From a bacterium (GTDB lineage: Bacteria; Patescibacteriota; Saccharimonadia; CAILAD01; GCA-016700035), in the NCBI GenBank assembly GCA_016700035.1, contig CP064998.1:135021-199020 (forward strand): a DNA stretch of 64,000 nucleotides, read 5' to 3'. The translations under genes were made by a program, and so were the position numbers. This document shows, piece after piece, positions 1-64,000 of the stretch. The notes beneath the pieces are model-generated. The model did not search any database, was not told the DNA's origin, and saw nothing but the letters and a program-made list of their open reading frames with translations. Numbering within the stretch: position 1 is the stretch's first letter; each line of letters begins with the position of its first letter.

Positions 1-50
1 TTTTTGGTACACAAATTGATATATTTTTTGCTCAGGCCGGCCTTGCTTTA

Positions 51-341
51 ATGTTGGTGGCAGTACCTCTGTTTATTATTTCAACAATTTTTGTAGATCG
101 CTACAGAAGCGTCCACCCCGATGTTGATACGACTGGTATGAAGAAAATAGCCTACTTCTTTATGGTTTTGGCTGTCTTGAGTGTTATTGGTTCCTTATCA
201 ACAGAGATTTACCTACTAATTACTAATAATATGTATAAAGAGAATGCCTTAGTAATCGCCGCCCCAATAGCGGAATTATTCTTTGCTGGGGCCTATATAT
301 TTTGGCTCTACACTACTGTTTCGGAGGATAGGAAATCATGA
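51..341 (+). CDS. hypothetical small integral membrane protein (two predicted TM helices)
   Basis: ORF track; hydrophobic segments; stop overlaps next ATG (ATGA) suggesting an operon with 338..976. Confidence 0.4.
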   Translation: MLVAVPLFIISTIFVDRYRSVHPDVDTTGMKKIAYFFMVLAVLSVIGSLSTEIYLLITNNMYKENALVIAAPIAELFFAGAYIFWLYTTVSEDRKS

Positions 342-976
342 AGATGGTGCGCTCGACCCACACGATTATTACACTTATAATTGCCAGTATTCTGTCTGTA
401 CTATTTATGGTTGGCTATGCTAACTTAATCAATCCCAATGAAAAGCAAGCTCTCAAATATGACCAGCAGAGAGAGGATGATTTTGAGAAGCTCAAGACGG
501 CCATTCAGGGGTATCATACGAAAAAGTCTAAACTACCCGAGACCCTGGAAGACCTTCAAGAAGAATATGAACGAAACTCTGAGGATAAGGATAGTCTCGA
601 TTCTTTGGGTGGACTCTTGTCTTATCAGTCAGTACCACAGCGTGACCCATATTCTAATCGGCCATACACTTTGAAAGTTGAAAATTCATCTTTAACAAAA
701 TATCAGCTTTGTACCAAATTCTTTAAGGAAAATAAAGGCGACGATGAGGCGGTTGACAAGGGGAGTAGTAAAAGCATTAAGCATGGCTCTGGTGAGCAGT
801 GTATTGATGGTGAAGTAAAAAAGAAAGCTAGCACAAAATCTTTCACACCTTCTATGTATCAGTATAATTCTCGTTCAAATAGCGGGTTGTCGGATGAAGA
901 AGAGCAACAAATGCTAGACGAGCTAGAGCAACAGCAGAATAAGTCTACATCTGGCGATAAATCTAGCTATAATTAG
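338..976 (+). CDS. hypothetical membrane-anchored/secreted protein with low-complexity acidic Gln/Glu-rich C-terminus
   Basis: N-terminal hydrophobic helix, then charged low-complexity region; no recognisable family. Confidence 0.45.
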   Translation: MKMVRSTHTIITLIIASILSVLFMVGYANLINPNEKQALKYDQQREDDFEKLKTAIQGYHTKKSKLPETLEDLQEEYERNSEDKDSLDSLGGLLSYQSVPQRDPYSNRPYTLKVENSSLTKYQLCTKFFKENKGDDEAVDKGSSKSIKHGSGEQCIDGEVKKKASTKSFTPSMYQYNSRSNSGLSDEEEQQMLDELEQQQNKSTSGDKSSYN

Positions 977-1286
977 AGTAGTATTTACATAGCAGATCTT
1001 ATGGTTCTATTGATAACTAAACCAATGCTAACCTTATTTTAATTCACTTATTATATTTATAGCGGTAAAGATTTAGATTATAGATGGTCTTGATTGGTCA
1101 ACTGCTTACTCTATAAAGAGTAATTGTCGATAGCTGGCCTTATAAATTAGGTGTAGCTTCTAGTATTTTTTAAAAAGAGTAAGTGGCTTTAAAAGCCGCA
1201 CTATCTATATCTTAGCCATATAACAGAAGTAGTTAAATGTGTATAATAATGATTAGACTACTAGATTAGAATAGGAAATTGAGACT

Positions 1287-2033
1287 ATGCTAGATGCTCG
1301 TGCGATGCTTGCAAAATTAGATCTTACTGAGGCTGAAATTGATGTATACCTAATGGTATTAAAAGGCGTACAGTCTGCGCGGGAGATAATTAGCGCTACT
1401 ACTCGAAGTCGACCAACTGTCTATTATGCTTTGACTGCACTAGAGAGAAGGGGGCTAATCACCAGATCTGGTAATTCCGAGGAGTATCGTTATCAGGCAG
1501 AGCCACTAACTAGGCTCAAGGCTATCTTGCAAGCCCAAGAAGACACACTGGCGATTACAAGAACTCAACTCGAGGAGTTTATGGCCATACAGCAGGAAGG
1601 CGATAGGCAGCCACAGGTAGTATTTTATGAAGGCTTACAAGCTGTCAGGGGTGTTATTTTAGAATCTTTATATTGTCGTTCAGGTAAAATAGATTCCATT
1701 GTTCCGTCTGATAATTTTTTTTGGCAACTTGGATCAGACTTCGTCGATCAATATACTGAGCTGAACTACACGCTCGGCATATCAACACGTAATCTTTGGG
1801 ATAAGAGCATAAAAAAGGGTGGCTCAGAAGAGTATTATCGGAAAACAGAGACACGTATATTGCCAGATAGCATGAGAGATAAATTTAATACTACAGTATT
1901 CATCTATGATGATTTAGTGCTCAATATTTTACCCAGGGCAAGTGGCTATGCATTTGTGGTGCGCTCTCGCGAGCACAGTGAGATGATGCGGGTGTTTTAT
2001 GAGACTCTCTGGGGTTTAGGGAAGAGTTATTGA
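1287..2033 (+). CDS. TrmB-family winged-helix transcriptional regulator
   Basis: N-terminus LDLTEAEIDVYLMVLKGVQSAREI...RPTVYYALTALERRGLI matches the TrmB HTH pattern; C-terminal TrmB-like domain. Confidence 0.6.
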   Translation: MLDARAMLAKLDLTEAEIDVYLMVLKGVQSAREIISATTRSRPTVYYALTALERRGLITRSGNSEEYRYQAEPLTRLKAILQAQEDTLAITRTQLEEFMAIQQEGDRQPQVVFYEGLQAVRGVILESLYCRSGKIDSIVPSDNFFWQLGSDFVDQYTELNYTLGISTRNLWDKSIKKGGSEEYYRKTETRILPDSMRDKFNTTVFIYDDLVLNILPRASGYAFVVRSREHSEMMRVFYETLWGLGKSY

Positions 2034-2147
2034 GTTATAAAAAGTCTCGAGACGTGTATCTCGAGTGAATGGCCAGCAAGTGGTCGACTTTAAGTGTCTG
2101 CATCGCGTAGTACGCTGTCATCAGTGCTGGTGAAAGGCTTGTCCATA

Positions 2148-2444
2148 TTACCTGAAAGGGTCAATGGTTTCGACGAAGCCCATGTTTTCTAGCTCATACA
2201 GGCAGTCCAGTAAACCTGGGAGAATCTCTTCGCCCACTAGTTCGATGACTACATTCCCGTTTATTGGGTGAAATGTTACAGACTTTATAGGGACATCCAC
2301 CTCTGTAAAGATGTCTGCTGCAAGGCCAAGATCAATGGTTTCACCCTTATTGGGGAGGCGAGGCCAGGGGCACGTCTCGTAGTGGCGTACAAAGTCTCTG
2401 TCGTCTCCACCCTGGATATGGAGAGTAACGAGTAATGTGATCAT
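2148..2444 (-). CDS. hypothetical protein
   Basis: ORF only; no recognisable motif. Confidence 0.3.
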   Translation of the reverse strand: MITLLVTLHIQGGDDRDFVRHYETCPWPRLPNKGETIDLGLAADIFTEVDVPIKSVTFHPINGNVVIELVGEEILPGLLDCLYELENMGFVETIDPFR

Positions 2445-2688
2445 GTCAGGTACCTCTACTTCCTTGGGAGTAGGTCTGTTGAAATATAATCTCTATAAGA
2501 GGTCAATAATTTCATACTAATCACTATGATTTGGTGATTATATATTACGGTCTTAGTAAGTAAAGATAGGACTTATTTTTGATTAGTATACAAAAAAGGC
2601 CCCGGAGGCTCTTCCGGCATACTCAAAGTATGTTTGATAGGAAGAAGCTACCAGGACGTAGCGAGCGTAGAGCTCTATGGAGTTAAGC

Positions 2689-3120
2689 CTAGATATCTTG
2701 AATTGGTGATACACGTAGCCTCCCGTCACCAAATTCGAATCTCAATCGGCAGAGTTGTTCTATGGTGTCCCGCGCTTCATGGCTAATACCTCTCTCTGCC
2801 AAGTGTTGGGTATAGAACTTGATCTGACCGTATGGGGTGGTTGCGTAATATTTATGTCCTTGCTTGGCGACTGCCCAGGTTGCTCGGTCATCTATTGGCA
2901 TACCTGCAAGGTCTTCAGGGTGGACTCCACCACAGTAGGAGCACTGTCGATATGGCTTGTTATCTCGAATCTGCCACTGCCAGTCTTCGATGTGTACCGG
3001 TTGATCCACGGTGGACGGATAGTAGGTGCTGTACCATTCGCTCCAGCTCATGTCATCTCCTTTCGGGAGTGATGGTTTGTTGAGTAGGATCTGAAAAAGC
3101 ATTAGATACAATAACATCAT
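2689..3120 (-). CDS. hypothetical protein (CSYCGG motif)
   Basis: ORF only; longer than the overlapping + strand ORFs. Confidence 0.3.
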   Translation of the reverse strand: MMLLYLMLFQILLNKPSLPKGDDMSWSEWYSTYYPSTVDQPVHIEDWQWQIRDNKPYRQCSYCGGVHPEDLAGMPIDDRATWAVAKQGHKYYATTPYGQIKFYTQHLAERGISHEARDTIEQLCRLRFEFGDGRLRVSPIQDI

Positions 3121-3344
3121 TCTAATATATAGTCAATAAAAGAGATTCCTCACGAAGGATCAAAGATTAGTTATATGGCGGGCGAAGGCTGGATAGTAGC
3201 AGATCCTTTTCGAGCTTAAGCTTACTTTAAGTAAACTGCCACAATGGCTTTGGCTACCCTGTACCAAATCTCTGGCTTCATCCTTTGAGTAATCTCATTA
3301 GGCATAAAACAAAACCACCCATAGCAGGTGGCTTTCCTATACTG

Positions 3345-3363
3345 TTGGCGGGCCCGACCGGAT
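3345..3363. repeat. 19-bp direct repeat copy 1 (ttggcgggcccgaccggat), identical to the tRNA-Asp 3' end; preceded by ccacc hairpin
   Basis: exact 19/19 match to 3504..3522; the same hairpin+spacer+repeat unit is present twice. Confidence 0.6.
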
Positions 3364-3503
3364 GAACGCTTTACTACTATCTGCGCACCATGCTCGGAGC
3401 GAGCTCCTGTGCGTGGTGCTTGCTATCGAACCGCGGTTTCGAATCACGAGTTGAAACTCGTCCAATAATAAAAATAACCACCTAAAGGTGGCAATCTTTA
3501 TTA

Positions 3504-3522
3504 TTGGCGGGCCCGACCGGAT
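3504..3522. repeat. 19-bp direct repeat copy 2 = genuine 3' end (T-stem 3' strand + acceptor + CCA) of tRNA-Asp
   Basis: see copy 1. Confidence 0.6.
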
Positions 3523-3581
3523 TCGAACCGGCGATCTCCTCCGTGACAGGGAGGCATGTTAGGCCTCTACACCACGGGCCC
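3505..3581 (-). tRNA. tRNA-Asp (anticodon GTC), CCA encoded
   Basis: manual cloverleaf: acceptor GGGCCCG/CGGGCCC, anticodon arm CCTCC-CTGTCAC-GGAGG, T-arm GCCGG-TTCGAAT-CCGGT; followed on minus strand by hairpin ccacc-ttta-ggtgg + T-run (terminator). Confidence 0.85.
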
Positions 3582-3871
3582 ACAGGGCAACTCGGATATT
3601 TTAGCATTTTTATGGTATAAGTTCAATGTTTTAAGTAAGCCAAGAGTTAATGTAAGGGGTCAGATAAATATGTGTCGCACATTTTTGTGAGAAGGATATA
3701 TTGAACACAATTTGCCAAACATTGAATCATAAATAGTATGAATAAATATAGAAATAAAAATGACTACATAATTTATACAAAAGTCTGGATAGTTATTCCA
3801 TTCAGACATAGTTCCCTTGAAGTAGGAGTCTGGATATGGAGTGAATTACTCTTATTGTCTATATCATTTAA

Positions 3872-3900
3872 TTGAGGTTGATAGTTTTGTGTGCTACAAT
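3872..3900 (+). promoter_or_regulatory. sigma70-like promoter for the tRNA-Gly/tRNA-Thr pair (TTGAGG-17-TACAAT)
   Basis: -35/-10 hexamers with 17-bp spacer about 28 nt upstream of tRNA-Gly. Confidence 0.45.
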
Positions 3901-3927
3901 TTTGGCGTTCTTATATCTGGGCAGCAG

Positions 3928-4001
3928 GCGGGTATCGTTTAATGGCAGGATGCGACCTTCCCAAGGTTGAGACACGGGTTCGATTCCCGTTACCCGCTCC
4001 A
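3928..4001 (+). tRNA. tRNA-Gly (anticodon CCC)
   Basis: acceptor GCGGGTA/TACCCGC, anticodon arm CGACC-TTCCCAA-GGTTG, T-arm ACGGG-TTCGATT-CCCGT, CCA encoded. Confidence 0.85.
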
Positions 4002-4015
4002 TAAACTATAGTTTT

Positions 4016-4092
4016 GCCGATGTAGCTCAGCTGGCCAGAGCAATGCTTTCGTAAAGCAGAGGTCGGCGGTTCAAATCCGCCCATCGGCTCCA
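4016..4092 (+). tRNA. tRNA-Thr (anticodon CGT), discriminator U
   Basis: acceptor GCCGATG/CATCGGC, D-arm GCTC..GAGC, anticodon loop TTCGTAA, T-arm GGCGG-TTCAAAT-CCGCC, CCA encoded. Confidence 0.8.
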
Positions 4093-4174
4093 GATATGCA
4101 GTCTGTCTAATTATTTTTATCAGATTTAAAGGTCGTTTTCTTTAGGTAGGATTGGTATACTACAAAGTATATTT

Positions 4175-4561
4175 ATGGTGCGTGAATTACAAAAGAAGCA
4201 ACTCCTCAAGGGTGAGTTCTGGCAGAATAACTGGCTAGTTGCCATGGTTGTACTATTAGTATTATTAAATCTTGCAATGACTATTATGGTTATATATCAA
4301 GTTAGACAGGTAAATTCGCCGGTTCCTATCAGGTTTACTAGCTTTGTAAATTTTGATAAGCTTGGGGGCTGGACCACTTTTTATTTAATGCCAGCTACAA
4401 GTTGGCTCGTGACGTTAATAAATGTTTATTTAGCCCAAATAGTATATAAACGTAGCCGTATTACAAGTGTAGTGATGATGGTGGCAACATTGGTTATGGT
4501 GTTGTTGGTATTTCAGACTACAGCTTATTTTATTGGAGTGAGCTATGGCTCGGGTCAATAG
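4175..4561 (+). CDS. hypothetical polytopic membrane protein (first gene of glycan locus I)
   Basis: about 4 hydrophobic helices; overlaps the start of the GT2 gene. Confidence 0.5.
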   Translation: MVRELQKKQLLKGEFWQNNWLVAMVVLLVLLNLAMTIMVIYQVRQVNSPVPIRFTSFVNFDKLGGWTTFYLMPATSWLVTLINVYLAQIVYKRSRITSVVMMVATLVMVLLVFQTTAYFIGVSYGSGQ

Positions 4562-6236
4562 TCTTTCTGGGTCTAACATAGAAGTATCGCATAGGTTGGT
4601 ACGGATTTTTGAAATATTACCAGGCTTGGCAACATGGATAACCATTTTTTTACCAATCGTTCTTTCGATTTATGCCCCCGTGGTGGTTGCATACTTTATT
4701 ATTGCCTTTGATCTTTTTTGGTTGATGAAATCATTTCGTATGAGCTCAGCTTTATTGGTGGGGCATAGGAGGCTACGAATTGCTACTCAGCTAGATTGGG
4801 TGGCACGATTAAAGCACCTGGAAACTATGATGGATGGAGGTGGAGTTCAGGAGGTGGAGCAGGCCATTGTTGAAGGTAAGCGAGAACAGAGTTTTTTCTG
4901 GTATTTTTCTCGAGTAGGTAGACGAAAACATGAGAAACTACAACAGCTTCAGGTAGAGCTGGATAATCTACGCAATACGGGAGTATTTCAAAAGACAATA
5001 AAGCCTTCAGATGTTATACATGTAGTAATTTTAGCAACGTATAATGAAACATTAGAAACATTAAGGCCGTCACTTGAGGCGCTTGCTCAGGTTAATTATG
5101 ATTTAAGTAAGATTTGGTTGGTTATTGCACACGAAGAACGGGGTGGTGATGTGGATCGTGAGCGTATTGCGACTTTAAAACAAGAATTTGATGGTAAATT
5201 TGCCCGACTCATGAGCTTTGAACATCCAGATGGTATTGTTGGTGAAGAAAAGGGTAAGGGGGCTAACATTACCTATGCTGGACGACAGGTCTTAAAAGCT
5301 ATAAGAAAAGATAAAATCAATATAAAGAGTGTAGTTATTACAACACTAGATGCAGATCATCGTCCTGATCCAGAATATTTTAATCATCTTACTTATTCAT
5401 TTGTCACATCGGAAACACCTAAGCATTATTCATATCAACCAATTCCAATGTTCTTTAATAATATTTGGCATGTACCAGCACCAATGAGAGTGATTGCAAC
5501 TGGTAATTCTTTCTGGGTAATAATCAATTCGGTGCGCCCACATCTTTTGCGTAATTTCGCCAGCCATTCACAGCCCTTGGAGGCACTTGTAGATACGGAC
5601 TTTTGGGCAACTTGGTCGGTGGTGGAAGATGGGCATCAATATTGGCGGAGTTACTATCGTTATAATGGACAATATCGAGTTGAGCCAATATATGCTCCAA
5701 TTTATCAGGATGCAACATTGGCATCGGGTTATTTTAAGACTTTTAAAAATCAATACTTACAGATGAGGCGTTGGGCTTATGGAGTGTCGGACGTACCATA
5801 TGTGGCCATTCAAAATATGCGACACCCTAAAATACCAAAAAGCTCACGGACTGTTCATTTTTGGCGCCTTTTTGAAGGGCACTTCTCCTGGGCAACCGCT
5901 CCATTAATATTAACCTTCGTTGCTTGGATGCCACTATTTTTGAATGCCAGCTTTAAATACAGCGTATTAGCGCATCAGTTGCCAATTATTGCCTCGCAGA
6001 TTATGACAATTGCCATGGTTGGCTTATTCCTTACTATCTGGCTTTCAATTATTTCACTACCGCAGAGACCTAAGAGTAAGAAAAAAATTCACGGTTTATT
6101 CATGATCTTACAGTGGGCACTGCTACCAATCGTGGCGCTTGGGTTTGGAGCTTTGGCTGCAATTGATGCGCAAACACGCTTGATGCTTGGTAAGTATCTT
6201 GGCTTTCGTGTTACCGAAAAGGCGGTTAAAGAATGA
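4545..6236 (+). CDS. membrane-embedded family-2 glycosyltransferase, processive-synthase-like (DxD and QxxRW motifs)
   Basis: VVILATYNE..., TLDADHRPD (DxD), LQMRRWAYG (Q-x-x-R-W), N- and C-terminal TM helices as in cellulose/chitin-synthase-like GT2. Confidence 0.75.
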   Translation: MARVNSLSGSNIEVSHRLVRIFEILPGLATWITIFLPIVLSIYAPVVVAYFIIAFDLFWLMKSFRMSSALLVGHRRLRIATQLDWVARLKHLETMMDGGGVQEVEQAIVEGKREQSFFWYFSRVGRRKHEKLQQLQVELDNLRNTGVFQKTIKPSDVIHVVILATYNETLETLRPSLEALAQVNYDLSKIWLVIAHEERGGDVDRERIATLKQEFDGKFARLMSFEHPDGIVGEEKGKGANITYAGRQVLKAIRKDKINIKSVVITTLDADHRPDPEYFNHLTYSFVTSETPKHYSYQPIPMFFNNIWHVPAPMRVIATGNSFWVIINSVRPHLLRNFASHSQPLEALVDTDFWATWSVVEDGHQYWRSYYRYNGQYRVEPIYAPIYQDATLASGYFKTFKNQYLQMRRWAYGVSDVPYVAIQNMRHPKIPKSSRTVHFWRLFEGHFSWATAPLILTFVAWMPLFLNASFKYSVLAHQLPIIASQIMTIAMVGLFLTIWLSIISLPQRPKSKKKIHGLFMILQWALLPIVALGFGALAAIDAQTRLMLGKYLGFRVTEKAVKE

Positions 6237-7285
6237 CTTGGACTTATATAGTTGTGTTTTTACTGAGTCTTTTTTCTGCCCTTGTTCTTACACCTTTGGT
6301 AATTAGGCTGGCGATACGTATTGGTGCAGTTGATAACCCTAGTGAGGCTACTCGCAAGATCCACGAGAGAATAATGCCACGTGCAGGTGGGATTGTAATT
6401 GCTGGTATCTTTGTAGTGTTGAGCTTAATATTTACTCCTGGTTCGCCAACGGCAGCTTACTGGGGTGCATTGCTGGCGAGTGTAGTAGTTTTTGTTGTTG
6501 GTCTTATAGATGATGTTAGGCGTCTTAGCCCTTGGGTTAAGCTTGTTGCTCAAATTACAGCATCTTTGATTGCGATTTTTATGTTTGGAGTAGGGGTTGA
6601 GGTAATCTCTAATCCACTAGGGCAGCAGTTTGATTTAGGTAAGACCATAGTCGAGATAGGCAATGTAGCCATACCGATTATTTCAGTAATGTTTAGTCTG
6701 GTTTGGATGGTTGGAATGACAAATACTATGAACTTTTTAGATGGCCTAGACGGTCTAGCTACAGGAGTTGGAGGGATTGCAGCACTTATTTTGTTCTTAG
6801 TTTCGATAAACCCTCGGATTGATCAGCCAGCAACTGCCGTGATGGCATTGATTTTGCTCGGTGCTTGCTTGGGCTTCTTACGATATAATTTTTATCCTGC
6901 TAAGATTTTTCTTGGAGACAGTGGGGCGTATTTTCTAGGTATGATGCTGGGTAGTCTGGCGATTATCTCGGGGGCTAAGTTAGCTACAGCACTTTTGGTG
7001 CTTGGAGTGCCGGTCATTGATGCGCTTTGGTCTGTAGTGCGACGCTTAGCTCATGGTAAATCACCTTTTTCAGCGGATCGTGGTCATTTTCACTACATAT
7101 TATTAGACGCGGGGCTTAGTCAACGTCAAGCGGTACTCTTAATCTATGCACTTTCATTAGCCTTTGGTTTATTCGCATTATTGGGCAGTGGCCTAGAAAA
7201 ATTATTGGCACTTATTGTCTTAATTTTTGTAGTAGCGCTACTGATGATAACATTTACGTTAACTCGTAAGCGCCATAAAGCGTAG
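6233..7285 (+). CDS. polyprenyl-phosphate N-acetylhexosamine-1-phosphate transferase (MraY/WecA/TagO family)
   Basis: 10-11 TM helices; motifs NPSEATRKIHERIMPRAGG and NTMNFLDGLDGLA typical of the family; ATGA overlap with upstream GT2. Confidence 0.8.
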   Translation: MTWTYIVVFLLSLFSALVLTPLVIRLAIRIGAVDNPSEATRKIHERIMPRAGGIVIAGIFVVLSLIFTPGSPTAAYWGALLASVVVFVVGLIDDVRRLSPWVKLVAQITASLIAIFMFGVGVEVISNPLGQQFDLGKTIVEIGNVAIPIISVMFSLVWMVGMTNTMNFLDGLDGLATGVGGIAALILFLVSINPRIDQPATAVMALILLGACLGFLRYNFYPAKIFLGDSGAYFLGMMLGSLAIISGAKLATALLVLGVPVIDALWSVVRRLAHGKSPFSADRGHFHYILLDAGLSQRQAVLLIYALSLAFGLFALLGSGLEKLLALIVLIFVVALLMITFTLTRKRHKA

Positions 7286-7355
7286 GGTATATCTGGTAAC
7301 AGATTGACTAATTGGGGTTATTTTAAGTAGAATAAGGGGCGAAGAGGGAGTACCA

Positions 7356-7700
7356 TTGAATCCAAAGGCATTAAATGAACTGATTAATAACTTGCGTGTG
7401 TTTTATCACTGCCCTTCGTGCAGTGCTGAATATCAGGCAGATGATATCAGGTTTCTTGGCAAGGTAGATCAGCATTGTTTTATGCAGCTAAATTGCCAAA
7501 AGTGTTCTTTGCCAGTTTTGGCGACTGTCCTAATGGGGCATACAGTCAATTCTAAAAATAAGCGTAATCGTCGTAAGGTTGGAAAGTCTTCACTAGGTAT
7601 GGACACTTCACGTCGTGAGAGGGCACAGTTTCAGCAGCGAGGCGCTATCACGGCATCTGAAATAGCTGATTTTTATAGCTTTTTGAACTCACAGGATTAA
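7356..7700 (+). CDS. hypothetical zinc-ribbon protein (two CxxC pairs)
   Basis: CPSC...CQKC; basic C-terminus. Confidence 0.4.
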   Translation: MNPKALNELINNLRVFYHCPSCSAEYQADDIRFLGKVDQHCFMQLNCQKCSLPVLATVLMGHTVNSKNKRNRRKVGKSSLGMDTSRRERAQFQQRGAITASEIADFYSFLNSQD

Positions 7701-7758
7701 GTTTTAGTCAGTAGATTAAGTGGTACTCTTATTCAAGCGAGAAAGTTAAGGAGAAAAT

Positions 7759-8418
7759 ATGGATATTATAAAGCTTCAAGTAGATAGTCGAACGGATCTT
7801 GGCAAAAAGGCTAAGCAGGTTCGTGCTACAGGTCAAGTACCAGGGGTAGTCTACGGCCGCAGTCAAGAGAGCCAGTCGATTGCTGTTGATGGGCTAGTTT
7901 TTAGTAAGATATATCATCAAGCCGGTCATTCAGGATTGATTGAATTGTCGGTTGGGGAGGCTAAGCCAGTTAATGTCTTAATTCATGATGTCCAGACTAA
8001 TCATTTGGGGCGTCCCATCCACGTTGATTTTTATCAGGTAAAGATGGATGAACTAATTCGGACGGAAGTACCATTACGGCTGGTTGGCGATGCTCCAGGT
8101 GCCTTTAACTTAGGTGGTTCGCTTGTACAGGCATTGGAAGAGGTTGAAGTGGAGGCTTTGCCGGCTAATTTACCAAGTGCCATCGAGATAGATGTATCAG
8201 TACTCGAAGAGTTAGAAAGTAGTTTAAGCGTAGCCGATCTTAAGGCTCCAGATAAAGTGACTATTTTGACAGATGGGCATGAAATGGTGTGTAAGATTGA
8301 ATCACCGCGCTCCGAAGAAGAGATGGCTGAGCTAGATGCCGAAATGGGTGAAGAAGTAGCGCCTGAAGATGCTGAAGCTGACAGTGCAGATAGTGTGGAA
8401 GAGCAAACGGCAGAATAA
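7759..8418 (+). CDS. rplY: 50S ribosomal protein L25 / general stress protein Ctc, with acidic C-terminal extension
   Basis: N-terminus MDIIKLQVDSRTDLGKKAKQVRATGQVPGVVYG is the L25 signature. Confidence 0.85.
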   Translation: MDIIKLQVDSRTDLGKKAKQVRATGQVPGVVYGRSQESQSIAVDGLVFSKIYHQAGHSGLIELSVGEAKPVNVLIHDVQTNHLGRPIHVDFYQVKMDELIRTEVPLRLVGDAPGAFNLGGSLVQALEEVEVEALPANLPSAIEIDVSVLEELESSLSVADLKAPDKVTILTDGHEMVCKIESPRSEEEMAELDAEMGEEVAPEDAEADSADSVEEQTAE

Positions 8419-8441
8419 ACATAAAAGAGCCTCAACTCTAT

Positions 8442-8469
8442 AAAAAGACCCCGTACTGGGGTCTTTTTT
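8442..8469. terminator. bidirectional intrinsic terminator (aaaaaGACCCC-gtact-GGGGTCtttttt)
   Basis: GC stem flanked by A-run and T-run between convergent rplY and nrdR. Confidence 0.6.
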
Positions 8470-8530
8470 AGTTATATAGATACTTATTAATATACACATA
8501 ACTTATGCTATAACATGAGTTATGTGTATA

Positions 8531-8971
8531 TTAATATTTTTTAATCTCCGCCTTCAAATCTGATTTATTACGAAAATTCATATGAAGGGCCATATAGCGC
8601 ATAAAGGCGTTCATATCGATTGACTTAAGAGTCTCTAAGCAAAGGCGACGAATAAGGTCGGCTTCAATTTCATCTTGTCCACGAATAATAATCTTTTGCT
8701 CGATAGTATCCACAAGATTATCAACATCTATATCAGTAAGATGTTCGGCATCGAGTACTCGGAGAATTGAAATAAATAAAACCGAGCGGCGATAGGGGGA
8801 GGTTTTACTGCTGCTCACCACCTGAATGAATGATAAATCTTGCCGCTCGTAAGTCGTTATGACCTTGCCACAGTCCGCACATCGACGTCTGCGCCATATC
8901 TGGCTACCACCTCGTGTCGAGCGCGTGTTTACCACCTCACTGTGGGGTGACCTGCATTTCATGCAAATCAT
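8531..8971 (-). CDS. nrdR: transcriptional repressor NrdR (zinc ribbon + ATP-cone)
   Basis: MICMKCRSPHSEVVNTRSTRGGSQIWRRRRCADCGKVITTYE matches NrdR N-terminus; about 146 aa. Confidence 0.8.
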   Translation of the reverse strand: MICMKCRSPHSEVVNTRSTRGGSQIWRRRRCADCGKVITTYERQDLSFIQVVSSSKTSPYRRSVLFISILRVLDAEHLTDIDVDNLVDTIEQKIIIRGQDEIEADLIRRLCLETLKSIDMNAFMRYMALHMNFRNKSDLKAEIKKY

Positions 8972-9071
8972 GTCTATATATTGTCATATCTCTGGTGGTT
9001 AGGGCAAGTGGATAACTAAAAAAAGTTGTGGATAACTAGGATTTCTTGAATTAGTAAAGAGCTGTCGATAG

Positions 9072-12000
9072 GTGATATCAGGTATAATAAGCACAAGTAG
9101 TTTTATGGTGCTCTTACAAGAGGCTGTTACCAAGAATTTTATGAAGAAAAATACAATTGAACATCTGGGGCAAGCCTCAAAAAAAGTCTTAGCTACACCT
9201 GGCAGGTGCTATGTTGCGGCATCTTCTACGCGAAGTCGCACAATTATTCCAGTTCATCAGAAGCTATCTAAAAAATTTGGCTGGTATGAGAAGTGGCACA
9301 AGCATCCTCATCACAAGAAGGTGCATGGGGCGGTGTTGGGTGCTTATCTGATTGCTTTAATTGTATCCTTTAGTATTTTTCAGATGGCAAAGGCTGGAGA
9401 CCTTAATGATGTTTGGGATTTTTCGAATGATACCGGCCTTACGCTATCAGATTCTAACCTGATTGAAGTAAGTAATGGGGTGGTTCGCTTGAAAGCCCAG
9501 AACTACGCTAGCGACGGAAATACAGTGGGTTTGTGGCATAGTGATGAAAATAGTGGATCAACCATGGCTGATAGTTCGGCAAACGGCAATACAGCTACTT
9601 TGGTAGGTTCTCCAACTTGGTCGGTAGGTAATTTAGTAAATGCTATTAATTTTAACGGCACCAGTCAGTATGCTAGCGCGAATGATTCGGCCTCACTCTC
9701 CATAACTGGAAATAATACGCTGGAAAGTTGGGTAAAATTCTCTAACCCATTTAGTGCTGGTTCGTCGCAATATCGACAAACCATACTGGATAAAGGTAGT
9801 TATCAACTTTATTATGATAGCGAGACAGGTCGAGTAACTTATGAGCTCGAAAATAGTGGGGCAAACTCTTGGACTCAGCAAGCTGGGTACGACATGTTAA
9901 ATAATAACGGTGCAAAAATAAAGAAGAGTTGGGATCAAAACGGCAAACAAAATGCACAAGCAACCGTTAAGATGGGCGATAAAATTTATGCAGCTTTGGG
10001 TGGAAGCACGAATGATGCAGAAATATGGGAGTATGATACTTTAACCAATGACTGGAGTCAGGTTGCTGGAGATGGCATCAACTCCAGTTGGAATAACGAA
10101 ATAAGCACCAATGCATATGAATCTGTTTTGTCGTTGGCAACAAATGGTACAGACACTTTGTATGCAGGTCTAGGCACTGGGACTAACGACGGAGATGTTT
10201 GGCGTTTTAAAAGCGGTTCGTGGTTAAAAATAGGTGGTGATGGCATCAATTCAAGTTGGCCAGGTAACTCTTTTAACGGTGTATATTCATTAGCCGTAAA
10301 TGGCTCCACCGTTTGGGCAGGACTTGGCAGCGGTGGTAACGCAGCTCAAGCGTGGGTATGTAATGATTGTGAAAATAATCCTAATTGGGGCGGAAGCCGA
10401 TTAGGTGGCTTTAATGGAACTGCTCGTGGTTGGCCAGCTAACTATGAAATTGTATATGCAATGACGTTGGTTGGAGGCAATCCAGTGGTTGGGTTAGGAG
10501 CAAGTGCGGGTGATGGCGAAGTTTGGCAGTGTACGGCTAATTGTTCTACTCCAGGATCGGCTACGTGGGTTAAACTGGGTGGTGACGGGAGTGGATCTGG
10601 AGGTCAGAGTTGGGGGTCGGCTGCCGAATATGTGCTTACACTTGCATCCAATGGTAATACTATCTATGTTGGCACCGGTGTTACAGCTAATGCAGACACT
10701 GAAGTCTGGTCGTGTGATGTGACGGTTAATTGCACGCCAACTGGTACTGGCTGGACAAGACTTGGTACTAATGCTACTTTTGGTTCGACTAAACTCGGGG
10801 TTTATAGTATCTCGAACAATGGCAGTACATTGTATGTGGGGGTCGGTGGCTCAACTGGAGACGATGAAGTTTGGCGTTATGATGGGTCTTGGACAAAAGT
10901 TGGTGGCGATAATCTTAATAGCGGTTGGAGCTCTACTCATCAATATGCAAGGTCAGTTTTAGTGGATGGCACAACTGTTTATGCAGGCCTGCAAAATACC
11001 ACAGAAGCATATATGTGGAAGTGCTCTAACTGTGATAGTTCACCTAACTGGGGCGGTATACGTATCGGCGGTAAATACGTTAATAAAAGTTGGGGTCAAT
11101 ATAATTTACAAAGTATTGAATCATCGTCAACGGCTGGTGGAAAATTGTATGTTGGTACGGGCAGCACGGTTGCTGGAAATGCAACGGTATGGGAACAAGA
11201 TCCATCTTCTGGAAATTGGACTATGGTTGGGGGTCAAGGTATAAATTCAAGCTGGAGTCCGGATACTTACGAGGCGGTCTGGTCGATGACCAATTATAAA
11301 AATAAACTATATGTGGGCTTGGGAAGTACAGTTGGTGAGGCAGAAGTTTGGCGTTATGATAACCCTGGTTGGACTAAAGTAGCCGATGGTAATCCATCGG
11401 TTGGTAGTGCATGGGGCAATAACTATGAGCAGGTGTTGTCTTTAGGGGTTGCGAACGACAAACTTTATGCTGGGCTAGGTGCAAGTTCTGGTGACGGAGA
11501 AGTTTGGGTTTGTAATGGATGTGATGGAGCAAGTCCAAATTGGGGTGGTGCAGCAATCGGTGGAACAGCAACTGGCAATTGGGGCACAACGCCACATTCT
11601 GCGGTTAGCTCAATGGTTACATATAAAGGATCTTTATATGTGGGCCTGGGTAATTATACTACTGGGCTTGCAGAAGTTTGGCGTTACAGCGGTGCTGGCA
11701 CAAACTGGACAAAAGTTGGCGGAGATGCCATTAACTCTAGTTGGGCAAATAGCCAGTATGAAGATGTGCCAAACTTAGTTGTTTGGAATGACAAGATCAT
11801 TGCTGGACTTGGATCTAGTGGAGTTGGAGCTCCAAATAATGACGCAGAGGTGTGGTCATGTACGGATTGCGACGGAGGTTCACCAACCTGGGCTAAAATC
11901 GGTGGTGATAGTAATGGGTCTGATAATTTGGGCTGGTTGGATGCGAGCAATTATGATAGGGTAAAATCTTTAGCGGTTTATAACGGTGATTTATATGCTG

Positions 12001-15000
12001 GGCTCGGACTGAGTACTGGTGACGGAGAAGTTTGGCGGTTTAACGGATCTGCCTGGTCGCAAGTTGGTGGTGACGGTACAAATAACGGCTGGATAGATTC
12101 TGTTGTCGAAGAAGTCTCGGCAATGATTGTTTATCGTGGAAAGCTGTATGTAGGTACTGGCAACAGCGCAAATAGCGATGCTATGGTCTGGTCATATGGA
12201 GATAACGGCTATTTACAATCTTCGACCACCAGCCAAGATACTAGTTGGCACCACGTGGCAGCTCGCTATAACGGTACCACTATGGAGCTTTTGATAGACG
12301 GCACCAGTGTTGGTACAGCTACTAAAACAGTTACCATGCCGGATGGCAATTTGCCACTTTTGCTTGGTAAATCTTATGGTGGTTTTGACAACGGTCGCTC
12401 ACAAGGGTTTTTTGAAGGAACTTTAGATGAAGTCCGTATTTCAAATATTAATAGAAATTCATTTACTACAAGTCCCTATACGAGCAGTGTGGTTACAGTA
12501 GAGCTAACAGATGCTATACGTAAAAATGGTGTTTGGAATTGGGATTCGCTTATGGCTACAGAAAATCCAGCCGGTGGAACCATTGCTTATCGACTGAGTG
12601 ATGATGATGGAGTGAGCTGGAAGTATTGGGATGGTTCGAGTTGGGCAAATTCAGCGTCGGTCACTCAGGTGAATGCTATATCTGTAATTGATACAAATAT
12701 TGATTCATTTCCAGTGAGCTTTTCGGGTATTAAATGGCAGGCAGTTTTGCAGGGGAACGGCAATCAGCAAGTTTCGGTTGGTGATATATCATTATCTTCG
12801 GTTTCAGATAGTGATGATCCTAGTGTAAATGCATCATCTATTCAGATGCAGAAATCAAACGGTGGTCCTGCGGTAATCAGTAATGGCTGGACTAATGGCT
12901 CAGCGCCATATTTTAGCTGGACGGCAGCCAATGACGCAAAATCCGGGATTAAAGGGTACTGTTTAAGCTTGAGTCAGACACCTTCAGATAATCCAATTAC
13001 AACAAAGGGGATCTTAGGTACTAGCCCAGCTAACACGGGTGGCAATTGTCAATTTGTTGTGACTACTACATCAATTGATCTAGCAACTGCTGGCTATCTA
13101 GCAACACCCCTAACATCATCAAGCTCCCCATATTATCTAAGTATTAAGGCAATAGATAATGCAGGTAATGTTTATAGTACCACTGAACAGTTCCAATTTA
13201 GGTTTGACAATACCAATCCTGCAAATCCGGGCTATATAACTGCTCCATCTGGCTTTATTAACACTAAACAGGCAACATTGACTTGGCCGAGTTCTGGTGG
13301 GACTGCGGCCCAAGATACTAACTCGGGTGTAGCCGGCCTACAATATCGCATTAATGGCGGCACTTGGTATGGAGATAACCATAATGGTAGTCAGGATGCT
13401 ACTGATCTACTATCAAATGATGGTAATTATGCGACAGTTGATCCAATAGATTTTAATGTGCTTGTTGATGGAATTAATACTTTTGAATTTAGGACATGGG
13501 ATAATGCCGGTAATTATACGACAAGCTTTGTTACAGCGGATTTAAAGATAAATACAAATGGTGCACCATCGCAGCCTCAAAATGTTACTGCGAGCCCGAG
13601 TACTAATACGGCCAATGCTTTTGCTTTTAGCTGGGATGCACCCACAACTTTTGTAGGGGACGAGAATAACCTAACTTATTGCTATACGATTAATACGGTA
13701 CCAAATGCAAGTAATTGTACATTTACACCACCAGGTATCACGTCTCTTGGATCGAATGCCTATGCGACTCAACCTGGTGCAAATATTTTCTATGTAGTCG
13801 CTAAAGATGAATCAAACAATATAAATTACACAACATATTCACAGGTGACTTTTACTGCTAATACTGTTGCTCCGGGTATCCCACTAAACTCAGATATAGT
13901 CGATGTTTCTATTAAGTCGACGAGCAATTGGCGCCTTGCTCTCACCTGGGATCCACCGACCAATATTGGTTCAGGTGTTGCTTCATATAAGATCTACCGG
14001 TCAACAAATAATGCCACATTTGTTTATATTGGATCCAGTACGAGTACAACGTATATTGATGCGGGACTTTCCCAGGTTGAATATTATTATCGTGTAAAGG
14101 CATGTGACTCTACTAATAATTGTGGCGCTGAGAGCTCATCAGTTTCAATGATCCCAACGGGTAAATTTACCTCACCAGCTAATCTTACAACAGACCCTAG
14201 TGTAGCTAATATTACAACACGTAGGGCTAGTATTGATTGGTCCACGGATAGACCAAGTGATTCAAAAATTGCAATCGGTACCAAAACTGGTGAGTATAGT
14301 CCTTCTGAGCTCGCTAACTCCGATCAAGTTACCAGTCATATGATTGACTTAACAAATCTCCAAGCTGGTACGACGTATTATTATGTTGCTAAATGGACCG
14401 ATGAGGATGGTAATACAGGTATGAGTTCAGAGCTGTCGTTTACGACCTCTCCAGCTCCAATAGTTAAAGAGGTACAAGCAACTAGGATCGGTTTAAGCTC
14501 TGCTACGATTCAGTTTTCAGTGCGACAAGCCACACAGGCTAAGATTTATTATGGCCAAAGTGAAGGGTTTGGTGGCCTAAAGTTGGTTAATACATCCACG
14601 GCTGAATCTAGTTATACTGTTGATTTAGCAGATCTATCGGATGGGGTAAAATATTTTTACAAAGTTAACAGTGTAGATAGTGAAGGCAATGAATATGAGG
14701 GTAGTGTTCTAACTTTTACAACACCACAAAGGCCAAAGATATCAAATGTTACGCTTCAACCTGTAGAAGGCGAGCCAACAAGCACCCAGCGTGTTGGTTG
14801 GATAACTAATGTGCCTACCACTTCTCAGGTAGTGTACGGTCGTACAGGCGGAGTGACTCAAGAGATTAGTGATTCACAATTGGTTACAGAGCATGAAGTA
14901 GTAATGCGTGACTTGCAGGATGATAGTCAGTATTCACTAATAGTCCAGTCGCGAGATGATGGTGGTAATCTTGCGACAAGTGAGCGTCAGGTTTTTAAGA

Positions 15001-15395
15001 CAGCATTAGACACTAGGCCACCAAAAGTGTCTGATGTAAGTGTAGAAACTACAATTCGTGGAGTGGGTAGCGAGGCTCGTGGTCAATTAGTAATAACCTG
15101 GAAGACGGATGAGCCCTCAACCAGTCAAGTTGCTTTTGGAGAGGGTGCTAGCACTGCATCATTCTCCAGTATGACAACTGAAGATGCTATTTTAACCACT
15201 GAGCACATTGTTATTGTCTCGGATCTATCAACAGCAAAGGTTTACAATGTACAGGCGCTATCAAAGGATAGGTCGGGTAATCAGGTTAAATCTGACCCCC
15301 AGTCTACAATAGTGGGGCGTGCTTCTGACTCTGTACTATCCATTATCTTTAATACTTTACAGAAGATGTTTGGTTTTTTGGGTAAGGAAAGTTAA
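9072..15395 (+). CDS. giant (2107 aa) membrane-anchored surface protein: N-terminal basic tail + single TM, about 14 beta-propeller-like repeats, LamG/concanavalin-like domain, long array of FN3/purple-acid-phosphatase-N-like domains, conserved C-terminal tail
   Basis: single uninterrupted ORF; repeats of type LYxGxG...GDGEVWxC..C....NWGG; LamG-like segment HHVAARYNGTTMELLIDG...LDEVRISN; C-terminal 1000 aa homologous to 46277..50794. The true start may be the internal Met at about 9141. Confidence 0.85.
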   Translation: MISGIISTSSFMVLLQEAVTKNFMKKNTIEHLGQASKKVLATPGRCYVAASSTRSRTIIPVHQKLSKKFGWYEKWHKHPHHKKVHGAVLGAYLIALIVSFSIFQMAKAGDLNDVWDFSNDTGLTLSDSNLIEVSNGVVRLKAQNYASDGNTVGLWHSDENSGSTMADSSANGNTATLVGSPTWSVGNLVNAINFNGTSQYASANDSASLSITGNNTLESWVKFSNPFSAGSSQYRQTILDKGSYQLYYDSETGRVTYELENSGANSWTQQAGYDMLNNNGAKIKKSWDQNGKQNAQATVKMGDKIYAALGGSTNDAEIWEYDTLTNDWSQVAGDGINSSWNNEISTNAYESVLSLATNGTDTLYAGLGTGTNDGDVWRFKSGSWLKIGGDGINSSWPGNSFNGVYSLAVNGSTVWAGLGSGGNAAQAWVCNDCENNPNWGGSRLGGFNGTARGWPANYEIVYAMTLVGGNPVVGLGASAGDGEVWQCTANCSTPGSATWVKLGGDGSGSGGQSWGSAAEYVLTLASNGNTIYVGTGVTANADTEVWSCDVTVNCTPTGTGWTRLGTNATFGSTKLGVYSISNNGSTLYVGVGGSTGDDEVWRYDGSWTKVGGDNLNSGWSSTHQYARSVLVDGTTVYAGLQNTTEAYMWKCSNCDSSPNWGGIRIGGKYVNKSWGQYNLQSIESSSTAGGKLYVGTGSTVAGNATVWEQDPSSGNWTMVGGQGINSSWSPDTYEAVWSMTNYKNKLYVGLGSTVGEAEVWRYDNPGWTKVADGNPSVGSAWGNNYEQVLSLGVANDKLYAGLGASSGDGEVWVCNGCDGASPNWGGAAIGGTATGNWGTTPHSAVSSMVTYKGSLYVGLGNYTTGLAEVWRYSGAGTNWTKVGGDAINSSWANSQYEDVPNLVVWNDKIIAGLGSSGVGAPNNDAEVWSCTDCDGGSPTWAKIGGDSNGSDNLGWLDASNYDRVKSLAVYNGDLYAGLGLSTGDGEVWRFNGSAWSQVGGDGTNNGWIDSVVEEVSAMIVYRGKLYVGTGNSANSDAMVWSYGDNGYLQSSTTSQDTSWHHVAARYNGTTMELLIDGTSVGTATKTVTMPDGNLPLLLGKSYGGFDNGRSQGFFEGTLDEVRISNINRNSFTTSPYTSSVVTVELTDAIRKNGVWNWDSLMATENPAGGTIAYRLSDDDGVSWKYWDGSSWANSASVTQVNAISVIDTNIDSFPVSFSGIKWQAVLQGNGNQQVSVGDISLSSVSDSDDPSVNASSIQMQKSNGGPAVISNGWTNGSAPYFSWTAANDAKSGIKGYCLSLSQTPSDNPITTKGILGTSPANTGGNCQFVVTTTSIDLATAGYLATPLTSSSSPYYLSIKAIDNAGNVYSTTEQFQFRFDNTNPANPGYITAPSGFINTKQATLTWPSSGGTAAQDTNSGVAGLQYRINGGTWYGDNHNGSQDATDLLSNDGNYATVDPIDFNVLVDGINTFEFRTWDNAGNYTTSFVTADLKINTNGAPSQPQNVTASPSTNTANAFAFSWDAPTTFVGDENNLTYCYTINTVPNASNCTFTPPGITSLGSNAYATQPGANIFYVVAKDESNNINYTTYSQVTFTANTVAPGIPLNSDIVDVSIKSTSNWRLALTWDPPTNIGSGVASYKIYRSTNNATFVYIGSSTSTTYIDAGLSQVEYYYRVKACDSTNNCGAESSSVSMIPTGKFTSPANLTTDPSVANITTRRASIDWSTDRPSDSKIAIGTKTGEYSPSELANSDQVTSHMIDLTNLQAGTTYYYVAKWTDEDGNTGMSSELSFTTSPAPIVKEVQATRIGLSSATIQFSVRQATQAKIYYGQSEGFGGLKLVNTSTAESSYTVDLADLSDGVKYFYKVNSVDSEGNEYEGSVLTFTTPQRPKISNVTLQPVEGEPTSTQRVGWITNVPTTSQVVYGRTGGVTQEISDSQLVTEHEVVMRDLQDDSQYSLIVQSRDDGGNLATSERQVFKTALDTRPPKVSDVSVETTIRGVGSEARGQLVITWKTDEPSTSQVAFGEGASTASFSSMTTEDAILTTEHIVIVSDLSTAKVYNVQALSKDRSGNQVKSDPQSTIVGRASDSVLSIIFNTLQKMFGFLGKES

Positions 15396-15396
15396 T

Positions 15397-16344
15397 ATGG
15401 CAATTCAAACACCACAAGCACTGATTAGCCTTGAGCAAGTTGATAAGAAGTTTGTCTTGAGCACAGAGACGGTTCACGCATTAAAGAGTGTAAGTTTTAG
15501 TATTCCTAAAGAATCCTTCTCAATTATTTATGGGCCATCTGGTTCTGGTAAGTCTACTCTACTAAATACTATGGTTGGGCTTGAACCACCGACTGCAGGA
15601 CGAGTGGTAATTGAAGGTCAAGATTTATACAGTCTAAATTCAGATCAACGGGCTAATTTTCGGGCTCGTACGTTAGGGATGGTATATCAAACAAATTATT
15701 GGGTAAATAGTCTTACTGTGCTTGAAAATGTTTGCATGCCTTTATTTCTTGCGGGATATTCAAAACGACAAGCAATATCGGTAGCGTTGGACAGCTTAAC
15801 AATGGTAGGAATGGCGGATTTCACCAAGAAGCGCCCAACGGTATTGTCAGGCGGTCAACAGCAACGTGTTTCGATGGCTCGGGCTATCGTAGCTAATCCT
15901 GAGCTGATAGTAGCCGATGAGCCAACTGGTAACCTGGATACTAAAAATGGTGATATGATTATGAACTTGTTATCAGATCTCAACCATAAGCTTCATAAAA
16001 CAATTATTTTAGTAACACATAATTTAGAATATCTATCCTTAAGCACTCATCGAGTTCAGATTAAAGATGGTACTGTTGTAGAAGATGCCGGTATATATGG
16101 CCTTACTCCAAAACAAAAGAAAGAAAGAATAAAACGCCTCCAGGAGAGTTTTACGCAGAAGGGTGGACCAGCTAAAAGCAATATGACTATTGCTGAAATG
16201 CAAAATCAATTGGCCGGAGGAGATGCAGATGAAGTGGATTCGAATGAATCGGGCTCAAAAATATCTAAGGTGAATGAAGAAAAATTACAGTCAAAAAAAG
16301 GATTAGTTGATGGTGTGTCTAAGAAAAAAGGACATAAATCATGA
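15397..16344 (+). CDS. ABC transporter ATP-binding protein, MacB/LolD/FtsE-like, with Lys/Glu-rich C-terminal extension
   Basis: Walker A GPSGSGKST, signature LSGGQQQRV, Walker B LIVADEPT; start 2 nt after the giant-protein stop. Confidence 0.85.
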   Translation: MAIQTPQALISLEQVDKKFVLSTETVHALKSVSFSIPKESFSIIYGPSGSGKSTLLNTMVGLEPPTAGRVVIEGQDLYSLNSDQRANFRARTLGMVYQTNYWVNSLTVLENVCMPLFLAGYSKRQAISVALDSLTMVGMADFTKKRPTVLSGGQQQRVSMARAIVANPELIVADEPTGNLDTKNGDMIMNLLSDLNHKLHKTIILVTHNLEYLSLSTHRVQIKDGTVVEDAGIYGLTPKQKKERIKRLQESFTQKGGPAKSNMTIAEMQNQLAGGDADEVDSNESGSKISKVNEEKLQSKKGLVDGVSKKKGHKS

Positions 16345-17606
16345 ACTTAGAGCATCATAACCAGCTGAATAGCCCTAAAAAGAAAAACAAAACAAAGTAT
16401 ATTCGTATGCGTATTTTGCTATCGATGGCTTATAGAAATTTACTATTTAAAAAGTTACGTACCTTTTTAACGGTACTGGGTGTTGTTATTGGGATTGGTG
16501 CAATTGTATTCTTGGTTTCACTTGGACTGGGGCTACAGCAGGTTGTGACAAATGAGATTGTAGGTTCTAAGTCGGTTAAAGCAATTGATGTTTCTTCACC
16601 TAAACCAAAAACCATTAAGCTCAATAAAGATGCAGTTAATAAATTCATTAAGTATCCTAAAGTTGATAGTGTGGCACCAACCTTCTCATTTGCGGGTAAA
16701 GTGGTATTTCAGAGTTCAAATACAGATAGTGTCATAAACGGATCTGACCAAAATTATTTTGATCTGAGTTCATTTAAGTTAGTTGAAGGCAAGAAGATTG
16801 CCTTGGAATCTGATGATCAAGTAGTAGTTAACACATCGCTTTTAAAGACCATTGGTATTTCAGATAGCTCTAAAATTATGAATCAGAAGATCAAGCTAGT
16901 TATACCAAAAGAGAAGCGTCAAGAAGCCAGCGGTAATAATGAGGTCAAAGATGATTTTGAAAGAATTATGACTGTTGTGGGGGTGGTTGATTCTGGGTCT
17001 GGTGCTGAGGTATTTACAACAGATACGCTACTTTTGAGTTCTGGTTTTCAGGACTATAATCAAGTAAAGGTGGTTGTCGAAACAAAAGAAGATGTTGCAA
17101 TGGTACGAAAACAAATCGAGGGCCTTGGATTTATCACCGCTTCACCAGTTGATACTTTAGATCAAATTAATCAAGTATTTACTATCCTGAATATTCTCTT
17201 AGCCGGATTTGGTGGTATTGGTATGGTGATTGCCGTATTGGGGATGTTTAATACGCTCACTATCTCGCTTTTAGAGCGTACCAAAGAAATCGGATTGTTA
17301 GTTTCTTTAGGGGCTCGCCGAAAAGATGTGCGGAGATTATTCATTATTGAGGCATTAGCATTATCATTTATGGGCGCATCATTTGGCATTATGGCATCGT
17401 GGGGATTAGGCGGATTAATTAATACGGCTTTATTTAGCCTTGCTAGATCTAGAGGGGTATCAGAAACTTTTTCAGTATTCTATATACCAATATGGTTAAT
17501 TTTGGTTATTCTGGTCTTTACTACTATCGTGGGATTGCTAGTAGTAGCATATCCTGCGCACAGGGCTTCACGTATTAGTCCGATAGATGCATTACGGCAT
17601 GAGTAG
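16341..17606 (+). CDS. ABC transporter permease, FtsX/MacB type (TM1, about 220-aa extracytoplasmic domain, 3 C-terminal TMs)
   Basis: FtsX-family C-terminal motif ISLLERTKEIGLLVSLGARRKDVRRLFIIEAL; ATGA overlap with the ATPase gene. Confidence 0.85.
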   Translation: MNLEHHNQLNSPKKKNKTKYIRMRILLSMAYRNLLFKKLRTFLTVLGVVIGIGAIVFLVSLGLGLQQVVTNEIVGSKSVKAIDVSSPKPKTIKLNKDAVNKFIKYPKVDSVAPTFSFAGKVVFQSSNTDSVINGSDQNYFDLSSFKLVEGKKIALESDDQVVVNTSLLKTIGISDSSKIMNQKIKLVIPKEKRQEASGNNEVKDDFERIMTVVGVVDSGSGAEVFTTDTLLLSSGFQDYNQVKVVVETKEDVAMVRKQIEGLGFITASPVDTLDQINQVFTILNILLAGFGGIGMVIAVLGMFNTLTISLLERTKEIGLLVSLGARRKDVRRLFIIEALALSFMGASFGIMASWGLGGLINTALFSLARSRGVSETFSVFYIPIWLILVILVFTTIVGLLVVAYPAHRASRISPIDALRHE

Positions 17607-17723
17607 ATCGATTGGCTCTAAACTAATTTTATAAATTTAATTATTAATAGTATTTTCTGTTAGCAATATTGCATGAAGTAATTTATTGCGGTATGATATC
17701 TGCGCTCTTTAGAATAGTGTTAA

Positions 17724-17800
17724 GGGTCCTTAGCTCAGTTGGCTAGAGCGCTTCCTTGACGTGGAAGAGGTCAGAGGTTCGAGTCCCCTAGGACCCACCA
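17724..17800 (+). tRNA. tRNA-Val (anticodon GAC)
   Basis: acceptor GGGTCCT/AGGACCC, anticodon arm CTTCC-TTGACGT-GGAAG, T-arm AGAGG-TTCGAGT-CCCCT, CCA encoded. Confidence 0.85.
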
Positions 17801-17836
17801 TAGAAATAGATTATACTTAACTTATATAATGAATAG

Positions 17837-18004
17837 GGCGTATGTAGCTTAACCAACTATTAGTCCCGTAGCTGCGGGCGTAACACGTAGCAAAACAGTG
17901 ATTCACCTTATCTCGATAGTGAATAAGCCTGGTGGAACCCCCCAATAACTTGGGGCCAGGCAACGAGATAGGTGTATTTTAATATTAATCGGAGAGAATT
18001 AGTT
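17837..18004 (+). promoter_or_regulatory. T-box riboswitch leader (Thr) of thrS; antiterminator at 17927..17961
   Basis: -10 TATAAT at about 17825-17830. Antiterminator: A1 GCCUGG / 7-nt bulge UGGAACC / A2 CCCCAA-UAAC-UUGGGG / A1' CCAGGC. This equals the canonical T-box AGGGUGGNACC architecture, and N=A pairs with the U discriminator of tRNA-Thr. Confidence 0.6.
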
Positions 18005-19807
18005 ATGAATAGCGAAATCCATGCCATGCGACACAGCTCAGCTCATGTGTTAGCTGCCGCATTATATAAGATATATCCAGGTATTATGTTTGGGGTTGGT
18101 CCAGTTATTGATAACGGTTTCTACTACGATGTATGCACTGAAGAAGCAATATCAGATAAGGAATTGAAGCGTATTACAAAAGAAATGCGCAGTATTATAG
18201 AGCAAGACTTACCAATTGAAAGAGAAGAGTGGACATTACAACAGGCTCTAGAATACTTTAAAAAGCACAACCAGAAATATAAGGTTGAATTATTGCAAGA
18301 TTTACAACAGTATGGTACGACAAGTATAAAAAATATAGATTCCTCAGACCTTGGTATAGATGATACTAATGTAAAAATCACTACAGTGTCGGTATATAGG
18401 ATTGGTGATTTTGTCGATTTGTGTCGAGGCCCTCATATTGCTTCAACTGGTCAGATTAAAGCATTTGAGTTAACCAGATTAGCTGGGGCTTACTGGCGGG
18501 GTGATGAAGCTCGGGATCAGTTACAGCGTATCTATGGAATAGCTTTTGATTCACAAGACGAGTTGGACAGCTATAAGGCAATGTTAGAGTTAGCTAAAGA
18601 GCGAGATCACCGTAAGCTGGGACGTGAACTAGATTTATTTACCTTTTCAGATTTGGTTGGACCAGGACTCCCATTGTGGACACCGCGTGGAACGGTTGTG
18701 CGTAATGAACTAGATCATTTTATACAAGAACTTCGAACTCAGTATGGATTTGAGGAAGTTACAATTCCACATATCACCAAAAAAGAGTTATATGAGCGGA
18801 GTGGTCATTGGAATAAATTTAAAGATGAGCTATTTAAGATTAAGTCACGCGATGGGCATGAGTTTGCGATTAAACCCATGAATTGCCCGCATCATACTCA
18901 AATATTTGATTCAAAACCTCGTAGCTATCGAGAGATGCCGGTTCGCTATCGTGAGACCACTATGGTTTATCGCGATGAGCAGAGCGGAGAATTACATGGT
19001 CTTTCTCGTGTTCGGTCGATTACCCAGGATGATGCACATATCTTCTGTCGCCCTAGTCAGGTTGAGCAGGAAGTATTGAATGTGTGGAGTGTTATCGAGC
19101 GATACTGGAAGACTTTTGGTGTGGATTTACGAGTTCGTCTGTCAACTCATGATCCAAAAAATATGAAGGCCTATTTGGGAGACGAAAAGCAGTGGAGGTT
19201 TGCCGTTGATCAGCTCAAGGCGGTTATTGTGGGGCAGGGAGTAGAATATGTTTTGGGTGAAGGCGAGGCTGCATTTTATGGCCCTAAGATTGACTTTATT
19301 GGCTCGGATGCTTTGGGTCGAGAATTCCAAGCCTCAACTATTCAGCTAGATTTTAATATGCCAGAACGGTTTGATTTGGCTAGTATTGATGAAGGTGGGA
19401 ATAGAGAGACTGTCGTAATGATTCATTGTGCTATAGCGGGTTCATTAGAGCGAAGTATTGTATTGTTGCTAGAGCATTTTGGTGGTAGTTTTCCAACCTG
19501 GCTGGCACCACAGCAAGTTGCGGTACTGCCAATATCAGAAAAGTTTGTAGGCTATGCTGATGATATTACAACAAAACTACAAGGTAGAGGAGTGCGAGCT
19601 GAGTTAAGTGCCGAAAATGAATCACTAGGTAAGCGTATTCGCTTAGCAGAGATTAAGAAAGTCCCGTATATAATTATAGCTGGTGAGCGTGAAGTTGAAG
19701 ATAATACAGTAGCGGTACGAAAATTTGGTGAAGGTGATATTGGGGTTATTCAATTTGAAGAATTTATAGAAAATGTCACAAGTGAGATTGAACAACGCAA
19801 ACTCTAG
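18005..19807 (+). CDS. thrS: threonyl-tRNA synthetase (lacks N-terminal TGS domain; starts at the N2 editing domain)
   Basis: class II aaRS motifs, RHSSAHVLAAAL editing-domain start, C-terminal anticodon-binding domain; RBS GGAGAG 7 nt upstream of ATG 18005. The track ORF 17972 start is probably inside the leader. Confidence 0.9.
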   Translation: MNSEIHAMRHSSAHVLAAALYKIYPGIMFGVGPVIDNGFYYDVCTEEAISDKELKRITKEMRSIIEQDLPIEREEWTLQQALEYFKKHNQKYKVELLQDLQQYGTTSIKNIDSSDLGIDDTNVKITTVSVYRIGDFVDLCRGPHIASTGQIKAFELTRLAGAYWRGDEARDQLQRIYGIAFDSQDELDSYKAMLELAKERDHRKLGRELDLFTFSDLVGPGLPLWTPRGTVVRNELDHFIQELRTQYGFEEVTIPHITKKELYERSGHWNKFKDELFKIKSRDGHEFAIKPMNCPHHTQIFDSKPRSYREMPVRYRETTMVYRDEQSGELHGLSRVRSITQDDAHIFCRPSQVEQEVLNVWSVIERYWKTFGVDLRVRLSTHDPKNMKAYLGDEKQWRFAVDQLKAVIVGQGVEYVLGEGEAAFYGPKIDFIGSDALGREFQASTIQLDFNMPERFDLASIDEGGNRETVVMIHCAIAGSLERSIVLLLEHFGGSFPTWLAPQQVAVLPISEKFVGYADDITTKLQGRGVRAELSAENESLGKRIRLAEIKKVPYIIIAGEREVEDNTVAVRKFGEGDIGVIQFEEFIENVTSEIEQRKL

Positions 19808-20669
19808 CGAAAATAAGTTAGTTGCTTTTGTTGGTCCGACGGCTTCTGGTAAAACGCAGGCAGCACTAGATTTAGCTAAGATAATACCTTCGGAGATTAT
19901 ATGTGCTGATTCGCGTACGGTTTATAAAGAGCTTGATATAGGTACAGCAAAGCCTACGGCAGAAGACCAGTCTCGAATTCCTCATTATGGGCTAGATTTA
20001 GTTTCACCAGGTGAAAAATATTCGGTTGCTGATTTTGTGATATGCGCAGAGGGTGCCTTACGCGATATTTGGGCACGAAATAAAACGGCAATTCTGGTCG
20101 GTGGAAGTGGCTTATATATAGATGCAATTTTGTTTGGTTATAAATTTCGTAATCAGGCTCGAGACATAAAAGACTGGGAAAAATATAGTAATGACGAACT
20201 TATGCAGTTAGCTAAAAAGCTTTATCCGGGCGCCATAAACACAATTGATGTAAAAAATACTAGGAGATTACAGCAACTTATACTTAGAGGCCCTACAAAT
20301 ACCTCAGATCGTGAGTCATTAAAATATGAAGTAAAGATTATTGGAATTGACCCAGGTTTAGAAAATCTACAGATAAGAATTGAAAAGCGGACGGACAATA
20401 TGTTGGGCCAAGGATTTGTTCAAGAATGTGATAACCTTATAAAAAAGTATGGTAAGGACTGTCCGACACTACAAACAACTGGTTACTCGGCAGTGGCTGA
20501 ATATCTAACTGGTAAGCAAGACTTAGATACGATGCGGAGGCAAATTATTACTGATACAAAAAGATTAGCCAAGAAGCAGCGTACTTGGTTTAGGCGTAAT
20601 TCATTGATAACTTGGGTGCGAGACGAGAATACGGCAATCGATATGGCAGTCTCCTACTTATCGAAATAA
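19773..20669 (+). CDS. miaA: tRNA dimethylallyltransferase
   Basis: P-loop VAFVGPTASGKT, IICADSRTVYKELDIGTAKPT. Confidence 0.85.
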   Translation: MSQVRLNNANSSENKLVAFVGPTASGKTQAALDLAKIIPSEIICADSRTVYKELDIGTAKPTAEDQSRIPHYGLDLVSPGEKYSVADFVICAEGALRDIWARNKTAILVGGSGLYIDAILFGYKFRNQARDIKDWEKYSNDELMQLAKKLYPGAINTIDVKNTRRLQQLILRGPTNTSDRESLKYEVKIIGIDPGLENLQIRIEKRTDNMLGQGFVQECDNLIKKYGKDCPTLQTTGYSAVAEYLTGKQDLDTMRRQIITDTKRLAKKQRTWFRRNSLITWVRDENTAIDMAVSYLSK

Positions 20670-20686
20670 CAGGGTACAATAATAGT

Positions 20687-22042
20687 ATGAAGCGTTTACG
20701 TAACACAATTGGGGTTGGAGCAGGTAAGGCTACCGGCTGGACGATGAGAGCTCTGGGTAGGTCAAGCACTGCCTTGCCGGGATATGTTGCAGAACGGATT
20801 GGTCGGAATCCGCTACAGCACTATTTGCGTAACCGTCACTATGCTAAGACAATCTTAATAACGGGTACGAACGGTAAGACAACTACAACTATGCTGATAG
20901 CTGAAGTAATGAAGCTAGCCGGGTTGAGGGTTGTTAACAATAGATCTGGGTCAAACTTAACTCGAGGAGTATTAACGGCCCTACTTGCAGATACTAGAAG
21001 GGGCGACGATACAGTACTTTTACTGGAGGTAGATGAGGCTAGCATGTCGGCTGTTTGTCAGGCAACTAATCCAGATATAATTGTGGTTTCAAATATTTTT
21101 CGTGATCAGTTGGATCGATATGGTGAAGTTGATACTACGCGGAGACTTTTGCGCCAGGCAATTGAGTTGGCGCCAAATGCTGAGTTGGTACTGTGTGCTG
21201 ATGATCCACATGTTGCTAGTCTAGCCTTGGATCTGAAGAGAAAAGTCCATTATTTTGGTATGAATACTAATGGTATTAAAGCTTTAGAACATGATCACGC
21301 TAGTGATATACCACTTAGCCCTATTACTGGTGTGCCACTGAAATATAGTCGGCGATATTTTGGTCACGTTGGAGTATATAGGGCAACGGATGGAAGCTTC
21401 TCACGACCTACACCAGATGTATCGGTTGAAGATATTGGCCTGCATGATTCAGTGCAGGTGGTTACTTTTAAGCTTAAAAATCAATCCAGTAAGATGGTTG
21501 TGAAGAGCCCGTTATTAGGGGTATATAATGGCTATAATCTGGCCTCTGCAATTACGGTGGCACTTGCTTGCAATCTAGGTAATGATGTAATAATTTCTGC
21601 ATTGCAGAATAATAGCAGGGCTTTTGGTAGGCAGGAATCAATCACATATCAGGGGCGACAATGCACATTTTTACTAGTTAAAAATCCTACCGGCTTTAAT
21701 CAGGTGATTCAATCATTCTTTACTAAGCCCACGAACTCACCAATATTAATTGTAATTAATGACAATTTTGCTGATGGTCGGGATGTATCCTGGCTGTGGG
21801 ATGTGTCCATTGAGGACATTTCAACGGATGGCCCAATTATTGTTTCTGGTTTGCGCGCATACGACATGGCATTGCGGCTAAAATATGCCGATAAGAATTG
21901 TCGAGTTATTGAAGATCCGATGCAAGCCATCTCGGAGCTGGTGCAAGTTGGAGGGGATGAAACGATATATATTTTGCCGACCTATACAGCTCTACTAGAT
22001 ATACGTAAGCAGTTATCGCTTAAACTGGAGCACAGTTCATGA
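20687..22042 (+). CDS. murT: Mur-ligase-family protein, lipid II isoglutaminyl synthase MurT-like
   Basis: Mur ligase P-loop ILITGTNGKTTTT; N-terminus aligns with the MurT start; immediately followed by a GatD-like amidotransferase gene (ATGA overlap). Confidence 0.65.
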   Translation: MKRLRNTIGVGAGKATGWTMRALGRSSTALPGYVAERIGRNPLQHYLRNRHYAKTILITGTNGKTTTTMLIAEVMKLAGLRVVNNRSGSNLTRGVLTALLADTRRGDDTVLLLEVDEASMSAVCQATNPDIIVVSNIFRDQLDRYGEVDTTRRLLRQAIELAPNAELVLCADDPHVASLALDLKRKVHYFGMNTNGIKALEHDHASDIPLSPITGVPLKYSRRYFGHVGVYRATDGSFSRPTPDVSVEDIGLHDSVQVVTFKLKNQSSKMVVKSPLLGVYNGYNLASAITVALACNLGNDVIISALQNNSRAFGRQESITYQGRQCTFLLVKNPTGFNQVIQSFFTKPTNSPILIVINDNFADGRDVSWLWDVSIEDISTDGPIIVSGLRAYDMALRLKYADKNCRVIEDPMQAISELVQVGGDETIYILPTYTALLDIRKQLSLKLEHSS

Positions 22043-22749
22043 CGGCAAAGAGAGTCTCAATTTTATATCTATATCCATACGAGATGAATACTTATGGTGA
22101 CTGGGGCAATGTGTGTGTCTTGCAGAAGCGTTTAGAATGGCGCGGATGTCAGGTAGACGTTATCAAGCACCATCCAGGCTCCAGGTTATCAAGGCGTCCT
22201 GATATTATATTTTTTGGAGGCGGTCAGGATAGTGGACAGAGTCTTATTCTGGATGATTTACATAAGCAGGCGCCAAGATTGCGCGAGTGGATAGAGGATG
22301 GAGTGGCTACACTGGCAATATGTGGTGGTTATCAACTGCTTGGACGAGAGTTTATTACGGCAACTGGAGAGAATTTGGAAGGTGTTGGGGTGTTTAATAT
22401 TACAACTCAAGCTCAACCTGGTCGGTTAATTGGTAATGTCGTACTGACGAGTGATAGATTTGGGTCTATTGTTGGTTTTGAGAATCATTCCGGTAGAACC
22501 TTTTTAGATGGCGATACGGAGCCATTTGGGGTGGTAGATAAGGGTAGTGGTAATAATGGTGAAGATAAAAAAGAGGGGATTATTACTAACTCTGCGATTG
22601 GTACATATCTACATGGCCCACTACTGCCGAAAAACCCTCAAGTAGCGGACTGGTTGATTGCTCATGCCCTAGGCGTTTCGCATAAAGAATTAGTTCAATT
22701 GCCGGATCAGTTTGTTATACAGGCTAGGTTAGTTGCTACTAGACGATAG
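22039..22749 (+). CDS. gatD: CobB/CobQ-type glutamine amidotransferase, GatD-like partner of MurT
   Basis: GATase1 nucleophile elbow AICGGYQLLG; size about 236 aa; gene order murT-gatD. Confidence 0.65.
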   Translation: MTAKRVSILYLYPYEMNTYGDWGNVCVLQKRLEWRGCQVDVIKHHPGSRLSRRPDIIFFGGGQDSGQSLILDDLHKQAPRLREWIEDGVATLAICGGYQLLGREFITATGENLEGVGVFNITTQAQPGRLIGNVVLTSDRFGSIVGFENHSGRTFLDGDTEPFGVVDKGSGNNGEDKKEGIITNSAIGTYLHGPLLPKNPQVADWLIAHALGVSHKELVQLPDQFVIQARLVATRR

Positions 22750-22799
22750 CAAATGTACTCATTTGAGAACTAAACCAGTTCAATCTAATTAAAGTAGAA

Positions 22800-22823
22800 A
22801 GTTCTCGATATATATTGAGAACT
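22800..22823. promoter_or_regulatory. perfect 7-bp inverted repeat AGTTCTC-N10-GAGAACT (plus a further GAGAAC..GTTC copy at 22765..22780): candidate operator
   Basis: seen directly; lies 55 nt upstream of the gene for an HTH-domain protein. Confidence 0.35.
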
Positions 22824-22878
22824 TGAACCTATTTCGTGTACACTAATGAGTAAGAAAAATATATAAGGAAATTGGCCT

Positions 22879-23589
22879 ATGCAAATCGAATCGCTTTTTG
22901 GTTCAAAGACCCGGGTAAAATTATTGAGCCTTTTTTATAACAATCCCGAACGGCCTTTTTATGTCCGAGAGATTACTCGTAAAATAAATGAGCAAATTAA
23001 CTCTGTTAGGCGCGAGCTGCAGAATCTGTTAAATATTGGTATCGTAAAGTCGGTCAACCAGTCTAATAGATTATATTATGAGATTGATCCATCCTTTAAG
23101 TTTCATTCTGAGCTGATGTCAATTTTTCAGAGGATTCCCGCTAAATCAAAAGAGATTCGGGAGACTAAAGAAGAAGATCAGATTTTAAAGAAGATCCAAA
23201 AAGCTGGCAATGTAAAAGTTTTATTCCTGTCGGGAGCATTTGTGCGCGGTAGCCTGCAGAATGTTGATATCTTTATAGTTGGCGATATGAATAAGGCCAA
23301 GCTGGCCCAGGTGATTGGCGATATGGAATCAGCCATGAATCGAGAGTTGAACTATACTGCCTTCCGATTGGAGGACTTTGATTATCGCCGTAACCTCAAT
23401 GATAGATTTTTACTAGATATGTTGGATGCCCGTAAGATTGTTTTGCGAGATGACCTGAAGCTTTTTGGCGATACTCAGAAGCAACCAGCCGGTGAAGAGG
23501 GCACGTCCGCCTCAGTTCAGGTGAATGTATCGGCCCCGCATCCAGAGATCACTACTGAAGAGGCTATCCGTATGGCAGAAATGAGCTAG
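22879..23589 (+). CDS. hypothetical protein with N-terminal winged-helix HTH and nucleotidyltransferase-like central segment
   Basis: N-terminal HTH-like segment; GS...DIFIVGD resembles the minimal NTase motif. Confidence 0.45.
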   Translation: MQIESLFGSKTRVKLLSLFYNNPERPFYVREITRKINEQINSVRRELQNLLNIGIVKSVNQSNRLYYEIDPSFKFHSELMSIFQRIPAKSKEIRETKEEDQILKKIQKAGNVKVLFLSGAFVRGSLQNVDIFIVGDMNKAKLAQVIGDMESAMNRELNYTAFRLEDFDYRRNLNDRFLLDMLDARKIVLRDDLKLFGDTQKQPAGEEGTSASVQVNVSAPHPEITTEEAIRMAEMS

Positions 23590-23591
23590 GT

Positions 23592-24659
23592 ATGGCAAAT
23601 GGCCGACCATCAACTGTAACCATTCAGGTATCCTGGAAGACTATTCTGGCTATTCTCGGGTTAATTCTTGGTATTTGGGTGGTATATATGGTTGGTGATT
23701 TCTTAATCTTACTATTTGCCAGTATTGTTGTGGCAGCTGCCCTGGCTCCCTATGTGCGAAAACTAGAGAGGAAAGGATTGCCACGTTGGGCTGCAACAAC
23801 GGCAATTTATTTAACTATTTTTTTAGTACTTGGGTTAATTCTGGTTCTAGTGGTGCCAACAATTACCAAGCAAGTTGCCGACTTAGTTCGTGATTGGCCA
23901 AATATTAATAGCTCACTACAGGCAACTATCAGCCAGAATGAAACATTACGCGGATTATATAGCTCGTTAACACAGGGGCCGGCGAATGGTAGTGGCTCAC
24001 TTGTCTCTCAAGTGGTGAATATTACATCTGTATTTGTAAATGGGGTAGCTACGACGGTCTTATTTTTTGTACTAACCTTCTATATTTTAATGAATGGACG
24101 TAAGATAGCTCACTTTATGATTGGATTAGTGCCAGCTGGGAGGGATCGTGAACGGTACGGTAGGCTCGTAACAAAGATGTCGGAGCGTATGGGATTTTGG
24201 TTTAGGGGGCAGTTTATTATTTCTACTATGACTTTTCTGGTGGTTTGGGCAGTGCTTTCTCTTCTGCATGTAGAGTATGCTCTAACCCTGGCGTTGATTG
24301 CTGGTGTGGCAGAGTTTATTCCGTTGGTTGGGTCATGGGTTGGTGGAGCACCGGCCGTGATAGTAGCCTTTGGGCAGTCGCCGGTATTAGCGCTATTTGT
24401 CATTATATTCTTCTTTGCTTGGCAGTCATTTCAAGGCTACATCATTAGCCCTCAGGTGATGCGCCGAGCCATTGGGGTGCCTTCAATCTTTATACTTATA
24501 TCAGTATTGATTCTGGCAAAGCTAATTGGGTTTGTGGGGGTGTTTTTAGCAGCTCCGATTGCCGCCGCTGTTGCCGTATTGGTGGAGGAGTATGCTGATG
24601 GAGTGCATAGTCAGCTCAAGAAGGGCTTTGCTGCGCGGACTGGGCAACGGAGGGGCTAA
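23592..24659 (+). CDS. AI-2E family (PerM/YhhT, UPF0118) transporter
   Basis: 8 TM topology and typical N-terminus ...ILAILGLILGIWVVYMVGDFLILLFASIVVAAAL. Confidence 0.75.
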   Translation: MANGRPSTVTIQVSWKTILAILGLILGIWVVYMVGDFLILLFASIVVAAALAPYVRKLERKGLPRWAATTAIYLTIFLVLGLILVLVVPTITKQVADLVRDWPNINSSLQATISQNETLRGLYSSLTQGPANGSGSLVSQVVNITSVFVNGVATTVLFFVLTFYILMNGRKIAHFMIGLVPAGRDRERYGRLVTKMSERMGFWFRGQFIISTMTFLVVWAVLSLLHVEYALTLALIAGVAEFIPLVGSWVGGAPAVIVAFGQSPVLALFVIIFFFAWQSFQGYIISPQVMRRAIGVPSIFILISVLILAKLIGFVGVFLAAPIAAAVAVLVEEYADGVHSQLKKGFAARTGQRRG

Positions 24660-24677
24660 TCTGGTATACTGGTAGAA

Positions 24678-25217
24678 ATGGATATTTCACTCGGAAAAGA
24701 TAATGCATTGCACTTGCAGGGTCGGGGCGTGTCGATGGCTATTGGTCCATCGTTATTGACTAAGGCAGATGTATTTTTTACTACAAATGGTATTGAGCCA
24801 AAGATCGAGGTAGATAAATACTTCCAAGGTGCAGGTGAATATGAGGTTCAGGGTGTGATGGTTGATGGTGTTGCAACTGGAAAGGGGGTAACTTCTTATC
24901 ATGTTATAGCCGAGAGTATTAGTTTGGCAGCGGTAACCTTAAATAAGGCCGAGGATTTAACTGATGATATGCTTGAGAGCCTGCAGCCGTCTAAGGTGCT
25001 TGTCTTGTGGCTAGCAGAAGGTTCTGTCCAGGATGTTGCGCAGTTAATGTCGCGCTTTGATGTTGGTCGGCTAATTCCAGCTAAAATACCTTGCGATATT
25101 GATAGTTTAGAAAAAGAGCTCCAACTTAAGGCTGAAACAGTATCGAGATTAAAGCTCACGCCAAAGGATAATATAGAGGAAATACGCTTACTTACGGTAT
25201 TGGACGAAGTGCAGTAG
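24678..25217 (+). CDS. hypothetical protein
   Basis: ORF with good coding character; no family recognised. Confidence 0.45.
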   Translation: MDISLGKDNALHLQGRGVSMAIGPSLLTKADVFFTTNGIEPKIEVDKYFQGAGEYEVQGVMVDGVATGKGVTSYHVIAESISLAAVTLNKAEDLTDDMLESLQPSKVLVLWLAEGSVQDVAQLMSRFDVGRLIPAKIPCDIDSLEKELQLKAETVSRLKLTPKDNIEEIRLLTVLDEVQ

Positions 25218-25241
25218 ATATTGCAAATTGCAAGCGATATT

Positions 25242-25268
25242 AAAAACCACCCTAACGAGTGGTTTTTA
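25242..25268. terminator. bidirectional intrinsic terminator (aaaaACCACcctaacgaGTGGTtttta)
   Basis: stem-loop with flanking A/T runs between convergent genes. Confidence 0.6.
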
Positions 25269-25303
25269 ATATCTTAAGTGTTTAATCCAAGTAGCAAACT
25301 AGG

Positions 25304-25507
25304 TTAGTTTACCTCGGTATTTTTAGCGTATTTTTTGAGAGTACGAATTGTTGAGGCAGCAAGCTTAACTCGGACCTTCTCACCATTTATGATGAGGGTT
25401 TTCTTCTGGAGGTTTGGTTTCCAGACCTTTGGCGTTGCGCGCATAGAGTGGCTGACATTATGGCCAAACTGCTTACCTTTACCTGTGATGTCGCATTTAT
25501 AAGACAT
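25304..25507 (-). CDS. rpmB: 50S ribosomal protein L28
   Basis: MSYKCDITGKGKQFGHNVSHSMRATPKVWKPNLQKK is the L28 signature. Confidence 0.85.
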   Translation of the reverse strand: MSYKCDITGKGKQFGHNVSHSMRATPKVWKPNLQKKTLIINGEKVRVKLAASTIRTLKKYAKNTEVN

Positions 25508-25549
25508 AGTGAATTCCTAACCCAAGAATAATAACAGATATAGACTTAC

Positions 25550-26212
25550 TTGACAAGACCTGCGCTGGCCATAAACTGGTATACTAAGTTTATGAGTTTG
25601 TTAGAGATTGTTAATCTTATTTTTATTTATGTGGTGGCTATCACTATTCATGAGTATAGCCATGCGTTTGCAGCCCATCAGCTCGGTGACCCAACCGCTA
25701 AGGAAGAGGGACGTTTAACATTAAACCCGATGGCTCATATTGATCCGCTAACCACGCTAGCGCTACCGGTGCTGTTAATTTTAGCGGGTAGCCCGGTGAT
25801 TTTTGGGGCAGCTCGGCCAGTTCCTTTTACGCCCTATATGGTTCGCGGTGGGAAGAAGGGGGCAGCTCTGATTGCTCTAGCCGGCCCAGCAAGTAATCTG
25901 GTATTGGCTGCTATTATCGCCCTGGTAATTCGTTTAGTTCCAAGCTTGGCCTTAGCTGGTAGCGGACTGCTGATATCGATGATGACGGTGAATATTGCAC
26001 TAGCTTTATTTAACCTGTTACCAATTCCACCACTTGATGGCTCTCGTATATTGTATGCTTTTGTGCCATCTAATATGCAGGATGTGATGGAGCGTTTTGA
26101 GCGTACGGGACCAATCATTATACTGGTACTATTCTTAGTGGGCTATCCTTTTATTGCGCCGTATCTAGGTACTGCAACTCAAGTCATTACACGCTTTTTA
26201 CTTGGTATGTAG
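25550..26212 (+). CDS. site-2 protease family zinc metalloprotease (peptidase M50-like)
   Basis: HEYSHAFAAHQLGD (HExxH in a TM helix) and NLLPIPPLDGSRIL (LDG motif). Confidence 0.7.
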   Translation: MTRPALAINWYTKFMSLLEIVNLIFIYVVAITIHEYSHAFAAHQLGDPTAKEEGRLTLNPMAHIDPLTTLALPVLLILAGSPVIFGAARPVPFTPYMVRGGKKGAALIALAGPASNLVLAAIIALVIRLVPSLALAGSGLLISMMTVNIALALFNLLPIPPLDGSRILYAFVPSNMQDVMERFERTGPIIILVLFLVGYPFIAPYLGTATQVITRFLLGM

Positions 26213-26407
26213 AGCTCTGCTATACTTGTAGATGACCCTCGGGCGCTCGATATGGGCTAATATCTTTTCTGCTTAAAGAATAAAATGGGAGACCTAGATT
26301 GTGTTCAGTATGACCTCTTTATGAAGTGTGCTGGATGACTGCGGACACCCACCTGGATTTTGTGCCAGGGAAGATATTTTGCTAATCGGCGTCAAAGGGG
26401 ATTTTAT

Positions 26408-26965
26408 TTAGAGCTTAAATCGGCGTTTCCAGGTGGCAGCTTGAGATATAGAATCGGCTCGCAGGATATCAATATGGCCTTCAATGCCTAGATGAGTGGC
26501 AATTTTATTGATCTGTAGGCTAACATCGTAGGGGAAAATCCAGAGTGCGGAGCTAAAACGTAGGAAGCCGATTCGTTTTAGTTCGATAAGAAATTGGTTA
26601 CGCTGAATTTTGTGTGATTCGGGTATTTGGTAAGTGACAAAAAGCCAGCGTTTATTCCAGCTTTTAGGTGAATGTAAGGTGGTTGATTCAGATTTACGAA
26701 GCTCGCCGCGTTTGAGCTGAGCGGTACCACGGGCTGTAATTTTATAGAGTTTTTCGGTGTCGATACGGCCTTGAGTAATTGATCCCTGGCGCGAGAGGAT
26801 TGCTAGGGTGTCTTTGATGCGAGCACGTGGAGAGCGACCAGTGTTCCAACTAAAAAGCTCCAAGAGGGCTTTATCTCCGAGAAGGAAATCTTCAGTTGCC
26901 ACACCTTTTTGAGCAATTTTTTTGAGCAATTCTTGTGATTTAAAAACTTTCTTCATACTTTTCAT
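26408..26965 (-). CDS. hypothetical protein, possibly DNA-binding (winged-helix-like N-terminal half)
   Basis: ORF only; weak pattern resemblance, no confident family. Confidence 0.35.
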   Translation of the reverse strand: MKSMKKVFKSQELLKKIAQKGVATEDFLLGDKALLELFSWNTGRSPRARIKDTLAILSRQGSITQGRIDTEKLYKITARGTAQLKRGELRKSESTTLHSPKSWNKRWLFVTYQIPESHKIQRNQFLIELKRIGFLRFSSALWIFPYDVSLQINKIATHLGIEGHIDILRADSISQAATWKRRFKL

Positions 26966-27031
26966 GCTTAAGCATGATTATCGTGTATAAACTACTACTA
27001 AGTCAACTAGATTTGATACAATTATAGGAGG

Positions 27032-27108
27032 CGGGGTGTGGCGCAGTTGGCTAGCGCGTACGGCTGGGGGCCGTGAGGTCGCAGGTTCAAGTCCTGTCAC
27101 CCCGACCA
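27032..27108 (+). tRNA. tRNA-Pro (anticodon GGG)
   Basis: acceptor CGGGGTG/CACCCCG, anticodon arm TACGG-CTGGGGG-CCGTG (G37), T-arm GCAGG-TTCAAGT-CCTGT, CCA encoded. Confidence 0.8.
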
Positions 27109-27267
27109 GATTAAGGGATATATTAGATATGAGTATTGAATCTGCATTCTCGCAAAAACCCGCATACCAGCATGGTAAGACGGAATTACAGGAGCAACTT
27201 CTATCTCCAGAACTACAGAGGCCAGAGCATTTATAGTTATCACTGAGATTCCTGTACAATTAAAGTC

Positions 27268-27681
27268 ATGATAAAAAGTATTTTTACAAAAATTCGTGAG
27301 GGTGAGGTGTCAGGTGGTGAGATTATTTACCAGGATGAATTGGTGTTTGTGTTAATGACTATTGCGCCACACAACCCGGGGCACTGCTTAGTTATCCCAG
27401 TTGAAGAGATTACAAATTTTGAAGATGTTCCCGAGGAGACATATTTGCATATGATGCGGATCGCTCGGGCGCTGGCTCGTTTGGAGCGCAAGCTGTATGG
27501 TAGTCCAAAGGTCGCGATGATTGCAGCCGGCATGGAGGTGGAGCACACGCATATTCATATATTCCCCCTATACTCAGAAGCTGATATCGCATTTACGAGT
27601 GCTAAGCACCCAGATTTTTCAGAGGTACGAGTAGAGGCGCAAAAACTACGGCGGGCAATTAAGGAGAGTCCACTTATATGA
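27268..27681 (+). CDS. HIT-family (histidine triad) hydrolase
   Basis: HTHIHIFP histidine triad; HNPGHCLVIP. Confidence 0.8.
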   Translation: MIKSIFTKIREGEVSGGEIIYQDELVFVLMTIAPHNPGHCLVIPVEEITNFEDVPEETYLHMMRIARALARLERKLYGSPKVAMIAAGMEVEHTHIHIFPLYSEADIAFTSAKHPDFSEVRVEAQKLRRAIKESPLI

Positions 27682-28457
27682 TTTGGGCTATTTTACTCGG
27701 TACCATTCAGGCAATTACGGAGTTTCTACCAATTTCTTCCAGTGCACATCTTTTAATATTGCCGTGGTTGTTTGGTTTTCCAACTCAAGGCTTGGCATTT
27801 GATGCAGCATTACATATCGGTACTTCTGTAGCATTGCTATTTTTCTTCTGGAAAGATTTTTGGGTGATGTTTAAAAAGCGCGATAAATTTCTGTGGCTCA
27901 TTATAATTGCTTCTGTACCTGGTGCTACCATTGGATTCTTTGGCGATAAGATTATTGAGCAATATCTACATGAAGGGAGTATGGCGGTCTTAATTGCTGC
28001 GGTTGGGATGATCTTAATGACGGGTGTTATATGGTATATCGATGCAACGGCTAAGTTAAAAAAAGACCTTTCTGCGATGGGTCGTAAGGAAGCATTTTGG
28101 GTTGGCTTAGCTCAGGCTCTGGCACTTATACCAGGTATGTCGCGATCTGGCGCAACGATTGCCGCCGGCTTGGCTGCTGGCTATACGCGCGAGGCAGCGG
28201 CTCGATTTAGTTTTTTAATCGGCACGCCCATCGCATTGGGGGCGGGTCTATATAAGGCAACGAATATTGTCCAAGCTCAGCCAAGTAATACGGAGCTATT
28301 GCAGTTGCTTGTTGGTGTTATAACAGCAGCTTTGTTGGGCTTTGTGGTGATTCGCTGGCTACTAGAGTATGTACAAAAACATAGCCTCAAAGTATTTCTA
28401 ATTTATCGTCTAATATTTGCGTCTGTCGTAATAATTGTTTGGCTGGTGCGTCAATGA
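27678..28457 (+). CDS. uppP: undecaprenyl-diphosphatase UppP/BacA
   Basis: N-terminus MIWAILLGTIQAITEFLPISSSAHL and PGMSRSGATI motifs. Confidence 0.85.
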   Translation: MIWAILLGTIQAITEFLPISSSAHLLILPWLFGFPTQGLAFDAALHIGTSVALLFFFWKDFWVMFKKRDKFLWLIIIASVPGATIGFFGDKIIEQYLHEGSMAVLIAAVGMILMTGVIWYIDATAKLKKDLSAMGRKEAFWVGLAQALALIPGMSRSGATIAAGLAAGYTREAAARFSFLIGTPIALGAGLYKATNIVQAQPSNTELLQLLVGVITAALLGFVVIRWLLEYVQKHSLKVFLIYRLIFASVVIIVWLVRQ

Positions 28458-28858
28458 GTGGGCGAATACGCGTTCATGGTGATGGTGGTTCGCGCGGTAA
28501 TCCCGGTCCAGCTGCTGCCGCCGCGGTATTACTTACGGCAAGTGGTGAGATAATTGAGAAGCGAAGTGAGTTCATGGGGGTGGCCACCAATAATCAGGCT
28601 GAGTATTTGGCAGTGGAGCTGGGTTTACGAGCCTTGCATGAGCTGGGTCATACTCAGGCCGATTTCTTCTTAGACAGTCAGCTGGTTGTGCGACAACTAA
28701 ATGGACAATATAAGGTAAAGCACCCAGATATGAAATTGGCTTTTGACCGTATTCAAAAACTAAAAAAAGGCCTAGATGTGACTTTTACACATGTATTGCG
28801 AGCAGATAATGCCATTGCTGATACGGTAGTGAATGAGTGCTTAGATGCTCATTTATAA
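28439..28858 (+). CDS. RNase H-like (RNase HI-type) protein
   Basis: RVHGDGGSRGNPGPAA motif characteristic of the RNase H domain in bifunctional RNase H proteins. Confidence 0.7.
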   Translation: MAGASMSGRIRVHGDGGSRGNPGPAAAAAVLLTASGEIIEKRSEFMGVATNNQAEYLAVELGLRALHELGHTQADFFLDSQLVVRQLNGQYKVKHPDMKLAFDRIQKLKKGLDVTFTHVLRADNAIADTVVNECLDAHL

Positions 28859-28897
28859 AATTATAGACATTTTATAAAAATCTGGTAAAATAATATT

Positions 28898-29282
28898 GCA
28901 AGTAAGCAGGTGACCGCTCCATATTTTTGGAGAGGAAAGTCCGAACAGCTTGAGTACAGGATGGTTGCTAACGGCAACCCGGGGTAACCCGAGGGAAAGT
29001 GCCACAGAGACAATACCGCCAGATGCATGTCTGGCAATGGTGAAAAGAGGGCGGTAAGAGCGCCCAGCTTGTATCGGTGACGATACAAGGAGGTAAACCC
29101 CATCCGCTGCAAGGCTTATGGATCCCGATTTTATCAAAGTGTACTCACTTTTCTCGGCTCGAGAGGGATATGTCGCATGATTGCGGGAGAACTGCAACAC
29201 TGTATTTTTTACAAGAGATAGATGGTCATCACCCTATAAGATAGGCTTATAGGGGACAGAATTCGGCTTATCGCTTGCTTGT
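28898..29282 (+). ncRNA. rnpB: RNase P RNA, bacterial type A
   Basis: conserved blocks GAGGAAAGUCCG (P4 5'), GGGAAAGUGCCACAGAGACAAUACCGCC, GGUGAAAAGAGGGCGGUAAGAGCGCCCAGC, ACAGAAUUCGGCUUAUCG (P4 3'); extended -10 TGGTAAAAT upstream; hairpin terminator 29283..29315. Confidence 0.85.
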
Positions 29283-29343
29283 CCGCAAAAGTTACTATGC
29301 TAGTAGTTTTTGCGGAAGCTTTTAACCTGATACAATAGAGGAA

Positions 29344-30756
29344 ATGCGCAAACGTAGCGAGCTATTTTTTAACCTTCTCCTAGTACCACTTGATGTATTG
29401 GCGGTGCTGGTGGGCTTTGTTGTGGCCTATATTATTCGTGTTGAGTACAGTTTAAAGCCAACGGTTTATCAGGTTCCGGGGTGGGAATATCTGTCAGCAT
29501 TAGTGGTATTAACGCCATTTATAGTGCTATTTTTTGCATTAGCTGGTCTATATCGCTATGAGTCTATGAGGAGTCGGTGGCGAGAGTACTTACAGGCTAT
29601 AATTGCTGTTTCTGCTAGTACTATGTTTCTTATTATTGTAGACTTTTTTGCAACAAAGCCGTTATTTCCATCCAAGGCGGTGGTGTTTTATGGTTTTATT
29701 TTTGCAATAGTTTTTGTTGTTGTAGAGCGATTTATCATAAATCTGTTTCAGCGTTGGCTTTTCCATTTCGGTATTGGTGTTCGTCAGGTTGTCATAGTTG
29801 GAGTGGGGCGTATTGCCGATGATGTGACCTATTCATTACAGCGTAACCCGGGTTTTCGTTTAGTAAAAACTTTAGAGCGCAAGCAAGATACACTAGCCAG
29901 ACTTGAGAAATTAACCAAGAAGAATCATATTGATGAGCTTTTTATAGCCGATAGAACACCAGCAGAGGCCGATCAGTTGGAATACATTCGATTTGCACAT
30001 AAAAATCACATTGTATACAAATTTATTCCAAGTTTGGCTGGAATATACCAAACTCGTAGTCAGCCCTCTCTTTATGCAGATTATCCTGTATTAGAGATTG
30101 TGCGTACACCACTCGATGGTTGGTGGCGAGTGTATAAAACAGTATTTGATTATTTGGGTGCTCTTTTGGGCGTGCTACTATTGAGTCCGGTATTTTTAAT
30201 TATTGCTATTATTATTAAGCTAACCGATGGTGGTAGTGTCTTTTATGGGCATAATCGGATTGGTCGGCACGGCCATGTGATTCGAGTATGGAAGTTTCGC
30301 TCGATGTATGCGCAGTATTCCACTGGTGGAGCATATAGTGGTAAGACTGATCTTGAGATTATCCGTGAGATTGGTAATGATGCTATGGTTGAAGAGTTTA
30401 AGCTCAATCAGAAATTAAAGAAAGATCCACGCGTAACACCAGTTGGGCGCTTTATTAGGGCAACTAGTATTGATGAATTGCCACAATTATTTAACGTCTT
30501 AAAGGGGGAGTTGAGCTTAATTGGTCCAAGGCCGGTTACTGAGGTAGAATTAGTGCGCTATAAAGATAAGGCGCCAACTTTTCTATTGATTAAGCCTGGT
30601 ATCACTGGTTTATGGCAGGTTTCTGGGCGCAATGATATAAGCTATGACGAGAGAGTAAAGCTGGATGTATACTATGTTGAAAACTGGAGAGCCTCCATGG
30701 ATTTACGAATTTTATTACGTACATTGGGAGTAATTTTTAAGCGTAGGGGGTACTGA
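29344..30756 (+). CDS. polyprenyl glycosylphosphotransferase (bacterial sugar transferase, WbaP/EpsB-like initiating enzyme)
   Basis: C-terminal domain LSPVFLIIAIIIKLTDGGSVFY...RVWKFRSM...DELPQLFNVLKGELSLIGPRP; 4-5 N-terminal TMs. Confidence 0.8.
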   Translation: MRKRSELFFNLLLVPLDVLAVLVGFVVAYIIRVEYSLKPTVYQVPGWEYLSALVVLTPFIVLFFALAGLYRYESMRSRWREYLQAIIAVSASTMFLIIVDFFATKPLFPSKAVVFYGFIFAIVFVVVERFIINLFQRWLFHFGIGVRQVVIVGVGRIADDVTYSLQRNPGFRLVKTLERKQDTLARLEKLTKKNHIDELFIADRTPAEADQLEYIRFAHKNHIVYKFIPSLAGIYQTRSQPSLYADYPVLEIVRTPLDGWWRVYKTVFDYLGALLGVLLLSPVFLIIAIIIKLTDGGSVFYGHNRIGRHGHVIRVWKFRSMYAQYSTGGAYSGKTDLEIIREIGNDAMVEEFKLNQKLKKDPRVTPVGRFIRATSIDELPQLFNVLKGELSLIGPRPVTEVELVRYKDKAPTFLLIKPGITGLWQVSGRNDISYDERVKLDVYYVENWRASMDLRILLRTLGVIFKRRGY

Positions 30757-30757
30757 G

Positions 30758-31906
30758 ATGACCGAGCAAGATTTATCGAAGCTAAAGGTGGCAGTTGTGC
30801 ATGACTGGCTAACAAATCTAGCGGGTGCTGAAAAAGTTGTCATCGAAATACTCAAGCTGTTTCCGCAGGCTGATATCTATACCAGCGTGTATAAGCCCAG
30901 TGCCTTCAAGCAGGTTTTTAGTGGCCACAAGGTATATACTTCATTTTTGCAGAAAGTTCCACTAGCAAAAACCAAACATCAACTTTTTCCTGTTTTGAGA
31001 CGATATGCTTTTGAATTGTTTGATTTTTCTGACTATGATCTAGTGATAAGCTCATCGACAGCCGAGGGTAAGGGTGTCATTACTAATGAGTCAACCATAC
31101 ATATTTCATACGTACATACCCCTACGCGCTACTTTTGGAGCCACTATCAGCAATACCTTAAAGATCCGGGTTTTGGTGCGCTAGATCCTATTGTGCGGTT
31201 TCAGTTAAAACGTACCATTAAAGCATCACGTCGATGGGACTATGCTGCAGCTCAACGTCCAGATAGATTATTAGCTAACTCTAAAACGGTGCAGGAAAGG
31301 ATTGAAAAATATTATAAGAGACCAGCTCAAGTGGTTTACCCCCCAGTAGATATTGAGCGGTTTGCTACAATTCAGGTGCGTCCACAAGATGTGCCAGATA
31401 AGTATTTTATTGTAGCATCACGACTAATTCCGTATAAGCGCTTCGATATTGCAGTTAAGGCCTGTGAAAAAGCTAACACTCAACTGGTTGTAGTGGGTGA
31501 TGGTAGCGAACTCGCTAAATTAAAAGACTTGGCTGGTGATAAGGTAATTTTTAAAGGGCGCGCATCAAATAGTGAATTGACAGCCTATATTCAGCATGCT
31601 GAAGCCCTCCTATTCCCTGGAGAGGAAGATTTTGGCATTGTGCCAGTAGAAGCTATGGCGGCTGGTACGCCAGTTATAGCTTATGCGGAGGGAGGAGTAA
31701 CCGAAACTATCATTCCATCTGTTACGGGGGAGTTGATTGATTCCCAGTCAGTGGGGGCGTTTGCGGAAGTTATTGGTAGCTTTGATGCACAGCAATATGA
31801 TAAAAAAGATCTCGCAAGACAGGCGGAAAAATTTAGCCAGAGAGCATTTAGGACTGGTTTTGAAGAGGTTGTACGGACAGGATTACGTGCCACGTCTACT
31901 ACATAA
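30758..31906 (+). CDS. glycosyltransferase family 1 (GT4-type)
   Basis: C-terminal EX7E-like region LFPGEEDFGIVPVEAMAAGTPVIA. Confidence 0.8.
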   Translation: MTEQDLSKLKVAVVHDWLTNLAGAEKVVIEILKLFPQADIYTSVYKPSAFKQVFSGHKVYTSFLQKVPLAKTKHQLFPVLRRYAFELFDFSDYDLVISSSTAEGKGVITNESTIHISYVHTPTRYFWSHYQQYLKDPGFGALDPIVRFQLKRTIKASRRWDYAAAQRPDRLLANSKTVQERIEKYYKRPAQVVYPPVDIERFATIQVRPQDVPDKYFIVASRLIPYKRFDIAVKACEKANTQLVVVGDGSELAKLKDLAGDKVIFKGRASNSELTAYIQHAEALLFPGEEDFGIVPVEAMAAGTPVIAYAEGGVTETIIPSVTGELIDSQSVGAFAEVIGSFDAQQYDKKDLARQAEKFSQRAFRTGFEEVVRTGLRATSTT

Positions 31907-33284
31907 AAAGACTATCCTTATATCTGTTGTAATTTTTAGTATTTTCTTGATTGTTACACAGCCTCTATACCGATTCTTGATGCCTGTCACGCAGCTTAAT
32001 GAAATAACATCAAAGCCAGCCTTTCAGGTTTATAGAGCCCTTACTGGGGGTAGTCATCCTACGCGAACATTACTAGTGTTCGCCAATAATGCAGAACAGC
32101 GTATTGGTGGAGGGTTTGTTGGTAGCGTGGGTATCTTAAATGGCGCTCACAACCGACTTCAGATTGAGTCTGTTAGGAGTATTTACTACTACGATCATAG
32201 ACTGGAGGAAAAAGGAGCATTCTTAAGTGCTCCGGAGTATTTACAGAATCTAACTGCTAAGATCTACGCCAGGGATTCACTGCTTACAACATCTAATAGT
32301 GAAAATTCTCAAAAATTTAGAGACTTATATGCTCGTGAAACAGGTGAATATATAGATAATGTAGTAATAATTACACCAAAAGTACTTTCATTACTTATAA
32401 AATATATTGGCCCAATTGATCTACCGGGCTACAACTTAACAATTACAAGCGATAACATCTTAACTACATTACAGCAAGAGGTTGAGTCGGGCCAAGATAA
32501 AGCCGACGGTAGAGATCCAAAAGCTATATTAAAAGTTCTTGCCGAACAGTTAGTTATTAGAGTCCCCAATCTTACATCTATACAGCTGACACAGCTCAGT
32601 GACGATATTATAGGGCTGATGCAGACCCAGCAGATGTATGTTTATTTGCAGGATCACTCAGTAATGGAGAAGTTATCGATGTATCAAGAGCCTATAGCTC
32701 AGGCTGGCGATCCAAATACCATCAATATAGCAGTGGCAAATCATGCCGCCAATAAGTCGTCACAAGCTATTGAGCAGGAGGTACGGGTTACTATGCATAT
32801 CTCACAAGATGGTATGGCGCGACTGAGTGCACAGATTAGTCGTATGCATACCTCTGATTATGCTGGTTATTATATTGATCCTAAAACTGGACAGGGTAAT
32901 TTCTTAATTGGCGATGATTTAAGCTGGGTTCAGTTAACGTTACCTCGAGATACTAAGATGATTACGGGGGGACCCATGAAGGCCCAGAAAGAACCAGGGG
33001 TCTTTGGTGCGGATGTTAGTACTAAGCCACTTACTACCAGCAAGGTAATTGCAGAGTTTGTTCTTCCAACACGTTATGCAATGCTTGAACAGATTACAAT
33101 TGATGAGACTTTTCTAGCCCAGTTTGGTTGGCTTGGTCAGAAAGTTCAATTTAAAGTTGAGGTTCCGGACAACTATAGGTTTATGTATGGCTCTGATGGG
33201 GTGCAAGGCAATTTTAATATGGCCAGTCGTAGTTTTTTCCAGATTGATGATGAGAAGATGCACTTTGTATTTAGTAAGCAATAA
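31887..33284 (+). CDS. hypothetical N-terminally membrane-anchored extracytoplasmic protein (last gene of glycan locus II)
   Basis: long ORF; probable GTG start at 31887 with AGGA upstream (track start 31737 overlaps the GT1 gene by 170 nt); single TM VVIFSIFLIV. Confidence 0.5.
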   Translation: MPRLLHKKTILISVVIFSIFLIVTQPLYRFLMPVTQLNEITSKPAFQVYRALTGGSHPTRTLLVFANNAEQRIGGGFVGSVGILNGAHNRLQIESVRSIYYYDHRLEEKGAFLSAPEYLQNLTAKIYARDSLLTTSNSENSQKFRDLYARETGEYIDNVVIITPKVLSLLIKYIGPIDLPGYNLTITSDNILTTLQQEVESGQDKADGRDPKAILKVLAEQLVIRVPNLTSIQLTQLSDDIIGLMQTQQMYVYLQDHSVMEKLSMYQEPIAQAGDPNTINIAVANHAANKSSQAIEQEVRVTMHISQDGMARLSAQISRMHTSDYAGYYIDPKTGQGNFLIGDDLSWVQLTLPRDTKMITGGPMKAQKEPGVFGADVSTKPLTTSKVIAEFVLPTRYAMLEQITIDETFLAQFGWLGQKVQFKVEVPDNYRFMYGSDGVQGNFNMASRSFFQIDDEKMHFVFSKQ

Positions 33285-33308
33285 CACCACGGCAGTGTGG
33301 TGTTATTG
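33280..33308. terminator. bidirectional intrinsic terminator (AATAACACCAC-ggcag-TGTGGTGTTATT)
   Basis: 11-bp perfect stem between convergent genes. Confidence 0.55.
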
Positions 33309-33327
33309 AGTAATCTTGGCTTTATGG

Positions 33328-33678
33328 CTACTTTGCTTTGGTAGTGGCACGTACTATTGCGCTAAAAGCTTGAGGTTCACGGGCAGCAATTTCTGCTAGC
33401 ATCTTGCGGTTGAGAGTAATATCAGATTTTTGAAGGCTAGCAATCAATTGAGAGTAGGTAGTACCTTCTTGGCGAGCCGCAGCATTAATTCGGGCAATCC
33501 AGAGTGATCGAAAGTCACGTTTTTTATTGCGACGATCTCGGTAGGCATAGCTTAATGATTTAAGTACAGCTTCATGCGCCTTACGATATGAAGCACGACG
33601 AGTGTGCCCCATACCCTTGGTCATCTTAAGAATCTTTTTATGTCGACGACGAGCGGTGACTGAACGTTTAACGCGCAT
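33328..33678 (-). CDS. rplT: 50S ribosomal protein L20
   Basis: [18 protein letters not shown]... signature. Confidence 0.9.
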   Translation of the reverse strand: MRVKRSVTARRRHKKILKMTKGMGHTRRASYRKAHEAVLKSLSYAYRDRRNKKRDFRSLWIARINAAARQEGTTYSQLIASLQKSDITLNRKMLAEIAAREPQAFSAIVRATTKAK

Positions 33679-33875
33679 TATTTGGCTCCCAGCATTTTTT
33701 TAATTGCTTTTACGTTAGCTGCTTCAATTGCGTGTTCCTTGGAGTACATACGCTTACGTGCGCCACTTTTAGCAATTAGCTTGTGGGTGCGGTATGCGCG
33801 ACGTCGAAGTAGATTACCTTTGGCGGTAATCTTAAAGCGCTTTGCAGCGGTCTTGCGGGTCTTAACTTTTGGCAT
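33678..33875 (-). CDS. rpmI: 50S ribosomal protein L35
   Basis: [20 protein letters not shown] signature. Confidence 0.9.
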
Positions 33876-34386
33876 CTTTTTTCCTTGCTAATACTGTCGA
33901 CATTTCTCGTCCGCTCAGAGCGATTTGTTGCTCAACGGTAGCTTCATCCGTAAGCTGCTCTACAAAACGTTCGAGAACACCACGACCCAGATCGGGGTGG
34001 GTGATCTCGCGGCCTCGAAAACGCAAATTGATGCGTACTTTATGACCTTGATCGAGAAACTTGCGGGCTGCCTTGACCTTAGTTTCGATATCATGCTTAT
34101 CGGTTTTAAGTCCAAGACGAACCTGCTTTATGTCGGCTTGTTTTTGATTGCGTCGACTCTTCTGCAGGTGCTTATCCTGCTCGTAACGATACTTACCCCA
34201 ATCGATGACGCGAACGACGGGTGGAGTTGACTGAGGAGCTACCTCAACTAGGTCGAGGCCCGCATTTTCGGCTTCCTGGAGGGCTTTCCCCAGAGAGACG
34301 ATTCCGAGCTGTTCGGATTCCGCACCGATCAGACGCACCTCACGGGCTGTAATCTGACGATTGATGCGGATACGCTTCTTATTAAT
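33862..34386 (-). CDS. infC: translation initiation factor IF-3, AUU start codon
   Basis: IF-3 domains; upstream in-frame extension reads [21 protein letters not shown] from ATT at 34386 (the track ORF starts at the internal GTG 34338). Confidence 0.85.
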
Positions 34387-34443
34387 GCTTTCAGTACTCC
34401 TGTTCGTTTGTATGCATCATCATACCACTGAATAGCAGGAAAA

Positions 34444-35292
34444 TCAATATTTTAGGATGTCGTTTTTACCAGTTATCATCTTGATTGAGAATTTTGATGG
34501 CTCAATTTGGAAATTTTTGATTGGATCCACTGAAAAAACGGAGCTTGAAAAGCTATAAGGAGCTTGAGTGAGTATCTTGGTGGCATGGATATGGAATATA
34601 TCTTCACTGGCTTTCTGAATATTTTTAGTTCTCAACTGTTGTTCAAGAATATTGTCTTTGGTTTTATTAGCATTTAACACGGCTGTAGAAGAACTATATT
34701 TTTTTTCGGCTAAAACTGTTACCAGGTTCTGATCCTGATTGGTTATATCCTCGTGTACAGATATGGTGATTGCATCTACTGGAGCATCAATGCGCAGATT
34801 GCTACCTTGAGGGGTAGCTATGGTGAAGCGAGCTGGGGCACTGCTAATACCGGTATCGTTGACCAGCTTTAAAGTATGGGTGAACCATATCATGTCAGCG
34901 CATACAAAAGCTTTCTTCTCGATAATTTTACGTGCAGCAATAGCTTGCAAGGGGCGTTTAAGGCTATGCTCCATGTAGGGGGTTATGCGCCACGTTGCTG
35001 TTAGTTTTTCTGGCGGAGATATGTGGGCAAAAATTGGTATTGGTTTTTTATGTATCTGAGTAAGGCGGCATGATTCTGAGATGATTATGTCTAGCCAGTT
35101 AAAACTTCCGAGTGCGATGATGGTATCTGCTGAACTGGCTAGTATTTTCTCTAGATGTTCAGGTAGATTTGCACGATTTTGGATGGGGTGAATATCGATA
35201 TCTAATCTGGTTGAGAGGGCGATTTTCTGGAGGAGGGGGGTAAGCTTTTGATTGTTGAAGGGGAGATCTGGCTCAATAAGTAGGCTATTCAC
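34444..35292 (-). CDS. hypothetical protein
   Basis: ORF only. Confidence 0.4.
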   Translation of the reverse strand: MNSLLIEPDLPFNNQKLTPLLQKIALSTRLDIDIHPIQNRANLPEHLEKILASSADTIIALGSFNWLDIIISESCRLTQIHKKPIPIFAHISPPEKLTATWRITPYMEHSLKRPLQAIAARKIIEKKAFVCADMIWFTHTLKLVNDTGISSAPARFTIATPQGSNLRIDAPVDAITISVHEDITNQDQNLVTVLAEKKYSSSTAVLNANKTKDNILEQQLRTKNIQKASEDIFHIHATKILTQAPYSFSSSVFSVDPIKNFQIEPSKFSIKMITGKNDILKY

Positions 35293-35668
35293 TATGCTCG
35301 ATCACTTTCTTATTGAGATTTTTAATACGAGCATCTACCTGGGCGCCAGCATCAACGCTAATTCGAGGTGTAATGATTATTCCGTGAACTTTTGCAGATT
35401 TTTTTACAACAACTGTATCTTCTCCATGGATTTCACCGTCAGAGTTACCCAAGATCGTTATACTTTTGGCTTTGAGATCTCCTTGAAAGTTACCATTTTC
35501 ACTAATCTCGCAAAAGCCACCCGTTTGGATTCGACCAATAAATTCCCCATCTATTACGATATCTTCTTGCTCATTTAGTTGACCTTCGACTTTAGCTAGT
35601 GCAGAAAAGTAGAAACTAGCAGTTTGCCGATAATCAAAGGGTGATCTTTTAGTGGGCATGTGGATCAC
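35285..35668 (-). CDS. bactofilin-like cytoskeletal protein (beta-helical repeat)
   Basis: repetitive V/I-x-G pattern (ITILGNSDGEIHGEDTVVVKKSAKVHGIIITPRISVDAGAQVDARI) typical of the bactofilin/DUF583 domain. Confidence 0.55.
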   Translation of the reverse strand: MIHMPTKRSPFDYRQTASFYFSALAKVEGQLNEQEDIVIDGEFIGRIQTGGFCEISENGNFQGDLKAKSITILGNSDGEIHGEDTVVVKKSAKVHGIIITPRISVDAGAQVDARIKNLNKKVIEHSE

Positions 35669-36131
35669 GTGGGTTTTGCTTAGTGGCCTTAGTCAGGGCA
35701 GCAGATTCTTCTTCGGATAGGTTATGTGAACTATGACCTTGTTGTACCGGCTTAGCATAGACACGCGTTCCGGTCCGAGCATGAATGCTTGAGAGAATAT
35801 AGCCATTTCCCAAGCTATCAATAATTGCTAAGCAAAAGCTTTGATCTCCACCGGTGTCGTTGAAGGGATTAAAGCGTACAAAGCCCAGTCTTGTTCCGGC
35901 TTTTTCGGCTAGTATTGTAGTTTCTGTGAGGCTGGATTGAATTTGATCTATATCTTTTGCTTGTTTTTGAATTTTTTCAGCATATTGATTGAGGGCTCGC
36001 ATAATTGGCTGTGGTTGAGTGTGTGAAAAAAAAATTCCAAATTCCTTCTCTATTTTCCGTACTTTAATACCAAGCCAGATACATGCACTGGCTAGTACTA
36101 ATACGCAGATAAGTAAGATAATTTCCAACAC
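35649..36131 (-). CDS. hypothetical N-terminally membrane-anchored protein
   Basis: TM helix then globular domain; overlaps the bactofilin gene start (operon). Confidence 0.45.
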   Translation of the reverse strand: MLEIILLICVLVLASACIWLGIKVRKIEKEFGIFFSHTQPQPIMRALNQYAEKIQKQAKDIDQIQSSLTETTILAEKAGTRLGFVRFNPFNDTGGDQSFCLAIIDSLGNGYILSSIHARTGTRVYAKPVQQGHSSHNLSEEESAALTKATKQNPRDPHAH

Positions 36132-36221
36132 CTTCCCCTTTAAAAAGTTAATCTATATTATAGTCTTTCAGGTGAGAACTTGGCAAGATAAGGAGGAGGA
36201 CGTAGAATAGGGGAAGTATGA

Positions 36222-36566
36222 ATGGAGGCAGATGTGGCTCGAAAAAAACAACATCTACGATATCAGGCTAAGAAAGGTCGTTCACAATCTATTAAAAGTG
36301 AATCGACTAAGCTTAGGAAACCAGATGTTAAAAGTGATAATGATGTAGTGAATACATCAAAAAACCTAAAGAAGAAGCATGATAATAGTGTACCTGCAGA
36401 AGTAACAAAATTATCGGATACTGAGACGAAATTTATTCGGAAGGAGATTATCTACATTGGGTTTATTAGTTTAGTATTGGTGATTTTTTATGTCATAATT
36501 TTTCTAGTTTTTAAATATACTTCAATCGACGAGTGGTTAAGTAGTTTTATTCAATTGGGGCAGTGA
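36222..36566 (+). CDS. hypothetical basic protein with C-terminal TM (tail-anchored)
   Basis: ORF only. Confidence 0.35.
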   Translation: MEADVARKKQHLRYQAKKGRSQSIKSESTKLRKPDVKSDNDVVNTSKNLKKKHDNSVPAEVTKLSDTETKFIRKEIIYIGFISLVLVIFYVIIFLVFKYTSIDEWLSSFIQLGQ

Positions 36567-38085
36567 TAGTCTGCGCCCTGTAGAGACTGTTCTTAAATTG
36601 GAGTGCTTCAGAAAGATGGGTGGCTTCAATAAGGGTAGAATCTTCCAGATCGGCAATGGTGCGTGCAACTTTTAGCGTGCGTGCGGCGCTACGTTGAGAA
36701 ATGCCAAAGTGATTGAGGGCGGTTTCAATAAGTTTTTTAGCATCTGGGCTAACATTACAGATAGTGGAGAGTTTTTGTGGAGGAATATTATTATTTGTTT
36801 TGTATGGTTCATTGGTGAAGCGCTTACTCTGAATAACCCGAGCTTTTTCTATTCTTGTGCGTAGGTATTGAGAGTTAATAGTTTCCTCTACTGTCTCTAG
36901 TGGGCTGGATACAGAGGGGCTTGATATAAAGCAATGCATATCGAAACGGTCTAGTAGTGGGCCCGATATTCTACCTTGATAACGAGAGATTGCCGATGGA
37001 CTACAGGTGCAACTCTGTTGTACGGAACCAAAGTAGCCACATGGGCAAGGATTCATGGCGCCCAGCAAGATAAAATTTGCAGGATAAGTAAGTGCAGTTT
37101 GGGCACGGGCAATATGAACTACATTATCTTCAATTGGTTGTCGGAGGGCTTCTAGGACGGAGCGTCTAAATTCTGGTAGTTCATCTAAGAAGAGGACTCC
37201 ATGATGAGATAGTGTTACTTCGCCTGGCTTTGGTATTTGCCCACCACCAACGAGTGCCACATCACTGGCGGTATGGTGTGGTGAGCGCATGGGGCGCGCT
37301 AAAGAATACTGGTAGCTTTCATTGTATATACCATGTAGATAAGTGACTTCTGCTAGTTCTTCGGTATCAAGATCGGGAAGGATAGATGTGAAAGCATGAG
37401 CCAATAGGGTTTTTCCGCTTCCCGGCGGACCAATAAGGAGCACATTGTGTTCACCGGCGGCTGCAATTTCTAAGGCTCGCTTAGGCATCTGTAGGCCTTT
37501 AACACTCGAGAAGTCGGTGTAGGATGGCTGTTTGTTAGCCTGTGGTTTTGGAGCTGGATAATTAGGTTGGTTGTCTTCACTTGCGAGCCAGCGATATATT
37601 TCACGTAGGGTTTTTGCTCGTACAACTTGAATACCAGGGTTAATTTTGGCTGGTAGTGCTGGTGTGTCGTGGGCGATTACGATAGTTTCACAATCCAGCT
37701 TATTTGCCGTAATGATACTAGCGATAGTATCTCTTGTGGTGCGTAGCTCGCCATTCAGCGACAGCTCTGCAGCAAAAAAGATGCTATTTGGCTGTTCAGG
37801 GATCTGTTTGGAGGCTATCAGGATGCCGATGGCCATGGCTAGCTCAAAACCAGTGCCATGCTTGGCGGTATCGGCTGGTGCTAGATTGAGAACAATTTTT
37901 CGAGCCGGGAATTCAAGGCCACTGTTACGAATTGCGCTACGCAATCGTTCGCGTGACTCCTCTACACTTTTTGAAGGCAATCCAACCAGTGATATACCGG
38001 GTAAGCCGGCAAAAATATCGGCTTCTATAGTAATACGATGAGGTTTTGCGCCATAGTGTGTGATAGCGTGTGTTCGTGCTAGCAT
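36547..38085 (-). CDS. Mg-chelatase-like AAA+ protein, YifB/ComM family
   Basis: Lon-like N-domain, Walker A LLIGPPGSGKT, C-terminal Mg_chelatase_C-like region. Confidence 0.85.
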   Translation of the reverse strand: MLARTHAITHYGAKPHRITIEADIFAGLPGISLVGLPSKSVEESRERLRSAIRNSGLEFPARKIVLNLAPADTAKHGTGFELAMAIGILIASKQIPEQPNSIFFAAELSLNGELRTTRDTIASIITANKLDCETIVIAHDTPALPAKINPGIQVVRAKTLREIYRWLASEDNQPNYPAPKPQANKQPSYTDFSSVKGLQMPKRALEIAAAGEHNVLLIGPPGSGKTLLAHAFTSILPDLDTEELAEVTYLHGIYNESYQYSLARPMRSPHHTASDVALVGGGQIPKPGEVTLSHHGVLFLDELPEFRRSVLEALRQPIEDNVVHIARAQTALTYPANFILLGAMNPCPCGYFGSVQQSCTCSPSAISRYQGRISGPLLDRFDMHCFISSPSVSSPLETVEETINSQYLRTRIEKARVIQSKRFTNEPYKTNNNIPPQKLSTICNVSPDAKKLIETALNHFGISQRSAARTLKVARTIADLEDSTLIEATHLSEALQFKNSLYRAQTITAPIE

Positions 38086-38161
38086 AGCTTGTGTACCTGA
38101 TTAATTACGAACACTATACCGAACAAAAAATATATAAACAAGCTTGAGCGTTATACTTAAC

Positions 38162-39199
38162 TTATCGATACCATTCAGCGGATGCTTCGGGTGGAATAGT
38201 ATTAATTATGACGCCCGTCGAGACCTCTAGGCCACCCCAGGGTGAAACAACATTACGACCCTTAAATTTGAGAGTTATCCTCTGGTGGGCTACCAATCCC
38301 TCTTCTATTGAGAGGTTATAGTTAATGTTATTAGAGTTCAGTTTATAGGTAATTTGTTTCACTAGTGGTGCTAGGGTTGCGATTTCATGGCCTTCTAGGT
38401 CGCTGAGGTGGATTTTTTGGTACTTTGGCATAATCCAGGCCTCCATTTGCCACTGCGGTGCATAGGGAGAAAAAGCTAGCCAGTCATTATTTTCGGCGAT
38501 AATACGAAGGTTCTCACGTTTTTCAAAGTGAATAATATCATCATATGGGTCACGACTATTGTCTAGTACGAATTTTTGGATGGTGTGGGCTTCTTCGCGC
38601 AGTCGAGGCGGCTCAAATGGTAGTGCAAAAATCTGAGAATGGGCATGCGCCAGTGAAGCACCTGCTTCATAGCCATCATTTCGAAAGATACTGACGTATT
38701 TAATGTGCGGCATGTCATGGAGAGCTTGAGAACGAGCTTGGTAGGTGAGGAGTATTTTTTCAATTTGCCCAACTGGTAATTCACCAAGTGCGGTATTACG
38801 TAGAGGGGTATCAATTACAATTTCTTGTGAGCCGTAGGCGTCAGGATTATCTATGGTGAGAGCAGGGAACTTATTGGCTACAACTTTTACAGCCCAGCCA
38901 TCACCCCGTTCATTTGGGAGGGTATAGATTTCCTCTTGCAGGTCAAGACGAGGTGAACTGGAGGTCTCCACTAGGGGATGGTCGCTACTGACGGCATCAT
39001 AGGGGCGCCCGGCACGTTTGGGTGCAATGAGAACATAATAATCGTGTATATAATCACGCCGAACCTCTGTTTTCATACCTTCTGTTTTTAAGTCTAATTG
39101 GTTATGCGATGAAGATGTGCTATTGGTGGACGATCCTTGCAGTGAGGATTCTTCAGGAGTATTGAATGGCTGTATTGGGGTTGGTGTAAAGTTGTTCAT
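38162..39199 (-). CDS. galactose-1-phosphate uridylyltransferase-like (HIT superfamily branch III) nucleotidyltransferase/phosphorylase
   Basis: active-site-like H-A-H-S-Q (LAHAHSQIFA) and GalT-like N-terminal half. Confidence 0.6.
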   Translation of the reverse strand: MNNFTPTPIQPFNTPEESSLQGSSTNSTSSSHNQLDLKTEGMKTEVRRDYIHDYYVLIAPKRAGRPYDAVSSDHPLVETSSSPRLDLQEEIYTLPNERGDGWAVKVVANKFPALTIDNPDAYGSQEIVIDTPLRNTALGELPVGQIEKILLTYQARSQALHDMPHIKYVSIFRNDGYEAGASLAHAHSQIFALPFEPPRLREEAHTIQKFVLDNSRDPYDDIIHFEKRENLRIIAENNDWLAFSPYAPQWQMEAWIMPKYQKIHLSDLEGHEIATLAPLVKQITYKLNSNNINYNLSIEEGLVAHQRITLKFKGRNVVSPWGGLEVSTGVIINTIPPEASAEWYR

Positions 39200-39238
39200 T
39201 ACACTTATGATACCCGAAGCAGAGATAAAACGTAAGTA

Positions 39239-40381
39239 CTATGAGTCTTGCGTAAGCCTTGCCGCAAGAAAGTGGAGGATAGTATAAGCTGCTTCAGGAT
39301 GGCTAATCTCCGTCAGACGAGCAACATAGGCTTGGTAGTCTTTTTGAATCTCGCTAATAGCCGTGATAATTTCACTGCTTTTGCGAGCAATATGGCCAAT
39401 TTTATAGCGTTCAACAAGCTCAGCGTTGCCTTCTTCTTGACCAGGGATAACTTTATTGATGATAAGTGGTTTTTTAGCAGCTATACATTCCATAACTGTC
39501 GAACCACCAGCTTTAGTAATGACGATGTCGCTTGCTTTAATGAGCTGTGGCATATTATTTGTCCAGCCAATTAGGTGTCTATTGGGGGTTTCCCAGAAAT
39601 TATATTCTTTAATTTGACGATGTAATTCTTTATCTCGTCCAGTAACAACGACGAGAGTCATTTCAGGATAATGAGTGTCGATAGCTCGTATCACACGCAG
39701 TACATAAGGGGCGCGTAGGGCAGATGCACTGAACAATATTATTTTCCTATCTATTGATATGTGTTTTTTACTTAGTATTGATGTAATATCCTCATCATTA
39801 TTCATAAAACTTTCATGCACAGGGTAGCCAAGAGAGAATATTTTATTATTACTTACACCAAGCTGATGGAGGCTAGAGGCTGTTGGTTCGTTAGCCACCA
39901 GATAAAAATCGCTATCAGGAATTGTCCAGGATGAATGAACTGAGATAGAGTCTGTAATGAGTGTAGCAAATTCTAGATTAGGAAATGACTTCTTTGAAAT
40001 TTGCAAAGCCAGGTATTGCCAGACCGGATAGTTTGAAATTATAAGATCTGGATTATATGAAGATAGGAGGTTTTTAAGATGATTTTGCCTTAACGGGTAG
40101 CTCAGTAAGTTAGCAAGCCGAATTGGTGTATGGGTGATGTCGGTCGAAACATACATCCATTTATAAAGGGCGGGAAGGTGTTTTGTATTGATTTCGTATA
40201 GTTTCTTCGATGTTTTATTAAATAGTTTGCCAATTTCTTCAGAAAAATCGATAATTTTTACATCAATCAATAGCTCAGGGTGGTTGATAGCGACATTTTT
40301 TAAGGCCTTAGCTGTTGCGAGATGCCCCTGGCCAAATGATGATGATAGAATGAGTATTGTTTTTTTTACATCTTTACTCAT
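39239..40381 (-). CDS. glycosyltransferase family 28 (MGDG synthase / UgtP-like diacylglycerol glycosyltransferase)
   Basis: N-terminus KTILILSSSFGQGHLATAKAL resembles the MGDG-synthase N-domain; GT-B C-terminal half. Confidence 0.65.
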   Translation of the reverse strand: MSKDVKKTILILSSSFGQGHLATAKALKNVAINHPELLIDVKIIDFSEEIGKLFNKTSKKLYEINTKHLPALYKWMYVSTDITHTPIRLANLLSYPLRQNHLKNLLSSYNPDLIISNYPVWQYLALQISKKSFPNLEFATLITDSISVHSSWTIPDSDFYLVANEPTASSLHQLGVSNNKIFSLGYPVHESFMNNDEDITSILSKKHISIDRKIILFSASALRAPYVLRVIRAIDTHYPEMTLVVVTGRDKELHRQIKEYNFWETPNRHLIGWTNNMPQLIKASDIVITKAGGSTVMECIAAKKPLIINKVIPGQEEGNAELVERYKIGHIARKSSEIITAISEIQKDYQAYVARLTEISHPEAAYTILHFLAARLTQDS

Positions 40382-40384
40382 GTT

Positions 40385-41602
40385 CTAGACAACCCTCTGA
40401 TATATTTTTTCTAGCTTAGTAGCCTGATGGTCAATTGTGAATTTGGATGCTTTTTTATGTGCGGCATCACCCATCTTTTTGCGTAGCGTGGGGTTATGGG
40501 CGAGCTTTAAGATGGCTTGAGCAAAAGGTTCTGGTTTAGGTGGAGTTAGGATGCCGGATACATCGGCCTCTGCAACAAGCGAGATGTCGGGGTCTGAATA
40601 GATGAGTGGTATATGTGCATAAGCAGCTTCATTTAGTACAAGGGCTTGAGTGTCGGTCATGGATGGGAAGGCAAAGATGTCAGCGTAGGAATATCTATCC
40701 AGGGCTTCTTCTCTAGGCAATCCACCAGTTGTAACGGCAGCTCGTGCTAGGCCTAGCTCTCGGATACGAGCTCGCATACGCGGCAGATAGGGTCCAGGCC
40801 CTACCACGCATAATCTCAAGCTGGGATCTTTCTTATAGGCTATGGCAAAGGCCTTAAGAAGGACATTCATATTCTTTTCTTGCGCAACACGCCCAACATA
40901 AAGAACCGTTGTAGTTTTATCATCTTTATTCTTAGGGGCTTTTTTACGAGATGAAAATTCTTCTGGATTCATACCGGTTGGTAAGATTGTAATAGGGTGG
41001 GTCACACCATAACTCAGAAGTTTTTCTTTCATTTTTGCGGAAGGGACTATAGCTTCATCAAAGGCATCTACTGAGGTGCGAATAAGATTTTGCACCATTG
41101 ATTGATTCCACTTATCAAATGATCGCTTAGGCTTCACTCCTTGTAGTGTTTCTGGCCAAGATTTTGGCTGATTAACTACTAGTGGACCAATTAATGATGC
41201 TGTGAGAATACCAGCCCACATACCACGATAGACTTTGGCATATTCTTCATAGTCGGTGTGGTAGCTAAAAACTGAAGGCATTTTATTCTCGGACATCAGG
41301 CGCATTCCAGCAAGGCCAGTTTGACCATTGGTGTGGAAGTGGTACAGATCAACATCTAGTTCTTTTATGATTCGGCCGTATTTTGGTGTTAGGATGCCGT
41401 CGCGCAAGCCCTTATGCCAAACACTTGGGATAGATGGAAGGCGAATGACATCAGGATGGTCATTGACTGGCTGATCACTGGCTGGAGCTACAATATAAAT
41501 ACGGTGGCCACGTTTGCGTAGAGCGTCAGCAAAAAGATCGATGGCAGCCGTTACACCATTTAGTGATGGTGTATAAAAGTCGGTAAAAAATACAATCTTC
41601 AT
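40385..41602 (-). CDS. glycosyltransferase family 4 (GT-B)
   Basis: MKIVFFTDFYTPSLNGV... N-terminus and GT4 C-terminal motifs. Confidence 0.8.
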   Translation of the reverse strand: MKIVFFTDFYTPSLNGVTAAIDLFADALRKRGHRIYIVAPASDQPVNDHPDVIRLPSIPSVWHKGLRDGILTPKYGRIIKELDVDLYHFHTNGQTGLAGMRLMSENKMPSVFSYHTDYEEYAKVYRGMWAGILTASLIGPLVVNQPKSWPETLQGVKPKRSFDKWNQSMVQNLIRTSVDAFDEAIVPSAKMKEKLLSYGVTHPITILPTGMNPEEFSSRKKAPKNKDDKTTTVLYVGRVAQEKNMNVLLKAFAIAYKKDPSLRLCVVGPGPYLPRMRARIRELGLARAAVTTGGLPREEALDRYSYADIFAFPSMTDTQALVLNEAAYAHIPLIYSDPDISLVAEADVSGILTPPKPEPFAQAILKLAHNPTLRKKMGDAAHKKASKFTIDHQATKLEKIYQRVV

Positions 41603-42621
41603 GAGTAGTCACCAATCAAGCTTTTGTATAGAGTCTTATAGCGATGTACTAGTGTTTCAGATGCATAGCGTAGAGCTAGCTCTTCTGATAATTTTTGTTG
41701 TTTTTTATACAACTTATTGTCTGTGATGAGTTTTTTTATGATCGCAGTAAATTCTTTATTCGTTTTGGCGTGCTGGTAAGTGCCGGAAAAGATATCTTTA
41801 TATACCGGAATATCGCGCAATATAACGGGGAGTCCGCAGGCTGCAGCTTCTACTACCACGAGGCCAAATGTTTCTTGGTAAGATGGTAGCCAAAATACAT
41901 CTGCTAGGTGATATAGTTTACGCGCTGTTTCAAGCTCAACAACGCCAGTAAAGGTTACGTTATTAGGTGCCGAGGCCATCATTTGCTCCATATCGGAAGT
42001 TTTATCGGCGAACTTACCAAAAGGAATTCCGCCAATCCATAAAAAATGATAGTCAGTTAGTTGTTCTGCCACTAAGCGCCAATCGGCAACTCCTTTGCGA
42101 GGTTGAACCTGGCCACTACAGACAATAACCGGCTTATCGGCCGGTACGTTAAAATGCCGGCGTAGAGAGGATAATTCATGTTCGGCTGGTCGATTAAAAT
42201 TTGATAATTCAATCATATTTGGGATAACACTCATCGGTTTTCGAATACCGAGCTCTCGTAACTCCATTTCTGTATTAGGGCTGACGCAGATAATATGGTC
42301 GGCTTGGCTATAAACAAATTTAAGATATTTTTTTGCTAGAGGTGCCCAAAGCTTTGCGCCCTTTAGGCTGCCTATGAATGAACCTGGAGTAACATGGGCA
42401 TTGATGATACGGCCTTGTTTAGCCAGCTTGAACTTCCGCCAACCATAGGGCCCGACTGTGTGTACGTGTACAATGTCTGACGGACGCTTGGAGTTAATCT
42501 TGACGCTGTATGGGGTGTATTTTTTAAGGGCGCTAACGTGTTCCTCGAAGGCAGTATGGACGCCATGCCCCCGCACCGTAAAGACGCTTTCGCTCACAAC
42601 ATTTACGCTAATTGGTTTCAT
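41599..42621 (-). CDS. glycosyltransferase family 4 (GT-B)
   Basis: GT4 C-terminal motif ETFGLVVVEAAACGLPVI; ATGA-type overlap with the downstream GT4. Confidence 0.8.
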   Translation of the reverse strand: MKPISVNVVSESVFTVRGHGVHTAFEEHVSALKKYTPYSVKINSKRPSDIVHVHTVGPYGWRKFKLAKQGRIINAHVTPGSFIGSLKGAKLWAPLAKKYLKFVYSQADHIICVSPNTEMELRELGIRKPMSVIPNMIELSNFNRPAEHELSSLRRHFNVPADKPVIVCSGQVQPRKGVADWRLVAEQLTDYHFLWIGGIPFGKFADKTSDMEQMMASAPNNVTFTGVVELETARKLYHLADVFWLPSYQETFGLVVVEAAACGLPVILRDIPVYKDIFSGTYQHAKTNKEFTAIIKKLITDNKLYKKQQKLSEELALRYASETLVHRYKTLYKSLIGDYS

Positions 42622-42662
42622 ACCTAAAATCCTACCATATTACAGCTAAGAAAGCTTATGCC

Positions 42663-42691
42663 TTTACGAAATATTTAATAAATGGCATAAT
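42663..42691 (+). promoter_or_regulatory. candidate ssrA promoter (TTTACG-17-CATAAT)
   Basis: hexamers positioned about 10 nt upstream of the tmRNA 5' GGGGCUG. Confidence 0.35.
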
Positions 42692-42701
42692 AGATGGTCT
42701 T

Positions 42702-43105
42702 GGGGCTGACATTAGCTTCGACAGAGTGATCATTGACAGGCATATCTCGCAAGCCGGGTTGAGATGAACGTTATCCGTCTCATATCAATAAGTGTAAACT
42801 CACTTGTTAGCAAGGTACGCAGTGCTTTTGTAGCACCCGCTCTTGCACCAGCTTTCGCTTAATTCGTGGAAGCCATCCTGTAAGCTCATACTAGCTAGAG
42901 CTTCAATGGGTGTCATATCTTTGCTAGTTGCTTCAAGGCGTGTTCTGTGTCCGCGTTTTGACTAAGACTTTAGATATCGGGAAAGGCGTGAGGATTGGTT
43001 CGTTTTTGTCTCGCTGTCTTTCTAAAACAAGTTAAGCGAACTAAGCTTGTAGTGAGTATGCGTGGCACACACTGGACGAGGGTGCGATTCCCTCCAGCTC
43101 CACCA
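42702..43105 (+). ncRNA. ssrA: tmRNA (SsrA)
   Basis: 5' GGGGCUGACAUUAGCUUCGACAG and 3' GGACGAGGGUGCGAUUCCCUCCAGCUCCACCA (tRNA-Ala-like T-arm/acceptor); internal ORF ending ...GCACCCGCUCUUGCACCAGCUUUCGCUUAA (tag about ...APALAPAFA*). Confidence 0.8.
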
Positions 43106-43419
43106 AAAGGGACTTTCGAGCATTTCGGAGGTCTTTTTTGTTTATTAAATTTAATGATTGTGCTGGCTTGAGCCTTAGGCTGCTTGAGCTTCTGTAATAA
43201 TTTTTTAAATGCCATAATTAATTATTCATCAATACATACTATGTTATGATGACATACTTTACTTATATATTATATCAGTAGTTATTAGGATTGCTGCATG
43301 GTGAGTGATGGTAATTTGTGTAGGTTTGTAATTAAATTTAGTATATTGTTGTAAAAAATATCACACTATATTATTCTATACTATACTATAGATGTACCTT
43401 GTAGAGAAAGGAAGATGGC

Positions 43420-44232
43420 ATGACGATGCCGGTCGATCTGGTTTTGGTCCGACATGGACAATCCGAACAGAACTTAGCTGTGCAAGCGGCTAAAAATGGC
43501 GATATAAGCCTCATTACAGACGAATATCGGCAAACTCCAGATTCGCAGTTTCGACTTTCGGCCAAAGGTCGTGATCAAGCTCGGGAAACGGGTGAGTGGT
43601 TACGGCATAATGGGCTTGGCTATTTTGAGCGTCGCTATGTTTCAGACTATGTTCGAGCTAAGGAAACAGCCGGCTATTTGCAGCTGATGGGTCCAGATTG
43701 GTACGTAGATCCTTCCTTGCGTGAGCGTGAATGGGGTTCTCTGGAAGGTTTGAGCTGGGAGGACTTAGAAGACAAGATAAGGCATGATGCGCAAGTGCGA
43801 CACAAGGACCCGTTTTACTGGGTACCCCCGAATGGTGAATCGATCGCGCAATTGACAGTGCGCTTGCGTATACTGCTCGATACATTGCATCGTGAGTGTA
43901 GCGATATGCGTGTTGTTGTGGTGTGTCACGGTGAGGTGATGTGGGCCCTGCGTTTTATGCTTGAACGCATGTCGGTTACTACCTGGGAAGCACTAGAGTC
44001 CTCTCAAGAACCTGGTGTGGCAATCTATAATTGCCAGATTTTGCATTACACGAGGCGGGATCCGGAGTCGGGGGCATTGGCGCCACATTTGGATTGGATG
44101 CGCTCACTCTGTCCTTGTCAGCCACCCAACAATGGTCCTGGTTGGCAGAGGATTGTACGCGAAACTTTCTCAAATGATGAGCTTTTGGATCAGGCAAGCA
44201 AATCTCCTCATCTTTTTAGAGTGAATTACTAG
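43420..44232 (+). CDS. histidine phosphatase family protein (phosphoglycerate-mutase-like)
   Basis: LVLVRHGQSEQN (RHG catalytic motif). Confidence 0.75.
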   Translation: MTMPVDLVLVRHGQSEQNLAVQAAKNGDISLITDEYRQTPDSQFRLSAKGRDQARETGEWLRHNGLGYFERRYVSDYVRAKETAGYLQLMGPDWYVDPSLREREWGSLEGLSWEDLEDKIRHDAQVRHKDPFYWVPPNGESIAQLTVRLRILLDTLHRECSDMRVVVVCHGEVMWALRFMLERMSVTTWEALESSQEPGVAIYNCQILHYTRRDPESGALAPHLDWMRSLCPCQPPNNGPGWQRIVRETFSNDELLDQASKSPHLFRVNY

Positions 44233-44283
44233 AGCCTGTGGGCGACTTTTAAAGGGTCGCCTTTTTATATTAATAACCTGGTG

Positions 44284-46113
44284 TTAATTAGTAATTGTTA
44301 TGATCTTTTCTCGAGCCATACTTTGAATGCCGGTAGTTGTAGTGAGGTAGTTTTGAATAATCCAAGTACCTGGTATTAGGTTTGCACTATATATGTCTTG
44401 CTGAAGGTTTCGTGTACCAACTGGATTAAAGTTTGGTGTAATAGTGACTATTTGGTTTGTCTGCTGGTTAATAGCTCGTGTTGTACACAATACATCGTTA
44501 GTGTAAGAGGTACAGGTAGAGTTGAATTTATCATATTCATATCCATCTAAGACTTTATCCAGTTGAGAGAGTGATATGAGTGATGTTGATATGGGTGATC
44601 CATATAATGATGTAGCTGATACATCATTAAGTGCTGATAAGGTATTAAGCAGGCCATACCCATAGTATTTCGTGAAATTTGCTCCACCCATTGGTGTGAG
44701 TTTTGTGGCGGTGCTTATTAAGGCATTATTTACTTGAGCTGGCGTAAGGGTTGGATTTTGAGACAATAGTAGGGCCACGGCACCAGCCACCAATGGACTT
44801 GAAAATGATGTGCCATTAAGTCCACAAGTGTTGAGTCCGGTAGTAGCTGTGTTGGTCCAAATCACCGAACACAAGTTTACGCCAGGTGCTACTATATCTA
44901 GATTGGTTCCGTAGCTAGAAAAACCAGCAAGGCCATTGGCTGCATTGGTTGCACCAACAGCGATAACGCTTGGATAGCGTGCAGGGTAAGAGACGCAGTC
45001 ACAACCATCATTACCAGATGCAGCAATCACAATAACTCCATTTTGGGTTGCGTAATCAATTTGCTCAGAAACTAAAGGGTCGTCAGAGTTAGTACCAAGG
45101 CTCATGTTGATAATATTCACTCCTTGATCTACTGCGTAGCGTATACCCAGGGCAACACTTATTGTGTCACCATCGCCACTATCATCTAGGACTTGGACCG
45201 GTAGCACTTTGGACCCCCAGCTCATACCAGATCCCCCAATACTATTATTGGCTCGCCCAGCGATTAGGCTGGAGACAGCTGTACCGTGGTAGGCAGCGCT
45301 AGAATTTGGAGTAAACTGACCGGCAGCCACATTATTACTATCACTAACAAAATTCCAACCCCTATAGTTATCGATGTAGCCGTCATTATCATCGTCGATA
45401 TTATTACATCGTTTATCTAGAGTTAAGGAGCGACTAGTGCAGTTAGGGGTAGGGCCTTCACTGGCTGTAATACCTAATTCATTACTGTTTTCGGCCCACT
45501 TACCTGTAAGGTCGGTGACATTCAGACCAAAGCCAGTATCAATAACAGCTGTAGTGATATTTGCATTACCAGTTTGATGGTTCCAGGCTGGTAGGGTATT
45601 GGTACTACTGAAGTGCCACTGGTTGGCTTGCAGAGGGTCTGTCGGTGTAAGTAGTGCCTTATATGGTTGGTTTACAAAGCTATCCATACCAGAATGCGCA
45701 ATCAGGTTGGCCGCGCGTACGCTGTAGGCGTTAAGTTCTGGAAGTGGCGTGAGCTCCGATGCGGAAAGGTTGTTTTGGGCAAGAAAAGTTTGCTTAACTC
45801 GGTCATTTTGGAAACGCACAACATGTGTGGTTACTTTTGTGGCCATGGATGGGGCGACAACAGGTGGTATGGCGCTGGTAGTTGGGTAAGGTGTTGGTGT
45901 GTTTGATTGCTTCGCTTCAGAGTTTTGAGACAGCGGTGCGTGAGCCGGCGGTGCAAGCGATCGAGGCACCGTCTGTATGATACTGAGACTTATTACGAGA
46001 GACAGAACAACAACTCTAGATAGCCATCTCCATATGAGTAGGTTGGTATTTTTGTTTGGGTTTATGGGTTTGTTGCCAGGATTTTTGTATGGTTTGAGCA
46101 TATGTATATTCAT
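44284..46113 (-). CDS. subtilisin-like serine protease (peptidase S8), N-terminal signal anchor
   Basis: catalytic triad contexts VIDTGF (Asp), HGTAVSSLIAG (His), GTSFSSPLVAGAVALL (Ser). Confidence 0.85.
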   Translation of the reverse strand: MNIHMLKPYKNPGNKPINPNKNTNLLIWRWLSRVVVLSLVISLSIIQTVPRSLAPPAHAPLSQNSEAKQSNTPTPYPTTSAIPPVVAPSMATKVTTHVVRFQNDRVKQTFLAQNNLSASELTPLPELNAYSVRAANLIAHSGMDSFVNQPYKALLTPTDPLQANQWHFSSTNTLPAWNHQTGNANITTAVIDTGFGLNVTDLTGKWAENSNELGITASEGPTPNCTSRSLTLDKRCNNIDDDNDGYIDNYRGWNFVSDSNNVAAGQFTPNSSAAYHGTAVSSLIAGRANNSIGGSGMSWGSKVLPVQVLDDSGDGDTISVALGIRYAVDQGVNIINMSLGTNSDDPLVSEQIDYATQNGVIVIAASGNDGCDCVSYPARYPSVIAVGATNAANGLAGFSSYGTNLDIVAPGVNLCSVIWTNTATTGLNTCGLNGTSFSSPLVAGAVALLLSQNPTLTPAQVNNALISTATKLTPMGGANFTKYYGYGLLNTLSALNDVSATSLYGSPISTSLISLSQLDKVLDGYEYDKFNSTCTSYTNDVLCTTRAINQQTNQIVTITPNFNPVGTRNLQQDIYSANLIPGTWIIQNYLTTTTGIQSMAREKIITITN

Positions 46114-46276
46114 TGCGTGCTTTTATATGGAGGATTGTTTTAGTATTATCCTCACTTTATACCTCTATTGCTTTTGAAGCAACACTACTTATGCTTTTTA
46201 TATGATTATTTGAGATAAATAAGTATTCAATTTGTGGTATAGTAAATAGTGATCTAGCATAAGCATTTATTTAATC

Positions 46277-49200
46277 ATGGCCAACAAGAAAAAGAATAAT
46301 CAGCACGAGTATGTCAATTCAGTCGACGGTTTGCGTCGGGCTGAGCCTGTCTTACGGGTGGAAAGCTCGAGTGTGGTTGAGGTAGATGAAGTCACGCGGT
46401 TGGAGTTAATCGGGAAATGGCTACGAAAGACTGTACCATCTATAATCCTCCAACTAAAATCTATAGCTCTCCAGCTAAAAAGCATTGTGAGTACTGTAAG
46501 GCTACATATCTTGGAAATTTTTACTAGGATTACTGCTCGTATCCCTAGAGTTAGACTGCCAAGATTTGCTGTGAGTAACAGAGTGAGAAGTGTTGTAGCG
46601 AGTACATCATTAGTATTTATGGTGTTATTGATGTTCTTTAATCTGGGTATTGGAAATATTGCTCAAGCCTTTGACACTTTTAGTCAGTCAGATTGGAGTG
46701 GAGGAGTTGGGGCGAGTCCAGTTAATCAATACAGTGAAAAAGATAATGTTGTAACTACTACACCAAATAGAATAGACATAGATAGTCAGCAGAATACTAA
46801 TTGGTGCGCGACAGCAAATTGCAATAACCAGTGGCAATATAGAAAGAAGGTTATATTATCCGACTACAGCGGTAATATAGTGGCTCAGAGCAGTCTGCAG
46901 TATGAGGTTACTCTAGACTACACGGCAAATATGAAATCTGATTTTAGTGATATTAGGTTCGTAAATGAGCTGGGTGGAGCCGATATACCGTTTACTTTAA
47001 TCTATAAAACAGACAGTCAATCGGCTAAATACATTGTAAAAATATCAGTAAGTGGCGGGGTGGCAGACAAAGAGTTGTATGTTTACTATGGAAACTCTTC
47101 GGCGGTAGGCTTCGATAACCGTACCGGCACTATGGACTGGGCGGATGACTTTAGGAGTGGCACATGTGCTAAGATCCTGAATTGTAGCCAGGTGGGTCTG
47201 GTAGTTGGCAATGGAGAGCTGTCGTCTATACAGGATCATCAGTCGATCGAAGCAGCCCTATCTGGTAAGACGTTTGACAGGGCGATAAACAGGGTCTTTG
47301 AATATGATTTTCAATATGATTTTTCTAGCCTGACTGACTGTAGCGATGGTGGTTATAGTATGGCATCTAACTTCGGAGGTAATACTTATGACAAGTATTC
47401 GAACTTAGGTACATACATACGTAGAGGTAGCTGTGACCGTGATGTTTTCGGTAGTTTTAATTATGTCTCAATGAGAGATGATTCTATTGGTTACGAAAAT
47501 GGTGGCTGGCTTGAAAATTGGGATAATCCGAGTCCAAAAGCTAGTTTTAATAGCCTTGAGTGGGCACGACTTCGGATGGTGAGCTATCCAGGGAGTGGAA
47601 TGGATTTTTTTCTTAGTAAAGATAATGGTAAGACATTTAATAAGATAAATATAGCTCCGTATAGTTCGAGTAATTTAACTTTTGATATACACAGGTTTGA
47701 ATTGTATACATCTAGCAATGCAAGTAGTCTATCCCTAAAGATAAGAAATATGCAGGCGTATTCGATACCTTCTCTGGCCGCACCGCCAGTTTATCTGGGC
47801 GTGGAAGAAAAACTCGGTGGCTACACGGGGGTGATCGCGTCAGCCGAGATAGACCTTAGTGCCTCGGGGGCTTACTTTGGAGCGATTACGGCCAGCACGG
47901 TTGGTAGTGGTAAAGTTAGCTTCCTAATCTCTGGATCTGCAACGGCTGGTGGTACAAAAACATTTGCCGAAGCTGGTAGTTGTGGCTGGATAAATAATGG
48001 CGCGCTAGCTAGTGCTAGCAAATGTCTAGAGCCAAATACAAGGTACGTAAAATATTTTGCGGTATTGCAAGATGATGATGGTGTGCGTGACTTATCTGTG
48101 ACTAATATCGGCCTAGAATACGGCATGGATAATACCGACCCGAATGGGGCGACAAACATTATCGCCAAACGAGATAGCGTGTTGGGGGCACAAATCACAA
48201 CGGGCTGGATAAATACGATACCATACTTTAGCTGGAGCACGGCTACGGATAATCCTGGTGGTAGTGGTATTGGTGGATATTGTGTGTATTTTGGTACGGA
48301 TCAGACGGCAGATATGGCTACGACATCCGGGTTGTTGCCTAGCAGTGGTCCGGTGAATACAAATGGTCTATGCCATTATGCGACAGCCGATGCTAGCCTT
48401 AGTTTGTCTGATATTAATTTGCAGGGTAGCCTAGACTCTGGGCAAACTTACTACTTTAAGATTCGATCCTTCGACCAGTCTGGCAATATGTCAGGTGAGG
48501 AAGTATACCAGCTAGGCTATGATACCGAAGAGCCTGAGTTTAATACCTTGGCAACAGGACCAAATGGCGCTGTGAATTCACCGCTTGCTAATATCAACTG
48601 GCTAACGACACCACCGGCAAGTGCGGATGATAGTGGAGGGTCTGGCATCGCGGGTGTCAGATATTGTGTCAATTATTTTGGTAGTGTGCTCCCGGAATGT
48701 AATATCGAAACTGGAGGTGGCGAAGATACCCCGGACTGGATATGGTTTGGGGCTTCGGGCAATCCGGGCGGACTATATGATTTATCGGATACCATTCCAT
48801 TTACAGATGGAGGATTTCAGATATCCACGAACGCACTTTCTCATTTGACGAATGAAGGCATAAATTATGCCTATGTCGTATTGCTTGATAGAGCTGGTAA
48901 TGTTGGCGGTGGTGGCGTGGGTTATATTAATACCACCCAACAGACTGCTTCACCACCCCGAAATCTAGTAGTATCTCCGCCTATTAGCAGTCAGAACCAG
49001 TTCTCTTTTAGCTGGGAGGCGCCTTCCAGCCTGACCGGTCCAGCTAGTGAGGTAGATTACTGCTGGACTGTAAACGCTCCAATATTGCAGGACGCTAGCA
49101 ATTGTAATTGGACTGGCAAGGGAATTACCCAGCTGGCGAATGGTGCTTATGCGACGCAGCAGGGGGAGAATACGATGTATGTTATGGCGAAAGATCAATC

Positions 49201-50794
49201 GCAGAACTTCTCGAATATGAATGTGGCAACGGTAAAATTTACAGCATTTACGACAGCACCAGGTGCTCCGCAAAATCTTGAGCTGTCTGATGTGTCTACT
49301 CGGGCGACTGCGAGCTGGAAAATTGCCCTAAGCTGGAGCGCGCCACAGCTGCCGGGTTCCGGTGTGACAGGCTATAAGATTTATAGGTCTACCAATAATG
49401 TAGATTTTACTGAAGTCGGCACCACGTCAAATACCAATCTTAGCTTTATAGATTCTGGTCTCTCGCAAACTGACTACTATTATTATGTAAAAGCCTGCGA
49501 TAGCGCTAATAGCTGTGGTGTAGCCAGTAATACTGAGATAGAGTATCCGAGTGGTCGATATACCACACCAGCTCGACTAACCGATGACACCGATCAGCCG
49601 AAAATCCGAGATATCGGTACGCGTAAAGCTACAGTTTATTGGTTTACTGACCGAGCAAGTGATTCTAAGATAGCTTATGGTACCGCGCCTGGACAGTATT
49701 TCCCTGAAGAGGTCGGTAATTCGGCACAAATTTCTACACATGTTGTAAATCTTACAAATCTTGAGCCTGGTAAAACATATTATTATGTAGCTCGGTGGAC
49801 AGATGAAGATGGCAATATGGGGGTTTCCACAGAGAGATCTTTCACAACGCTACCAGCGCCAACCGTAAAGGAAGTTTCGGCATCAAATCTGACCATAGGT
49901 TCTGCTGTAGTTAATTTTACAACTGATAATGCACATAAGGCTAATGTATATTTTGGAGCCAATGATGCCTTTGGTGGCGTGAAGAGTGTTAATACTTCAA
50001 CATCATCTTCTAGCTATAGTTTAAGTTTGGATAATCTGCGGGATGGGCAGAAATACTACTTTAAGATCAGTACGGTCGATGCCGATGGCTATGAATATCA
50101 GGGAGATATTTATAGCTTTACCACACCAGCTCGTCCACGGATTATAAATTTGCGCTTTGATACGGTCGAAGGTGAGCCAAGTAGCACCCAGAAGATTGTT
50201 TGGACGACCAATGTTCCGACTACTAGTGAGGTGGTGTATGGTCTGAGGGATGGTAAGCAGATCGAAGCCGTAGACTCGGTGCTTGTGGTGGAGCATGAGA
50301 TGGTGGTTCGTGGACTTGAAGACGATGCGGATTATCAGCTAGTTGCCCGCTCGCGCGATGCTGCTGGCAATCTGGCAATATCTGATCGGCAATCTTTCCA
50401 GACTGCCGAGGACACGCGTGCTCCAAAGATTAGTAACTTGAAGATTGAGACAGATATTCGTGGATCCGGAGGCGAAGCTCGAGGCCAGGTGATTGTGTCT
50501 TGGCGCACCGATGAGCCGGCGACCAGCCAAGTAGCCTTTGCTAAGGGTCGCACCGATGAGCTAAGTAATCGATCACAACAAGATACACGTCTAACGACTG
50601 AGCATGTGGTGGTGGTGTCAGATCTGACGACCTCGAGTATTTATCAGGTTCAGGCGGTCTCATCTGATAAGGCTGGTAATGAGTCATCTTCGGATGCTCA
50701 AACTGCAATCATTGGTCGTGGTACAGACAGTATTTTTAGCGTTATCTTTAATGCCCTGCAAGCAATCTTCGGCTTTGGGGATTCTAGTATATGA
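46277..50794 (+). CDS. giant (1505 aa) membrane-anchored surface protein, paralog of 9072..15395: long N-terminal cytoplasmic tail + TM, DUF2341-like domain, shared C-terminal FN3/PAP-N-like array and conserved C-terminal tail
   Basis: C-terminal 1000 aa alignable to giant #1 (for example YKIYRSTNN..F..GTTSNTNLSFIDSGLSQTDYYYYVKACDSANSCG vs YKIYRSTNNATFVYIGSSTSTTYIDAGLSQVEYYYRVKACDSTNNCG); DUF2341-like WQYRKKVIL...DIRFVN...YVYYGN. Confidence 0.85.
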   Translation: MANKKKNNQHEYVNSVDGLRRAEPVLRVESSSVVEVDEVTRLELIGKWLRKTVPSIILQLKSIALQLKSIVSTVRLHILEIFTRITARIPRVRLPRFAVSNRVRSVVASTSLVFMVLLMFFNLGIGNIAQAFDTFSQSDWSGGVGASPVNQYSEKDNVVTTTPNRIDIDSQQNTNWCATANCNNQWQYRKKVILSDYSGNIVAQSSLQYEVTLDYTANMKSDFSDIRFVNELGGADIPFTLIYKTDSQSAKYIVKISVSGGVADKELYVYYGNSSAVGFDNRTGTMDWADDFRSGTCAKILNCSQVGLVVGNGELSSIQDHQSIEAALSGKTFDRAINRVFEYDFQYDFSSLTDCSDGGYSMASNFGGNTYDKYSNLGTYIRRGSCDRDVFGSFNYVSMRDDSIGYENGGWLENWDNPSPKASFNSLEWARLRMVSYPGSGMDFFLSKDNGKTFNKINIAPYSSSNLTFDIHRFELYTSSNASSLSLKIRNMQAYSIPSLAAPPVYLGVEEKLGGYTGVIASAEIDLSASGAYFGAITASTVGSGKVSFLISGSATAGGTKTFAEAGSCGWINNGALASASKCLEPNTRYVKYFAVLQDDDGVRDLSVTNIGLEYGMDNTDPNGATNIIAKRDSVLGAQITTGWINTIPYFSWSTATDNPGGSGIGGYCVYFGTDQTADMATTSGLLPSSGPVNTNGLCHYATADASLSLSDINLQGSLDSGQTYYFKIRSFDQSGNMSGEEVYQLGYDTEEPEFNTLATGPNGAVNSPLANINWLTTPPASADDSGGSGIAGVRYCVNYFGSVLPECNIETGGGEDTPDWIWFGASGNPGGLYDLSDTIPFTDGGFQISTNALSHLTNEGINYAYVVLLDRAGNVGGGGVGYINTTQQTASPPRNLVVSPPISSQNQFSFSWEAPSSLTGPASEVDYCWTVNAPILQDASNCNWTGKGITQLANGAYATQQGENTMYVMAKDQSQNFSNMNVATVKFTAFTTAPGAPQNLELSDVSTRATASWKIALSWSAPQLPGSGVTGYKIYRSTNNVDFTEVGTTSNTNLSFIDSGLSQTDYYYYVKACDSANSCGVASNTEIEYPSGRYTTPARLTDDTDQPKIRDIGTRKATVYWFTDRASDSKIAYGTAPGQYFPEEVGNSAQISTHVVNLTNLEPGKTYYYVARWTDEDGNMGVSTERSFTTLPAPTVKEVSASNLTIGSAVVNFTTDNAHKANVYFGANDAFGGVKSVNTSTSSSSYSLSLDNLRDGQKYYFKISTVDADGYEYQGDIYSFTTPARPRIINLRFDTVEGEPSSTQKIVWTTNVPTTSEVVYGLRDGKQIEAVDSVLVVEHEMVVRGLEDDADYQLVARSRDAAGNLAISDRQSFQTAEDTRAPKISNLKIETDIRGSGGEARGQVIVSWRTDEPATSQVAFAKGRTDELSNRSQQDTRLTTEHVVVVSDLTTSSIYQVQAVSSDKAGNESSSDAQTAIIGRGTDSIFSVIFNALQAIFGFGDSSI

Positions 50795-51597
50795 GTCAGG
50801 CACTAGTAGAGTTTCAAAAGGTGTCGCGTGATTTTAGGGCGGTTGATGGCACGATAAGTGTTTTAAAAGATATAAACTTTAAGGTGGAGACTGGTAGCTT
50901 TACGATTATCTATGGACCTTCTGGTAGTGGCAAGACGACGATTTTAAATATGATCTTGGGGCTTTTACCGCCAACCAAAGGGGATGTTGTGGTAAGCGGA
51001 GAGAAGTTATATGGTTTGACACAAGATGGTCGTGCAAAATTCAGGGCAGCCCATTATGGTATTGTGAGTCAGGTTAATAACTGGATATTGAGTATGAATG
51101 TACAGGAGAATGTGGCACTTCCGCTGTATCTCTCGGGAACTCCACGGCATAAGGCAATGCGAAAAGCAGCCGATAGTATTGAGCGGGTAGGACTGACGAA
51201 ATATATGCATTATAACCCAGCGGTGTTGTCGGTTGGTCAACAGCAACGTATTTCGATGGCGCGGGCGACAGTTAAAACGCCACGGCTTTTAATTGCTGAT
51301 GAGCCTACTGGTAACCTCGATACGACAAATGGCGACATGATAATGCAGCTCATGACTAGCTTTAGAAATCATGAGAATACAACCGTAATACTGGTGACTC
51401 ATAATTTGAGTTATCTTTCATTGAGTAGTCATCGACTCTTCTTGAAAGACGGCGTTTTATCAGTGGATGAGGGTGGCTTCCAGCTAGAAGAAGAGCGTCG
51501 ACGTATGTTGATGACAAGCTTTTTGGAGGCTAATAAAACGGACACTGCTCAACAGGGCAAGGCGGCGTCTGTGAAGAAAGGCGGCAAGCGTGGCTGA
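50791..51597 (+). CDS. ABC transporter ATP-binding protein, MacB/LolD-like (paralog of 15397..16344)
   Basis: Walker A GPSGSGKTT, LSVGQQQRI, LLIADEPT; ATGA overlap with the giant-protein stop. Confidence 0.85.
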   Translation: MSQALVEFQKVSRDFRAVDGTISVLKDINFKVETGSFTIIYGPSGSGKTTILNMILGLLPPTKGDVVVSGEKLYGLTQDGRAKFRAAHYGIVSQVNNWILSMNVQENVALPLYLSGTPRHKAMRKAADSIERVGLTKYMHYNPAVLSVGQQQRISMARATVKTPRLLIADEPTGNLDTTNGDMIMQLMTSFRNHENTTVILVTHNLSYLSLSSHRLFLKDGVLSVDEGGFQLEEERRRMLMTSFLEANKTDTAQQGKAASVKKGGKRG

Positions 51598-52873
51598 GCG
51601 TAACCATAAAACCAATGAGAAAGCGAATGAATTGAAGGTTATGCCTAGGCTAAAAAAGCACCGATTTAAGAGAGAAGGCGTGGTGGCAACATCCATTCTG
51701 GTGCGTATGGCGGCCCAGAATCTTTTCTTTAAGAGGCTACGAACTACGCTGACCATTCTTGGCGTGGTGATTGGTATTGGTGCGGTGATATTTTTGCTCT
51801 CGTTTGGGTATGGTTTGCAGAATTTAGTTAGCCGTCAAGTGATTGGGGCAAAATCGGTTAAGAGTATTGATGTCAATAAGCCACGCTCGACAGCCATTAA
51901 ATTTGATGGTGAAAATATTACTCGGCTCAAAAATATTGGTTCGGTGGAATCGGTGGCTCGCGTTTTTACCGAAGCTGCTAAAGTAAAATCGGGTAGCTCA
52001 CAGATTGATTCGGTGCTGTTTGGCGTTGATTCAGAATATCTAAACCTAGCCTCCGTACGCGTGGTGACTGGCAAAAGTTTATTGGCGGGCGGCTCGACGG
52101 ATGAGACCCTAATCAATACTTCACTTGCAAGAGCAGTGGGCTTACCACAAGGCGATGAGGTACTCGGCAAGGTGATTAATATGAGTTTTGATGTTGTGCA
52201 GGCTGATGGGGTCAAGAAAACTGTTCAGAAGGACATGAGAATTATCGGCCTTGTTGAAGGGAGTGGGGGTGCTGAAGTTTTTGTGCGTAGTCAGCTATTT
52301 ATTGATAATGGTGCCCAAGATGCCGGTCAAGTAAAGATACTGGCAACTGATCGGGCGGCTGTACCGCAGATTCGTAAGGAGATTGAAAGTATTGGCTTCG
52401 CTACCGCGTCACCACTTGATACTCTAGACCAGATTTCTCAGGTGTTCGGTTTGCTACAGATGGTCTTTATTGGTTTTGGAGGGATTGGTATGGTGATTGC
52501 GATACTCGGGATGTTTAACACGCTGACTATTTCTTTATTGGAGAGGACTCGGGAAATTGGGCTCCTGATTGAGTTTGGTGCGCGACGACGAGATATTAAA
52601 CGGCTATTTATCATTGAGTCTTTAATGTTATCAATATTGGGTGGCCTAATTGGGTTAATTAGTGCCTTCATGCTCGGTAAGATCGCTGATGTGGCAATTA
52701 GTAGCTTTGCGCGTAGTCGAGGAGTGCAGGAGTCGGTGTCAGCTTTTATGGTGACACCTCAGTTAGCAATTATGACGTTGGTATTGAGCGCATTGTTTGG
52801 GCTGGCGGTTGTTTATTTTCCGGCGCGTCGGGCATCACGAATTGATCCGATTGACGCATTGCGTTACGAATAA
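51590..52873 (+). CDS. ABC transporter permease, FtsX/MacB type (paralog of 16341..17606)
   Basis: ISLLERTREIGLLIEFGARRRDIKRLFIIESL motif; 8-nt overlap with the ATPase gene. Confidence 0.85.
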   Translation: MAERNHKTNEKANELKVMPRLKKHRFKREGVVATSILVRMAAQNLFFKRLRTTLTILGVVIGIGAVIFLLSFGYGLQNLVSRQVIGAKSVKSIDVNKPRSTAIKFDGENITRLKNIGSVESVARVFTEAAKVKSGSSQIDSVLFGVDSEYLNLASVRVVTGKSLLAGGSTDETLINTSLARAVGLPQGDEVLGKVINMSFDVVQADGVKKTVQKDMRIIGLVEGSGGAEVFVRSQLFIDNGAQDAGQVKILATDRAAVPQIRKEIESIGFATASPLDTLDQISQVFGLLQMVFIGFGGIGMVIAILGMFNTLTISLLERTREIGLLIEFGARRRDIKRLFIIESLMLSILGGLIGLISAFMLGKIADVAISSFARSRGVQESVSAFMVTPQLAIMTLVLSALFGLAVVYFPARRASRIDPIDALRYE

Positions 52874-53180
52874 TTTTTTTGAGACTAGTCGCACAATTAA
52901 TTTGGGTACGACTTTTTTATTTTGAGCCAAGAACTTTGACTGAGCTCTAGTATTAATTATTTTTGTAGCTTTGATTAATGACGTGTTGGTATGCAGTTTG
53001 TAAAATATATTCTGCGCGTGAATAAGTTAAGAAGAGAATAAAAAGTATGCAATAAAAAAACCAGGTTAGGGGGTTGTGGGGACCATCCTAACCTGGAGAA
53101 TTTTCTTGTGTGTTTGTTTTTGAGTAATATATGTGTGCAGCAGCACTACATCGATAATACGTCTTATACATAAGCTTTGT

Positions 53181-53220
53181 CAACAAAAAAGCTGTGGAAA
53201 ACCACAACTTTTTTGTTGGG
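53181..53220. terminator. bidirectional hairpin terminator downstream of fba (caacaaaaaagctgtgg-aaaa-ccacaacttttttgttg)
   Basis: imperfect 13-bp stem with T-runs on both strands; 16 nt after the fba stop. Confidence 0.5.
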
Positions 53221-53235
53221 AGGGGATTTTACAGG

Positions 53236-54279
53236 TTAGCTATCCTGGGAGGCACTAACAAATTCATCTTTTGGGCTAGACTTAGATGATTGAAGCTGTC
53301 CGTGACGAGCTTCGGCGCAAGCCTTAGTGAGGTCATAGTAGGTTTTTTGTGCGGCATCAATATTTTCTGGTTTTCCAGACCATACTTTCATGGCGGGGTC
53401 TTGTACGGCGCGCGAGAACGAGAAGGTAATTGGCCAAGGTTGTTTGCCACTAGTGCCGATGGTTTGCAAATTATCGCGGGCTTGCTCCGGAGATTGACCA
53501 CCGGACAGGAAGACCACACCACCCATAGATGCTGGGACTGCTTGGTTGAGTACAGCTAGTGTTTGTTCGGCAACTTCTTGAGTAGACGAGGTAGTACCAG
53601 ATTGCTTACCGGCTAGCACCATACTGGTCTTCACAATACAGCCAGTTAGATCGACGCGGTAAGCTTTAAGCATTTGAGCAAGAAGGCTTAGGGTGGCTTC
53701 CGTTACGTCATGAGCTTGCTGGAGGCTCTGAGGGCCGTCATAGAGCACTTCTGGCTCAACAATAGGCACTATGTTGGCTGACTGGCATAGGCTTGCGTAG
53801 CGTGCCATTGTATGCAAATTAGAGTGCAATGCAGTCTGTGTTGGGGTGGTGTCGGAAATCTGAAAGGCAGAGCGCCATTTTGCAAAGCGAGCTCCAAGAT
53901 CATAATACTCAGTCAGTCGGCCAGCCAGTCCGTCTAGACCTTCAGTGATTGTCTCTGGCTTAAAATTATCGAGTTCGACCAAGCCCTGATCTACTTTAAT
54001 GCCAGGAATAATGCCCTTGTCGCTAAGATATTTTGGAAAAGGTATGCCGCTATCAGTTGCTTGTCGAATAGTTTCATCATAGAAAATGACTCCAGATAAG
54101 TATTTTTCAATACCGGGTGTCGTGATAAGCATTTGCCGATACTGCCGACGCGTTTCTTCGGTGCAGGGGATAGCTAGGCTATCAAATCGTTTTTGCGCAC
54201 TTTTACTGCTTTCATCGGCGGCAAGAATTCCCTTAGAATCGGCAAATAATGCTTGTACAGTTTCTTGTAGTTGACCCAT
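53236..54279 (-). CDS. fructose-bisphosphate aldolase, class I
   Basis: GILAADESSKSAQKRF active-site region typical of class I FBA. Confidence 0.8.
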   Translation of the reverse strand: MGQLQETVQALFADSKGILAADESSKSAQKRFDSLAIPCTEETRRQYRQMLITTPGIEKYLSGVIFYDETIRQATDSGIPFPKYLSDKGIIPGIKVDQGLVELDNFKPETITEGLDGLAGRLTEYYDLGARFAKWRSAFQISDTTPTQTALHSNLHTMARYASLCQSANIVPIVEPEVLYDGPQSLQQAHDVTEATLSLLAQMLKAYRVDLTGCIVKTSMVLAGKQSGTTSSTQEVAEQTLAVLNQAVPASMGGVVFLSGGQSPEQARDNLQTIGTSGKQPWPITFSFSRAVQDPAMKVWSGKPENIDAAQKTYYDLTKACAEARHGQLQSSKSSPKDEFVSASQDS

Positions 54280-54403
54280 ATATACTTCCTTATTAGTTGT
54301 TATGCTTATTCTACTTAAAGTTAATAGTTTTGGTCAAACTACCCATACAGACTTCGAGAGAAATCTTTAAAATTTACATATATTATGTGCTATAGAATAT
54401 ATG

Positions 54404-54859
54404 TTATGTATTAAATTTACGCTTTGCTTCAAGCGCAACATCAATTTTCATGGTTTTTTTGCGACTGGCTTCACGCTTGTCATAGTGCTTTTTACCTCGA
54501 GCAAGTGCAATATCAATTTTAATACGCCCACGATCCAGACCGATAGCTAAAGGTATGACAGATAGTCCAGCGCCTTTTTTCTCAGCTTCCAAGCGGTCAA
54601 TTTGCTTGCGGTGGAGTAATAACTTACGTGATCGAGTTGGATCGTATTCTTTAAGGTTTGTAGCATGACTATAGCGTCGAATATGGGCATTGACTAGATA
54701 GGCCTCGTGATTATTGAAGTGCACAAAGCTGCCTTTAAGGCTTATTTGACCAGAGCGAATACTTTTCACTTCATGCCCCAAGAGCGATAAGCCTGCCGTA
54801 AAGGTTTCTAATATTTCATAGTCGTAGTAGGCTCGACGATTTTTGGCAATAACTTTCAT
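54404..54859 (-). CDS. smpB: SsrA-binding protein SmpB
   Basis: MKVIAKNRRAYYDYEILETFTAGLSLLGHEVKSIR signature. Confidence 0.9.
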   Translation of the reverse strand: MKVIAKNRRAYYDYEILETFTAGLSLLGHEVKSIRSGQISLKGSFVHFNNHEAYLVNAHIRRYSHATNLKEYDPTRSRKLLLHRKQIDRLEAEKKGAGLSVIPLAIGLDRGRIKIDIALARGKKHYDKREASRKKTMKIDVALEAKRKFNT

Positions 54860-54911
54860 ATAGCTATTATACCTGGTTTGGAGCTAATCTATCAGATATA
54901 ATATAGATGAT

Positions 54912-56525
54912 ATGTTTTTACGCAAATATCAGGATATTCTTAAAGATTTACACTCAAGTATTGAGGTGGTGCTAGGCGGGCAAGCTGAATTTGCTGAATT
55001 TGCCCAATCGGTATCATTTTGCGACATACGCTTTGGTGACCTCGCAACGAACATTGCCTTGCAGAAATCTAAATTATTAAAGCGTCATCCTCGTGATTTG
55101 GCTCAGCAGGTTGTTGATCAGATTAATAAAGATGGTAGGTTTGCAATTAGTGAAGTTGCGGGGCCTGGATTTATTAATATACGACTACATGAGAAGAGCT
55201 ACATCAAGCTTTTTCAGGCACTTGAGGCAGAATTCTATACTTCACAAATTGGTAATGGGCGGCGTGTAAATCTGGAATTTATCAGTGCTAATCCAACTGG
55301 TCCACTTGTTTTGGTGAATGCTTGGGGTGGTTATTATGGTGATATTTTAGCTTCGTGCTATCAAAGCCAAGGTTATGAGGTGCAACGCGAGTACTATCTT
55401 AATGATGGTGGAAACCAAATTACTCAACTTGGCAGAGCAGTTCAGCGAGCTGCTGGTGCTAAGTTTAGCTCTGAGCAAGCTAAGGAGTTATATCGGGGTG
55501 AATATATAGATAGTCTGGCGGTGGAATTTATAAAAGACTATGGCGATGCTAATAGCTTAATCCAGGCTGACCCGCAAGAAGTTGGAGATAAGGCGCAGGC
55601 GCAGATTTTAGAGCAATACATTAAACCTACTCTTAAACGTTTGGGTATTAATCACGATAAAGTTTATCCTGAAACTCAGCTTGATAATCAGACTACCATT
55701 GAGAGATTAAGGCAGGCAGGGGCCATTCTAGAGAAAGAAGGGGCTATTTGGTTGAGTGGAGAGAAGGCTGGCCTAGACAAGGATGAGGTACTCGTGCGTT
55801 CAACTGATGGCCAAGAAACCTATTTCTTAAAAGATATTACATATCAATTAACTAAATTAGAAGATCGGCGCTTTGACAGAGCAATTACAATTGTTGGGCC
55901 TGACCACCATGGACAGGAGCAACGACTATTGGCGGCCCTACGTCTCTTGGGGCATGATGGGTTTGTGCCACTTTGGACACAAACAGTCCGCCTAACTAAA
56001 GACGGGCAAGAGTTTAAGATGAGTAAACGTCGAGGAAATTACATCGTTTTGGATGAATTTTTAGATATTGTACCAACTGATACGGCTCGCTTCTTCTTTG
56101 CTTTACGTGATACGAATAGTCATTTAGATTTGGATCTAGACTTGCTTGCTACTCAAAATAAGCATAATCCACTATTTTACGTAATGTACTCTTATGTTCG
56201 AGCTGGTTCAGTGTTAGACAAGGTTGATGCGGTTGATGAGCCGAGTGAGATCGAGCTAGACGAGACTCAGAAGCAAATTTTACGAAGTTTTATCGAGATT
56301 GCTCAATTAATCGGGCAGACAACAGAGACCCAGCAAGTCCACCATGTTCTACATAAAATGATTGAGGTTGCCCGTTATTTTCATGATTGGTATGAAAATA
56401 ACCCAGTTATTAATGAGGGTGATGGCGATTTGCGCCGTAGTCGAATATATTTCCTGCAAAAGTATCGCATAGCTCTTGCAACCCTATTCGATTTGATTGG
56501 CATTGAAGCGCAAGAGAAAATGTAG
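54912..56525 (+). CDS. argS: arginyl-tRNA synthetase
   Basis: class I HIGH-region FISANPTGPLVLVNAWGG, KMSKR (KMSKS), ArgRS anticodon-binding C-terminus. Confidence 0.9.
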   Translation: MFLRKYQDILKDLHSSIEVVLGGQAEFAEFAQSVSFCDIRFGDLATNIALQKSKLLKRHPRDLAQQVVDQINKDGRFAISEVAGPGFINIRLHEKSYIKLFQALEAEFYTSQIGNGRRVNLEFISANPTGPLVLVNAWGGYYGDILASCYQSQGYEVQREYYLNDGGNQITQLGRAVQRAAGAKFSSEQAKELYRGEYIDSLAVEFIKDYGDANSLIQADPQEVGDKAQAQILEQYIKPTLKRLGINHDKVYPETQLDNQTTIERLRQAGAILEKEGAIWLSGEKAGLDKDEVLVRSTDGQETYFLKDITYQLTKLEDRRFDRAITIVGPDHHGQEQRLLAALRLLGHDGFVPLWTQTVRLTKDGQEFKMSKRRGNYIVLDEFLDIVPTDTARFFFALRDTNSHLDLDLDLLATQNKHNPLFYVMYSYVRAGSVLDKVDAVDEPSEIELDETQKQILRSFIEIAQLIGQTTETQQVHHVLHKMIEVARYFHDWYENNPVINEGDGDLRRSRIYFLQKYRIALATLFDLIGIEAQEKM

Positions 56526-56545
56526 CTCAACGGGGGGGTTAATAC

Positions 56546-59419
56546 GTGGTGAAAAAGACTACATCAAAATATATGGATGGCCTCAATGCGGAGCAGGAAA
56601 AGGCGGTTTCACATATTTCAGGTCCTGCTATGGTGATTGCTGGAGCTGGGACGGGGAAAACTAAAGTTATAACTTCGCGCATAGCCTATCTGATAGAGCA
56701 GGGGCATGCATTGCCAGAGGAGATTTTGGCTCTGACTTTTACCGAAAAAGCCACTACCGAAATGGAGGAACGAGTAGATAAACTATTACCCTACGGGTAT
56801 GTAGATACTCATATCAAGACTTTTCATGCTTTAGGTTATGAAATATTGCAGGAGCATGGCTTTGAAATAGGCTTACCTCCGCAGCTTAAAGTAATATCAA
56901 GCTTACAGCAACATATTTTATTGCAGGAAATATTAGAGTCTTTCGATGAGGTTAAATATTTTCGACCATCACATAATCCTCAGCAGTTTAGGTCAGTATT
57001 ATTACAGCTTTTCTCTAGATTAAAGGATGATGGCTTGCACCCAGAAGAGTATTACAGCGAGCTCCAGATACTCCAGAAGAGTAACCCTAATCTTTTGGAT
57101 GCTGATGAATGGGATAAATACTATGAAGCATCTAAAATATATGCAATCTATCAAGATAGTATGAGCAGTCGAGGATTTTTAGATTATGGAGATCAGTTAT
57201 TATATGTTTATAATTTATTGTTAAAAAAACAACATTTACGTCGTAAATATCAAAAGTTGTATAAATATGTGCTAGTTGATGAGTATCAAGACACTAATAA
57301 GCTTCAGGCAAAAATTGTTAATCTCATGCTATCCGATAGTAAGAACTTAATGGTGGTAGGAGATGATGATCAGTCAATTTATCAGTTTCGTGGTACAGAT
57401 CTGGATAATATGCTGAAGTTTGAAGAATCTTATTCGGATGCAAAGTTTTATACTCTAACTGAAAATTATCGTTCAACTCAGCATATTATTGATGTAGCTT
57501 ACTCACTAATCCAGCATAATAATCCAGCCCGATTAGAGATTCAGACTGGCTTATCGAAAAAACTACATGCCCAGCGCCGTGGGCGTAAACCAGTCGTAAT
57601 TCAATATGGTAATAATCATGAAGAAATTCATGCAATTGCATCGGCTCTGCAGGAAAGAATAAAGCATGGTGAAGGTCCAAATGGTATTGCAGTTTTGTGT
57701 CGCAATAATACGCAAACGGATGAAATGATACATTATTTACAACACTTGGGTATTGCTGTGGCGTCACAGTCTAATTCGAATTTATTGCATGCTCCAGTTG
57801 TGCGTCAGTGTATTGATTTTGTCCGAATCTTGCATGATGAAGATGATTCGGCAGCATTATACCGTTATTTAGTCTCGCCTAAGCTAGGTGCTTCGACCGC
57901 TAGAGTGATGGAATTGAGCGCTAAGGCTCACAGCAATCGAGTGTCTCTTAGTCAGGTAATATCCGAACATCGAAATGATGCACAGTATGAATTTAATGCG
58001 GTAAAAGCTTTAGGTGGCTATCGAGAGATAGCTCATAATCATACTATTGGTGAAATTTTATACCGTTTTATTACAGATGGTGGATATTTAGAGCAGTTAG
58101 CAAATACTGCGCTAAATGATAGTGTTGCGGCCCGCGAGGTTCAGCAATTGGCAGCTTTCTTTACAATTGTGAAAGAGTTTGAGGCTGTAGAAAAGCATCG
58201 GGATAGCTATCATTTCTGGAGTTACATTCAGGATATGTATAGCTCTGATATTTTAGATGAGGTTGAATTGATGGATGAAGCTAATGGGGTGCATGTCTTA
58301 ACTGCGCATCGTGCTAAGGGCTTAGAATTTGAAACTGTTTACTTATATGACGTAACAGAAGGCAATTTTCCTGCAACCAGGCGGTCTAACCCGATGAAAA
58401 CCCCGCATGATTTAATTTCTGAACCACAAGATATTGTGCGTAATCATGAGAATGAAGAGCGTCGGCTGATGTATGTTGCAATGACGCGCGCAAAAAAGAA
58501 TCTAATCTTAACATTTTCCCCCGATCATGGCGGCAAGCGGACTCGTAAGCCATCTCGGTTCTTATTGGAGGCCTTTGGTGCAAATTTATTCATTGAAAAC
58601 GAAACAGTATCGGGTGGTATACCGTCAATTCTTACTCGATATGGAACCCATAATAAAAATCAGGAATATGATTTACCGGTATTCCCGATAGATGATGATG
58701 GCTATTTAACTTTGACACCTAATCAGATTGCTGATTATTTGGCCGACCCATCACGTTTTTATGTCCGTCATATTCTAAAATTTCCTTCACTACCGTCGCA
58801 CCAGATGGTTTACGGGGTGTCGATTCATGCTGGATTAGAGTATTTTTATACCGAGAAATTAGCAGGTCGCAAGCCTCAACTCGCCACAATGTTAGAGGTT
58901 TTTAGGGGCGCCTGGAGGAGTGAAGGATTTGTTTCATTGCGGCACGAGAATGAGCGTCGAAAGCAGGGAGAGGTTAGCTTGAGTCGTTACTATAAGACTT
59001 TTATTGATGTGGCAGATCCAGTTGTAGCTGTTGAGAAAGAGTTTTTATTGCGTGTTCCTGAATATAAAATATATATTAAGGGACGATACGATATTGTTGT
59101 AAAAAATACAGATAGTAATGGGGTTACAATCTGTGATTTTAAGACAAGCCATGTTGCAAATGAGAAGACAGCCAAAGATAAGGTACGTGATTCGGTGCAG
59201 ATGGGTATCTATGCTCTAGCCTGGGATGAGTTAAATGATGAAAAAGTTACATCAATAGCTCTGTATTTTACGGAATCTCAAATATTGGCAGAGCGAACAA
59301 AGATTGAGCATGCAAAGACACTGAAAAAAATAGCTGAAGTAGCAGAAGGCATAAGAGCAAATCTCTATCCGAAGCGTGGAAATCTAACTGACTTAGAGAC
59401 GGAAGGACTATTTAGTTAA
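56546..59419 (+). CDS. UvrD/PcrA-family SF1 helicase fused to a C-terminal PD-(D/E)xK (RecB-like) nuclease domain
   Basis: LNAEQEKAV...GAGTGKTKVITSRIAYL (motif I), VDEYQDTN (motif II); C-terminal GRYDIVV...ICDFKTSHV nuclease motif. Confidence 0.8.
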   Translation: MVKKTTSKYMDGLNAEQEKAVSHISGPAMVIAGAGTGKTKVITSRIAYLIEQGHALPEEILALTFTEKATTEMEERVDKLLPYGYVDTHIKTFHALGYEILQEHGFEIGLPPQLKVISSLQQHILLQEILESFDEVKYFRPSHNPQQFRSVLLQLFSRLKDDGLHPEEYYSELQILQKSNPNLLDADEWDKYYEASKIYAIYQDSMSSRGFLDYGDQLLYVYNLLLKKQHLRRKYQKLYKYVLVDEYQDTNKLQAKIVNLMLSDSKNLMVVGDDDQSIYQFRGTDLDNMLKFEESYSDAKFYTLTENYRSTQHIIDVAYSLIQHNNPARLEIQTGLSKKLHAQRRGRKPVVIQYGNNHEEIHAIASALQERIKHGEGPNGIAVLCRNNTQTDEMIHYLQHLGIAVASQSNSNLLHAPVVRQCIDFVRILHDEDDSAALYRYLVSPKLGASTARVMELSAKAHSNRVSLSQVISEHRNDAQYEFNAVKALGGYREIAHNHTIGEILYRFITDGGYLEQLANTALNDSVAAREVQQLAAFFTIVKEFEAVEKHRDSYHFWSYIQDMYSSDILDEVELMDEANGVHVLTAHRAKGLEFETVYLYDVTEGNFPATRRSNPMKTPHDLISEPQDIVRNHENEERRLMYVAMTRAKKNLILTFSPDHGGKRTRKPSRFLLEAFGANLFIENETVSGGIPSILTRYGTHNKNQEYDLPVFPIDDDGYLTLTPNQIADYLADPSRFYVRHILKFPSLPSHQMVYGVSIHAGLEYFYTEKLAGRKPQLATMLEVFRGAWRSEGFVSLRHENERRKQGEVSLSRYYKTFIDVADPVVAVEKEFLLRVPEYKIYIKGRYDIVVKNTDSNGVTICDFKTSHVANEKTAKDKVRDSVQMGIYALAWDELNDEKVTSIALYFTESQILAERTKIEHAKTLKKIAEVAEGIRANLYPKRGNLTDLETEGLFS

Positions 59420-59423
59420 TAAT

Positions 59424-59843
59424 ATGAGCTATCGAGATCAGGAGTGGCTAGAGAATTTATTAGCTGATATATGGTATAAGCATTTTGACGATGTCGAGCA
59501 AAACAATGACGTAGTAATTATATGGGCTAAGCGCGCCAAGCGTCGTTTAGGCTCTATTGAAGTAGACGCAAGGGATGGGCATACCTCTATTATTAAAGTA
59601 AATCGGTTATTTCAGGATTTAGAGGTTCCGGAATATGTTATTCGGGCCACGATTGTGCATGAGATGACTCATTACGCCCACGGCTTTGGCTCACCACATG
59701 AGCAGAAGCAAAAGCATCCGCATAGCGGTGGTGTGGTGCGACGTGAGTTTGCTGAACGTGGGTTAGTTGATTTGTATATTCAGCAGAAGCGCTGGCTAAG
59801 AGAAAACTGGCGAGATTTTTTGTTGAAGAAAGGTATGATGTAG
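59424..59843 (+). CDS. SprT-like/WLM-type zinc metallopeptidase domain protein (HExxH)
   Basis: IVHEMTHYAH zinc-binding motif in a small basic protein directly downstream of the helicase-nuclease gene. Confidence 0.5.
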   Translation: MSYRDQEWLENLLADIWYKHFDDVEQNNDVVIIWAKRAKRRLGSIEVDARDGHTSIIKVNRLFQDLEVPEYVIRATIVHEMTHYAHGFGSPHEQKQKHPHSGGVVRREFAERGLVDLYIQQKRWLRENWRDFLLKKGMM

Positions 59844-59880
59844 GTATTTTGTTCGTGTTTTAGGGTATACTAGTAATGTT

Positions 59881-60963
59881 ATGGAAGTTTTGATTATAGT
59901 TTTACTGGTAGGGATCTTTATTGCATTGGCCTTTCTTGTTTTTCGCAATTTAGGTATGGGGTCTGCTAAGTCTAGCGATCTTGATACTAGTGCGGTTCAG
60001 CTTTTAAAACAAGATCTTCAGAATATGCAACAGCTCTTAGTCCAGACGCAATCCAATATGCAGGATAGATTAGATAAGAATAATACAAATGTACAGGAAA
60101 GTGTGCATCAACAGATGAAGCAGTCATCTGAGATTATTCGTCAAGTAACCGAACGATTAACGCAATTGGATGAAACCAATAGGCGCGTTGTGGATATTAC
60201 ATCGGAATTAAAGACCTTACAGAATGTTCTGCAGAACCCAAAGCAGAGGGGTGTATTGGGGGAGTACTATTTATCGCAAGTTTTAGAGAATGTATTACCT
60301 CCAACGCAGTATAAATTACAATATGGCTTTAAGAATGGTGATATTGTAGATGCTGTTATCTTTCTAGATAAAGGTAAGATCTTGCCGGTTGATTCAAAAT
60401 TTAGTCTGGAGAACTATAATCGAATTATAGAGCGTAAAGATCCTGGTGAGCGTGAAAAATTAATACGGCAGTTCAAGCAGGATCTAAAAAGTAGAATTGA
60501 TGAAACATCTAAGTATATTAGGCCACATGAGGGTACAATGGATTTTGCTTTTATGTTCATTCCCTCGGAGGCGATATATTATGATTTGCTGGTTAATAAG
60601 GTAGGAACAGCCAATACTACTGCGCGCGATCTAATCGAGTATGCTTTCCGAGATAAGCATGTGATTATTGTGTCGCCAACTTCATTTATGGCATACCTAC
60701 AGACGGTCTTGCAGGGCTTACGGTCGCTACAAATAGAGGAGCAAGCCAGAGACATTCAGGAGAGAGTTGGCTTGCTTGCGCGTCACTTAAAGAGTTACGA
60801 TACATATATGCAAAAGATGGGGAATTCACTTTCAACGACAGTTGGGCACTATAATACGGCGTATAAAGAGTTCAAGAAGGTAGATAAGGATGTCGTTAAG
60901 ATTGCTCAAACTGAACAGGTAATTGAACCATTGCTAGTTGATAAGCCAACAACAGATGATTAA
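59881..60963 (+). CDS. rmuC: DNA recombination protein RmuC-like (N-terminal TM + coiled coil, C-terminal RmuC domain)
   Basis: Gln-rich coiled coil; MDFAFMFIPSEAIYYDLL matches the RmuC core. Confidence 0.65.
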   Translation: MEVLIIVLLVGIFIALAFLVFRNLGMGSAKSSDLDTSAVQLLKQDLQNMQQLLVQTQSNMQDRLDKNNTNVQESVHQQMKQSSEIIRQVTERLTQLDETNRRVVDITSELKTLQNVLQNPKQRGVLGEYYLSQVLENVLPPTQYKLQYGFKNGDIVDAVIFLDKGKILPVDSKFSLENYNRIIERKDPGEREKLIRQFKQDLKSRIDETSKYIRPHEGTMDFAFMFIPSEAIYYDLLVNKVGTANTTARDLIEYAFRDKHVIIVSPTSFMAYLQTVLQGLRSLQIEEQARDIQERVGLLARHLKSYDTYMQKMGNSLSTTVGHYNTAYKEFKKVDKDVVKIAQTEQVIEPLLVDKPTTDD

Positions 60964-60975
60964 AGGGGATTTTTT

Positions 60976-61968
60976 ATGAAGAAGCGAATACTATCAGGTA
61001 TTAAGCCAACCGGAGATGTGCATCTGGGAGGATATTTAGGGGCAATGCGTGAGTGGCCTAAATTTCAGTCTCCTGATAATGAGGTTTTTTATTTTATTGC
61101 TGACTTGCATGCCCTAAATATTCGCCCCAGTGCCGATGAATTGCGCAGTAAGACCTATGATTTGGTGGCTTGGCTTCTTGCACTAGGTATTGATAGTGAG
61201 AATAATTCGATATACTTACAGTCTCAGGTTCCAGAGCATAGTGAGTTGTGTTGGTTGCTAAACAATTTTGTAACTATGGGGGAGCTCTCCAGGATGACTC
61301 AGTATAAAGATAAGGCCAGTAAGAATGGCTCAGAAGGACAGTTGGTGGCGTTATTTACTTACCCTGTATTGATGGCGGCAGATATCTTGCTCTATGATGC
61401 CGATGAAGTGCCAGTTGGTGCAGACCAGACCCAGCATGTGGAGCTGACGCGCGATATTGCCCAGCGCTTTAATGGAATATATGGCAGTGAGTCGCTAAAG
61501 TTACCTAAGTTTACGAATCCTAGTCATTCAGCTCGAGTTATGATGCTCGATGATCCGACTAGCAAGATGAGTAAGAGTGAGGGTGGGGATGGTTGTGTGT
61601 ACCTATCAGACTCGGAAGACGTAATCAGCCGTAAATTTAGCCGTGCTGTAACGGATTCTGAATCTTCTGTGAGATTTGATAAGGAGAATAAGCCAGGGGT
61701 AAGTAACTTACTGGAGATATTGGCATCGGTTAATGGAGAAAGTATTGAATTACTTGAAGAAAAGTTTTCTGGATCTGGCTATGGAGAATTAAAGCAGGCA
61801 GTTGCACAGGCCGTTTTGACAGAAATATTGCCTCTCCAGAAGGAGTATCGCAAGCTACGTGCGGATGAGGGGCATTTAGATACTATATTGCATAGAGGTA
61901 GAGAAAGAGTTGCTCCGCTTGCCCAGTACAAATTGGCTCAACTCAAGTCTATCATTGGACTAGTGTAA
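60976..61968 (+). CDS. trpS: tryptophanyl-tRNA synthetase
   Basis: ILSGIKPTGDVHLGGYLGA (HIGH-type), KMSKSEG (KMSKS). Confidence 0.9.
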   Translation: MKKRILSGIKPTGDVHLGGYLGAMREWPKFQSPDNEVFYFIADLHALNIRPSADELRSKTYDLVAWLLALGIDSENNSIYLQSQVPEHSELCWLLNNFVTMGELSRMTQYKDKASKNGSEGQLVALFTYPVLMAADILLYDADEVPVGADQTQHVELTRDIAQRFNGIYGSESLKLPKFTNPSHSARVMMLDDPTSKMSKSEGGDGCVYLSDSEDVISRKFSRAVTDSESSVRFDKENKPGVSNLLEILASVNGESIELLEEKFSGSGYGELKQAVAQAVLTEILPLQKEYRKLRADEGHLDTILHRGRERVAPLAQYKLAQLKSIIGLV

Positions 61969-62019
61969 AAAATACAATACTCTTTTACAGAGTAGAGATG
62001 ATAAAAATCATAAAATATA

Positions 62020-62048
62020 TTGACAAAGCATAAGGAGTTTGATAAACT
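62020..62048 (+). promoter_or_regulatory. sigma70-like promoter TTGACA-17-TAAACT immediately after trpS
   Basis: perfect -35, 17-bp spacer, -10 with T1/A2/T6. Confidence 0.45.
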
Positions 62049-62054
62049 AGAGTC

Positions 62055-62594
62055 AATCTAGTTCATTTAAAACCAAAAACAAAAACAAAAACCAAGTAAC
62101 ATTTTTCCCATAAAACTTTGTAAGTCGCTTGGTCTCCATAAAGGCGACTTACTTGTTTTGTGAACAGTAGGGTAACTCCGACCTGTAGACATCCCCCTTG
62201 TCTCGGGTCGGGCTTCCCCTACTGTTCTAGGGTGCCTCATCGAGAGAGGCGAATCATCCCCGACAGATAAATCCTTGTTAAAGCTAAGATAGGGTAGGTC
62301 ACCGACTTGTACTATCACCAAAGCTTTATAGATAACCAGCCAAGCCTACAAGGCAAAGTTGGTTAACAGAGACTTGTCTAGACGGATGGTAGGGAAATAG
62401 GCTAGACAAACAAAAGTGTACCTTATCTCGAAAAAAGTCAGCCTAAACTTGGATAGCTAGGCTTAAATAAGCTTAGATACCCGTATATCGGGGCAGCACG
62501 TGCCAATTGAATCTTTCTCTTTAGGGCAGATGTGACTGCCCCGTAACCAATTACTTATTTTAGAGATCACCCATTTGTTAGGGTGATTTTTTGT
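62055..62594 (+). ncRNA. candidate about 540-nt structured non-coding RNA of unknown class (promoter to intrinsic terminator, no ORF of 60 aa or more on + strand)
   Basis: multiple perfect long hairpins: GTAAGTCGC/GCGACTTAC (62120..62152), GAACAGTAGGG/CCCTACTGTTC (62162..62227) enclosing CCGACC/GGTCGG, CGGGGCAG/CTGCCCCG (62488..62543); ends at terminator 62566..62594. Confidence 0.4.
62566..62594 (+). terminator. intrinsic terminator GATCACCC-atttgtta-GGGTGATC... followed by TTTTTT
   Basis: 7-8 bp GC-containing stem + U-run on + strand only. Confidence 0.6.
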
Positions 62595-62807
62595 TAGGGA
62601 ATGATTATTCATGAAAAGACTTCGGCTGATTGCGATATTAAGTAGAAACTGTTTGGTATTGAGTGGAAATATCAAACAGTTAAATGACGAGTCGTATAAG
62701 AAAGTAGGTCAGTATAATGAATAAAAAAAGTAGTCGATAGAAAATTCCAAATACTGTAAATAAAATTGGTATTCAATATTATATAATTTGTATTCAAATA
62801 ATCTACT

Positions 62808-63242
62808 GTGGAAAAACTGTCGAAAAATAGCGATAATAGTAATAGTATGCGTGATGCACCCCACCGACAGCTTGCCCTCTATATTTCGGTAACGATTTTT
62901 GCTTTACTGCTCTCGTCTAGCGTAGTGGGCTTCTTGCTGCTTACTACATCACCTAGGGATATTGGTAGCTTAGGGGTGACCATTTGGTTTATTGCACTAT
63001 TCATACTAGTAGTATCTGGCTTGATTCTGCTGCGCTACGGCTTTTCTTACCGTAAACATCCTGAAGCTCAGGAGAGATTATTAATTTATAAATCTTCGAT
63101 TAGAAATAGTGTTGTGATGGGGCTATTTATTGTAATTGGTCTGGCAATGCAGAGTTTACGTATGTTGAATCTGGGTGATATACTGCTCTTCTTGCTAACT
63201 CTTGCTATAATTGAACTATATTTTCGAACAAAGAAGTCATGA
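62808..63242 (+). CDS. hypothetical integral membrane protein (4 TM)
   Basis: hydrophobic helices; stop overlaps pheS start. Confidence 0.5.
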   Translation: MEKLSKNSDNSNSMRDAPHRQLALYISVTIFALLLSSSVVGFLLLTTSPRDIGSLGVTIWFIALFILVVSGLILLRYGFSYRKHPEAQERLLIYKSSIRNSVVMGLFIVIGLAMQSLRMLNLGDILLFLLTLAIIELYFRTKKS

Positions 63243-64000
63243 AAAATCCACTAGAAATACTTGATCAGGTTGAATCCGAATATATTACACTAATAGCCTC
63301 TGCTTCAAAACAGCAGGATTTACTTGATATTAAATCAAAGTTGATTGGCCGACAGGGGAGATTGCAACAGGTATTGAAGTCACTCGGTTCGCTGAATGTT
63401 GAGGAACGGCGCGAGGTTGGCTCTAGAGCTAATATACTCAGACAAAAAATTGAAGAAGCTATAATCTCTCGAGAGAAGACAATTGCACAATCCGAGGATA
63501 ATGCATTGTCAGCGGTTGACTTATCACTTCCGTTACGCACAGAACAGCTAACTGGACATGGACATCCGACACAGTTAGTGCTTGATGATATTTATGAAGT
63601 ATTTTTAAGGCTTGGCTTTGCAGTTGTTGATGGGCCGGAGGTGGAGACTGACTGGTATAATTTTGAGGTTCTAAATATGCCACCCGATCATCCGGCACGA
63701 GACATGCAGGACACCTTTTATCTAGAGGCAGATACCGGCAGGGTGCCACTTGTGCCACGTACGCATACTTCGGCGGCACAAATTCGCTATTTGGAGAATA
63801 ATCAACCACCATTTAAGATTATTGTTCCAGGTAAGGTGTATCGTAATGAGGATGAAGATAGGACACACTCCTGGACTTTCTATCAAGTGGAGGGCTTGGT
63901 GGTTGGTGAGGATGTGAGTATGGCCGACCTTAAGGGAACACTATTGCATTGTGTACAGTTGTTATTGGGTCAAGACGTAAAGATACGATTTCGACCGAGC
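63239..64000 (+). CDS. pheS: phenylalanyl-tRNA synthetase alpha subunit, 5' portion (runs off window end)
   Basis: manual translation: MKNPLEILDQVE...PDHPARDMQDTFY...VPRTHTSAAQIRYLE...FKIIVPGKVYRNE (class II motif 1/2 region of PheS); not in the ORF track because no stop in window. Confidence 0.85.
   Translation, partial: MKNPLEILDQVESEYITLIASASKQQDLLDIKSKLIGRQGRLQQVLKSLGSLNVEERREVGSRANILRQKIEEAIISREKTIAQSEDNALSAVDLSLPLRTEQLTGHGHPTQLVLDDIYEVFLRLGFAVVDGPEVETDWYNFEVLNMPPDHPARDMQDTFYLEADTGRVPLVPRTHTSAAQIRYLENNQPPFKIIVPGKVYRNEDEDRTHSWTFYQVEGLVVGEDVSMADLKGTLLHCVQLLLGQDVKIRFRPS

Follow-up and report, generated by a model that had tools for sequence, protein, structure and literature searches.

A duplicated gene cassette linking giant secreted proteins to a type VII ABC pair in Saccharibacteria

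We describe a three-gene cassette of Saccharibacteria, present twice in the window (the whole stretch of 64,000 nucleotides analyzed here), that suggests a machine, so far undescribed, by which giant surface proteins are held, released, or moved. The cassette ties very large genes, some of the largest in a roughly 1-Mb genome, to an energy-consuming membrane complex. Saccharibacteria are tiny and live attached to other bacteria. Patescibacteria account for a large part of bacterial diversity, and their cultured members are attached to host cells. To our knowledge, little is known about the surface machinery of Patescibacteria beyond type IV pili. The cassette occurs in hundreds of species and is widespread in Saccharibacteria. 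A search of a literature library found no description of a three-gene system composed of a giant protein and a type VII ABC pair, in agreement with the original prediction, which knew of no such architecture.

Results

In both cassettes a gene for a giant secreted protein is followed by genes for an ABC ATPase and for a permease with MacB_PCD and FtsX domains (open reading frames and Pfam; Table 1). The order had been predicted to occur twice in the window, and the open reading frames were as described. The junctions were read from the sequence. The TAA stop of giant1 (15393–15395) is separated by one base from the ATPase ATG at 15397, and ATGA overlaps join the ATPase and permease genes of copy 1 (at 16341) and the giant2 and ATPase genes of copy 2 (at 50791). 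These junctions were those predicted; the one at 51590, predicted to be another ATGA, is instead a GTG start of the copy 2 permease with an 8-nt overlap with the ATPase stop, GTGGCTGA. The neighbors of copy 1 are tRNA-Val and ThrRS, and that of copy 2 is an aldolase.

Table 1. Coordinates of the two cassettes and of features within the giant proteins
Feature	Position	Strand	Remarks
giant1 ORF	9072–15395	+	2107 aa counted from first GTG
giant1 N-terminal cytoplasmic His/Trp-rich motif	9243–9326	+	IIPVHQKLSKKFGWYEKWHKHPHHKKVH; conserved in orthologs
giant1 single hydrophobic segment, ending A-K-A	9327–9395	+	Hydropathy: one segment only
giant1 beta-propeller repeat region	9936–12101	+	Repeat ...GGDGINSSW...LYAGLG..GDGEVW...
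giant1 Laminin_G_3 (concanavalin-like lectin) domain	12141–12452	+	Pfam PF13385, E = 4e-13
giant1 C-terminal region common with giant2	12729–15320	+	Ends in three tandem FN3/PAP-N-like domains
giant1 C-terminal tail	15321–15377	+	ASDSVLSIIFNTLQKMFGF; predicted amphipathic helix; 5 further residues to stop
ABC ATPase, copy 1	15397–16344	+	315 aa; Pfam ABC_tran E = 1e-32
Type VII ABC permease, copy 1	16341–17606	+	421 aa; MacB_PCD E = 3e-22, FtsX E = 2e-19
giant2 ORF	46277–50794	+	1505 aa
giant2 hydrophobic segment, ending A-Q-A	46592–46669	+	
giant2 DUF2341	46940–47164	+	Pfam
giant2 C-terminal region common with giant1	from about 48047	+	BLASTP
giant2 tail	50720–50776	+	GTDSIFSVIFNALQAIFGF; tail HMM E = 1e-21
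ABC ATPase, copy 2	50791–51597	+	268 aa; Pfam ABC_tran E = 1e-29
Type VII ABC permease, copy 2	51590–52873	+	427 aa; MacB_PCD E = 2.5e-18, FtsX E = 1.4e-16

Each of the three genes has its paralog in the other copy. The giants are 44% identical over 919 aa, with the extreme C-terminus included (BLASTP), the ATPases 49%, and the permeases 46%; this range of 44–49% upheld the proposal that the cassette was duplicated as a unit. The giants had also been expected to have different N-terminal halves joined to a common C-terminal region, and that was what we found: giant1 has a Laminin_G_3 domain and giant2 a DUF2341 (Pfam), and the 919-aa alignment covers the common region. In 69 of 71 cassettes the giant, the ATPase, and the permease were all assigned to the same type, 1 or 2. 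We conclude that all three genes duplicate and diverge together.

Alignment with orthologs indicated that the true start of giant1 is likely the ATG at 9141, which would give a protein of 2084 aa. The protein is a conserved ortholog of roughly 2050 aa that can be aligned over its full length in 49 species; a search of the PDB found no sequence relative. Because it aligns from end to end and is not variable, the label "adhesin" that it had been given is unsupported. Its Pfam domains are Laminin_G_3, fn3, and Pur_ac_phosph_N. Near the N-terminus is a His/Trp-rich motif (family consensus RPHxhLxxkxxWYxrWHxWkxHkhVH) that has no second match in the window and whose HMM matched giants almost exclusively in about 2.2 Mb of loci. 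The hydrophobic segment that follows is probably the h-region of a signal peptide with a signal peptidase I site, and the predicted mature N-terminus would then be GDLNDVWDFS; the pattern (V/A)-x-A followed by DLxDxWDFS is conserved in 64 orthologs. The earlier description of the giants as membrane-anchored is doubtful, because this lone N-terminal segment, with its conserved (V/A)-x-A, resembles a cleavable signal peptide.

The propeller region of giant1 matched no Pfam family. An AlphaFold2 model of residues 110–743 contained propeller blades with pLDDT mostly 85–93, and a Foldseek search with it returned generic propellers only. The region before the propeller, which had been called LamG-like, was poorly modeled, with pLDDT mostly below 60. 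In giant2 the Pfam domains are DUF2341, fn3, and Pur_ac_phosph_N, and other genomes carry type-2 giant orthologs of 1400–1660 aa.

The features common to the giants are the His/Trp-rich cytoplasmic motif, a tandem FN3 stalk, and, at the C-terminus, an amphipathic helix whose last residues are ...IFG[FL]. By hydropathy, each giant has one hydrophobic segment at the N-terminus and none at the C-terminus. No lipobox Cys follows the hydrophobic segment in the giants and orthologs compared, and Pfam and hydropathy revealed no transmembrane segment, sortase signal, wall-binding domain, or other recognizable anchor in the mature protein.

A conservation profile identified the C-terminal region as the most conserved part of giant1. 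Modeled with AlphaFold2 (pLDDT 88), its last 320 aa form three beta-sandwich domains and a terminal helix, and a Foldseek search with this model matched tandem FN3 structures. The tail is conserved in all relatives, is found in the window in the two giants only, and terminates giants of 693–6321 aa that vary in length and in their N-terminal regions. It combines moderate hydrophobicity (mean H 0.40) with amphipathicity (moment 0.43); the hydrophobic moment of the giant1 tail is 0.42, and the family mean is z = 2.2 relative to shuffles. Such a helix might bind the membrane unaided. Mean pairwise identity was 0.60 for the giant C-terminus versus 0.53 and 0.48 for its ABC proteins.

Walker A, the Q-loop, the signature, Walker B with its catalytic Glu, and the H-loop were conserved in 77 family ATPases. 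The copy 1 ATPase has a low-complexity C-terminal extension, and the copy 2 ATPase has the signature LSVGQ instead of LSGGQ, a variant present in 3 of the 77. Each permease has four hydrophobic segments, the first separated from the second by about 220 aa; the copy 1 protein consists of TM1, a MacB-like extracytoplasmic core domain (16461–17123), and an FtsX domain with TM2–4 (17208–17582). In profile searches the closest solved structures were YtrF (E = 5e-40) and MacB, with LolF/E and FtsX structures also matched, and the best NCBIfam matches were the MacB, ADOP, and LolCE models. FtsX is a more distant relative of the permease than are MacB, YtrF, and Lol, systems that extract or expel their substrates. 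The Pfam domains, the four TM segments, and the structure matches confirmed that the transporter is of the MacB/FtsX type, that is, type VII. By its permease architecture and ATPase motifs the pair is classified as a type VII ABC system, for which mechanotransmission is proposed by analogy.

Family assignment was based on scores relative to the curated NCBIfam equivalog cut-offs. The FtsE model gave 187 and 184 bits (cut-off 264.85) and the FtsX models 24–31 (cut-offs 225–255); lolCE gave 61 and 71 (cut-off 362) and LolD 206 and 181 (cut-off 307.75). Because all of these scores are far below the cut-offs, the pairs are not ordinary FtsEX or LolCDE orthologs, an alternative that the original prediction had raised against itself. 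MacAB was rejected as well, since the MacB model gave 94 and 84 bits with the permeases and 170 and 154 with the ATPases (cut-off 966), and the ATPase is a separate polypeptide. Three other candidates were rejected on architecture or matches: a type I secretion system (the permease is of the four-TM FtsX type, and the giants have an N-terminal hydrophobic segment plus a conserved A-x-A-like site); a BceAB-type system, whose permease would span the membrane ten times in about 650 aa and be encoded beside a two-component system (here there are four TM segments in 421 and 427 aa, and the neighbors differ); and known anti-phage defense (in PADLOC the giants had no match, and the ATPase and permease had generic ABC/LolE-TM matches only).

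The linkage of the three genes was examined in two samples. In 80 genome loci selected by the giant's C-terminus there were 76 complete cassettes, with the ATPase and permease directly downstream of the giant; the median gap was 1.5 nt between giant and ATPase and −4 nt between ATPase and permease. Among 57 testable metagenome loci selected by the permease, the giant was upstream in 56, and the lone exception had an IS30-like transposase where the giant was expected. Two relatives from Patescibacteria outside Saccharibacteria, at 35% and 30% identity, kept the gene order. Synteny of tail-bearing giants with ABC pairs, which the prediction had named as a check, thus held whether loci were chosen by the giant or by the permease, within Saccharibacteria and also outside them. 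The adjacency persists from 85% to 30% identity while every other neighbor changes; the flanking genes are housekeeping genes that are not conserved between loci, and therefore the three-gene unit itself is what persists. No acceptor, downstream factor, MacA/HlyD-type adaptor, or LolA-like gene was conserved beside the cassette in the loci compared. Some loci have two or three tandem giants with a single ABC pair (e.g., L071, L118, and L121).

Discussion

From gene order, co-duplication, and anatomy we infer a functional link between the ABC pair and the giant. We suggest that the pair is a type VII ABC mechanotransducer with the giant's C-terminal stalk and tail as its dedicated outside partner, a tentative reading to which we give a little less than an even chance. 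The giant would be exported by Sec, by means of a long signal peptide that has the family's own His/Trp-rich motif on the cytoplasmic side; cleavage would probably occur at the conserved (V/A)-x-A site. The mature giant would consist of a head, the conserved tandem-FN3 stalk, and, at its end, the amphipathic ...IFG[FL] helix. The co-translated ATPase and MacB/FtsX-type permease would form the mechanotransducer, presumably as E2X2, and the stalk and tail would contact this complex as its extracytoplasmic partner. The complex may hold the giant at the membrane surface, rather than release it, and ATP hydrolysis may change the giant's state. Retention of the N-terminal segment in the membrane would weaken the argument for anchoring.

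A Lol-like extraction or self-protection system is an unlikely explanation, although one to be taken seriously. The tail helix (or an uncleaved N-terminal segment) would first sit in the producer's own membrane, in its outer leaflet, and a MacB-type pump would use ATP to pull it out; the giant would then be freed for wall or surface assembly, or a membrane-active tail kept off its producer, in an enzyme–substrate relation with no stable complex. The MacB, ADOP, LolCE, and YtrF families, which include the best model and structure matches of the permease, extract molecules from the outer leaflet, and the moderate hydrophobicity and amphipathicity of the tail would suit such a pump. The ATPase resembles that of lactococcin-972-type ABC systems (TIGR03608, 155–166 bits, below the cut-off), in which the gene for a secreted protein is followed by an ABC pair. 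The loci with two or three giants per ABC pair favor a fixed complex no more than they favor an enzyme–substrate relation, and perhaps less. However, no acceptor or downstream factor is conserved beside the cassette, a giant once released would have no other recognizable means of retention by the cell, and tight translational coupling to a 2000-aa protein would be unusual, though possible, for a catalytic accessory.

We think it quite improbable that the genes are only co-transcribed, for co-regulation, and that the pair, whether an ordinary pump for efflux or antimicrobial-peptide resistance or a YtrEF-like cell-wall system, does not act on the giant. Relatives are annotated in their sources as "ABC-type antimicrobial peptide transport system permease," and YtrF, the closest solved relative, comes from a cell-wall stress operon and has a transporter function that is still putative. 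The cultured oral strain Southlakia epibionticum ML1 has a MacB-type pair and no Pur_ac_phosph_N-domain protein; because of this, the pair may function without a giant in some lineages, if the Southlakia pair is an ortholog. Co-variation (MI-APC) of the last 130 aa of the giant with the permease was not above that of the giant–ATPase negative control (top scores 0.33 and 0.34) in a small sample with Neff of about 100. Against simple co-transcription are the adjacency retained as other neighbors are replaced, the joint duplication and divergence of the three genes, the 1-nt or overlapping junctions conserved in 76 cassettes, and the giant upstream at 56 of 57 permease-selected loci; linkage so strict in both directions is rare from pure co-regulation.

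Dedicated type I-like secretion, in which the ABC transporter would read the uncleaved C-terminal tail as a signal and move the giant across the cytoplasmic membrane, is very improbable: giant adhesins are classic type I substrates, and, as with RTX/LapA-type adhesins, a giant surface protein has a conserved, uncleaved-looking C-terminal element genetically tied to ABC genes, but the permease has the four-TM MacB/FtsX fold rather than that of a six-TM HlyB-type exporter, no gene for a membrane-fusion protein or outer-membrane factor accompanies the cassette, and the giants have, near the N-terminus, a hydrophobic segment of the Sec type followed by a cleavage-like site. Type VII ABC systems are not known to have a transmembrane substrate path, and transport of the giant across the membrane by an ABC of this type is unlikely.

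If the ABC pair truly holds or actuates the giants, they would be a new class of partner for type VII ABC mechanotransducers, a new C-terminal sorting or docking signal would be defined, and the building of the host-touching surface would gain a genetically testable handle. A role would also be provided for a large and so far uncharacterized family, the "FN3 domain-containing hypothetical proteins" and "antimicrobial peptide ABC permeases" of metagenome annotations. It is a more doubtful proposal that the tail (...IIGRxSDSVLxIIFNxLxxxFG[FL]), possibly with the His/Trp-rich motif, is a new protein-sorting signal and the MacB-type pair its dedicated sorting or actuating machine. Were it true, a Patescibacteria-specific pathway would mount giants, from 700 to more than 6000 aa long, on a membrane base powered by ATP and independent of sortase, and an epibiont could move or switch its largest surface structures with cytoplasmic ATP.

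The proposed mechanotransducer can be compared with known systems. One source (PMC12646458) describes an extracytoplasmic partner protein for each of the four E. coli type VII ABC systems. FtsEX with EnvC, PcsB, CwlO, or RipC likewise pairs an ATPase with a four-TM permease that has an extracytoplasmic domain, the outside protein is the proposed target of ATP hydrolysis, with no solute transported, and the cassette ATPases score 184–187 bits on the FtsE model. The cassette differs in that the extracytoplasmic domain of its permease is of the larger MacB_PCD type, its partner is a 1500–2100-aa FN3/propeller protein with an amphipathic tail rather than a coiled-coil hydrolase activator, and the partner gene is part of the operon. 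YtrEF of Bacillus subtilis (PDB 9o9x) is a MacB-type pair whose match to the cassette permease is strongest over the TM2–4 region; it works in a single-membrane envelope and has been linked with the cell wall, not with transport of a defined solute. Unlike the cassette, the ytr operon, in the papers retrieved on it, encodes a repressor, ABC subunits, and a small protein of the membrane, with no giant secreted protein.

MacAB-TolC and LolCDE-LolA share the MacB_PCD and FtsX architecture, and each has a dedicated extracytoplasmic partner according to the same source (PMC12646458); the cassettes differ in having no conserved adaptor or LolA-like neighbor and giants with no lipobox. MurT/GatD is present, which suggests a Gram-positive-type wall without an outer membrane. 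In YbbAP-TesA, classed as type VII in that source (PMC12646458), and in NosDFY, an ABC complex holds and actuates an outside protein encoded by a neighboring gene; these partners, unlike the giants, are small enzymes or a beta-helix protein, and no homology between them and the giants was found. The proposed logic of the cassette is that of FtsEX-EnvC/PcsB, YbbAP-TesA, and NosDFY, not that of transmembrane transport. NosY is an ABC-2-type permease, not an FtsX-type one; the nosD-nosF-nosY order of outside protein, ATPase, and permease is the same as that of the cassette.

Results

Organization of the duplicated cassette

The original prediction described a three-gene order, giant protein gene, ABC ATPase and permease, occurring twice in the window. 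This was confirmed by ORF and Pfam analysis (see table) and by comparison of the copies gene by gene. The two giants aligned over 919 aa at 44% identity, reaching the last residues; the ATPases were 49% and the permeases 46% identical. Judged from these alignments, every gene of copy 1 has its paralogue in copy 2. Pfam domains were Laminin_G_3, fn3 and Pur_ac_phosph_N in giant1 (copy 1) and DUF2341, fn3 and Pur_ac_phosph_N in giant2 (copy 2). Most of the tight junctions that had been proposed were also found when read from the sequence: the giant1 stop codon (TAA, 15393-15395) is separated by one base from the ATG at 15397, and ATGA overlaps join ATPase to permease in copy 1 (16341) and giant2 to ATPase in copy 2 (50791). 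The junction at 51590 is not the ATGA proposed; the copy 2 permease starts there with GTG and has an 8-nt overlap with the ATPase stop.

Features of the two cassettes in the window
Feature	Position	Strand	Basis or remark
giant1	9072-15395	+	ORF
His/Trp-rich motif of giant1	9243-9326		homologous positions in the fetched loci L003-L080
ATPase, copy 1	15397-16344	+	ORF; Pfam ABC_tran
permease, copy 1	16341-17606	+	ORF; Pfam MacB_PCD + FtsX
giant2	46277-50794	+	ORF
ATPase, copy 2	50791-51597	+	ORF; Pfam ABC_tran
permease, copy 2	51590-52873	+	ORF; Pfam MacB_PCD + FtsX

The cassettes lie among small-genome housekeeping genes (ribosomal protein L25, NrdR, ThrRS, MiaA, MurT/GatD, aldolase, SmpB, ArgRS, tRNAs and tmRNA), and homologs came from Candidatus Saccharibacteria and Saccharimonadales genomes. 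The MurT/GatD pair (20612-22749; lipid II amidation) is typical of Gram-positive-type peptidoglycan and bears on the kind of envelope that surrounds the cassette's products. A tmRNA gene, with a tag ending in PALAPAFA, and its partner smpB (42702-43105 and 54404-54859, minus strand) lie about 11 kb apart and flank copy 2. The L25 gene and nrdR converge upstream of copy 1, and a perfect 20-bp inverted repeat followed by a T-run (8488-8533) separates them; it probably terminates transcription in both directions shortly before the cassette. Promoter and terminator scans gave counts no higher than chance and thus did not define operon boundaries. A divergent S8 subtilase gene (44284-46113, minus strand) lies upstream of giant2, and its product could serve as a processing protease. 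It was rejected as a fourth conserved cassette gene, because just one further locus (L149) had a homolog close to the cassette.

Linkage of giant and ABC genes across genomes

Conservation of the gene order was examined from both directions. When one genome per species was scanned with an alignment built from the final 320 aa of the giant, 572 matching stretches were obtained and the best 80 loci were retained. An ATPase and a MacB-type permease lay directly downstream of the giant in 78 of these 80 giant-selected loci; of the other two, one reached the contig end and one was the first of two tandem giants with a shared ABC pair. In the 76 complete cassettes the median gap was 1.5 nt from giant stop to ATPase start and −4 nt from ATPase to permease. 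In the reverse direction, a permease alignment was used to scan metagenome contigs, and 57 loci had enough upstream DNA to be tested; a giant C-terminus was present just upstream of the ATPase in 56 of them. Synteny was thus kept in both directions. In the lone exception (L136), the giant's place was taken by an IS30-like transposase together with a small membrane protein (19-1029 of that locus, minus strand), and the ATPase and permease were otherwise typical.

The genes flanking the cassette were common to the closest relatives only; therefore, the conserved unit is exactly three genes. Assignment to type 1 (resembling copy 1) or type 2 (resembling copy 2) was concordant for all three proteins in 69 of 71 cassettes, which indicates that the cassette was duplicated and diverged as a unit. 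Two distant relatives of the C-terminal module shared by the giants had 35% and 30% identity, and the assembly of one of them belongs to Patescibacteria outside the Saccharibacteria; both were likewise followed after 1-2 nt by ABC_tran and then MacB_PCD/FtsX genes. In the relative with 30% identity (L163, 2023-4029) the permease has 668 aa, compared with the usual length of about 420 aa; on the basis of this sequence, the branch that L163 represents has an enlarged permease. Some loci contained two or three tandem tail-bearing giants followed by a single ATPase and permease (L071, 598-12364; L118, 603-11185; L121, 1-11224), so a single pump can act for more than one giant.

Properties of the transporter

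The assignment to MacB/FtsX-type transporters was upheld by the Pfam domains, by the membrane topology and by profile matches. Each permease has four hydrophobic segments, the first two of which are separated by an extracytoplasmic stretch of about 220 residues. The best structure match of the permease family profile was B. subtilis YtrF (9o9x, E = 5e-40), followed by MacB, the Spr0694-0695-type permease (5xu1), LolF/LolE and, weakly, FtsX. The pairs thus belong to the type VII ABC (MacB/FtsX) superfamily. They are not ordinary FtsEX or LolCDE orthologs: scores against the NCBIfam equivalogs for FtsE/FtsX, LolD/LolCE, MacB, YbbA, DevA and the lactococcin-972 ABC were all far under cut-off. We conclude that they form a distinct type VII subfamily with no ortholog among the named systems. 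Membership tests also failed to place them with MacAB, BceAB-type transporters, type I secretion or defence systems. All catalytic ATPase motifs were conserved in the 77 family members, and ATP turnover is therefore expected. The signature of the copy 2 ATPase (50791-51597) is LSVGQ, compared with the canonical LSGGQ; LSVGQ occurred in 3 of the 77 members, and LSTGE and LSIGE were further variants.

Properties of the giant proteins

The only features common to the whole family of giants were the signal region and the C-terminal stalk (tandem FN3/PAP-N-like domains) and tail. AlphaFold2 modeled the last 320 aa of giant1 as three FN3-like sandwiches (pLDDT about 90) and a terminal helix at lower confidence (residues 2084-2103). 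The closest folds to this model in the PDB, by Foldseek, were tandem FN3 arrays such as receptor stalks, which gave no functional lead. The helix has an amphipathic character, with a moment of 0.42 (family mean z = 2.2 versus shuffles), and forms a nearly invariant tail, D-S-[VI]-[LF]-S-I-I-F-N-[TA]-L-Q-x-[MI]-F-G-[FL]. As a rule, 0-5 residues separate this tail from the stop; in the window it was present in the two giants only. A search for the C-terminal module among 1.84 billion 50%-identity representatives (E <= 1e-30) gave 3581 matching clusters. Among the best 150 of these, 75 ended in the tail, on proteins of 693-6321 aa; stalk and tail are thus a common base under very different lengths. 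The giant C-terminus was also better conserved than its ABC partners, with a mean pairwise identity of 0.60; the ATPase reached 0.53 and the permease 0.48.

The C-terminus of each giant lacks a hydrophobic segment; the single one present lies close to the N-terminus. Just before it lies a conserved cytoplasmic His/Trp-rich motif (consensus RPHxhLxxkxxWYxrWHxWkxHkhVH), to which none of the extended-signal motifs known in Pfam or NCBIfam corresponded. Over some 2.2 Mb of fetched loci a motif HMM matched essentially giants only, and in the window it matched giant1 only; giant2 of the window has no such motif, but type 2 orthologs elsewhere carry it. Directly beyond the hydrophobic segment is a conserved (V/A)-x-A; the presumed start of the mature protein follows and is conserved too, reading DLxDxWDFS in type 1 giants and WxQxDWSGG in those of type 2. 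By the -3/-1 rule, we infer that the N-terminus is a long, family-specific signal peptide cut by signal peptidase I. The predicted mature giants contained neither a TM segment nor a lipobox or sortase signal, and Pfam and NCBIfam recognized no wall-binding domain.

Residues 110-743 of giant1, after a poorly modeled N-terminal region, were predicted to form a beta-propeller array (AlphaFold2, pLDDT mostly 85-93); Foldseek against the PDB returned generic beta-propellers only and no specific structural relative. The 49 orthologs of giant1 (1950-2160 aa) were alignable end to end; the column consensus was 0.55-0.65 over the N-terminal half and rose to 0.65-0.79 over the C-terminal half. This conservation, together with the size, prompted the idea that giant1 might have an S-layer role. 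The original prediction had proposed a dedicated module for membrane-anchored giant adhesins, and this interpretation is partly supported. Its linkage of giant and ABC genes has strong support, but both descriptions of the giants are doubtful: the N-terminal segment reads as part of a cleavable signal peptide and there is no C-terminal segment, and the giant1 orthologs, alignable end to end, are not those of a variable adhesin.

Discussion

Given a type VII pair with a presumably working ATPase, a giant with a Sec-type signal, stalk and tail, the two-way linkage, the tight junctions and the co-duplication, we consider it highly probable that giant and ABC pair form a dedicated functional partnership. 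Pure co-transcription is less likely, because the linkage data argue against it. The giants, from their N-terminal signal segment, are presumably exported by Sec. For the mechanism we favor, by analogy, the logic of known type VII systems, in which the ABC transporter acts on an extracytoplasmic partner; PMC12646458 gives one for each of the E. coli systems (EnvC, LolA, MacA and TesA). In the cassette, this role would fall to the stalk and tail of the giant. The ABC pair would retain at the cell a giant without TM segment, lipobox, sortase signal or recognized wall-binding domain, and ATP hydrolysis would switch or move it.

The main rival to this retention and actuation is that the pump, in a Lol-like manner, extracts the amphipathic tail from the membrane of the producing cell, for release or self-protection. 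Two observations favor this rival: the permease has an affinity to MacB and Lol, and in some loci several giants share a pump. Type I-like secretion of the giant is less likely, given the permease fold and the N-terminal signal of the giants. Co-variation between the giant's last 130 aa and the permease (MI with APC, 123 non-redundant cassettes) gave top scores equal to those of the giant/ATPase negative control at that depth.

The components of the cassette are of known kinds; what would be new to the type VII ABC mechanotransducers is a very large class of partner, together with a candidate signal for docking or sorting. That the cassette is a Patescibacteria-specific, ATP-powered pathway for sorting and actuation of giant surface proteins is a tentative idea to which we give a rather low probability. 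Full-text searches of the literature library returned no description of the three-gene cassette, which is robust and widespread in a poorly understood major lineage, its mechanism being reached by inference. The Tn-seq study of the oral strain Southlakia epibionticum ML1 did not cover the cassette, and its tables contained no Pur_ac_phosph_N proteins. This strain has a MacB-type pair (SEML1_0053/0054) with a growth defect in some passages and no upstream giant. SEML1_0890, an FN3 protein named essential in that study, was rejected as a cassette giant; it has 195 aa and is unrelated.

Matches to the C-terminal module in the 90%-cluster protein database (P0001-P0084) were all <=547 aa, and several shared one internal start (MVAKDE...), also where the contig was long; full-length giants were present in the 50%-cluster library. 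The short entries look like an artefact, with giant genes truncated in gene calling or in the database.

Follow-up and report, generated by a model that had tools for sequence, protein, structure and literature searches.

A conserved C-terminal tail of giant secreted Saccharibacteria proteins encoded directly upstream of type VII ABC transporter genes

Results

Two giant-protein operons and their C-terminal tails

The window, the whole stretch of 64,000 nucleotides that was analysed, carries two genes for giant proteins, each followed by genes for an ABC ATPase and a permease. The features are:

9072..15395, + strand: giant protein #1, 2107 codons counted from the first GTG
15315..15377, + strand: tail core #1, GRASDSVLSIIFNTLQKMFGF, residues G2082-F2102
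15333..15371, + strand: predicted helix of tail #1, residues V2088-F2100
15378..15392, + strand: non-conserved extension LGKES of giant #1
15393..15395, + strand: stop codon of giant #1
15397..16344, + strand: ABC ATPase #1, LolD/FtsE/MacB-NBD-like, with a charged C-terminal extension of ~80 aa
16341..17606, + strand: permease #1, type VII (MacB_PCD + FtsX); 4 TM helices; extracytoplasmic domain, aa ~81-267
46277..50794, + strand: giant protein #2, 1505 aa
50714..50776, + strand: tail core #2, GRGTDSIFSVIFNALQAIFGF, residues G1480-F1500
50777..50791, + strand: non-conserved extension GDSSI of giant #2
50792..50794, + strand: stop codon of giant #2, overlapping the start codon of ABC ATPase #2 (ATGA)
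50791..51597, + strand: ABC ATPase #2
51590..52873, + strand: permease #2, type VII (MacB_PCD + FtsX), 46% identical to permease #1

The two copies of this giant-protein/ABC operon make up about 14 kb of the genome.

Giant #1 probably starts at the ATG at 9141 and not at the first GTG. Its long basic n-region runs into a hydrophobic segment (aa 84-107, with an AKA/G site), followed by a beta-propeller-like/LamG head, an FN3 stalk of ~900 aa and the tail; in giant #2 a long n-region is followed by a hydrophobic segment (aa 102-132, AQA/F site), a DUF2341 head, the same FN3 stalk module and the tail. The C-terminal region of both consists of FN3/Pur_ac_phosph_N domains. Giant #1 ends in GRASDSVLSIIFNTLQKMFGF plus LGKES, its ORF reading IVGRASDSVLSIIFNTLQKMFGFLGKES up to the stop, and giant #2 ends in GRGTDSIFSVIFNALQAIFGF plus GDSSI, its ORF reading IIGRGTDSIFSVIFNALQAIFGFGDSSI up to the stop. 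The LGKES codons and stop (15378..15395) overlap the RBS region (aaggaaag) of ABC ATPase #1, which begins 1 nt beyond the giant #1 stop. Much of an earlier note on this DNA is borne out here: the tail peptides it quoted are exact against both ORFs, an ATPase and a MacB/FtsX-type permease lie immediately 3' of both giants, as it had stated in placing the tail directly against ABC transporter genes, and the tail is a conserved terminal element behind the last FN3-like domain in both giants and in their orthologs.

The same note presented the tail as conserved between otherwise diverged paralogs, which is too strong, because the whole C-terminal ~900 residues are common to both giants and align at 44% identity, and the tail cores (13 of 21 residues identical) are no better conserved than the adjoining FN3 domains. 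The similarity of the tails is far beyond chance, yet it is inherited and does not form a conserved island. A tail-only HMM searched against the six-frame translation of the window matched the two giants only, with no third copy.

In both giants, as in the rest of the family, one hydrophobic segment lies near the N-terminus and precedes an AxA-like site, which is placed ~6-7 residues ahead of a conserved QxDWSGG motif; from this we infer that these segments are Sec-type signal peptides with AxA cleavage sites. By analogy, adhesins attached by their C-terminus have the same arrangement, a variable head above a stalk and tail that are conserved.

The partner transporter is of the MacB type

Both permeases score above the Pfam cut-offs for MacB_PCD (80 and 68 bits for #1 and #2) and FtsX (70 and 61 bits), and far below the FtsX equivalog cut-offs. 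The AF2 model of the permease has TM1 at 38-73 and an ectodomain at 81-267 followed by TM2-4, and its top Foldseek matches are MacB, Spr0694-95, LolE and YtrF. The ATPases match ABC_tran at 114 and 104 bits; their best NCBIfam matches are LolD, FtsE and the MacB NBD, but they fall under the equivalog cut-offs of all three, and therefore no named subfamily fits. The partner permease thus has the canonical type VII (MacB/LolCE/YtrF) fold, with a cognate NBD of the LolD/FtsE/MacB type. Transporters of the MacB class have no transmembrane substrate path and are held not to translocate across the cytoplasmic membrane (PMC5985334); type VII ABC proteins act instead outside the membrane on partners or anchors (PMC5985334, PMC7668044, PMC8333309, PMC10694151).

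These properties bear on the first class that the earlier note had suggested for the tail, a T1SS C-terminal signal by which the ABC transporter would recognise the tail and export the giant across the membrane. A giant repetitive protein with a conserved C-terminus beside an ABC transporter does have a superficial likeness to LapA/RTX adhesin loci. The reading nevertheless fails because the giants carry predicted N-terminal signal peptides with AxA sites and the MacB-class ABC does not move substrates across the cytoplasmic membrane, and we regard it as extremely improbable. A T1SS would call for an exporter with a fused 6-TM ABC_membrane domain, together with a membrane-fusion protein and an outer-membrane factor. 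The operon encodes a separate NBD and a 4-TM FtsX permease with MacB_PCD, and neither an ABC_membrane or C39 domain nor an adaptor gene was found in it; RTX/HemolysinCabind repeats had no match in the giants. RTX/GGxGxD repeats near the C-terminus of T1SS substrates are typical, although not universal.

The tail marks a single Saccharibacteria family linked to its own ABC operon

A tail-only HMM searched against 1.84e9 protein cluster representatives gave 56 matches, all belonging to one family and none on unrelated proteins. With two exceptions among the 56, which resemble gene-call read-throughs, the matched segment is the extreme C-terminus of the protein. Every match long enough to show it has the same ~900-aa FN3 stalk, beneath N-terminal heads that vary (LamG/propeller, DUF2341, RCC1 and others), so that the family architecture is a long Sec-type signal peptide, a variable head, the ~900-aa FN3 stalk, and G-R-A-S-D-S plus an amphipathic helix of 13-14 residues ending in FG[FL]. 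The tail forms the end of giant secreted proteins of one family specific to Saccharibacteria, and the suggestion that it is a portable sorting or secretion signal does not hold, as it occurs on this family only and always behind the same stalk.

Relatives of the stalk occur in at least 574 places in species-representative genomes, and the best 80 of these at least 574 loci are in Saccharibacteria/Patescibacteria MAGs, except for one that is apparently mislabelled. The Pfam table of Southlakia epibionticum, the one cultivated, genetically tested oral Saccharibacterium checked, has no PF16656 entry (PMC10633639), and the giant family seems to be absent from this organism. Its essential FN3 protein, SEML1_0890, was considered as a homolog and rejected, being 195 aa long and encoded in a genome without PF16656 (PMC10633639). 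A literature search for published accounts of this operon or tail in Saccharibacteria/Patescibacteria found nothing relevant.

An ABC ATPase gene lies 3' of the tail-bearing gene in every locus with enough downstream DNA, and the permease gene then follows in every locus whose contig extended that far. Across ~90 operons the ATPase start lies mostly at -4 to +3 nt relative to the giant stop, and the giant-ABC gene order is also kept in divergent family members. The association holds in the reverse direction, as a giant precedes the permease in three of three permease homologs at 47-56% identity; the expectation that tail-bearing proteins always sit next to FtsX/MacB-type ABC genes was thus confirmed both ways wherever the contig allowed. 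Each giant gene, or tandem pair, is translationally coupled to its own type VII ATPase and permease. The types of giant, ATPase and permease are concordant in 82 of 84 loci, and the identities between the paralogs in the window (46% for the permeases, 44% for the giant stalks) are as expected for duplication of the whole operon. The three genes therefore co-diverge as one unit, a co-inheritance that is expected whatever role the ABC pair has. Beside the giant, the operon holds only the NBD and the MacB/FtsX permease, and the flanking genes are housekeeping genes.

The tail peptide is under selection in all orthologs examined

The tail, with the consensus IIGRASDSVLTI[IV][LF]NTL[QRK]K[IV]FG[FL], is kept in all ~90 operons recovered from Saccharibacteria genomes and in 51 of 54 homolog fragments; of the remaining three, the variant IVRATDS accounts for one, and two are truncated or frameshifted. 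Lack of conservation in orthologs would have spoken against the motif, and it was found conserved in every ortholog examined. Its information content over 84 orthologs is 3.2-3.5 bits per column, compared with 2.1-3.9 in 10-residue blocks of the preceding 270 residues. About two-thirds of orthologs terminate exactly at FG[FL], and the window clade and about one-third carry 1-6 further residues, so a free carboxylate at that point is not required. Selection acts on the tail peptide and not on RNA or an RBS, because the full set of synonymous codons appears at the conserved residues (Leu, 88/91, 6 codons; Arg, 6; Gly, 4). On the same grounds we rejected conservation as a by-product of the RBS/ABC-gene overlap; moreover, the residues that truly overlap the RBS, after FGF, are unconserved.

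We modelled the last 300 aa of giant #1 with AlphaFold, in which residues 281-293 correspond to V2088-F2100. The model predicts a free, capped amphipathic helix of 13 residues, with pLDDT of 50-73 compared with ~90 for the neighbouring FN3 domains, so no confident packing of the helix on its own domain is seen. Conservation covers the two faces of the helix and its two caps, the N-cap being D279/S280 in the numbering of the 300-residue fragment; conserved positions include N287 (83%), L289 (96%), F293 (100%) and G294 (94%). The helix has a muH of 0.5-0.6; the hydrophobic moment is 0.4-0.6 at 100 degrees and 0.1-0.2 at 160 degrees, with moderate hydrophobicity, and a shuffle test of the moment was only moderately significant (97-577 of 10000). 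No segment of the giants' C-terminus reaches KD 1.6 over 19 residues, indicating no C-terminal TM segment. Net charge is zero or negative in 164 of 164 distinct tails, 13 of which lack K/R altogether, and the tail of giant #2 has no basic residue.

These features can be set against the possibility of an in-plane membrane anchor, as in PBP5/PBP6, in which the mature protein would be tethered by a helix lying in the outer leaflet of the cytoplasmic membrane and the ABC pair would have a separate or indirect role such as anchor extraction or recycling. As predicted from sequence and model, the tail does look like the C-terminal amphipathic helix on a Sec-exported protein that is seen in PBP5-type anchors: the moment is helical, without beta periodicity, the helix is free at the extreme C-terminus, and the mature giant would otherwise have no anchor if the signal peptide is cleaved. 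However, the helix is short, its moment stands out only moderately from shuffled sequences, and the net charge makes binding to an anionic membrane surface unfavourable. Lipid-binding helices usually conserve amphipathicity and not sequence, but here polar-face N287 and T288 are strongly conserved and F293/G294 nearly invariant; conservation of both faces and both caps fits a specific protein contact better than generic lipid binding. We consider a membrane anchor unlikely.

Since conservation of the tail does not exceed that of the remaining stalk, the tail could also simply be a structural part of the stalk, a helix that packs on the last FN3 domain or bundles stalks with no transporter recognition. 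Its conservation equals that of the neighbouring FN3 domains and it always accompanies the same stalk module, which is consistent with this. Yet the model places no confident intramolecular packing beside well-predicted domains, 13 residues are short for a coiled coil, and the strict, translationally coupled linkage to the ABC genes would be left unexplained, making a purely structural or oligomerisation role quite improbable.

Comparison with known sorting signals

Known C-terminal sorting models had no match on the tail when whole proteins and the last 100 aa were searched against NCBIfam and Pfam at E <= 10; with the last 100 aa, the only NCBIfam match was a weak one to MXAN_2561, in the FN3 region. 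The earlier note had also named LPXTG, PEP-CTERM and T9SS signals as candidates. No LPXTG-like motif was found in the giants' C-terminus, and the tail does not show the combination of motif, TM helix, Arg-rich end and occurrence on many proteins per genome by which PEP-CTERM, GlyGly-CTERM and MYXO-CTERM signals are recognised. The hydrophobic-moment and TM analysis that the note had proposed thus returned an amphipathic helix lacking the transmembrane stretch and basic tail that LPXTG/PEP-CTERM signals require, which sets both aside. Neither the T9SS CTD nor any other CTERM model matched in NCBIfam or Pfam, and the terminal element is a 13-residue helix in a Saccharibacterium. An outer-membrane-protein beta-signal, which would be a C-terminal aromatic residue with alternating hydrophobicity in a diderm, does not fit either, as there is no beta periodicity and a helix is predicted.

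The GRASD segment ranks with the best conserved (R 89%, A 95%, D 88%), which favours a reading of G-R-A-S-D-S as a cleavage or recognition site, with the helix removed or exchanged in a sortase/exosortase-like reaction, or with the ABC pair ejecting the giant for shedding. Ejection of Sec-exported proteins out of the membrane or periplasm is a known activity of LolCDE and MacAB/Aat (PMC8333309, PMC5985334). The operon has no conserved protease or transpeptidase, though, and the S/D-S ahead of the helix is equally well read as a helix N-cap; we think a release or processing signal very improbable. A subtilase next to giant #2 and a sortase in one other locus (L085) were considered as processing partners and dismissed, as neither is a conserved neighbour.

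Discussion

The tail always lies directly before a dedicated MacB-type operon and is conserved in Saccharibacteria, and it is therefore more likely to couple the giant to its cognate transporter than to be a general secretion or sorting signal. The earlier proposal of a recognition or anchoring element for the MacB-like pair persists as the best hypothesis that we can infer from conservation and linkage. In its more specific form, the tail may be a family-specific docking element for the cognate ABC transporter at the cell-proximal end of an adhesin-like stalk, a reading that we regard as possible, short of probable.

Under this docking model, Sec export and signal-peptidase cleavage would make the conserved end of the stalk the cell-proximal end; were the N-terminal segment an uncleaved anchor, this proximal/distal argument would reverse. 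The tail helix would then dock with the dimer of its cognate MacB-type permease, in the extracytoplasmic or outer-leaflet portion, and the transporter would keep the giant on the cell surface. ATP-driven mechanotransmission might position or activate the giant, as FtsEX does with EnvC, PcsB and RipC, or it might extract and release the hydrophobic end of the giant, in the manner of LolCDE acting on lipoprotein anchors. In either case the tail would be a dedicated partner-recognition peptide and not a general sorting signal. Taken furthest, a dedicated type VII ABC would serve as a motorised anchor in a single-membrane bacterium, gripping the C-terminal helix of a Sec-exported, adhesin-like giant and using ATP-driven mechanotransmission to anchor, extend, retract or release it, perhaps for host contact by episymbiotic Saccharibacteria; we regard this extended form as doubtful.

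Saccharibacteria are obligate episymbionts with tiny genomes, and to our knowledge little is known of how their surface proteins are attached and operated. Holding and powering a giant surface protein via a dedicated type VII ABC would, if true, be a previously undescribed way of doing so, although we would not expect it on present grounds. If the helix is a handle for a MacB-type motor, the known partners of type VII ABC proteins would include more than lipoproteins and activators of cell-wall hydrolases, there would be a defined anchoring route independent of sortase, and a short, defined peptide would be available to mutate, tag and use as bait. If it is merely a structural end-cap, the tail HMM is still a clean annotation signature, with no off-family matches in 1.84 billion proteins.

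Among known systems, T1SS giant adhesins such as LapA, SiiE and MpIBP share with the giants a giant repetitive surface protein beside an ABC transporter and a conserved C-terminus. They lack an N-terminal signal peptide, carry RTX repeats and are exported by an ABC transporter of the type IV fold that works with an adaptor and an outer-membrane factor; none of these traits applies to the giants. The T9SS CTD is a beta-sandwich of ~80-100 aa (TIGR04183 or type B) in Bacteroidota-type diderms with T9SS genes. LPXTG, PEP-CTERM, GlyGly-CTERM and MYXO-CTERM signals resemble the tail in being short conserved C-terminal elements, carried by secreted surface proteins that have a repetitive stalk and a variable head. 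Signals of the sortase/PEP-CTERM type combine three parts (motif, TM helix, basic cluster), are found on numerous unrelated proteins within a genome and come with a transpeptidase, whereas the tail has no TM helix or basic cluster, is restricted to one family and has an ABC transporter as its partner. E. coli PBP5/PBP6 (DacA/DacC) are Sec-exported, have their signal peptide cleaved and stay at the membrane by means of a short amphipathic helix at the C-terminus; unlike that helix, the tail is conserved in sequence on both faces, is never net positive and has a genetic link to an ABC transporter.

Saccharibacteria have a single membrane, and the operon is without a LolA-like, MacA-like or TolC-like partner. 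LolCDE and MacAB-TolC/Aat (STII and dispersin export) are the closest structural relatives of the permease. LolCDE and MacAB/Aat take hold of a hydrophobic anchor or small protein, working on Sec-exported proteins at the outer face of the cytoplasmic membrane (PMC8333309, PMC5985334). In contrast to LolCDE substrates, the giants have no lipobox or acylation site, and their hydrophobic element is a C-terminal peptide helix. FtsEX, with its partners EnvC, PcsB, CwlO and RipC, likewise has a separate ATPase and a 4-TM FtsX-fold permease; it transports nothing across the membrane, and its ectodomain binds a helical element of the secreted partner and passes on ATP-driven movement (PMC7668044, PMC10694151). 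The permease here has a full MacB-type Porter + Sabre ectodomain (MacB_PCD) compared with the small FtsX ectodomain, and the putative partner, an FN3 protein of 1500-2100 aa that ends in a helix of 13 residues, takes the place of a coiled-coil hydrolase activator. The genes described here, unlike those of FtsEX, are strictly operonic, and they show genetic linkage and co-divergence.

Two giant genes and their ABC operons

The window encodes two giant proteins that share an extreme C-terminal element (the tail), placed after a variable N-terminal head and a stalk of ~900 residues built of FN3 domains. Each giant gene is followed by an ABC pair, comprising an ATPase and a MacB/FtsX-type permease:

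9072..15395 (+), giant #1 ORF, 2107 codons
ATG at 15397, ABC ATPase gene #1, 1 nt past the giant #1 stop
16341..17606, permease #1 (MacB_PCD and FtsX domains), after ATPase #1
46277..50794 (+), giant #2 ORF, 1505 codons
50791, ABC ATPase gene #2, ATGA overlap with the giant #2 stop
51590..52873, permease #2 (MacB_PCD and FtsX domains), after ATPase #2

The translations end in ...IVGRASDSVLSIIFNTLQKMFGFLGKES (giant #1) and ...IIGRGTDSIFSVIFNALQAIFGFGDSSI (giant #2) before the stop codon, exactly as the earlier note had quoted them, and the adjacency to ABC genes that it described is true of both copies. Its view of the giants as otherwise diverged did not hold: their last ~900 residues align end to end at 44% identity (BLASTP), and the preceding FN3 domains are conserved just as well as the 21-residue tail core (13/21 identical). 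The head regions span 9072..12700 (LamG and propeller-like repeats) and 46277..48000 (DUF2341). The window-specific extension codons LGKES (15378..15399) and GDSSI (50777..50794) overlap the ribosome-binding site or start codon of the ABC gene (aaggaaagttaatATG; ATGA). The frame of ATPase #1 is open already from a GTG at 15319 (15319..16344), overlapping the tail-coding region in another frame; its true start is likely the ATG at 15397, which has aaggaa upstream. This ATPase carries a Lys/Glu/Ser-rich, low-complexity C-terminal extension of ~80 residues (aa 236-315; 16102..16341); the one in ATPase #2 is shorter, and orthologous ATPases range in length from 252 to 336 aa.

Neighbouring genes in the window have housekeeping and glycosyltransferase functions, and locus 1 is syntenic with a relative's locus, L087. 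The DNA separating the giant operons includes clusters of glycosyltransferases and sugar transferases (29344..33284 and 36547..42621; Bac_transf, GT1/GT4, MGDG_synth, DUF4012), which suggest envelope-polysaccharide synthesis nearby. A subtilase gene (Peptidase_S8; 44284..46113, -) is divergent from giant #2 and is not conserved beside the giants at other loci; a tmRNA gene (42702..43105, +; predicted tag peptide VNSLVSKVRSAFVAPALAPAFA) and five tRNA genes are also present.

The tail is conserved in one family

Homologs of the last 300 residues that carry a name are assigned to Candidatus Saccharibacteria or to Saccharimonadales. When one genome for each GTDB species was scanned with a pattern, at least 574 stretches encoding relatives were recovered, and the best 80 of these all derived from Saccharibacteria/Patescibacteria MAGs save one record titled 'Bacillota bacterium' (DATIJU010000010.1). 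That locus has the giant/ABC operon typical of Saccharibacteria, tail included, and the MAG has probably been mis-binned or wrongly labelled. The window accordingly belongs to a Saccharibacteria genome. The cultivated oral strain studied by Tn-seq seems to lack the family. Heads vary among members (propeller/LamG as in giant #1, DUF2341 as in giant #2, RCC1, and others); at locus L085, an RCC1 propeller (5001..10400) occupies the swapped position before the conserved stalk.

The tail was present in 51 of 54 database homolog fragments, typically as ...IIGRASDSVLTIVLNTLRKVFG[FL], and at all genomic loci; of the remaining fragments, two are cut short or frameshifted, and the third has a variant (IVRATDS) outside the motif filter. 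In an alignment of 84 sequences, numbered by the last 300 residues of giant #1, F293 was invariant, followed by I273 (98%), L289 (96%), A277 (95%), G294 (94%), R276 (89%), D279 (88%), and N287 (83%). Positions beyond FG[FL] were filled in only ~30% of these sequences and unconserved, and 108 of 164 distinct tails (66%) stop exactly one residue past FG, with no extension. Information content was 3.2-3.5 bits per column in the tail versus 2.1-3.9 bits in 10-residue blocks of the preceding 270 residues; constraint on the tail is that of a folded domain, and no greater. All synonymous codons are used at conserved residues (six for Leu17, 88/91; six for Arg4; four for each Gly), and selection therefore acts on the peptide, ruling out as the cause of conservation any RNA element that serves the adjoining ABC gene.

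A tail-only HMM (32 positions, E <= 1e-3) retrieved only 56 matches among 1.84 billion representative proteins, all but two lying within a few residues of the C-terminus; the two exceptions look like gene-call read-throughs. All 56 belong to one family, and every sufficiently long one has the same ~900-residue stalk. Six-frame translation of the window gave no tail match beyond the two giants, and the tail lies outside all Pfam and NCBIfam models. Thus, neither observation that the earlier note had set against its own proposal, a tail on unrelated proteins or its absence from orthologs, was made.

Linkage to a type VII ABC transporter

Wherever sufficient downstream DNA was available, the tail-bearing gene is followed directly by the ATPase gene, mostly with -4 to +3 nt between giant stop and ATPase ATG, and then by the MacB/FtsX permease at all loci whose contig extended that far; within this reach, tail proteins do always adjoin FtsX-type ABC genes, as the earlier note had asked. 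The linkage extends to the divergent loci L084 and L085 and to L083, the most divergent, where the gene after the giant starts M...LFGPSG across an ATGA overlap. In reverse, 3/3 sampled permease homologs (47-56% identity) were preceded by an ATPase and by a giant of ~2030 aa with LamG and FN3 domains. Two tandem tail-bearing giants precede a single ABC pair at L073 (4567..10356) and L084 (811..10121), suggesting that one transporter may serve two giants. Permeases #1 and #2 are 46% identical, akin to the two stalks, and giant, ATPase, and permease were all of one type (1 or 2) in 82 of 84 loci, the two exceptions being near-ties; the operon was duplicated and then diverged as one unit.

Both permeases score above the MacB_PCD and FtsX thresholds of Pfam and fall far under every NCBIfam equivalog cut-off, so that no named subfamily applies. 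Sequence matches in the PDB were MacB, YtrF, Spr0694-95, and LolC/E/F; the AlphaFold model (pLDDT 79) has the canonical type VII layout, and its closest structural matches were MacB, Spr0694-95, LolE, and YtrF. Proteins of the MacB family are described as moving no substrate across the cytoplasmic membrane, their ATP hydrolysis powering work outside it (PMC5985334, PMC8333309, PMC7668044, PMC10694151): Sec-exported STII or dispersin is expelled (PMC5985334), lipoprotein anchors are extracted by LolCDE (PMC8333309), and conformational change is driven in bound partners, as in FtsEX-EnvC/RipC (PMC7668044, PMC10694151).

Structure and possible roles of the tail

In every full-length member, a long basic n-region leads into a single hydrophobic segment close to the N-terminus. 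A small-x-small site usually comes after this segment (AKA|G for giant #1, AQA|F for giant #2) and, in DUF2341-type heads, is fixed ~6-7 residues ahead of a conserved QxDWSGG motif. By the -3/-1 rule, the hydrophobic segment would be a cleavable Sec signal peptide; if cleaved, the mature giant would have no N-terminal anchor. Just ahead of the hydrophobic core, giant #1 carries a His/Trp-rich motif (FGWYEKWHKHPHHKKVH; 9276..9326, aa ~69-85), and W[YF]xxWH occupies the same position in 12 of 43 full-length members, giant #2 not included; like YSIRK or ESPR, the motif might act in targeting as part of an extended signal peptide.

AlphaFold2, run on the last 300 residues of giant #1 with a 30-sequence alignment, predicted three FN3-like beta-sandwiches (pLDDT ~90), the last strand (…TIVG) leading through a short linker, RASDS, into a helix at 281-293 (V2088-F2100; VLSIIFNTLQKMF; pLDDT 50-73). 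The modelled tail is thus a defined helix without confident packing on its own domain, and conserved S/D-S and G would fit its N- and C-caps. Foldseek with the stalk-end model returned only generic tandem FN3 arrays. The hydrophobic-moment check proposed earlier bore out an amphipathic helix (muH 0.5-0.6 at 100 degrees versus 0.1-0.2 at 160 degrees), the observed moment being reached by only 1-6% of shuffles. Nothing at the giants' C-terminus comes close to a transmembrane segment. Net charge was zero or negative in 164/164 tails, and that of giant #2 has no basic residue.

The sorting signals named in the earlier note do not fit. A T1SS-like export signal is highly improbable because the giants have a predicted N-terminal signal, the ABC is of the wrong type, and adaptor and outer-membrane factor are missing; LPXTG and PEP-CTERM-type signals differ in having a TM helix, a basic cluster, and use across several families, and a T9SS CTD fails on fold and periodicity, which also rule out an outer-membrane beta-signal. 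This leaves a terminal helix that is specific to one family and linked to a type VII ABC of its own. We tentatively favour docking of this helix to the cognate permease, through which the ABC would anchor or actuate the giant. An amphipathic helix might instead be a PBP5-like in-plane lipid anchor, which we consider unlikely; conservation of both helix faces and the non-positive charge favour docking. A purely structural or oligomerisation cap appears less probable still, and a helix not self-packed in the model again favours docking, as does the strict one-operon linkage with co-divergence. A role as processing or release signal seems a slim prospect. Cleavage, surface retention, and tail-permease contact are inferred from the sequences, the structural models, and the order of the genes. 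It is conceivable but doubtful that this episymbiont has a motorised anchor in which the ABC transporter holds the giant surface protein.

We found no paper describing the giant/ABC operon or the tail. The individual parts are of known kinds (FN3 stalk, amphipathic helix, MacB-type ABC), and their conserved combination is undescribed. Sortase, exosortase, T9SS, and T1SS signals are portable and common to different surface proteins, whereas the giants' tail is not; with a head that varies and a stalk and tail that are conserved, the giants have the same architecture as C-terminally attached adhesins.

Follow-up and report, generated by a model that had tools for sequence, protein, structure and literature searches.

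A probable miniature T-box riboswitch in the leader of a patescibacterial thrS gene

Introduction

[quoted passage not shown] T-boxes of the glyQS type have no Stem II domain and possess a long Stem I with a platform. The thrS operator of E. coli acts at the level of translation; it carries a mimic of the tRNA-Thr anticodon arm, which is bound by the threonyl-tRNA synthetase (ThrRS). Furthermore, actinobacterial ileS T-boxes with an 'ultrashort' Stem I have reportedly been described by Sherwood and colleagues in 2015 and with the structures of the ileS leaders from M. tuberculosis and N. farcinica (reviewed in PMC7583486).

In the T-box discriminator, A1, the bulge and A2 come after the motif 5'-RRRxG-Stem III-AA-3' (PMC7583486). 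According to the current view, a transcriptional T-box depends on a long Stem I that carries an elbow platform, and leaders with a truncated Stem I depend on a complete Stem II domain (PMC7583486). The TBDB resource looked for T-boxes with a short Stem I in Actinobacteria only (PMC7778990). Gene regulation in Patescibacteria was called 'virtually unknown' in a recent perspective, in which only synthetic riboswitches are mentioned (PMC11665869). Our own search for T-boxes in Patescibacteria, CPR, Saccharibacteria or metagenomes returned nothing relevant from the full-text literature, a body of text that most subscription journals lie outside of.

Here, we describe the leader of a thrS gene in a 64,000-nt stretch of bacterial DNA, the whole of which is called the window in the following; all features are located on its forward (+) strand. 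The leader spans positions 17836-17986, and the gene behind it, which is presumed to be the regulated one, extends from 18005 to 19807 with ATG at 18005 as start codon. It encodes a ThrRS of 600 aa with the Pfam domains tRNA_SAD, tRNA-synt_2b and HGTP_anticodon; the TGS domain is missing from this short version of the enzyme. From the comparison of related sequences, we regard the element with high confidence as a T-box leader specific for tRNA-Thr. Moreover, we consider it quite probable that positions 17836-17986 represent a miniature T-box riboswitch, which tunes thrS expression to the charging of tRNA-Thr and in which the terminator forms at the expense of Stem III. A T-box on thrS had already been proposed in the initial annotation of this DNA, and the proposal is now backed by a bulge that is invariant in 26 of 26 leaders, by covarying helices, by a threonine codon loop in 24 of these 26 leaders, by the discriminator motif and by sub-threshold alignments to RF00230.

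Homologous leaders and the thrS promoter region

Judged by its ThrRS, the organism belongs to the Patescibacteria (CPR) and is close to MAGs that carry the label Saccharibacteria. The ThrRS encoded in the window shares 80% identity with the protein of the related locus L001, 78% with L021, 73% with L002, 70% with L004 and 62% with L005. The sequence GGUGGAACC, flanked by complementary arms that covary, occurs upstream of thrS in most of the loci for which enough upstream sequence exists. A pattern search of metagenomes provided three true members, namely L081, L082 (identical to L002) and L084; the additional loci L083 and L085 were unrelated. Seven leaders, those of the window, L021, L081, L002, L004, L084 and L005, were used to build a covariance model, named R1, which covers Stem I, the hairpin P2, Stem III, A1, the bulge and A2. 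When applied to both strands of 644 kb, R1 gave 26 matches, and all of them were located just 5' of a patescibacterial thrS gene and on its coding strand.

In the alignment of these 26 leaders, 92.4% of the cells are paired compared to 33-48% when the strands are slid, and two-sided changes are found in 33 of the 34 pairs, pairing counts that are inflated because the alignment was fitted to R1. None of 500 shuffles reached the observed values in this alignment. As an independent check, the seven leaders were aligned with MAFFT alone, without fitting to R1, and from this alignment RNAalifold returned the same P1 (Stem I), P2, Stem III, A1 and A2, with compensatory changes in 21 of 33 pairs. All five sensor helices covary.

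A candidate -10 element, TATACT, is found at 17812..17817. It is kept in relatives, where it stands 14-17 nt 5' of the base of Stem I (L021, L081, L002, L004 and L084). The initial annotation had favored a TATAAT at about 17825 as -10. This sequence is indeed present at 17825-30, but the conserved -10 among the relatives is TATACT; the arrangement TAGAAA-18-TATAAT is only a match to the consensus, and since TATAAT is unique to the window, TATACT is preferred. A tRNA-Val(GAC) ends at 17800, approximately 35 nt 5' of the leader.

The antiterminator-type element and its fit to tRNA-Thr

The core of the leader is an antiterminator-type element at 17927..17961, which is found by RNAfold as well as by covariation. 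It consists of A1 (GCCUGG at 17927-32 and CCAGGC at 17956-61), the T-box bulge UGGAACC with a length of 7 nt (17933-39) and A2, in which CCCCAA (17940-45) and UUGGGG (17950-55) enclose the loop UAAC (17946-49). The letters of this hairpin are exactly as they had been read in the beginning, and RNAfold predicts the hairpin together with a helix that encloses it. Across the 26 leaders the sequence UGGAACC is identical in every case, and both A1 and A2 covary. The element thus has features in common with class I T-boxes, i.e. a 7-nt UGGNACC bulge between A1 and A2, whose N is complementary to the tRNA discriminator, and the arrangement RRRxG-Stem III-AA in front of it.

The window also encodes a tRNA-Thr(CGU) at 4016..4092, in which the discriminator U73 corresponds to position 4089 and the CCA end is encoded directly behind it. 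That the UGGA of the bulge complements the tRNA-Thr discriminator was part of the original proposal, and it holds for this tRNA and for the tRNA-Thr(CGU) of L084, both of which end with U73-CCA. The bulge has N = A in every leader, so there is no covariation between N and the discriminator to be read. Moreover, the tRNA-Thr(CGU) of the window fits the leader only through its discriminator, because the codon ACC in the leader needs tRNA-Thr(GGU), and the latter isoacceptor is not encoded in the 64,000-nt window.

Unlike class I T-boxes, in which the closing pair of A2 is G-U, A2 of the window is closed by the pair C17940-G17955 and thus has no G-U wobble at this position. Among the 26 leaders, the closing pair (columns 217/254 of the alignment) is G-U in six, C-G in six, G-C in five, U-A in three and A-U in two cases. 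The leaders with G-U are distant ones in which the terminator lies downstream; in the clade of the window the pair is C-G. It is mainly through a G-U wobble closing A2 that the 3'-aminoacyl group is described to be sensed (PMC7583486).

An ultrashort Stem I carrying a threonine codon

Stem I (P1, 17836..17866) is an ultrashort hairpin of 31 nt with GGGC/GUCC and GUAG/CUAU pairs and a 9-nt terminal loop (CUUAACCAA, 17848-56). It is backed by RNAfold, by RNAalifold on the unfitted MAFFT alignment and by covariation across the 26 leaders. The terminal loop contains the threonine codon ACC and the 3' purine A17855 (together 17852..17855), which we read as the specifier. A hairpin loop of the type ACN-R-N is present in 24 of the 26 leaders, whereas no other codon box reaches more than 9 of them. 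Mostly, the specifier reads ACC-R, and ACG-A is found in L084 and L011. The same contig on which L084 with its ACG specifier is located encodes the above-mentioned tRNA-Thr(CGU) with U73-CCA. Two specifier candidates had been put forward in the initial annotation, ACC at about 17847 and ACG at about 17885. The first one is the right codon, but its true site is 17852-54; the second one, ACG at 17885-87, was dismissed because it straddles the loop and the stem of P2. A specifier that matches the regulated aminoacyl-tRNA synthetase, agreement with the 'C rule' (ACC), the purine 3' of the codon and a read-out by a hairpin followed by a U-tract are all found in class I T-boxes as well.

Nevertheless, the architecture of Stem I differs from class I T-boxes, since it comprises only approximately 31 nt, presents the codon in the terminal loop and has neither platform, AG bulge nor Specifier internal loop. 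Correspondingly, an elbow-binding platform formed by a distal double T-loop was looked for in the 31-nt hairpin along with the AG bulge and the Specifier internal loop, and none of them is there. In the window, the sequence in place of the K-turn at the Stem I base (GUAUG/UUA) appears degenerate; K-turn-like GA/GA motifs were seen by eye in L014, L007 and L016.

The initial annotation had compared the leader with the reduced T-boxes of actinobacterial ileS genes, and this comparison holds. Both share the truncated Stem I without elbow platform, an extra domain before the discriminator and the discriminator core (PMC7583486). However, the actinobacterial T-boxes belong to Ile, whereas the leader in the window belongs to Thr and to a different phylum.

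Stem III, the enclosing helix and the mode of control

Upstream of Stem III we find the purine-rich linker AAAACAGUG (17892..17900), the last five nt of which form an RRRxG-type string. In the window this string reads CAGUG and therefore has a C instead of a purine at position 1; the relatives have AAGAG, GAGUG or GAGAG. Stem III (17901..17924) is formed by AUUCAC (17901-06) and GUGAAU (17919-24) around a 12-nt loop, and a conserved AA (17925-26) follows directly on its 3' side. The complete RRRxG-Stem III-AA motif is accordingly present in the window as CAGUG-Stem III(17901-24)-AA. Stem III covaries across the leaders, and RNAalifold recovers it with compensatory changes.

The helix enclosing the antiterminator-type element, already noticed in the initial annotation with coordinates that were off by 1-2 nt, does exist and is formed by 17904-15 and 17964-74. 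Its 5' strand CACCUUAUCUCG (17904..17915) takes up 3 nt at the 3' end of the 5' strand of Stem III as well as the greater part of the Stem III loop, and its 3' strand CGAGAUAGGUG (17964..17974) pairs with this Stem III region. Enclosing helix and Stem III are mutually exclusive due to the shared strand. Directly 3' of the helix follows the U-rich tract UAUUUUAAUAUU (17975..17986), which is proposed as the termination point. Hence, the former statement that the leader has no obvious U-tract terminator does not hold, all the more as relatives have UUUUU(G/A)UUU at the equivalent site. In detail, the tract reads UUUUUAUUUUU in the closest relative L001, UUUUUAUUU in L021 and L081, UUUUUGUUU in L002, L004 and L084, and UUUUUAUUA in L005; in the window it is interrupted. 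A simple terminator scan of the window leader reported nothing, which is explained by the compound nature of the hairpin.

Folding of the seven clade members gave a uniform picture. In 7/7, an RNA truncated after the 3' strand of A1 folds Stem III, and the full-length RNA folds the enclosing helix, which replaces Stem III and makes the fold 7.6-14.9 kcal/mol more stable. Stem III of the window is weak (-2.5 kcal/mol). Likewise in 7/7, the stretch of 12 nt leading up to the U-run has its partner in the Stem III region, with duplex energies of -9.5 to -16.5 kcal/mol and z-scores between -1.3 and -3.4, compared to -3.7 to -8.5 kcal/mol (z around 0, -1.2 to +1.4) for pairing of the same strand with the 3' half of the antiterminator. 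The terminator of the window clade hence differs from that of class I T-boxes, since its 5' strand is situated in Stem III, upstream of A1, and not in the 3' halves of A1/A2. In 18 of 19 distant leaders, the strand that runs into the U-run has the 3' half of A2/A1 and the following spacer as its partner; in some of these leaders there is substantial overlap with the 3' strand of A1, a feature of classical T-boxes too, and in L015 and L016 the overlap amounts to only about 3 nt.

Comparative support for the enclosing helix could be evaluated for its five basal pairs, since differences in loop length put the upper pairs into different columns. On the unfitted alignment 31 of 31 cells are paired in this part compared to 29-58% when slid. 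The covariation is modest, with two pairs showing two-sided changes and 5 of 500 shuffles reaching the observed values, in a clade of seven sequences that includes two near-duplicates. One nucleotide shared by both structures (alignment column 81) changes in concert with each of its partners, being A-U in four and G-C in two cases in Stem III and likewise in the terminator, which is the pattern expected of two maintained alternative pairings.

These data have to be weighed against the possibility that the leader is derived from a T-box but does not switch any longer, i.e. that it keeps a vestigial sensor and that the enclosing helix is a constitutive terminator, perhaps ending read-through from tRNA-Val, or a stabilizer. 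The compatibility of A1/A2 with the enclosing helix would fit such a view, because the classical mutual exclusion is absent, as would the loss of the G-U wobble in A2. Since A1/A2 survive in the terminator fold, tRNA binding might oppose termination or be neutral to it. However, the bulge, the AA, the purine string, the specifier loop and Stem III are all kept, with compensatory changes, although ThrRS identity within the clade goes down to 62%, and the strand common to Stem III and the enclosing helix covaries with both partners. We therefore regard a vestigial leader as unlikely.

A second alternative is a T-box that controls translation, in which binding of the tRNA frees the Shine-Dalgarno sequence as in actinobacterial ileS and the enclosing helix is merely structural. 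So far, an ultrashort Stem I has been a hallmark of T-boxes that act on translation (PMC7583486), the U-tract of the window is imperfect, and the terminator scan was negative. On the other hand, the Shine-Dalgarno sequence of thrS, GGAGAG (17991..17996, 8 nt 5' of ATG 18005), has no complement in or beside the antiterminator. A conserved partner was searched for among the relatives and not found; the predicted partners differ from one relative to the next, with unpaired probabilities between 0.27 and 0.95. Moreover, the hairpin and the U-run are kept in 7/7 clade members and in the other patescibacterial leaders. Actinobacterial ileS T-boxes sequester the Shine-Dalgarno sequence, whereas the leader in the window shows a terminator-type hairpin plus U-tract and no conserved pairing of this kind. 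The U-rich tract after the enclosing helix, together with the absence of conserved Shine-Dalgarno pairing, makes transcription attenuation the better reading, and the suggestion of translational regulation made in the initial annotation is not supported by these two observations. Altogether, translational control appears quite unlikely, and the leader probably acts on transcription.

Proposed mechanism and its implications

For the riboswitch with a terminator competing with Stem III, we infer the switching mechanism from the known mechanism of T-boxes. During transcription Stem I, P2, Stem III and A1/A2 would fold, and the anticodon of tRNA-Thr(GGU) would pair with ACC. If this tRNA is uncharged, its free UCCA-3' end could pair with UGGA of the bulge. 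The purines flanking Stem III would then lock the complex, a step that a threonyl group at the 3' end would block; discriminator locking by the purines next to Stem III is known from solved T-box complexes (PMC7583486). The helix 17904-15 / 17964-74 and the U-rich tract are predicted to act as an intrinsic terminator that encloses A1/A2. Uncharged tRNA would hold Stem III in place, so that invasion by 17964-74 is blocked and the polymerase can read through into thrS. With charged tRNA or no tRNA, 17964-74 would displace the weak Stem III, and transcription would terminate at the U-tract. In such a scheme, A1, the bulge and A2 can stay paired in both states.

Beyond the window, many thrS genes of Patescibacteria (CPR) may carry uncatalogued miniature transcriptional T-boxes with sensors of approximately 100-165 nt and an ultrashort Stem I whose terminal loop presents the codon, and the terminator would have been rewired against Stem III in the Saccharibacteria-like clade of the window; we see the chances for and against this broader reading as evenly balanced. 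The leaders described here extend T-box regulation to Patescibacteria, among which some Saccharibacteria are now genetically manipulable, and they show that RF00230 as well as surveys in the manner of TBDB miss a whole T-box lineage. These thrS leaders join an ultrashort Stem I to a terminator, and some of the relatives do so without any Stem II. If the broader reading is true, docking of Stem III and the purine string on the tRNA 3' end suffices as a genetic switch, and the elbow-binding platform is dispensable for transcriptional T-boxes. Moreover, a terminator competing with Stem III would naturally assign sensing to A1, the bulge and A2 and switching to Stem III, a separation that would be useful for the understanding of the discriminator and for the engineering of small tRNA-responsive switches.

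The P2 hairpin

Between Stem I and the purine-rich linker, the hairpin P2 (GCUGCG/CGUAGC, 17871..17891, 21 nt) stands alone at the position of Stem II. Its loop GGCGUAACA is conserved, as are its flanks, with CGUA on the 5' side and an A-rich sequence on the 3' side, and the stem covaries between GCUGCG/CGUAGC, CCUAUG/CAUGGG and GCCAGU/GAUUGGC. Loop and flanks resemble the F-box and the S-turn, and a pseudoknot partner for P2 was looked for and not found. P2 may represent a reduced Stem II domain with an S-turn or F-box-like CGUAA. Actinobacterial ileS T-boxes have a Stem II of approximately 70 nt plus a IIA/B pseudoknot, whereas P2 is a single hairpin of 21 nt. In most of the 26 leaders P2 is missing or different. 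The distant patescibacterial thrS leaders L008, L010 and L012 have only an A-rich linker from Stem I to Stem III and resemble the T-boxes of the glyQS type in their compactness, but unlike these the patescibacterial leaders have no long Stem I with platform.

The P2 loop also gave rise to the idea that ThrRS itself binds the leader as an operator, in the manner of E. coli thrS, with GGCGUAACA mimicking the anticodon loop UUCGUAA of tRNA-Thr(CGU). The two systems have in common the same gene and a structured 5' leader tied to the recognition of tRNA-Thr. Furthermore, CGUAA in the P2 loop equals positions 34-38 of the tRNA-Thr(CGU) encoded in the window, and the loop is conserved within the clade. 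However, L002/L082 have CGCAA and thereby lose the equivalent of U36, the 9-nt loop is out of register with an anticodon loop, and P2 is not a general feature of the 26 leaders; an operator of the E. coli type with an anticodon mimic containing equivalents of G35 and U36 was rejected on these grounds. Moreover, the loop of Stem I holds a codon and not an anticodon, and the T-box bulge would be left unexplained. The E. coli operator resembles the tRNA and has the enzyme as its ligand, whereas the leader in the window, with its codon and its NCCA-binding bulge, is predicted to bind the tRNA. A ThrRS-bound operator is thus very improbable.

Database searches

The initial annotation had named a scan with the Rfam covariance model RF00230 and a comparison with the thrS leaders of related genomes among the checks of its T-box, and had made its withdrawal dependent on the lack of both a match and a conserved UGGAACC context. 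The comparison showed the context to be conserved. In contrast, the Rfam scan gave no match in the window at the gathering score, nor one with E<=10 over 17600-18100, and 19 related loci likewise gave zero matches to RF00230 at the gathering score. The gathering threshold of this family is 93 bits, and even L023, a full-length thrS T-box from Chloroflexi with AGAGA box, F-box, ACC specifier and UGGA, reaches only 41.1 bits. The negative Rfam result is therefore weak evidence, and the blindness of RF00230 to the leader in the window is another difference from class I T-boxes. Below the threshold, matches of 32-33.5 bits were obtained in L022, L008 and L012, and in L008 (33.4 bits) RF00230 aligns exactly on AAGAG-Stem III-AAA-UCGGGUGGAACCGC...GUCCCG. 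In L023, too, the model places its T-box sequence on the discriminator.

The 8-mer GTGGNACC occurs six times in the window compared to 3.7 expected occurrences, which is chance level, and the z-score for folding of the whole leader is unremarkable (-1.24), so that the case for more than chance rests on conservation. These two values and the missing Rfam match are all that speaks for a functionless chance hairpin in an AT-rich intergenic region, an explanation with practically negligible probability that is refuted by the 26 homologous leaders, which R1 finds exclusively 5' of thrS and with strong covariation. The scan of the window with Rfam 15 identified RNase P RNA, tmRNA and five tRNAs.

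Detection threshold and leader variants

The full-length T-box before thrS of Dictyobacter aurantiacus (related locus L023, 2610-2852; coordinates beside an L-number are those of that locus) possesses an AGAGA box, an F-box, an ACC specifier and UGGA, but reaches only 41 bits with the Rfam T-box family RF00230, compared to the gathering score of 93 bits. Therefore, even classical-looking T-boxes outside the Firmicutes are missed at the Rfam threshold.

In the Parcubacteria-type thrS leaders (L008, L010, L012), Stem I is ultrashort and only an A-rich linker of approximately 20 nt separates it from Stem III; a Stem II-like hairpin between these two stems is absent, which differs from the published view that a truncated Stem I makes Stem II essential. 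In the Saccharibacteria-type leaders (L015, 2822-2990; L016, 2536-2710), A1' shares only its AAA, the pairing partner of the U-tract, with the terminator hairpin, and Stem III is ill-defined; their expression platform appears to be one more variant. The L017 leader (approximately 2800-2870), in a locus that includes a run of N, carries ACGGAAU (context CUGGG-ACGGAAU-CGUC...) where the other leaders have UGGAACC.

Genomic context of thrS

Throughout the lineage, the leader is adjoined on its 5' side by tRNA-Val(GAC), which lies directly upstream at 17724-17800 in the window. This tRNA is found on the thrS strand in the window, L002, L004, L007, L015, L016, L021, L081 and L084, and on the opposite strand in L014 and L019. 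The two might be co-transcribed or have a common promoter region.

The ThrRS of the window (18005-19807) is a short form, in which the N-terminal TGS domain is absent. Relatives sharing 43-50% identity with it occur, among others, in Bdellovibrionota, Bacteroidota, haloarchaea (Halobellus) and Thermoplasmata, and this patchy distribution suggests horizontal transfer. Downstream, at 19773-22042, follow miaA (IPP transferase) and then murT, with the listed miaA ORF overlapping the 3' end of thrS; thrS, miaA and murT may form a single operon under the thrS leader. In L008, L011 and L012, the region just past the thrS stop (approximately 4740-4890) gave sub-threshold Rfam matches to the rimP leader (39.8 bits) and L20_leader (27.4 bits), a hint at another structured RNA ahead of the gene after thrS in other Patescibacteria.

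Other features of the window

The window also encodes a class A RNase P RNA (28898-29286, 215 bits), a tmRNA (42702-43105, tag VNSLVSKVRSAFVAPALAPAFA) and an ORF of 2107 aa (9072-15395), in which a second GGTGGAACC occurs at 12573, apparently by chance.
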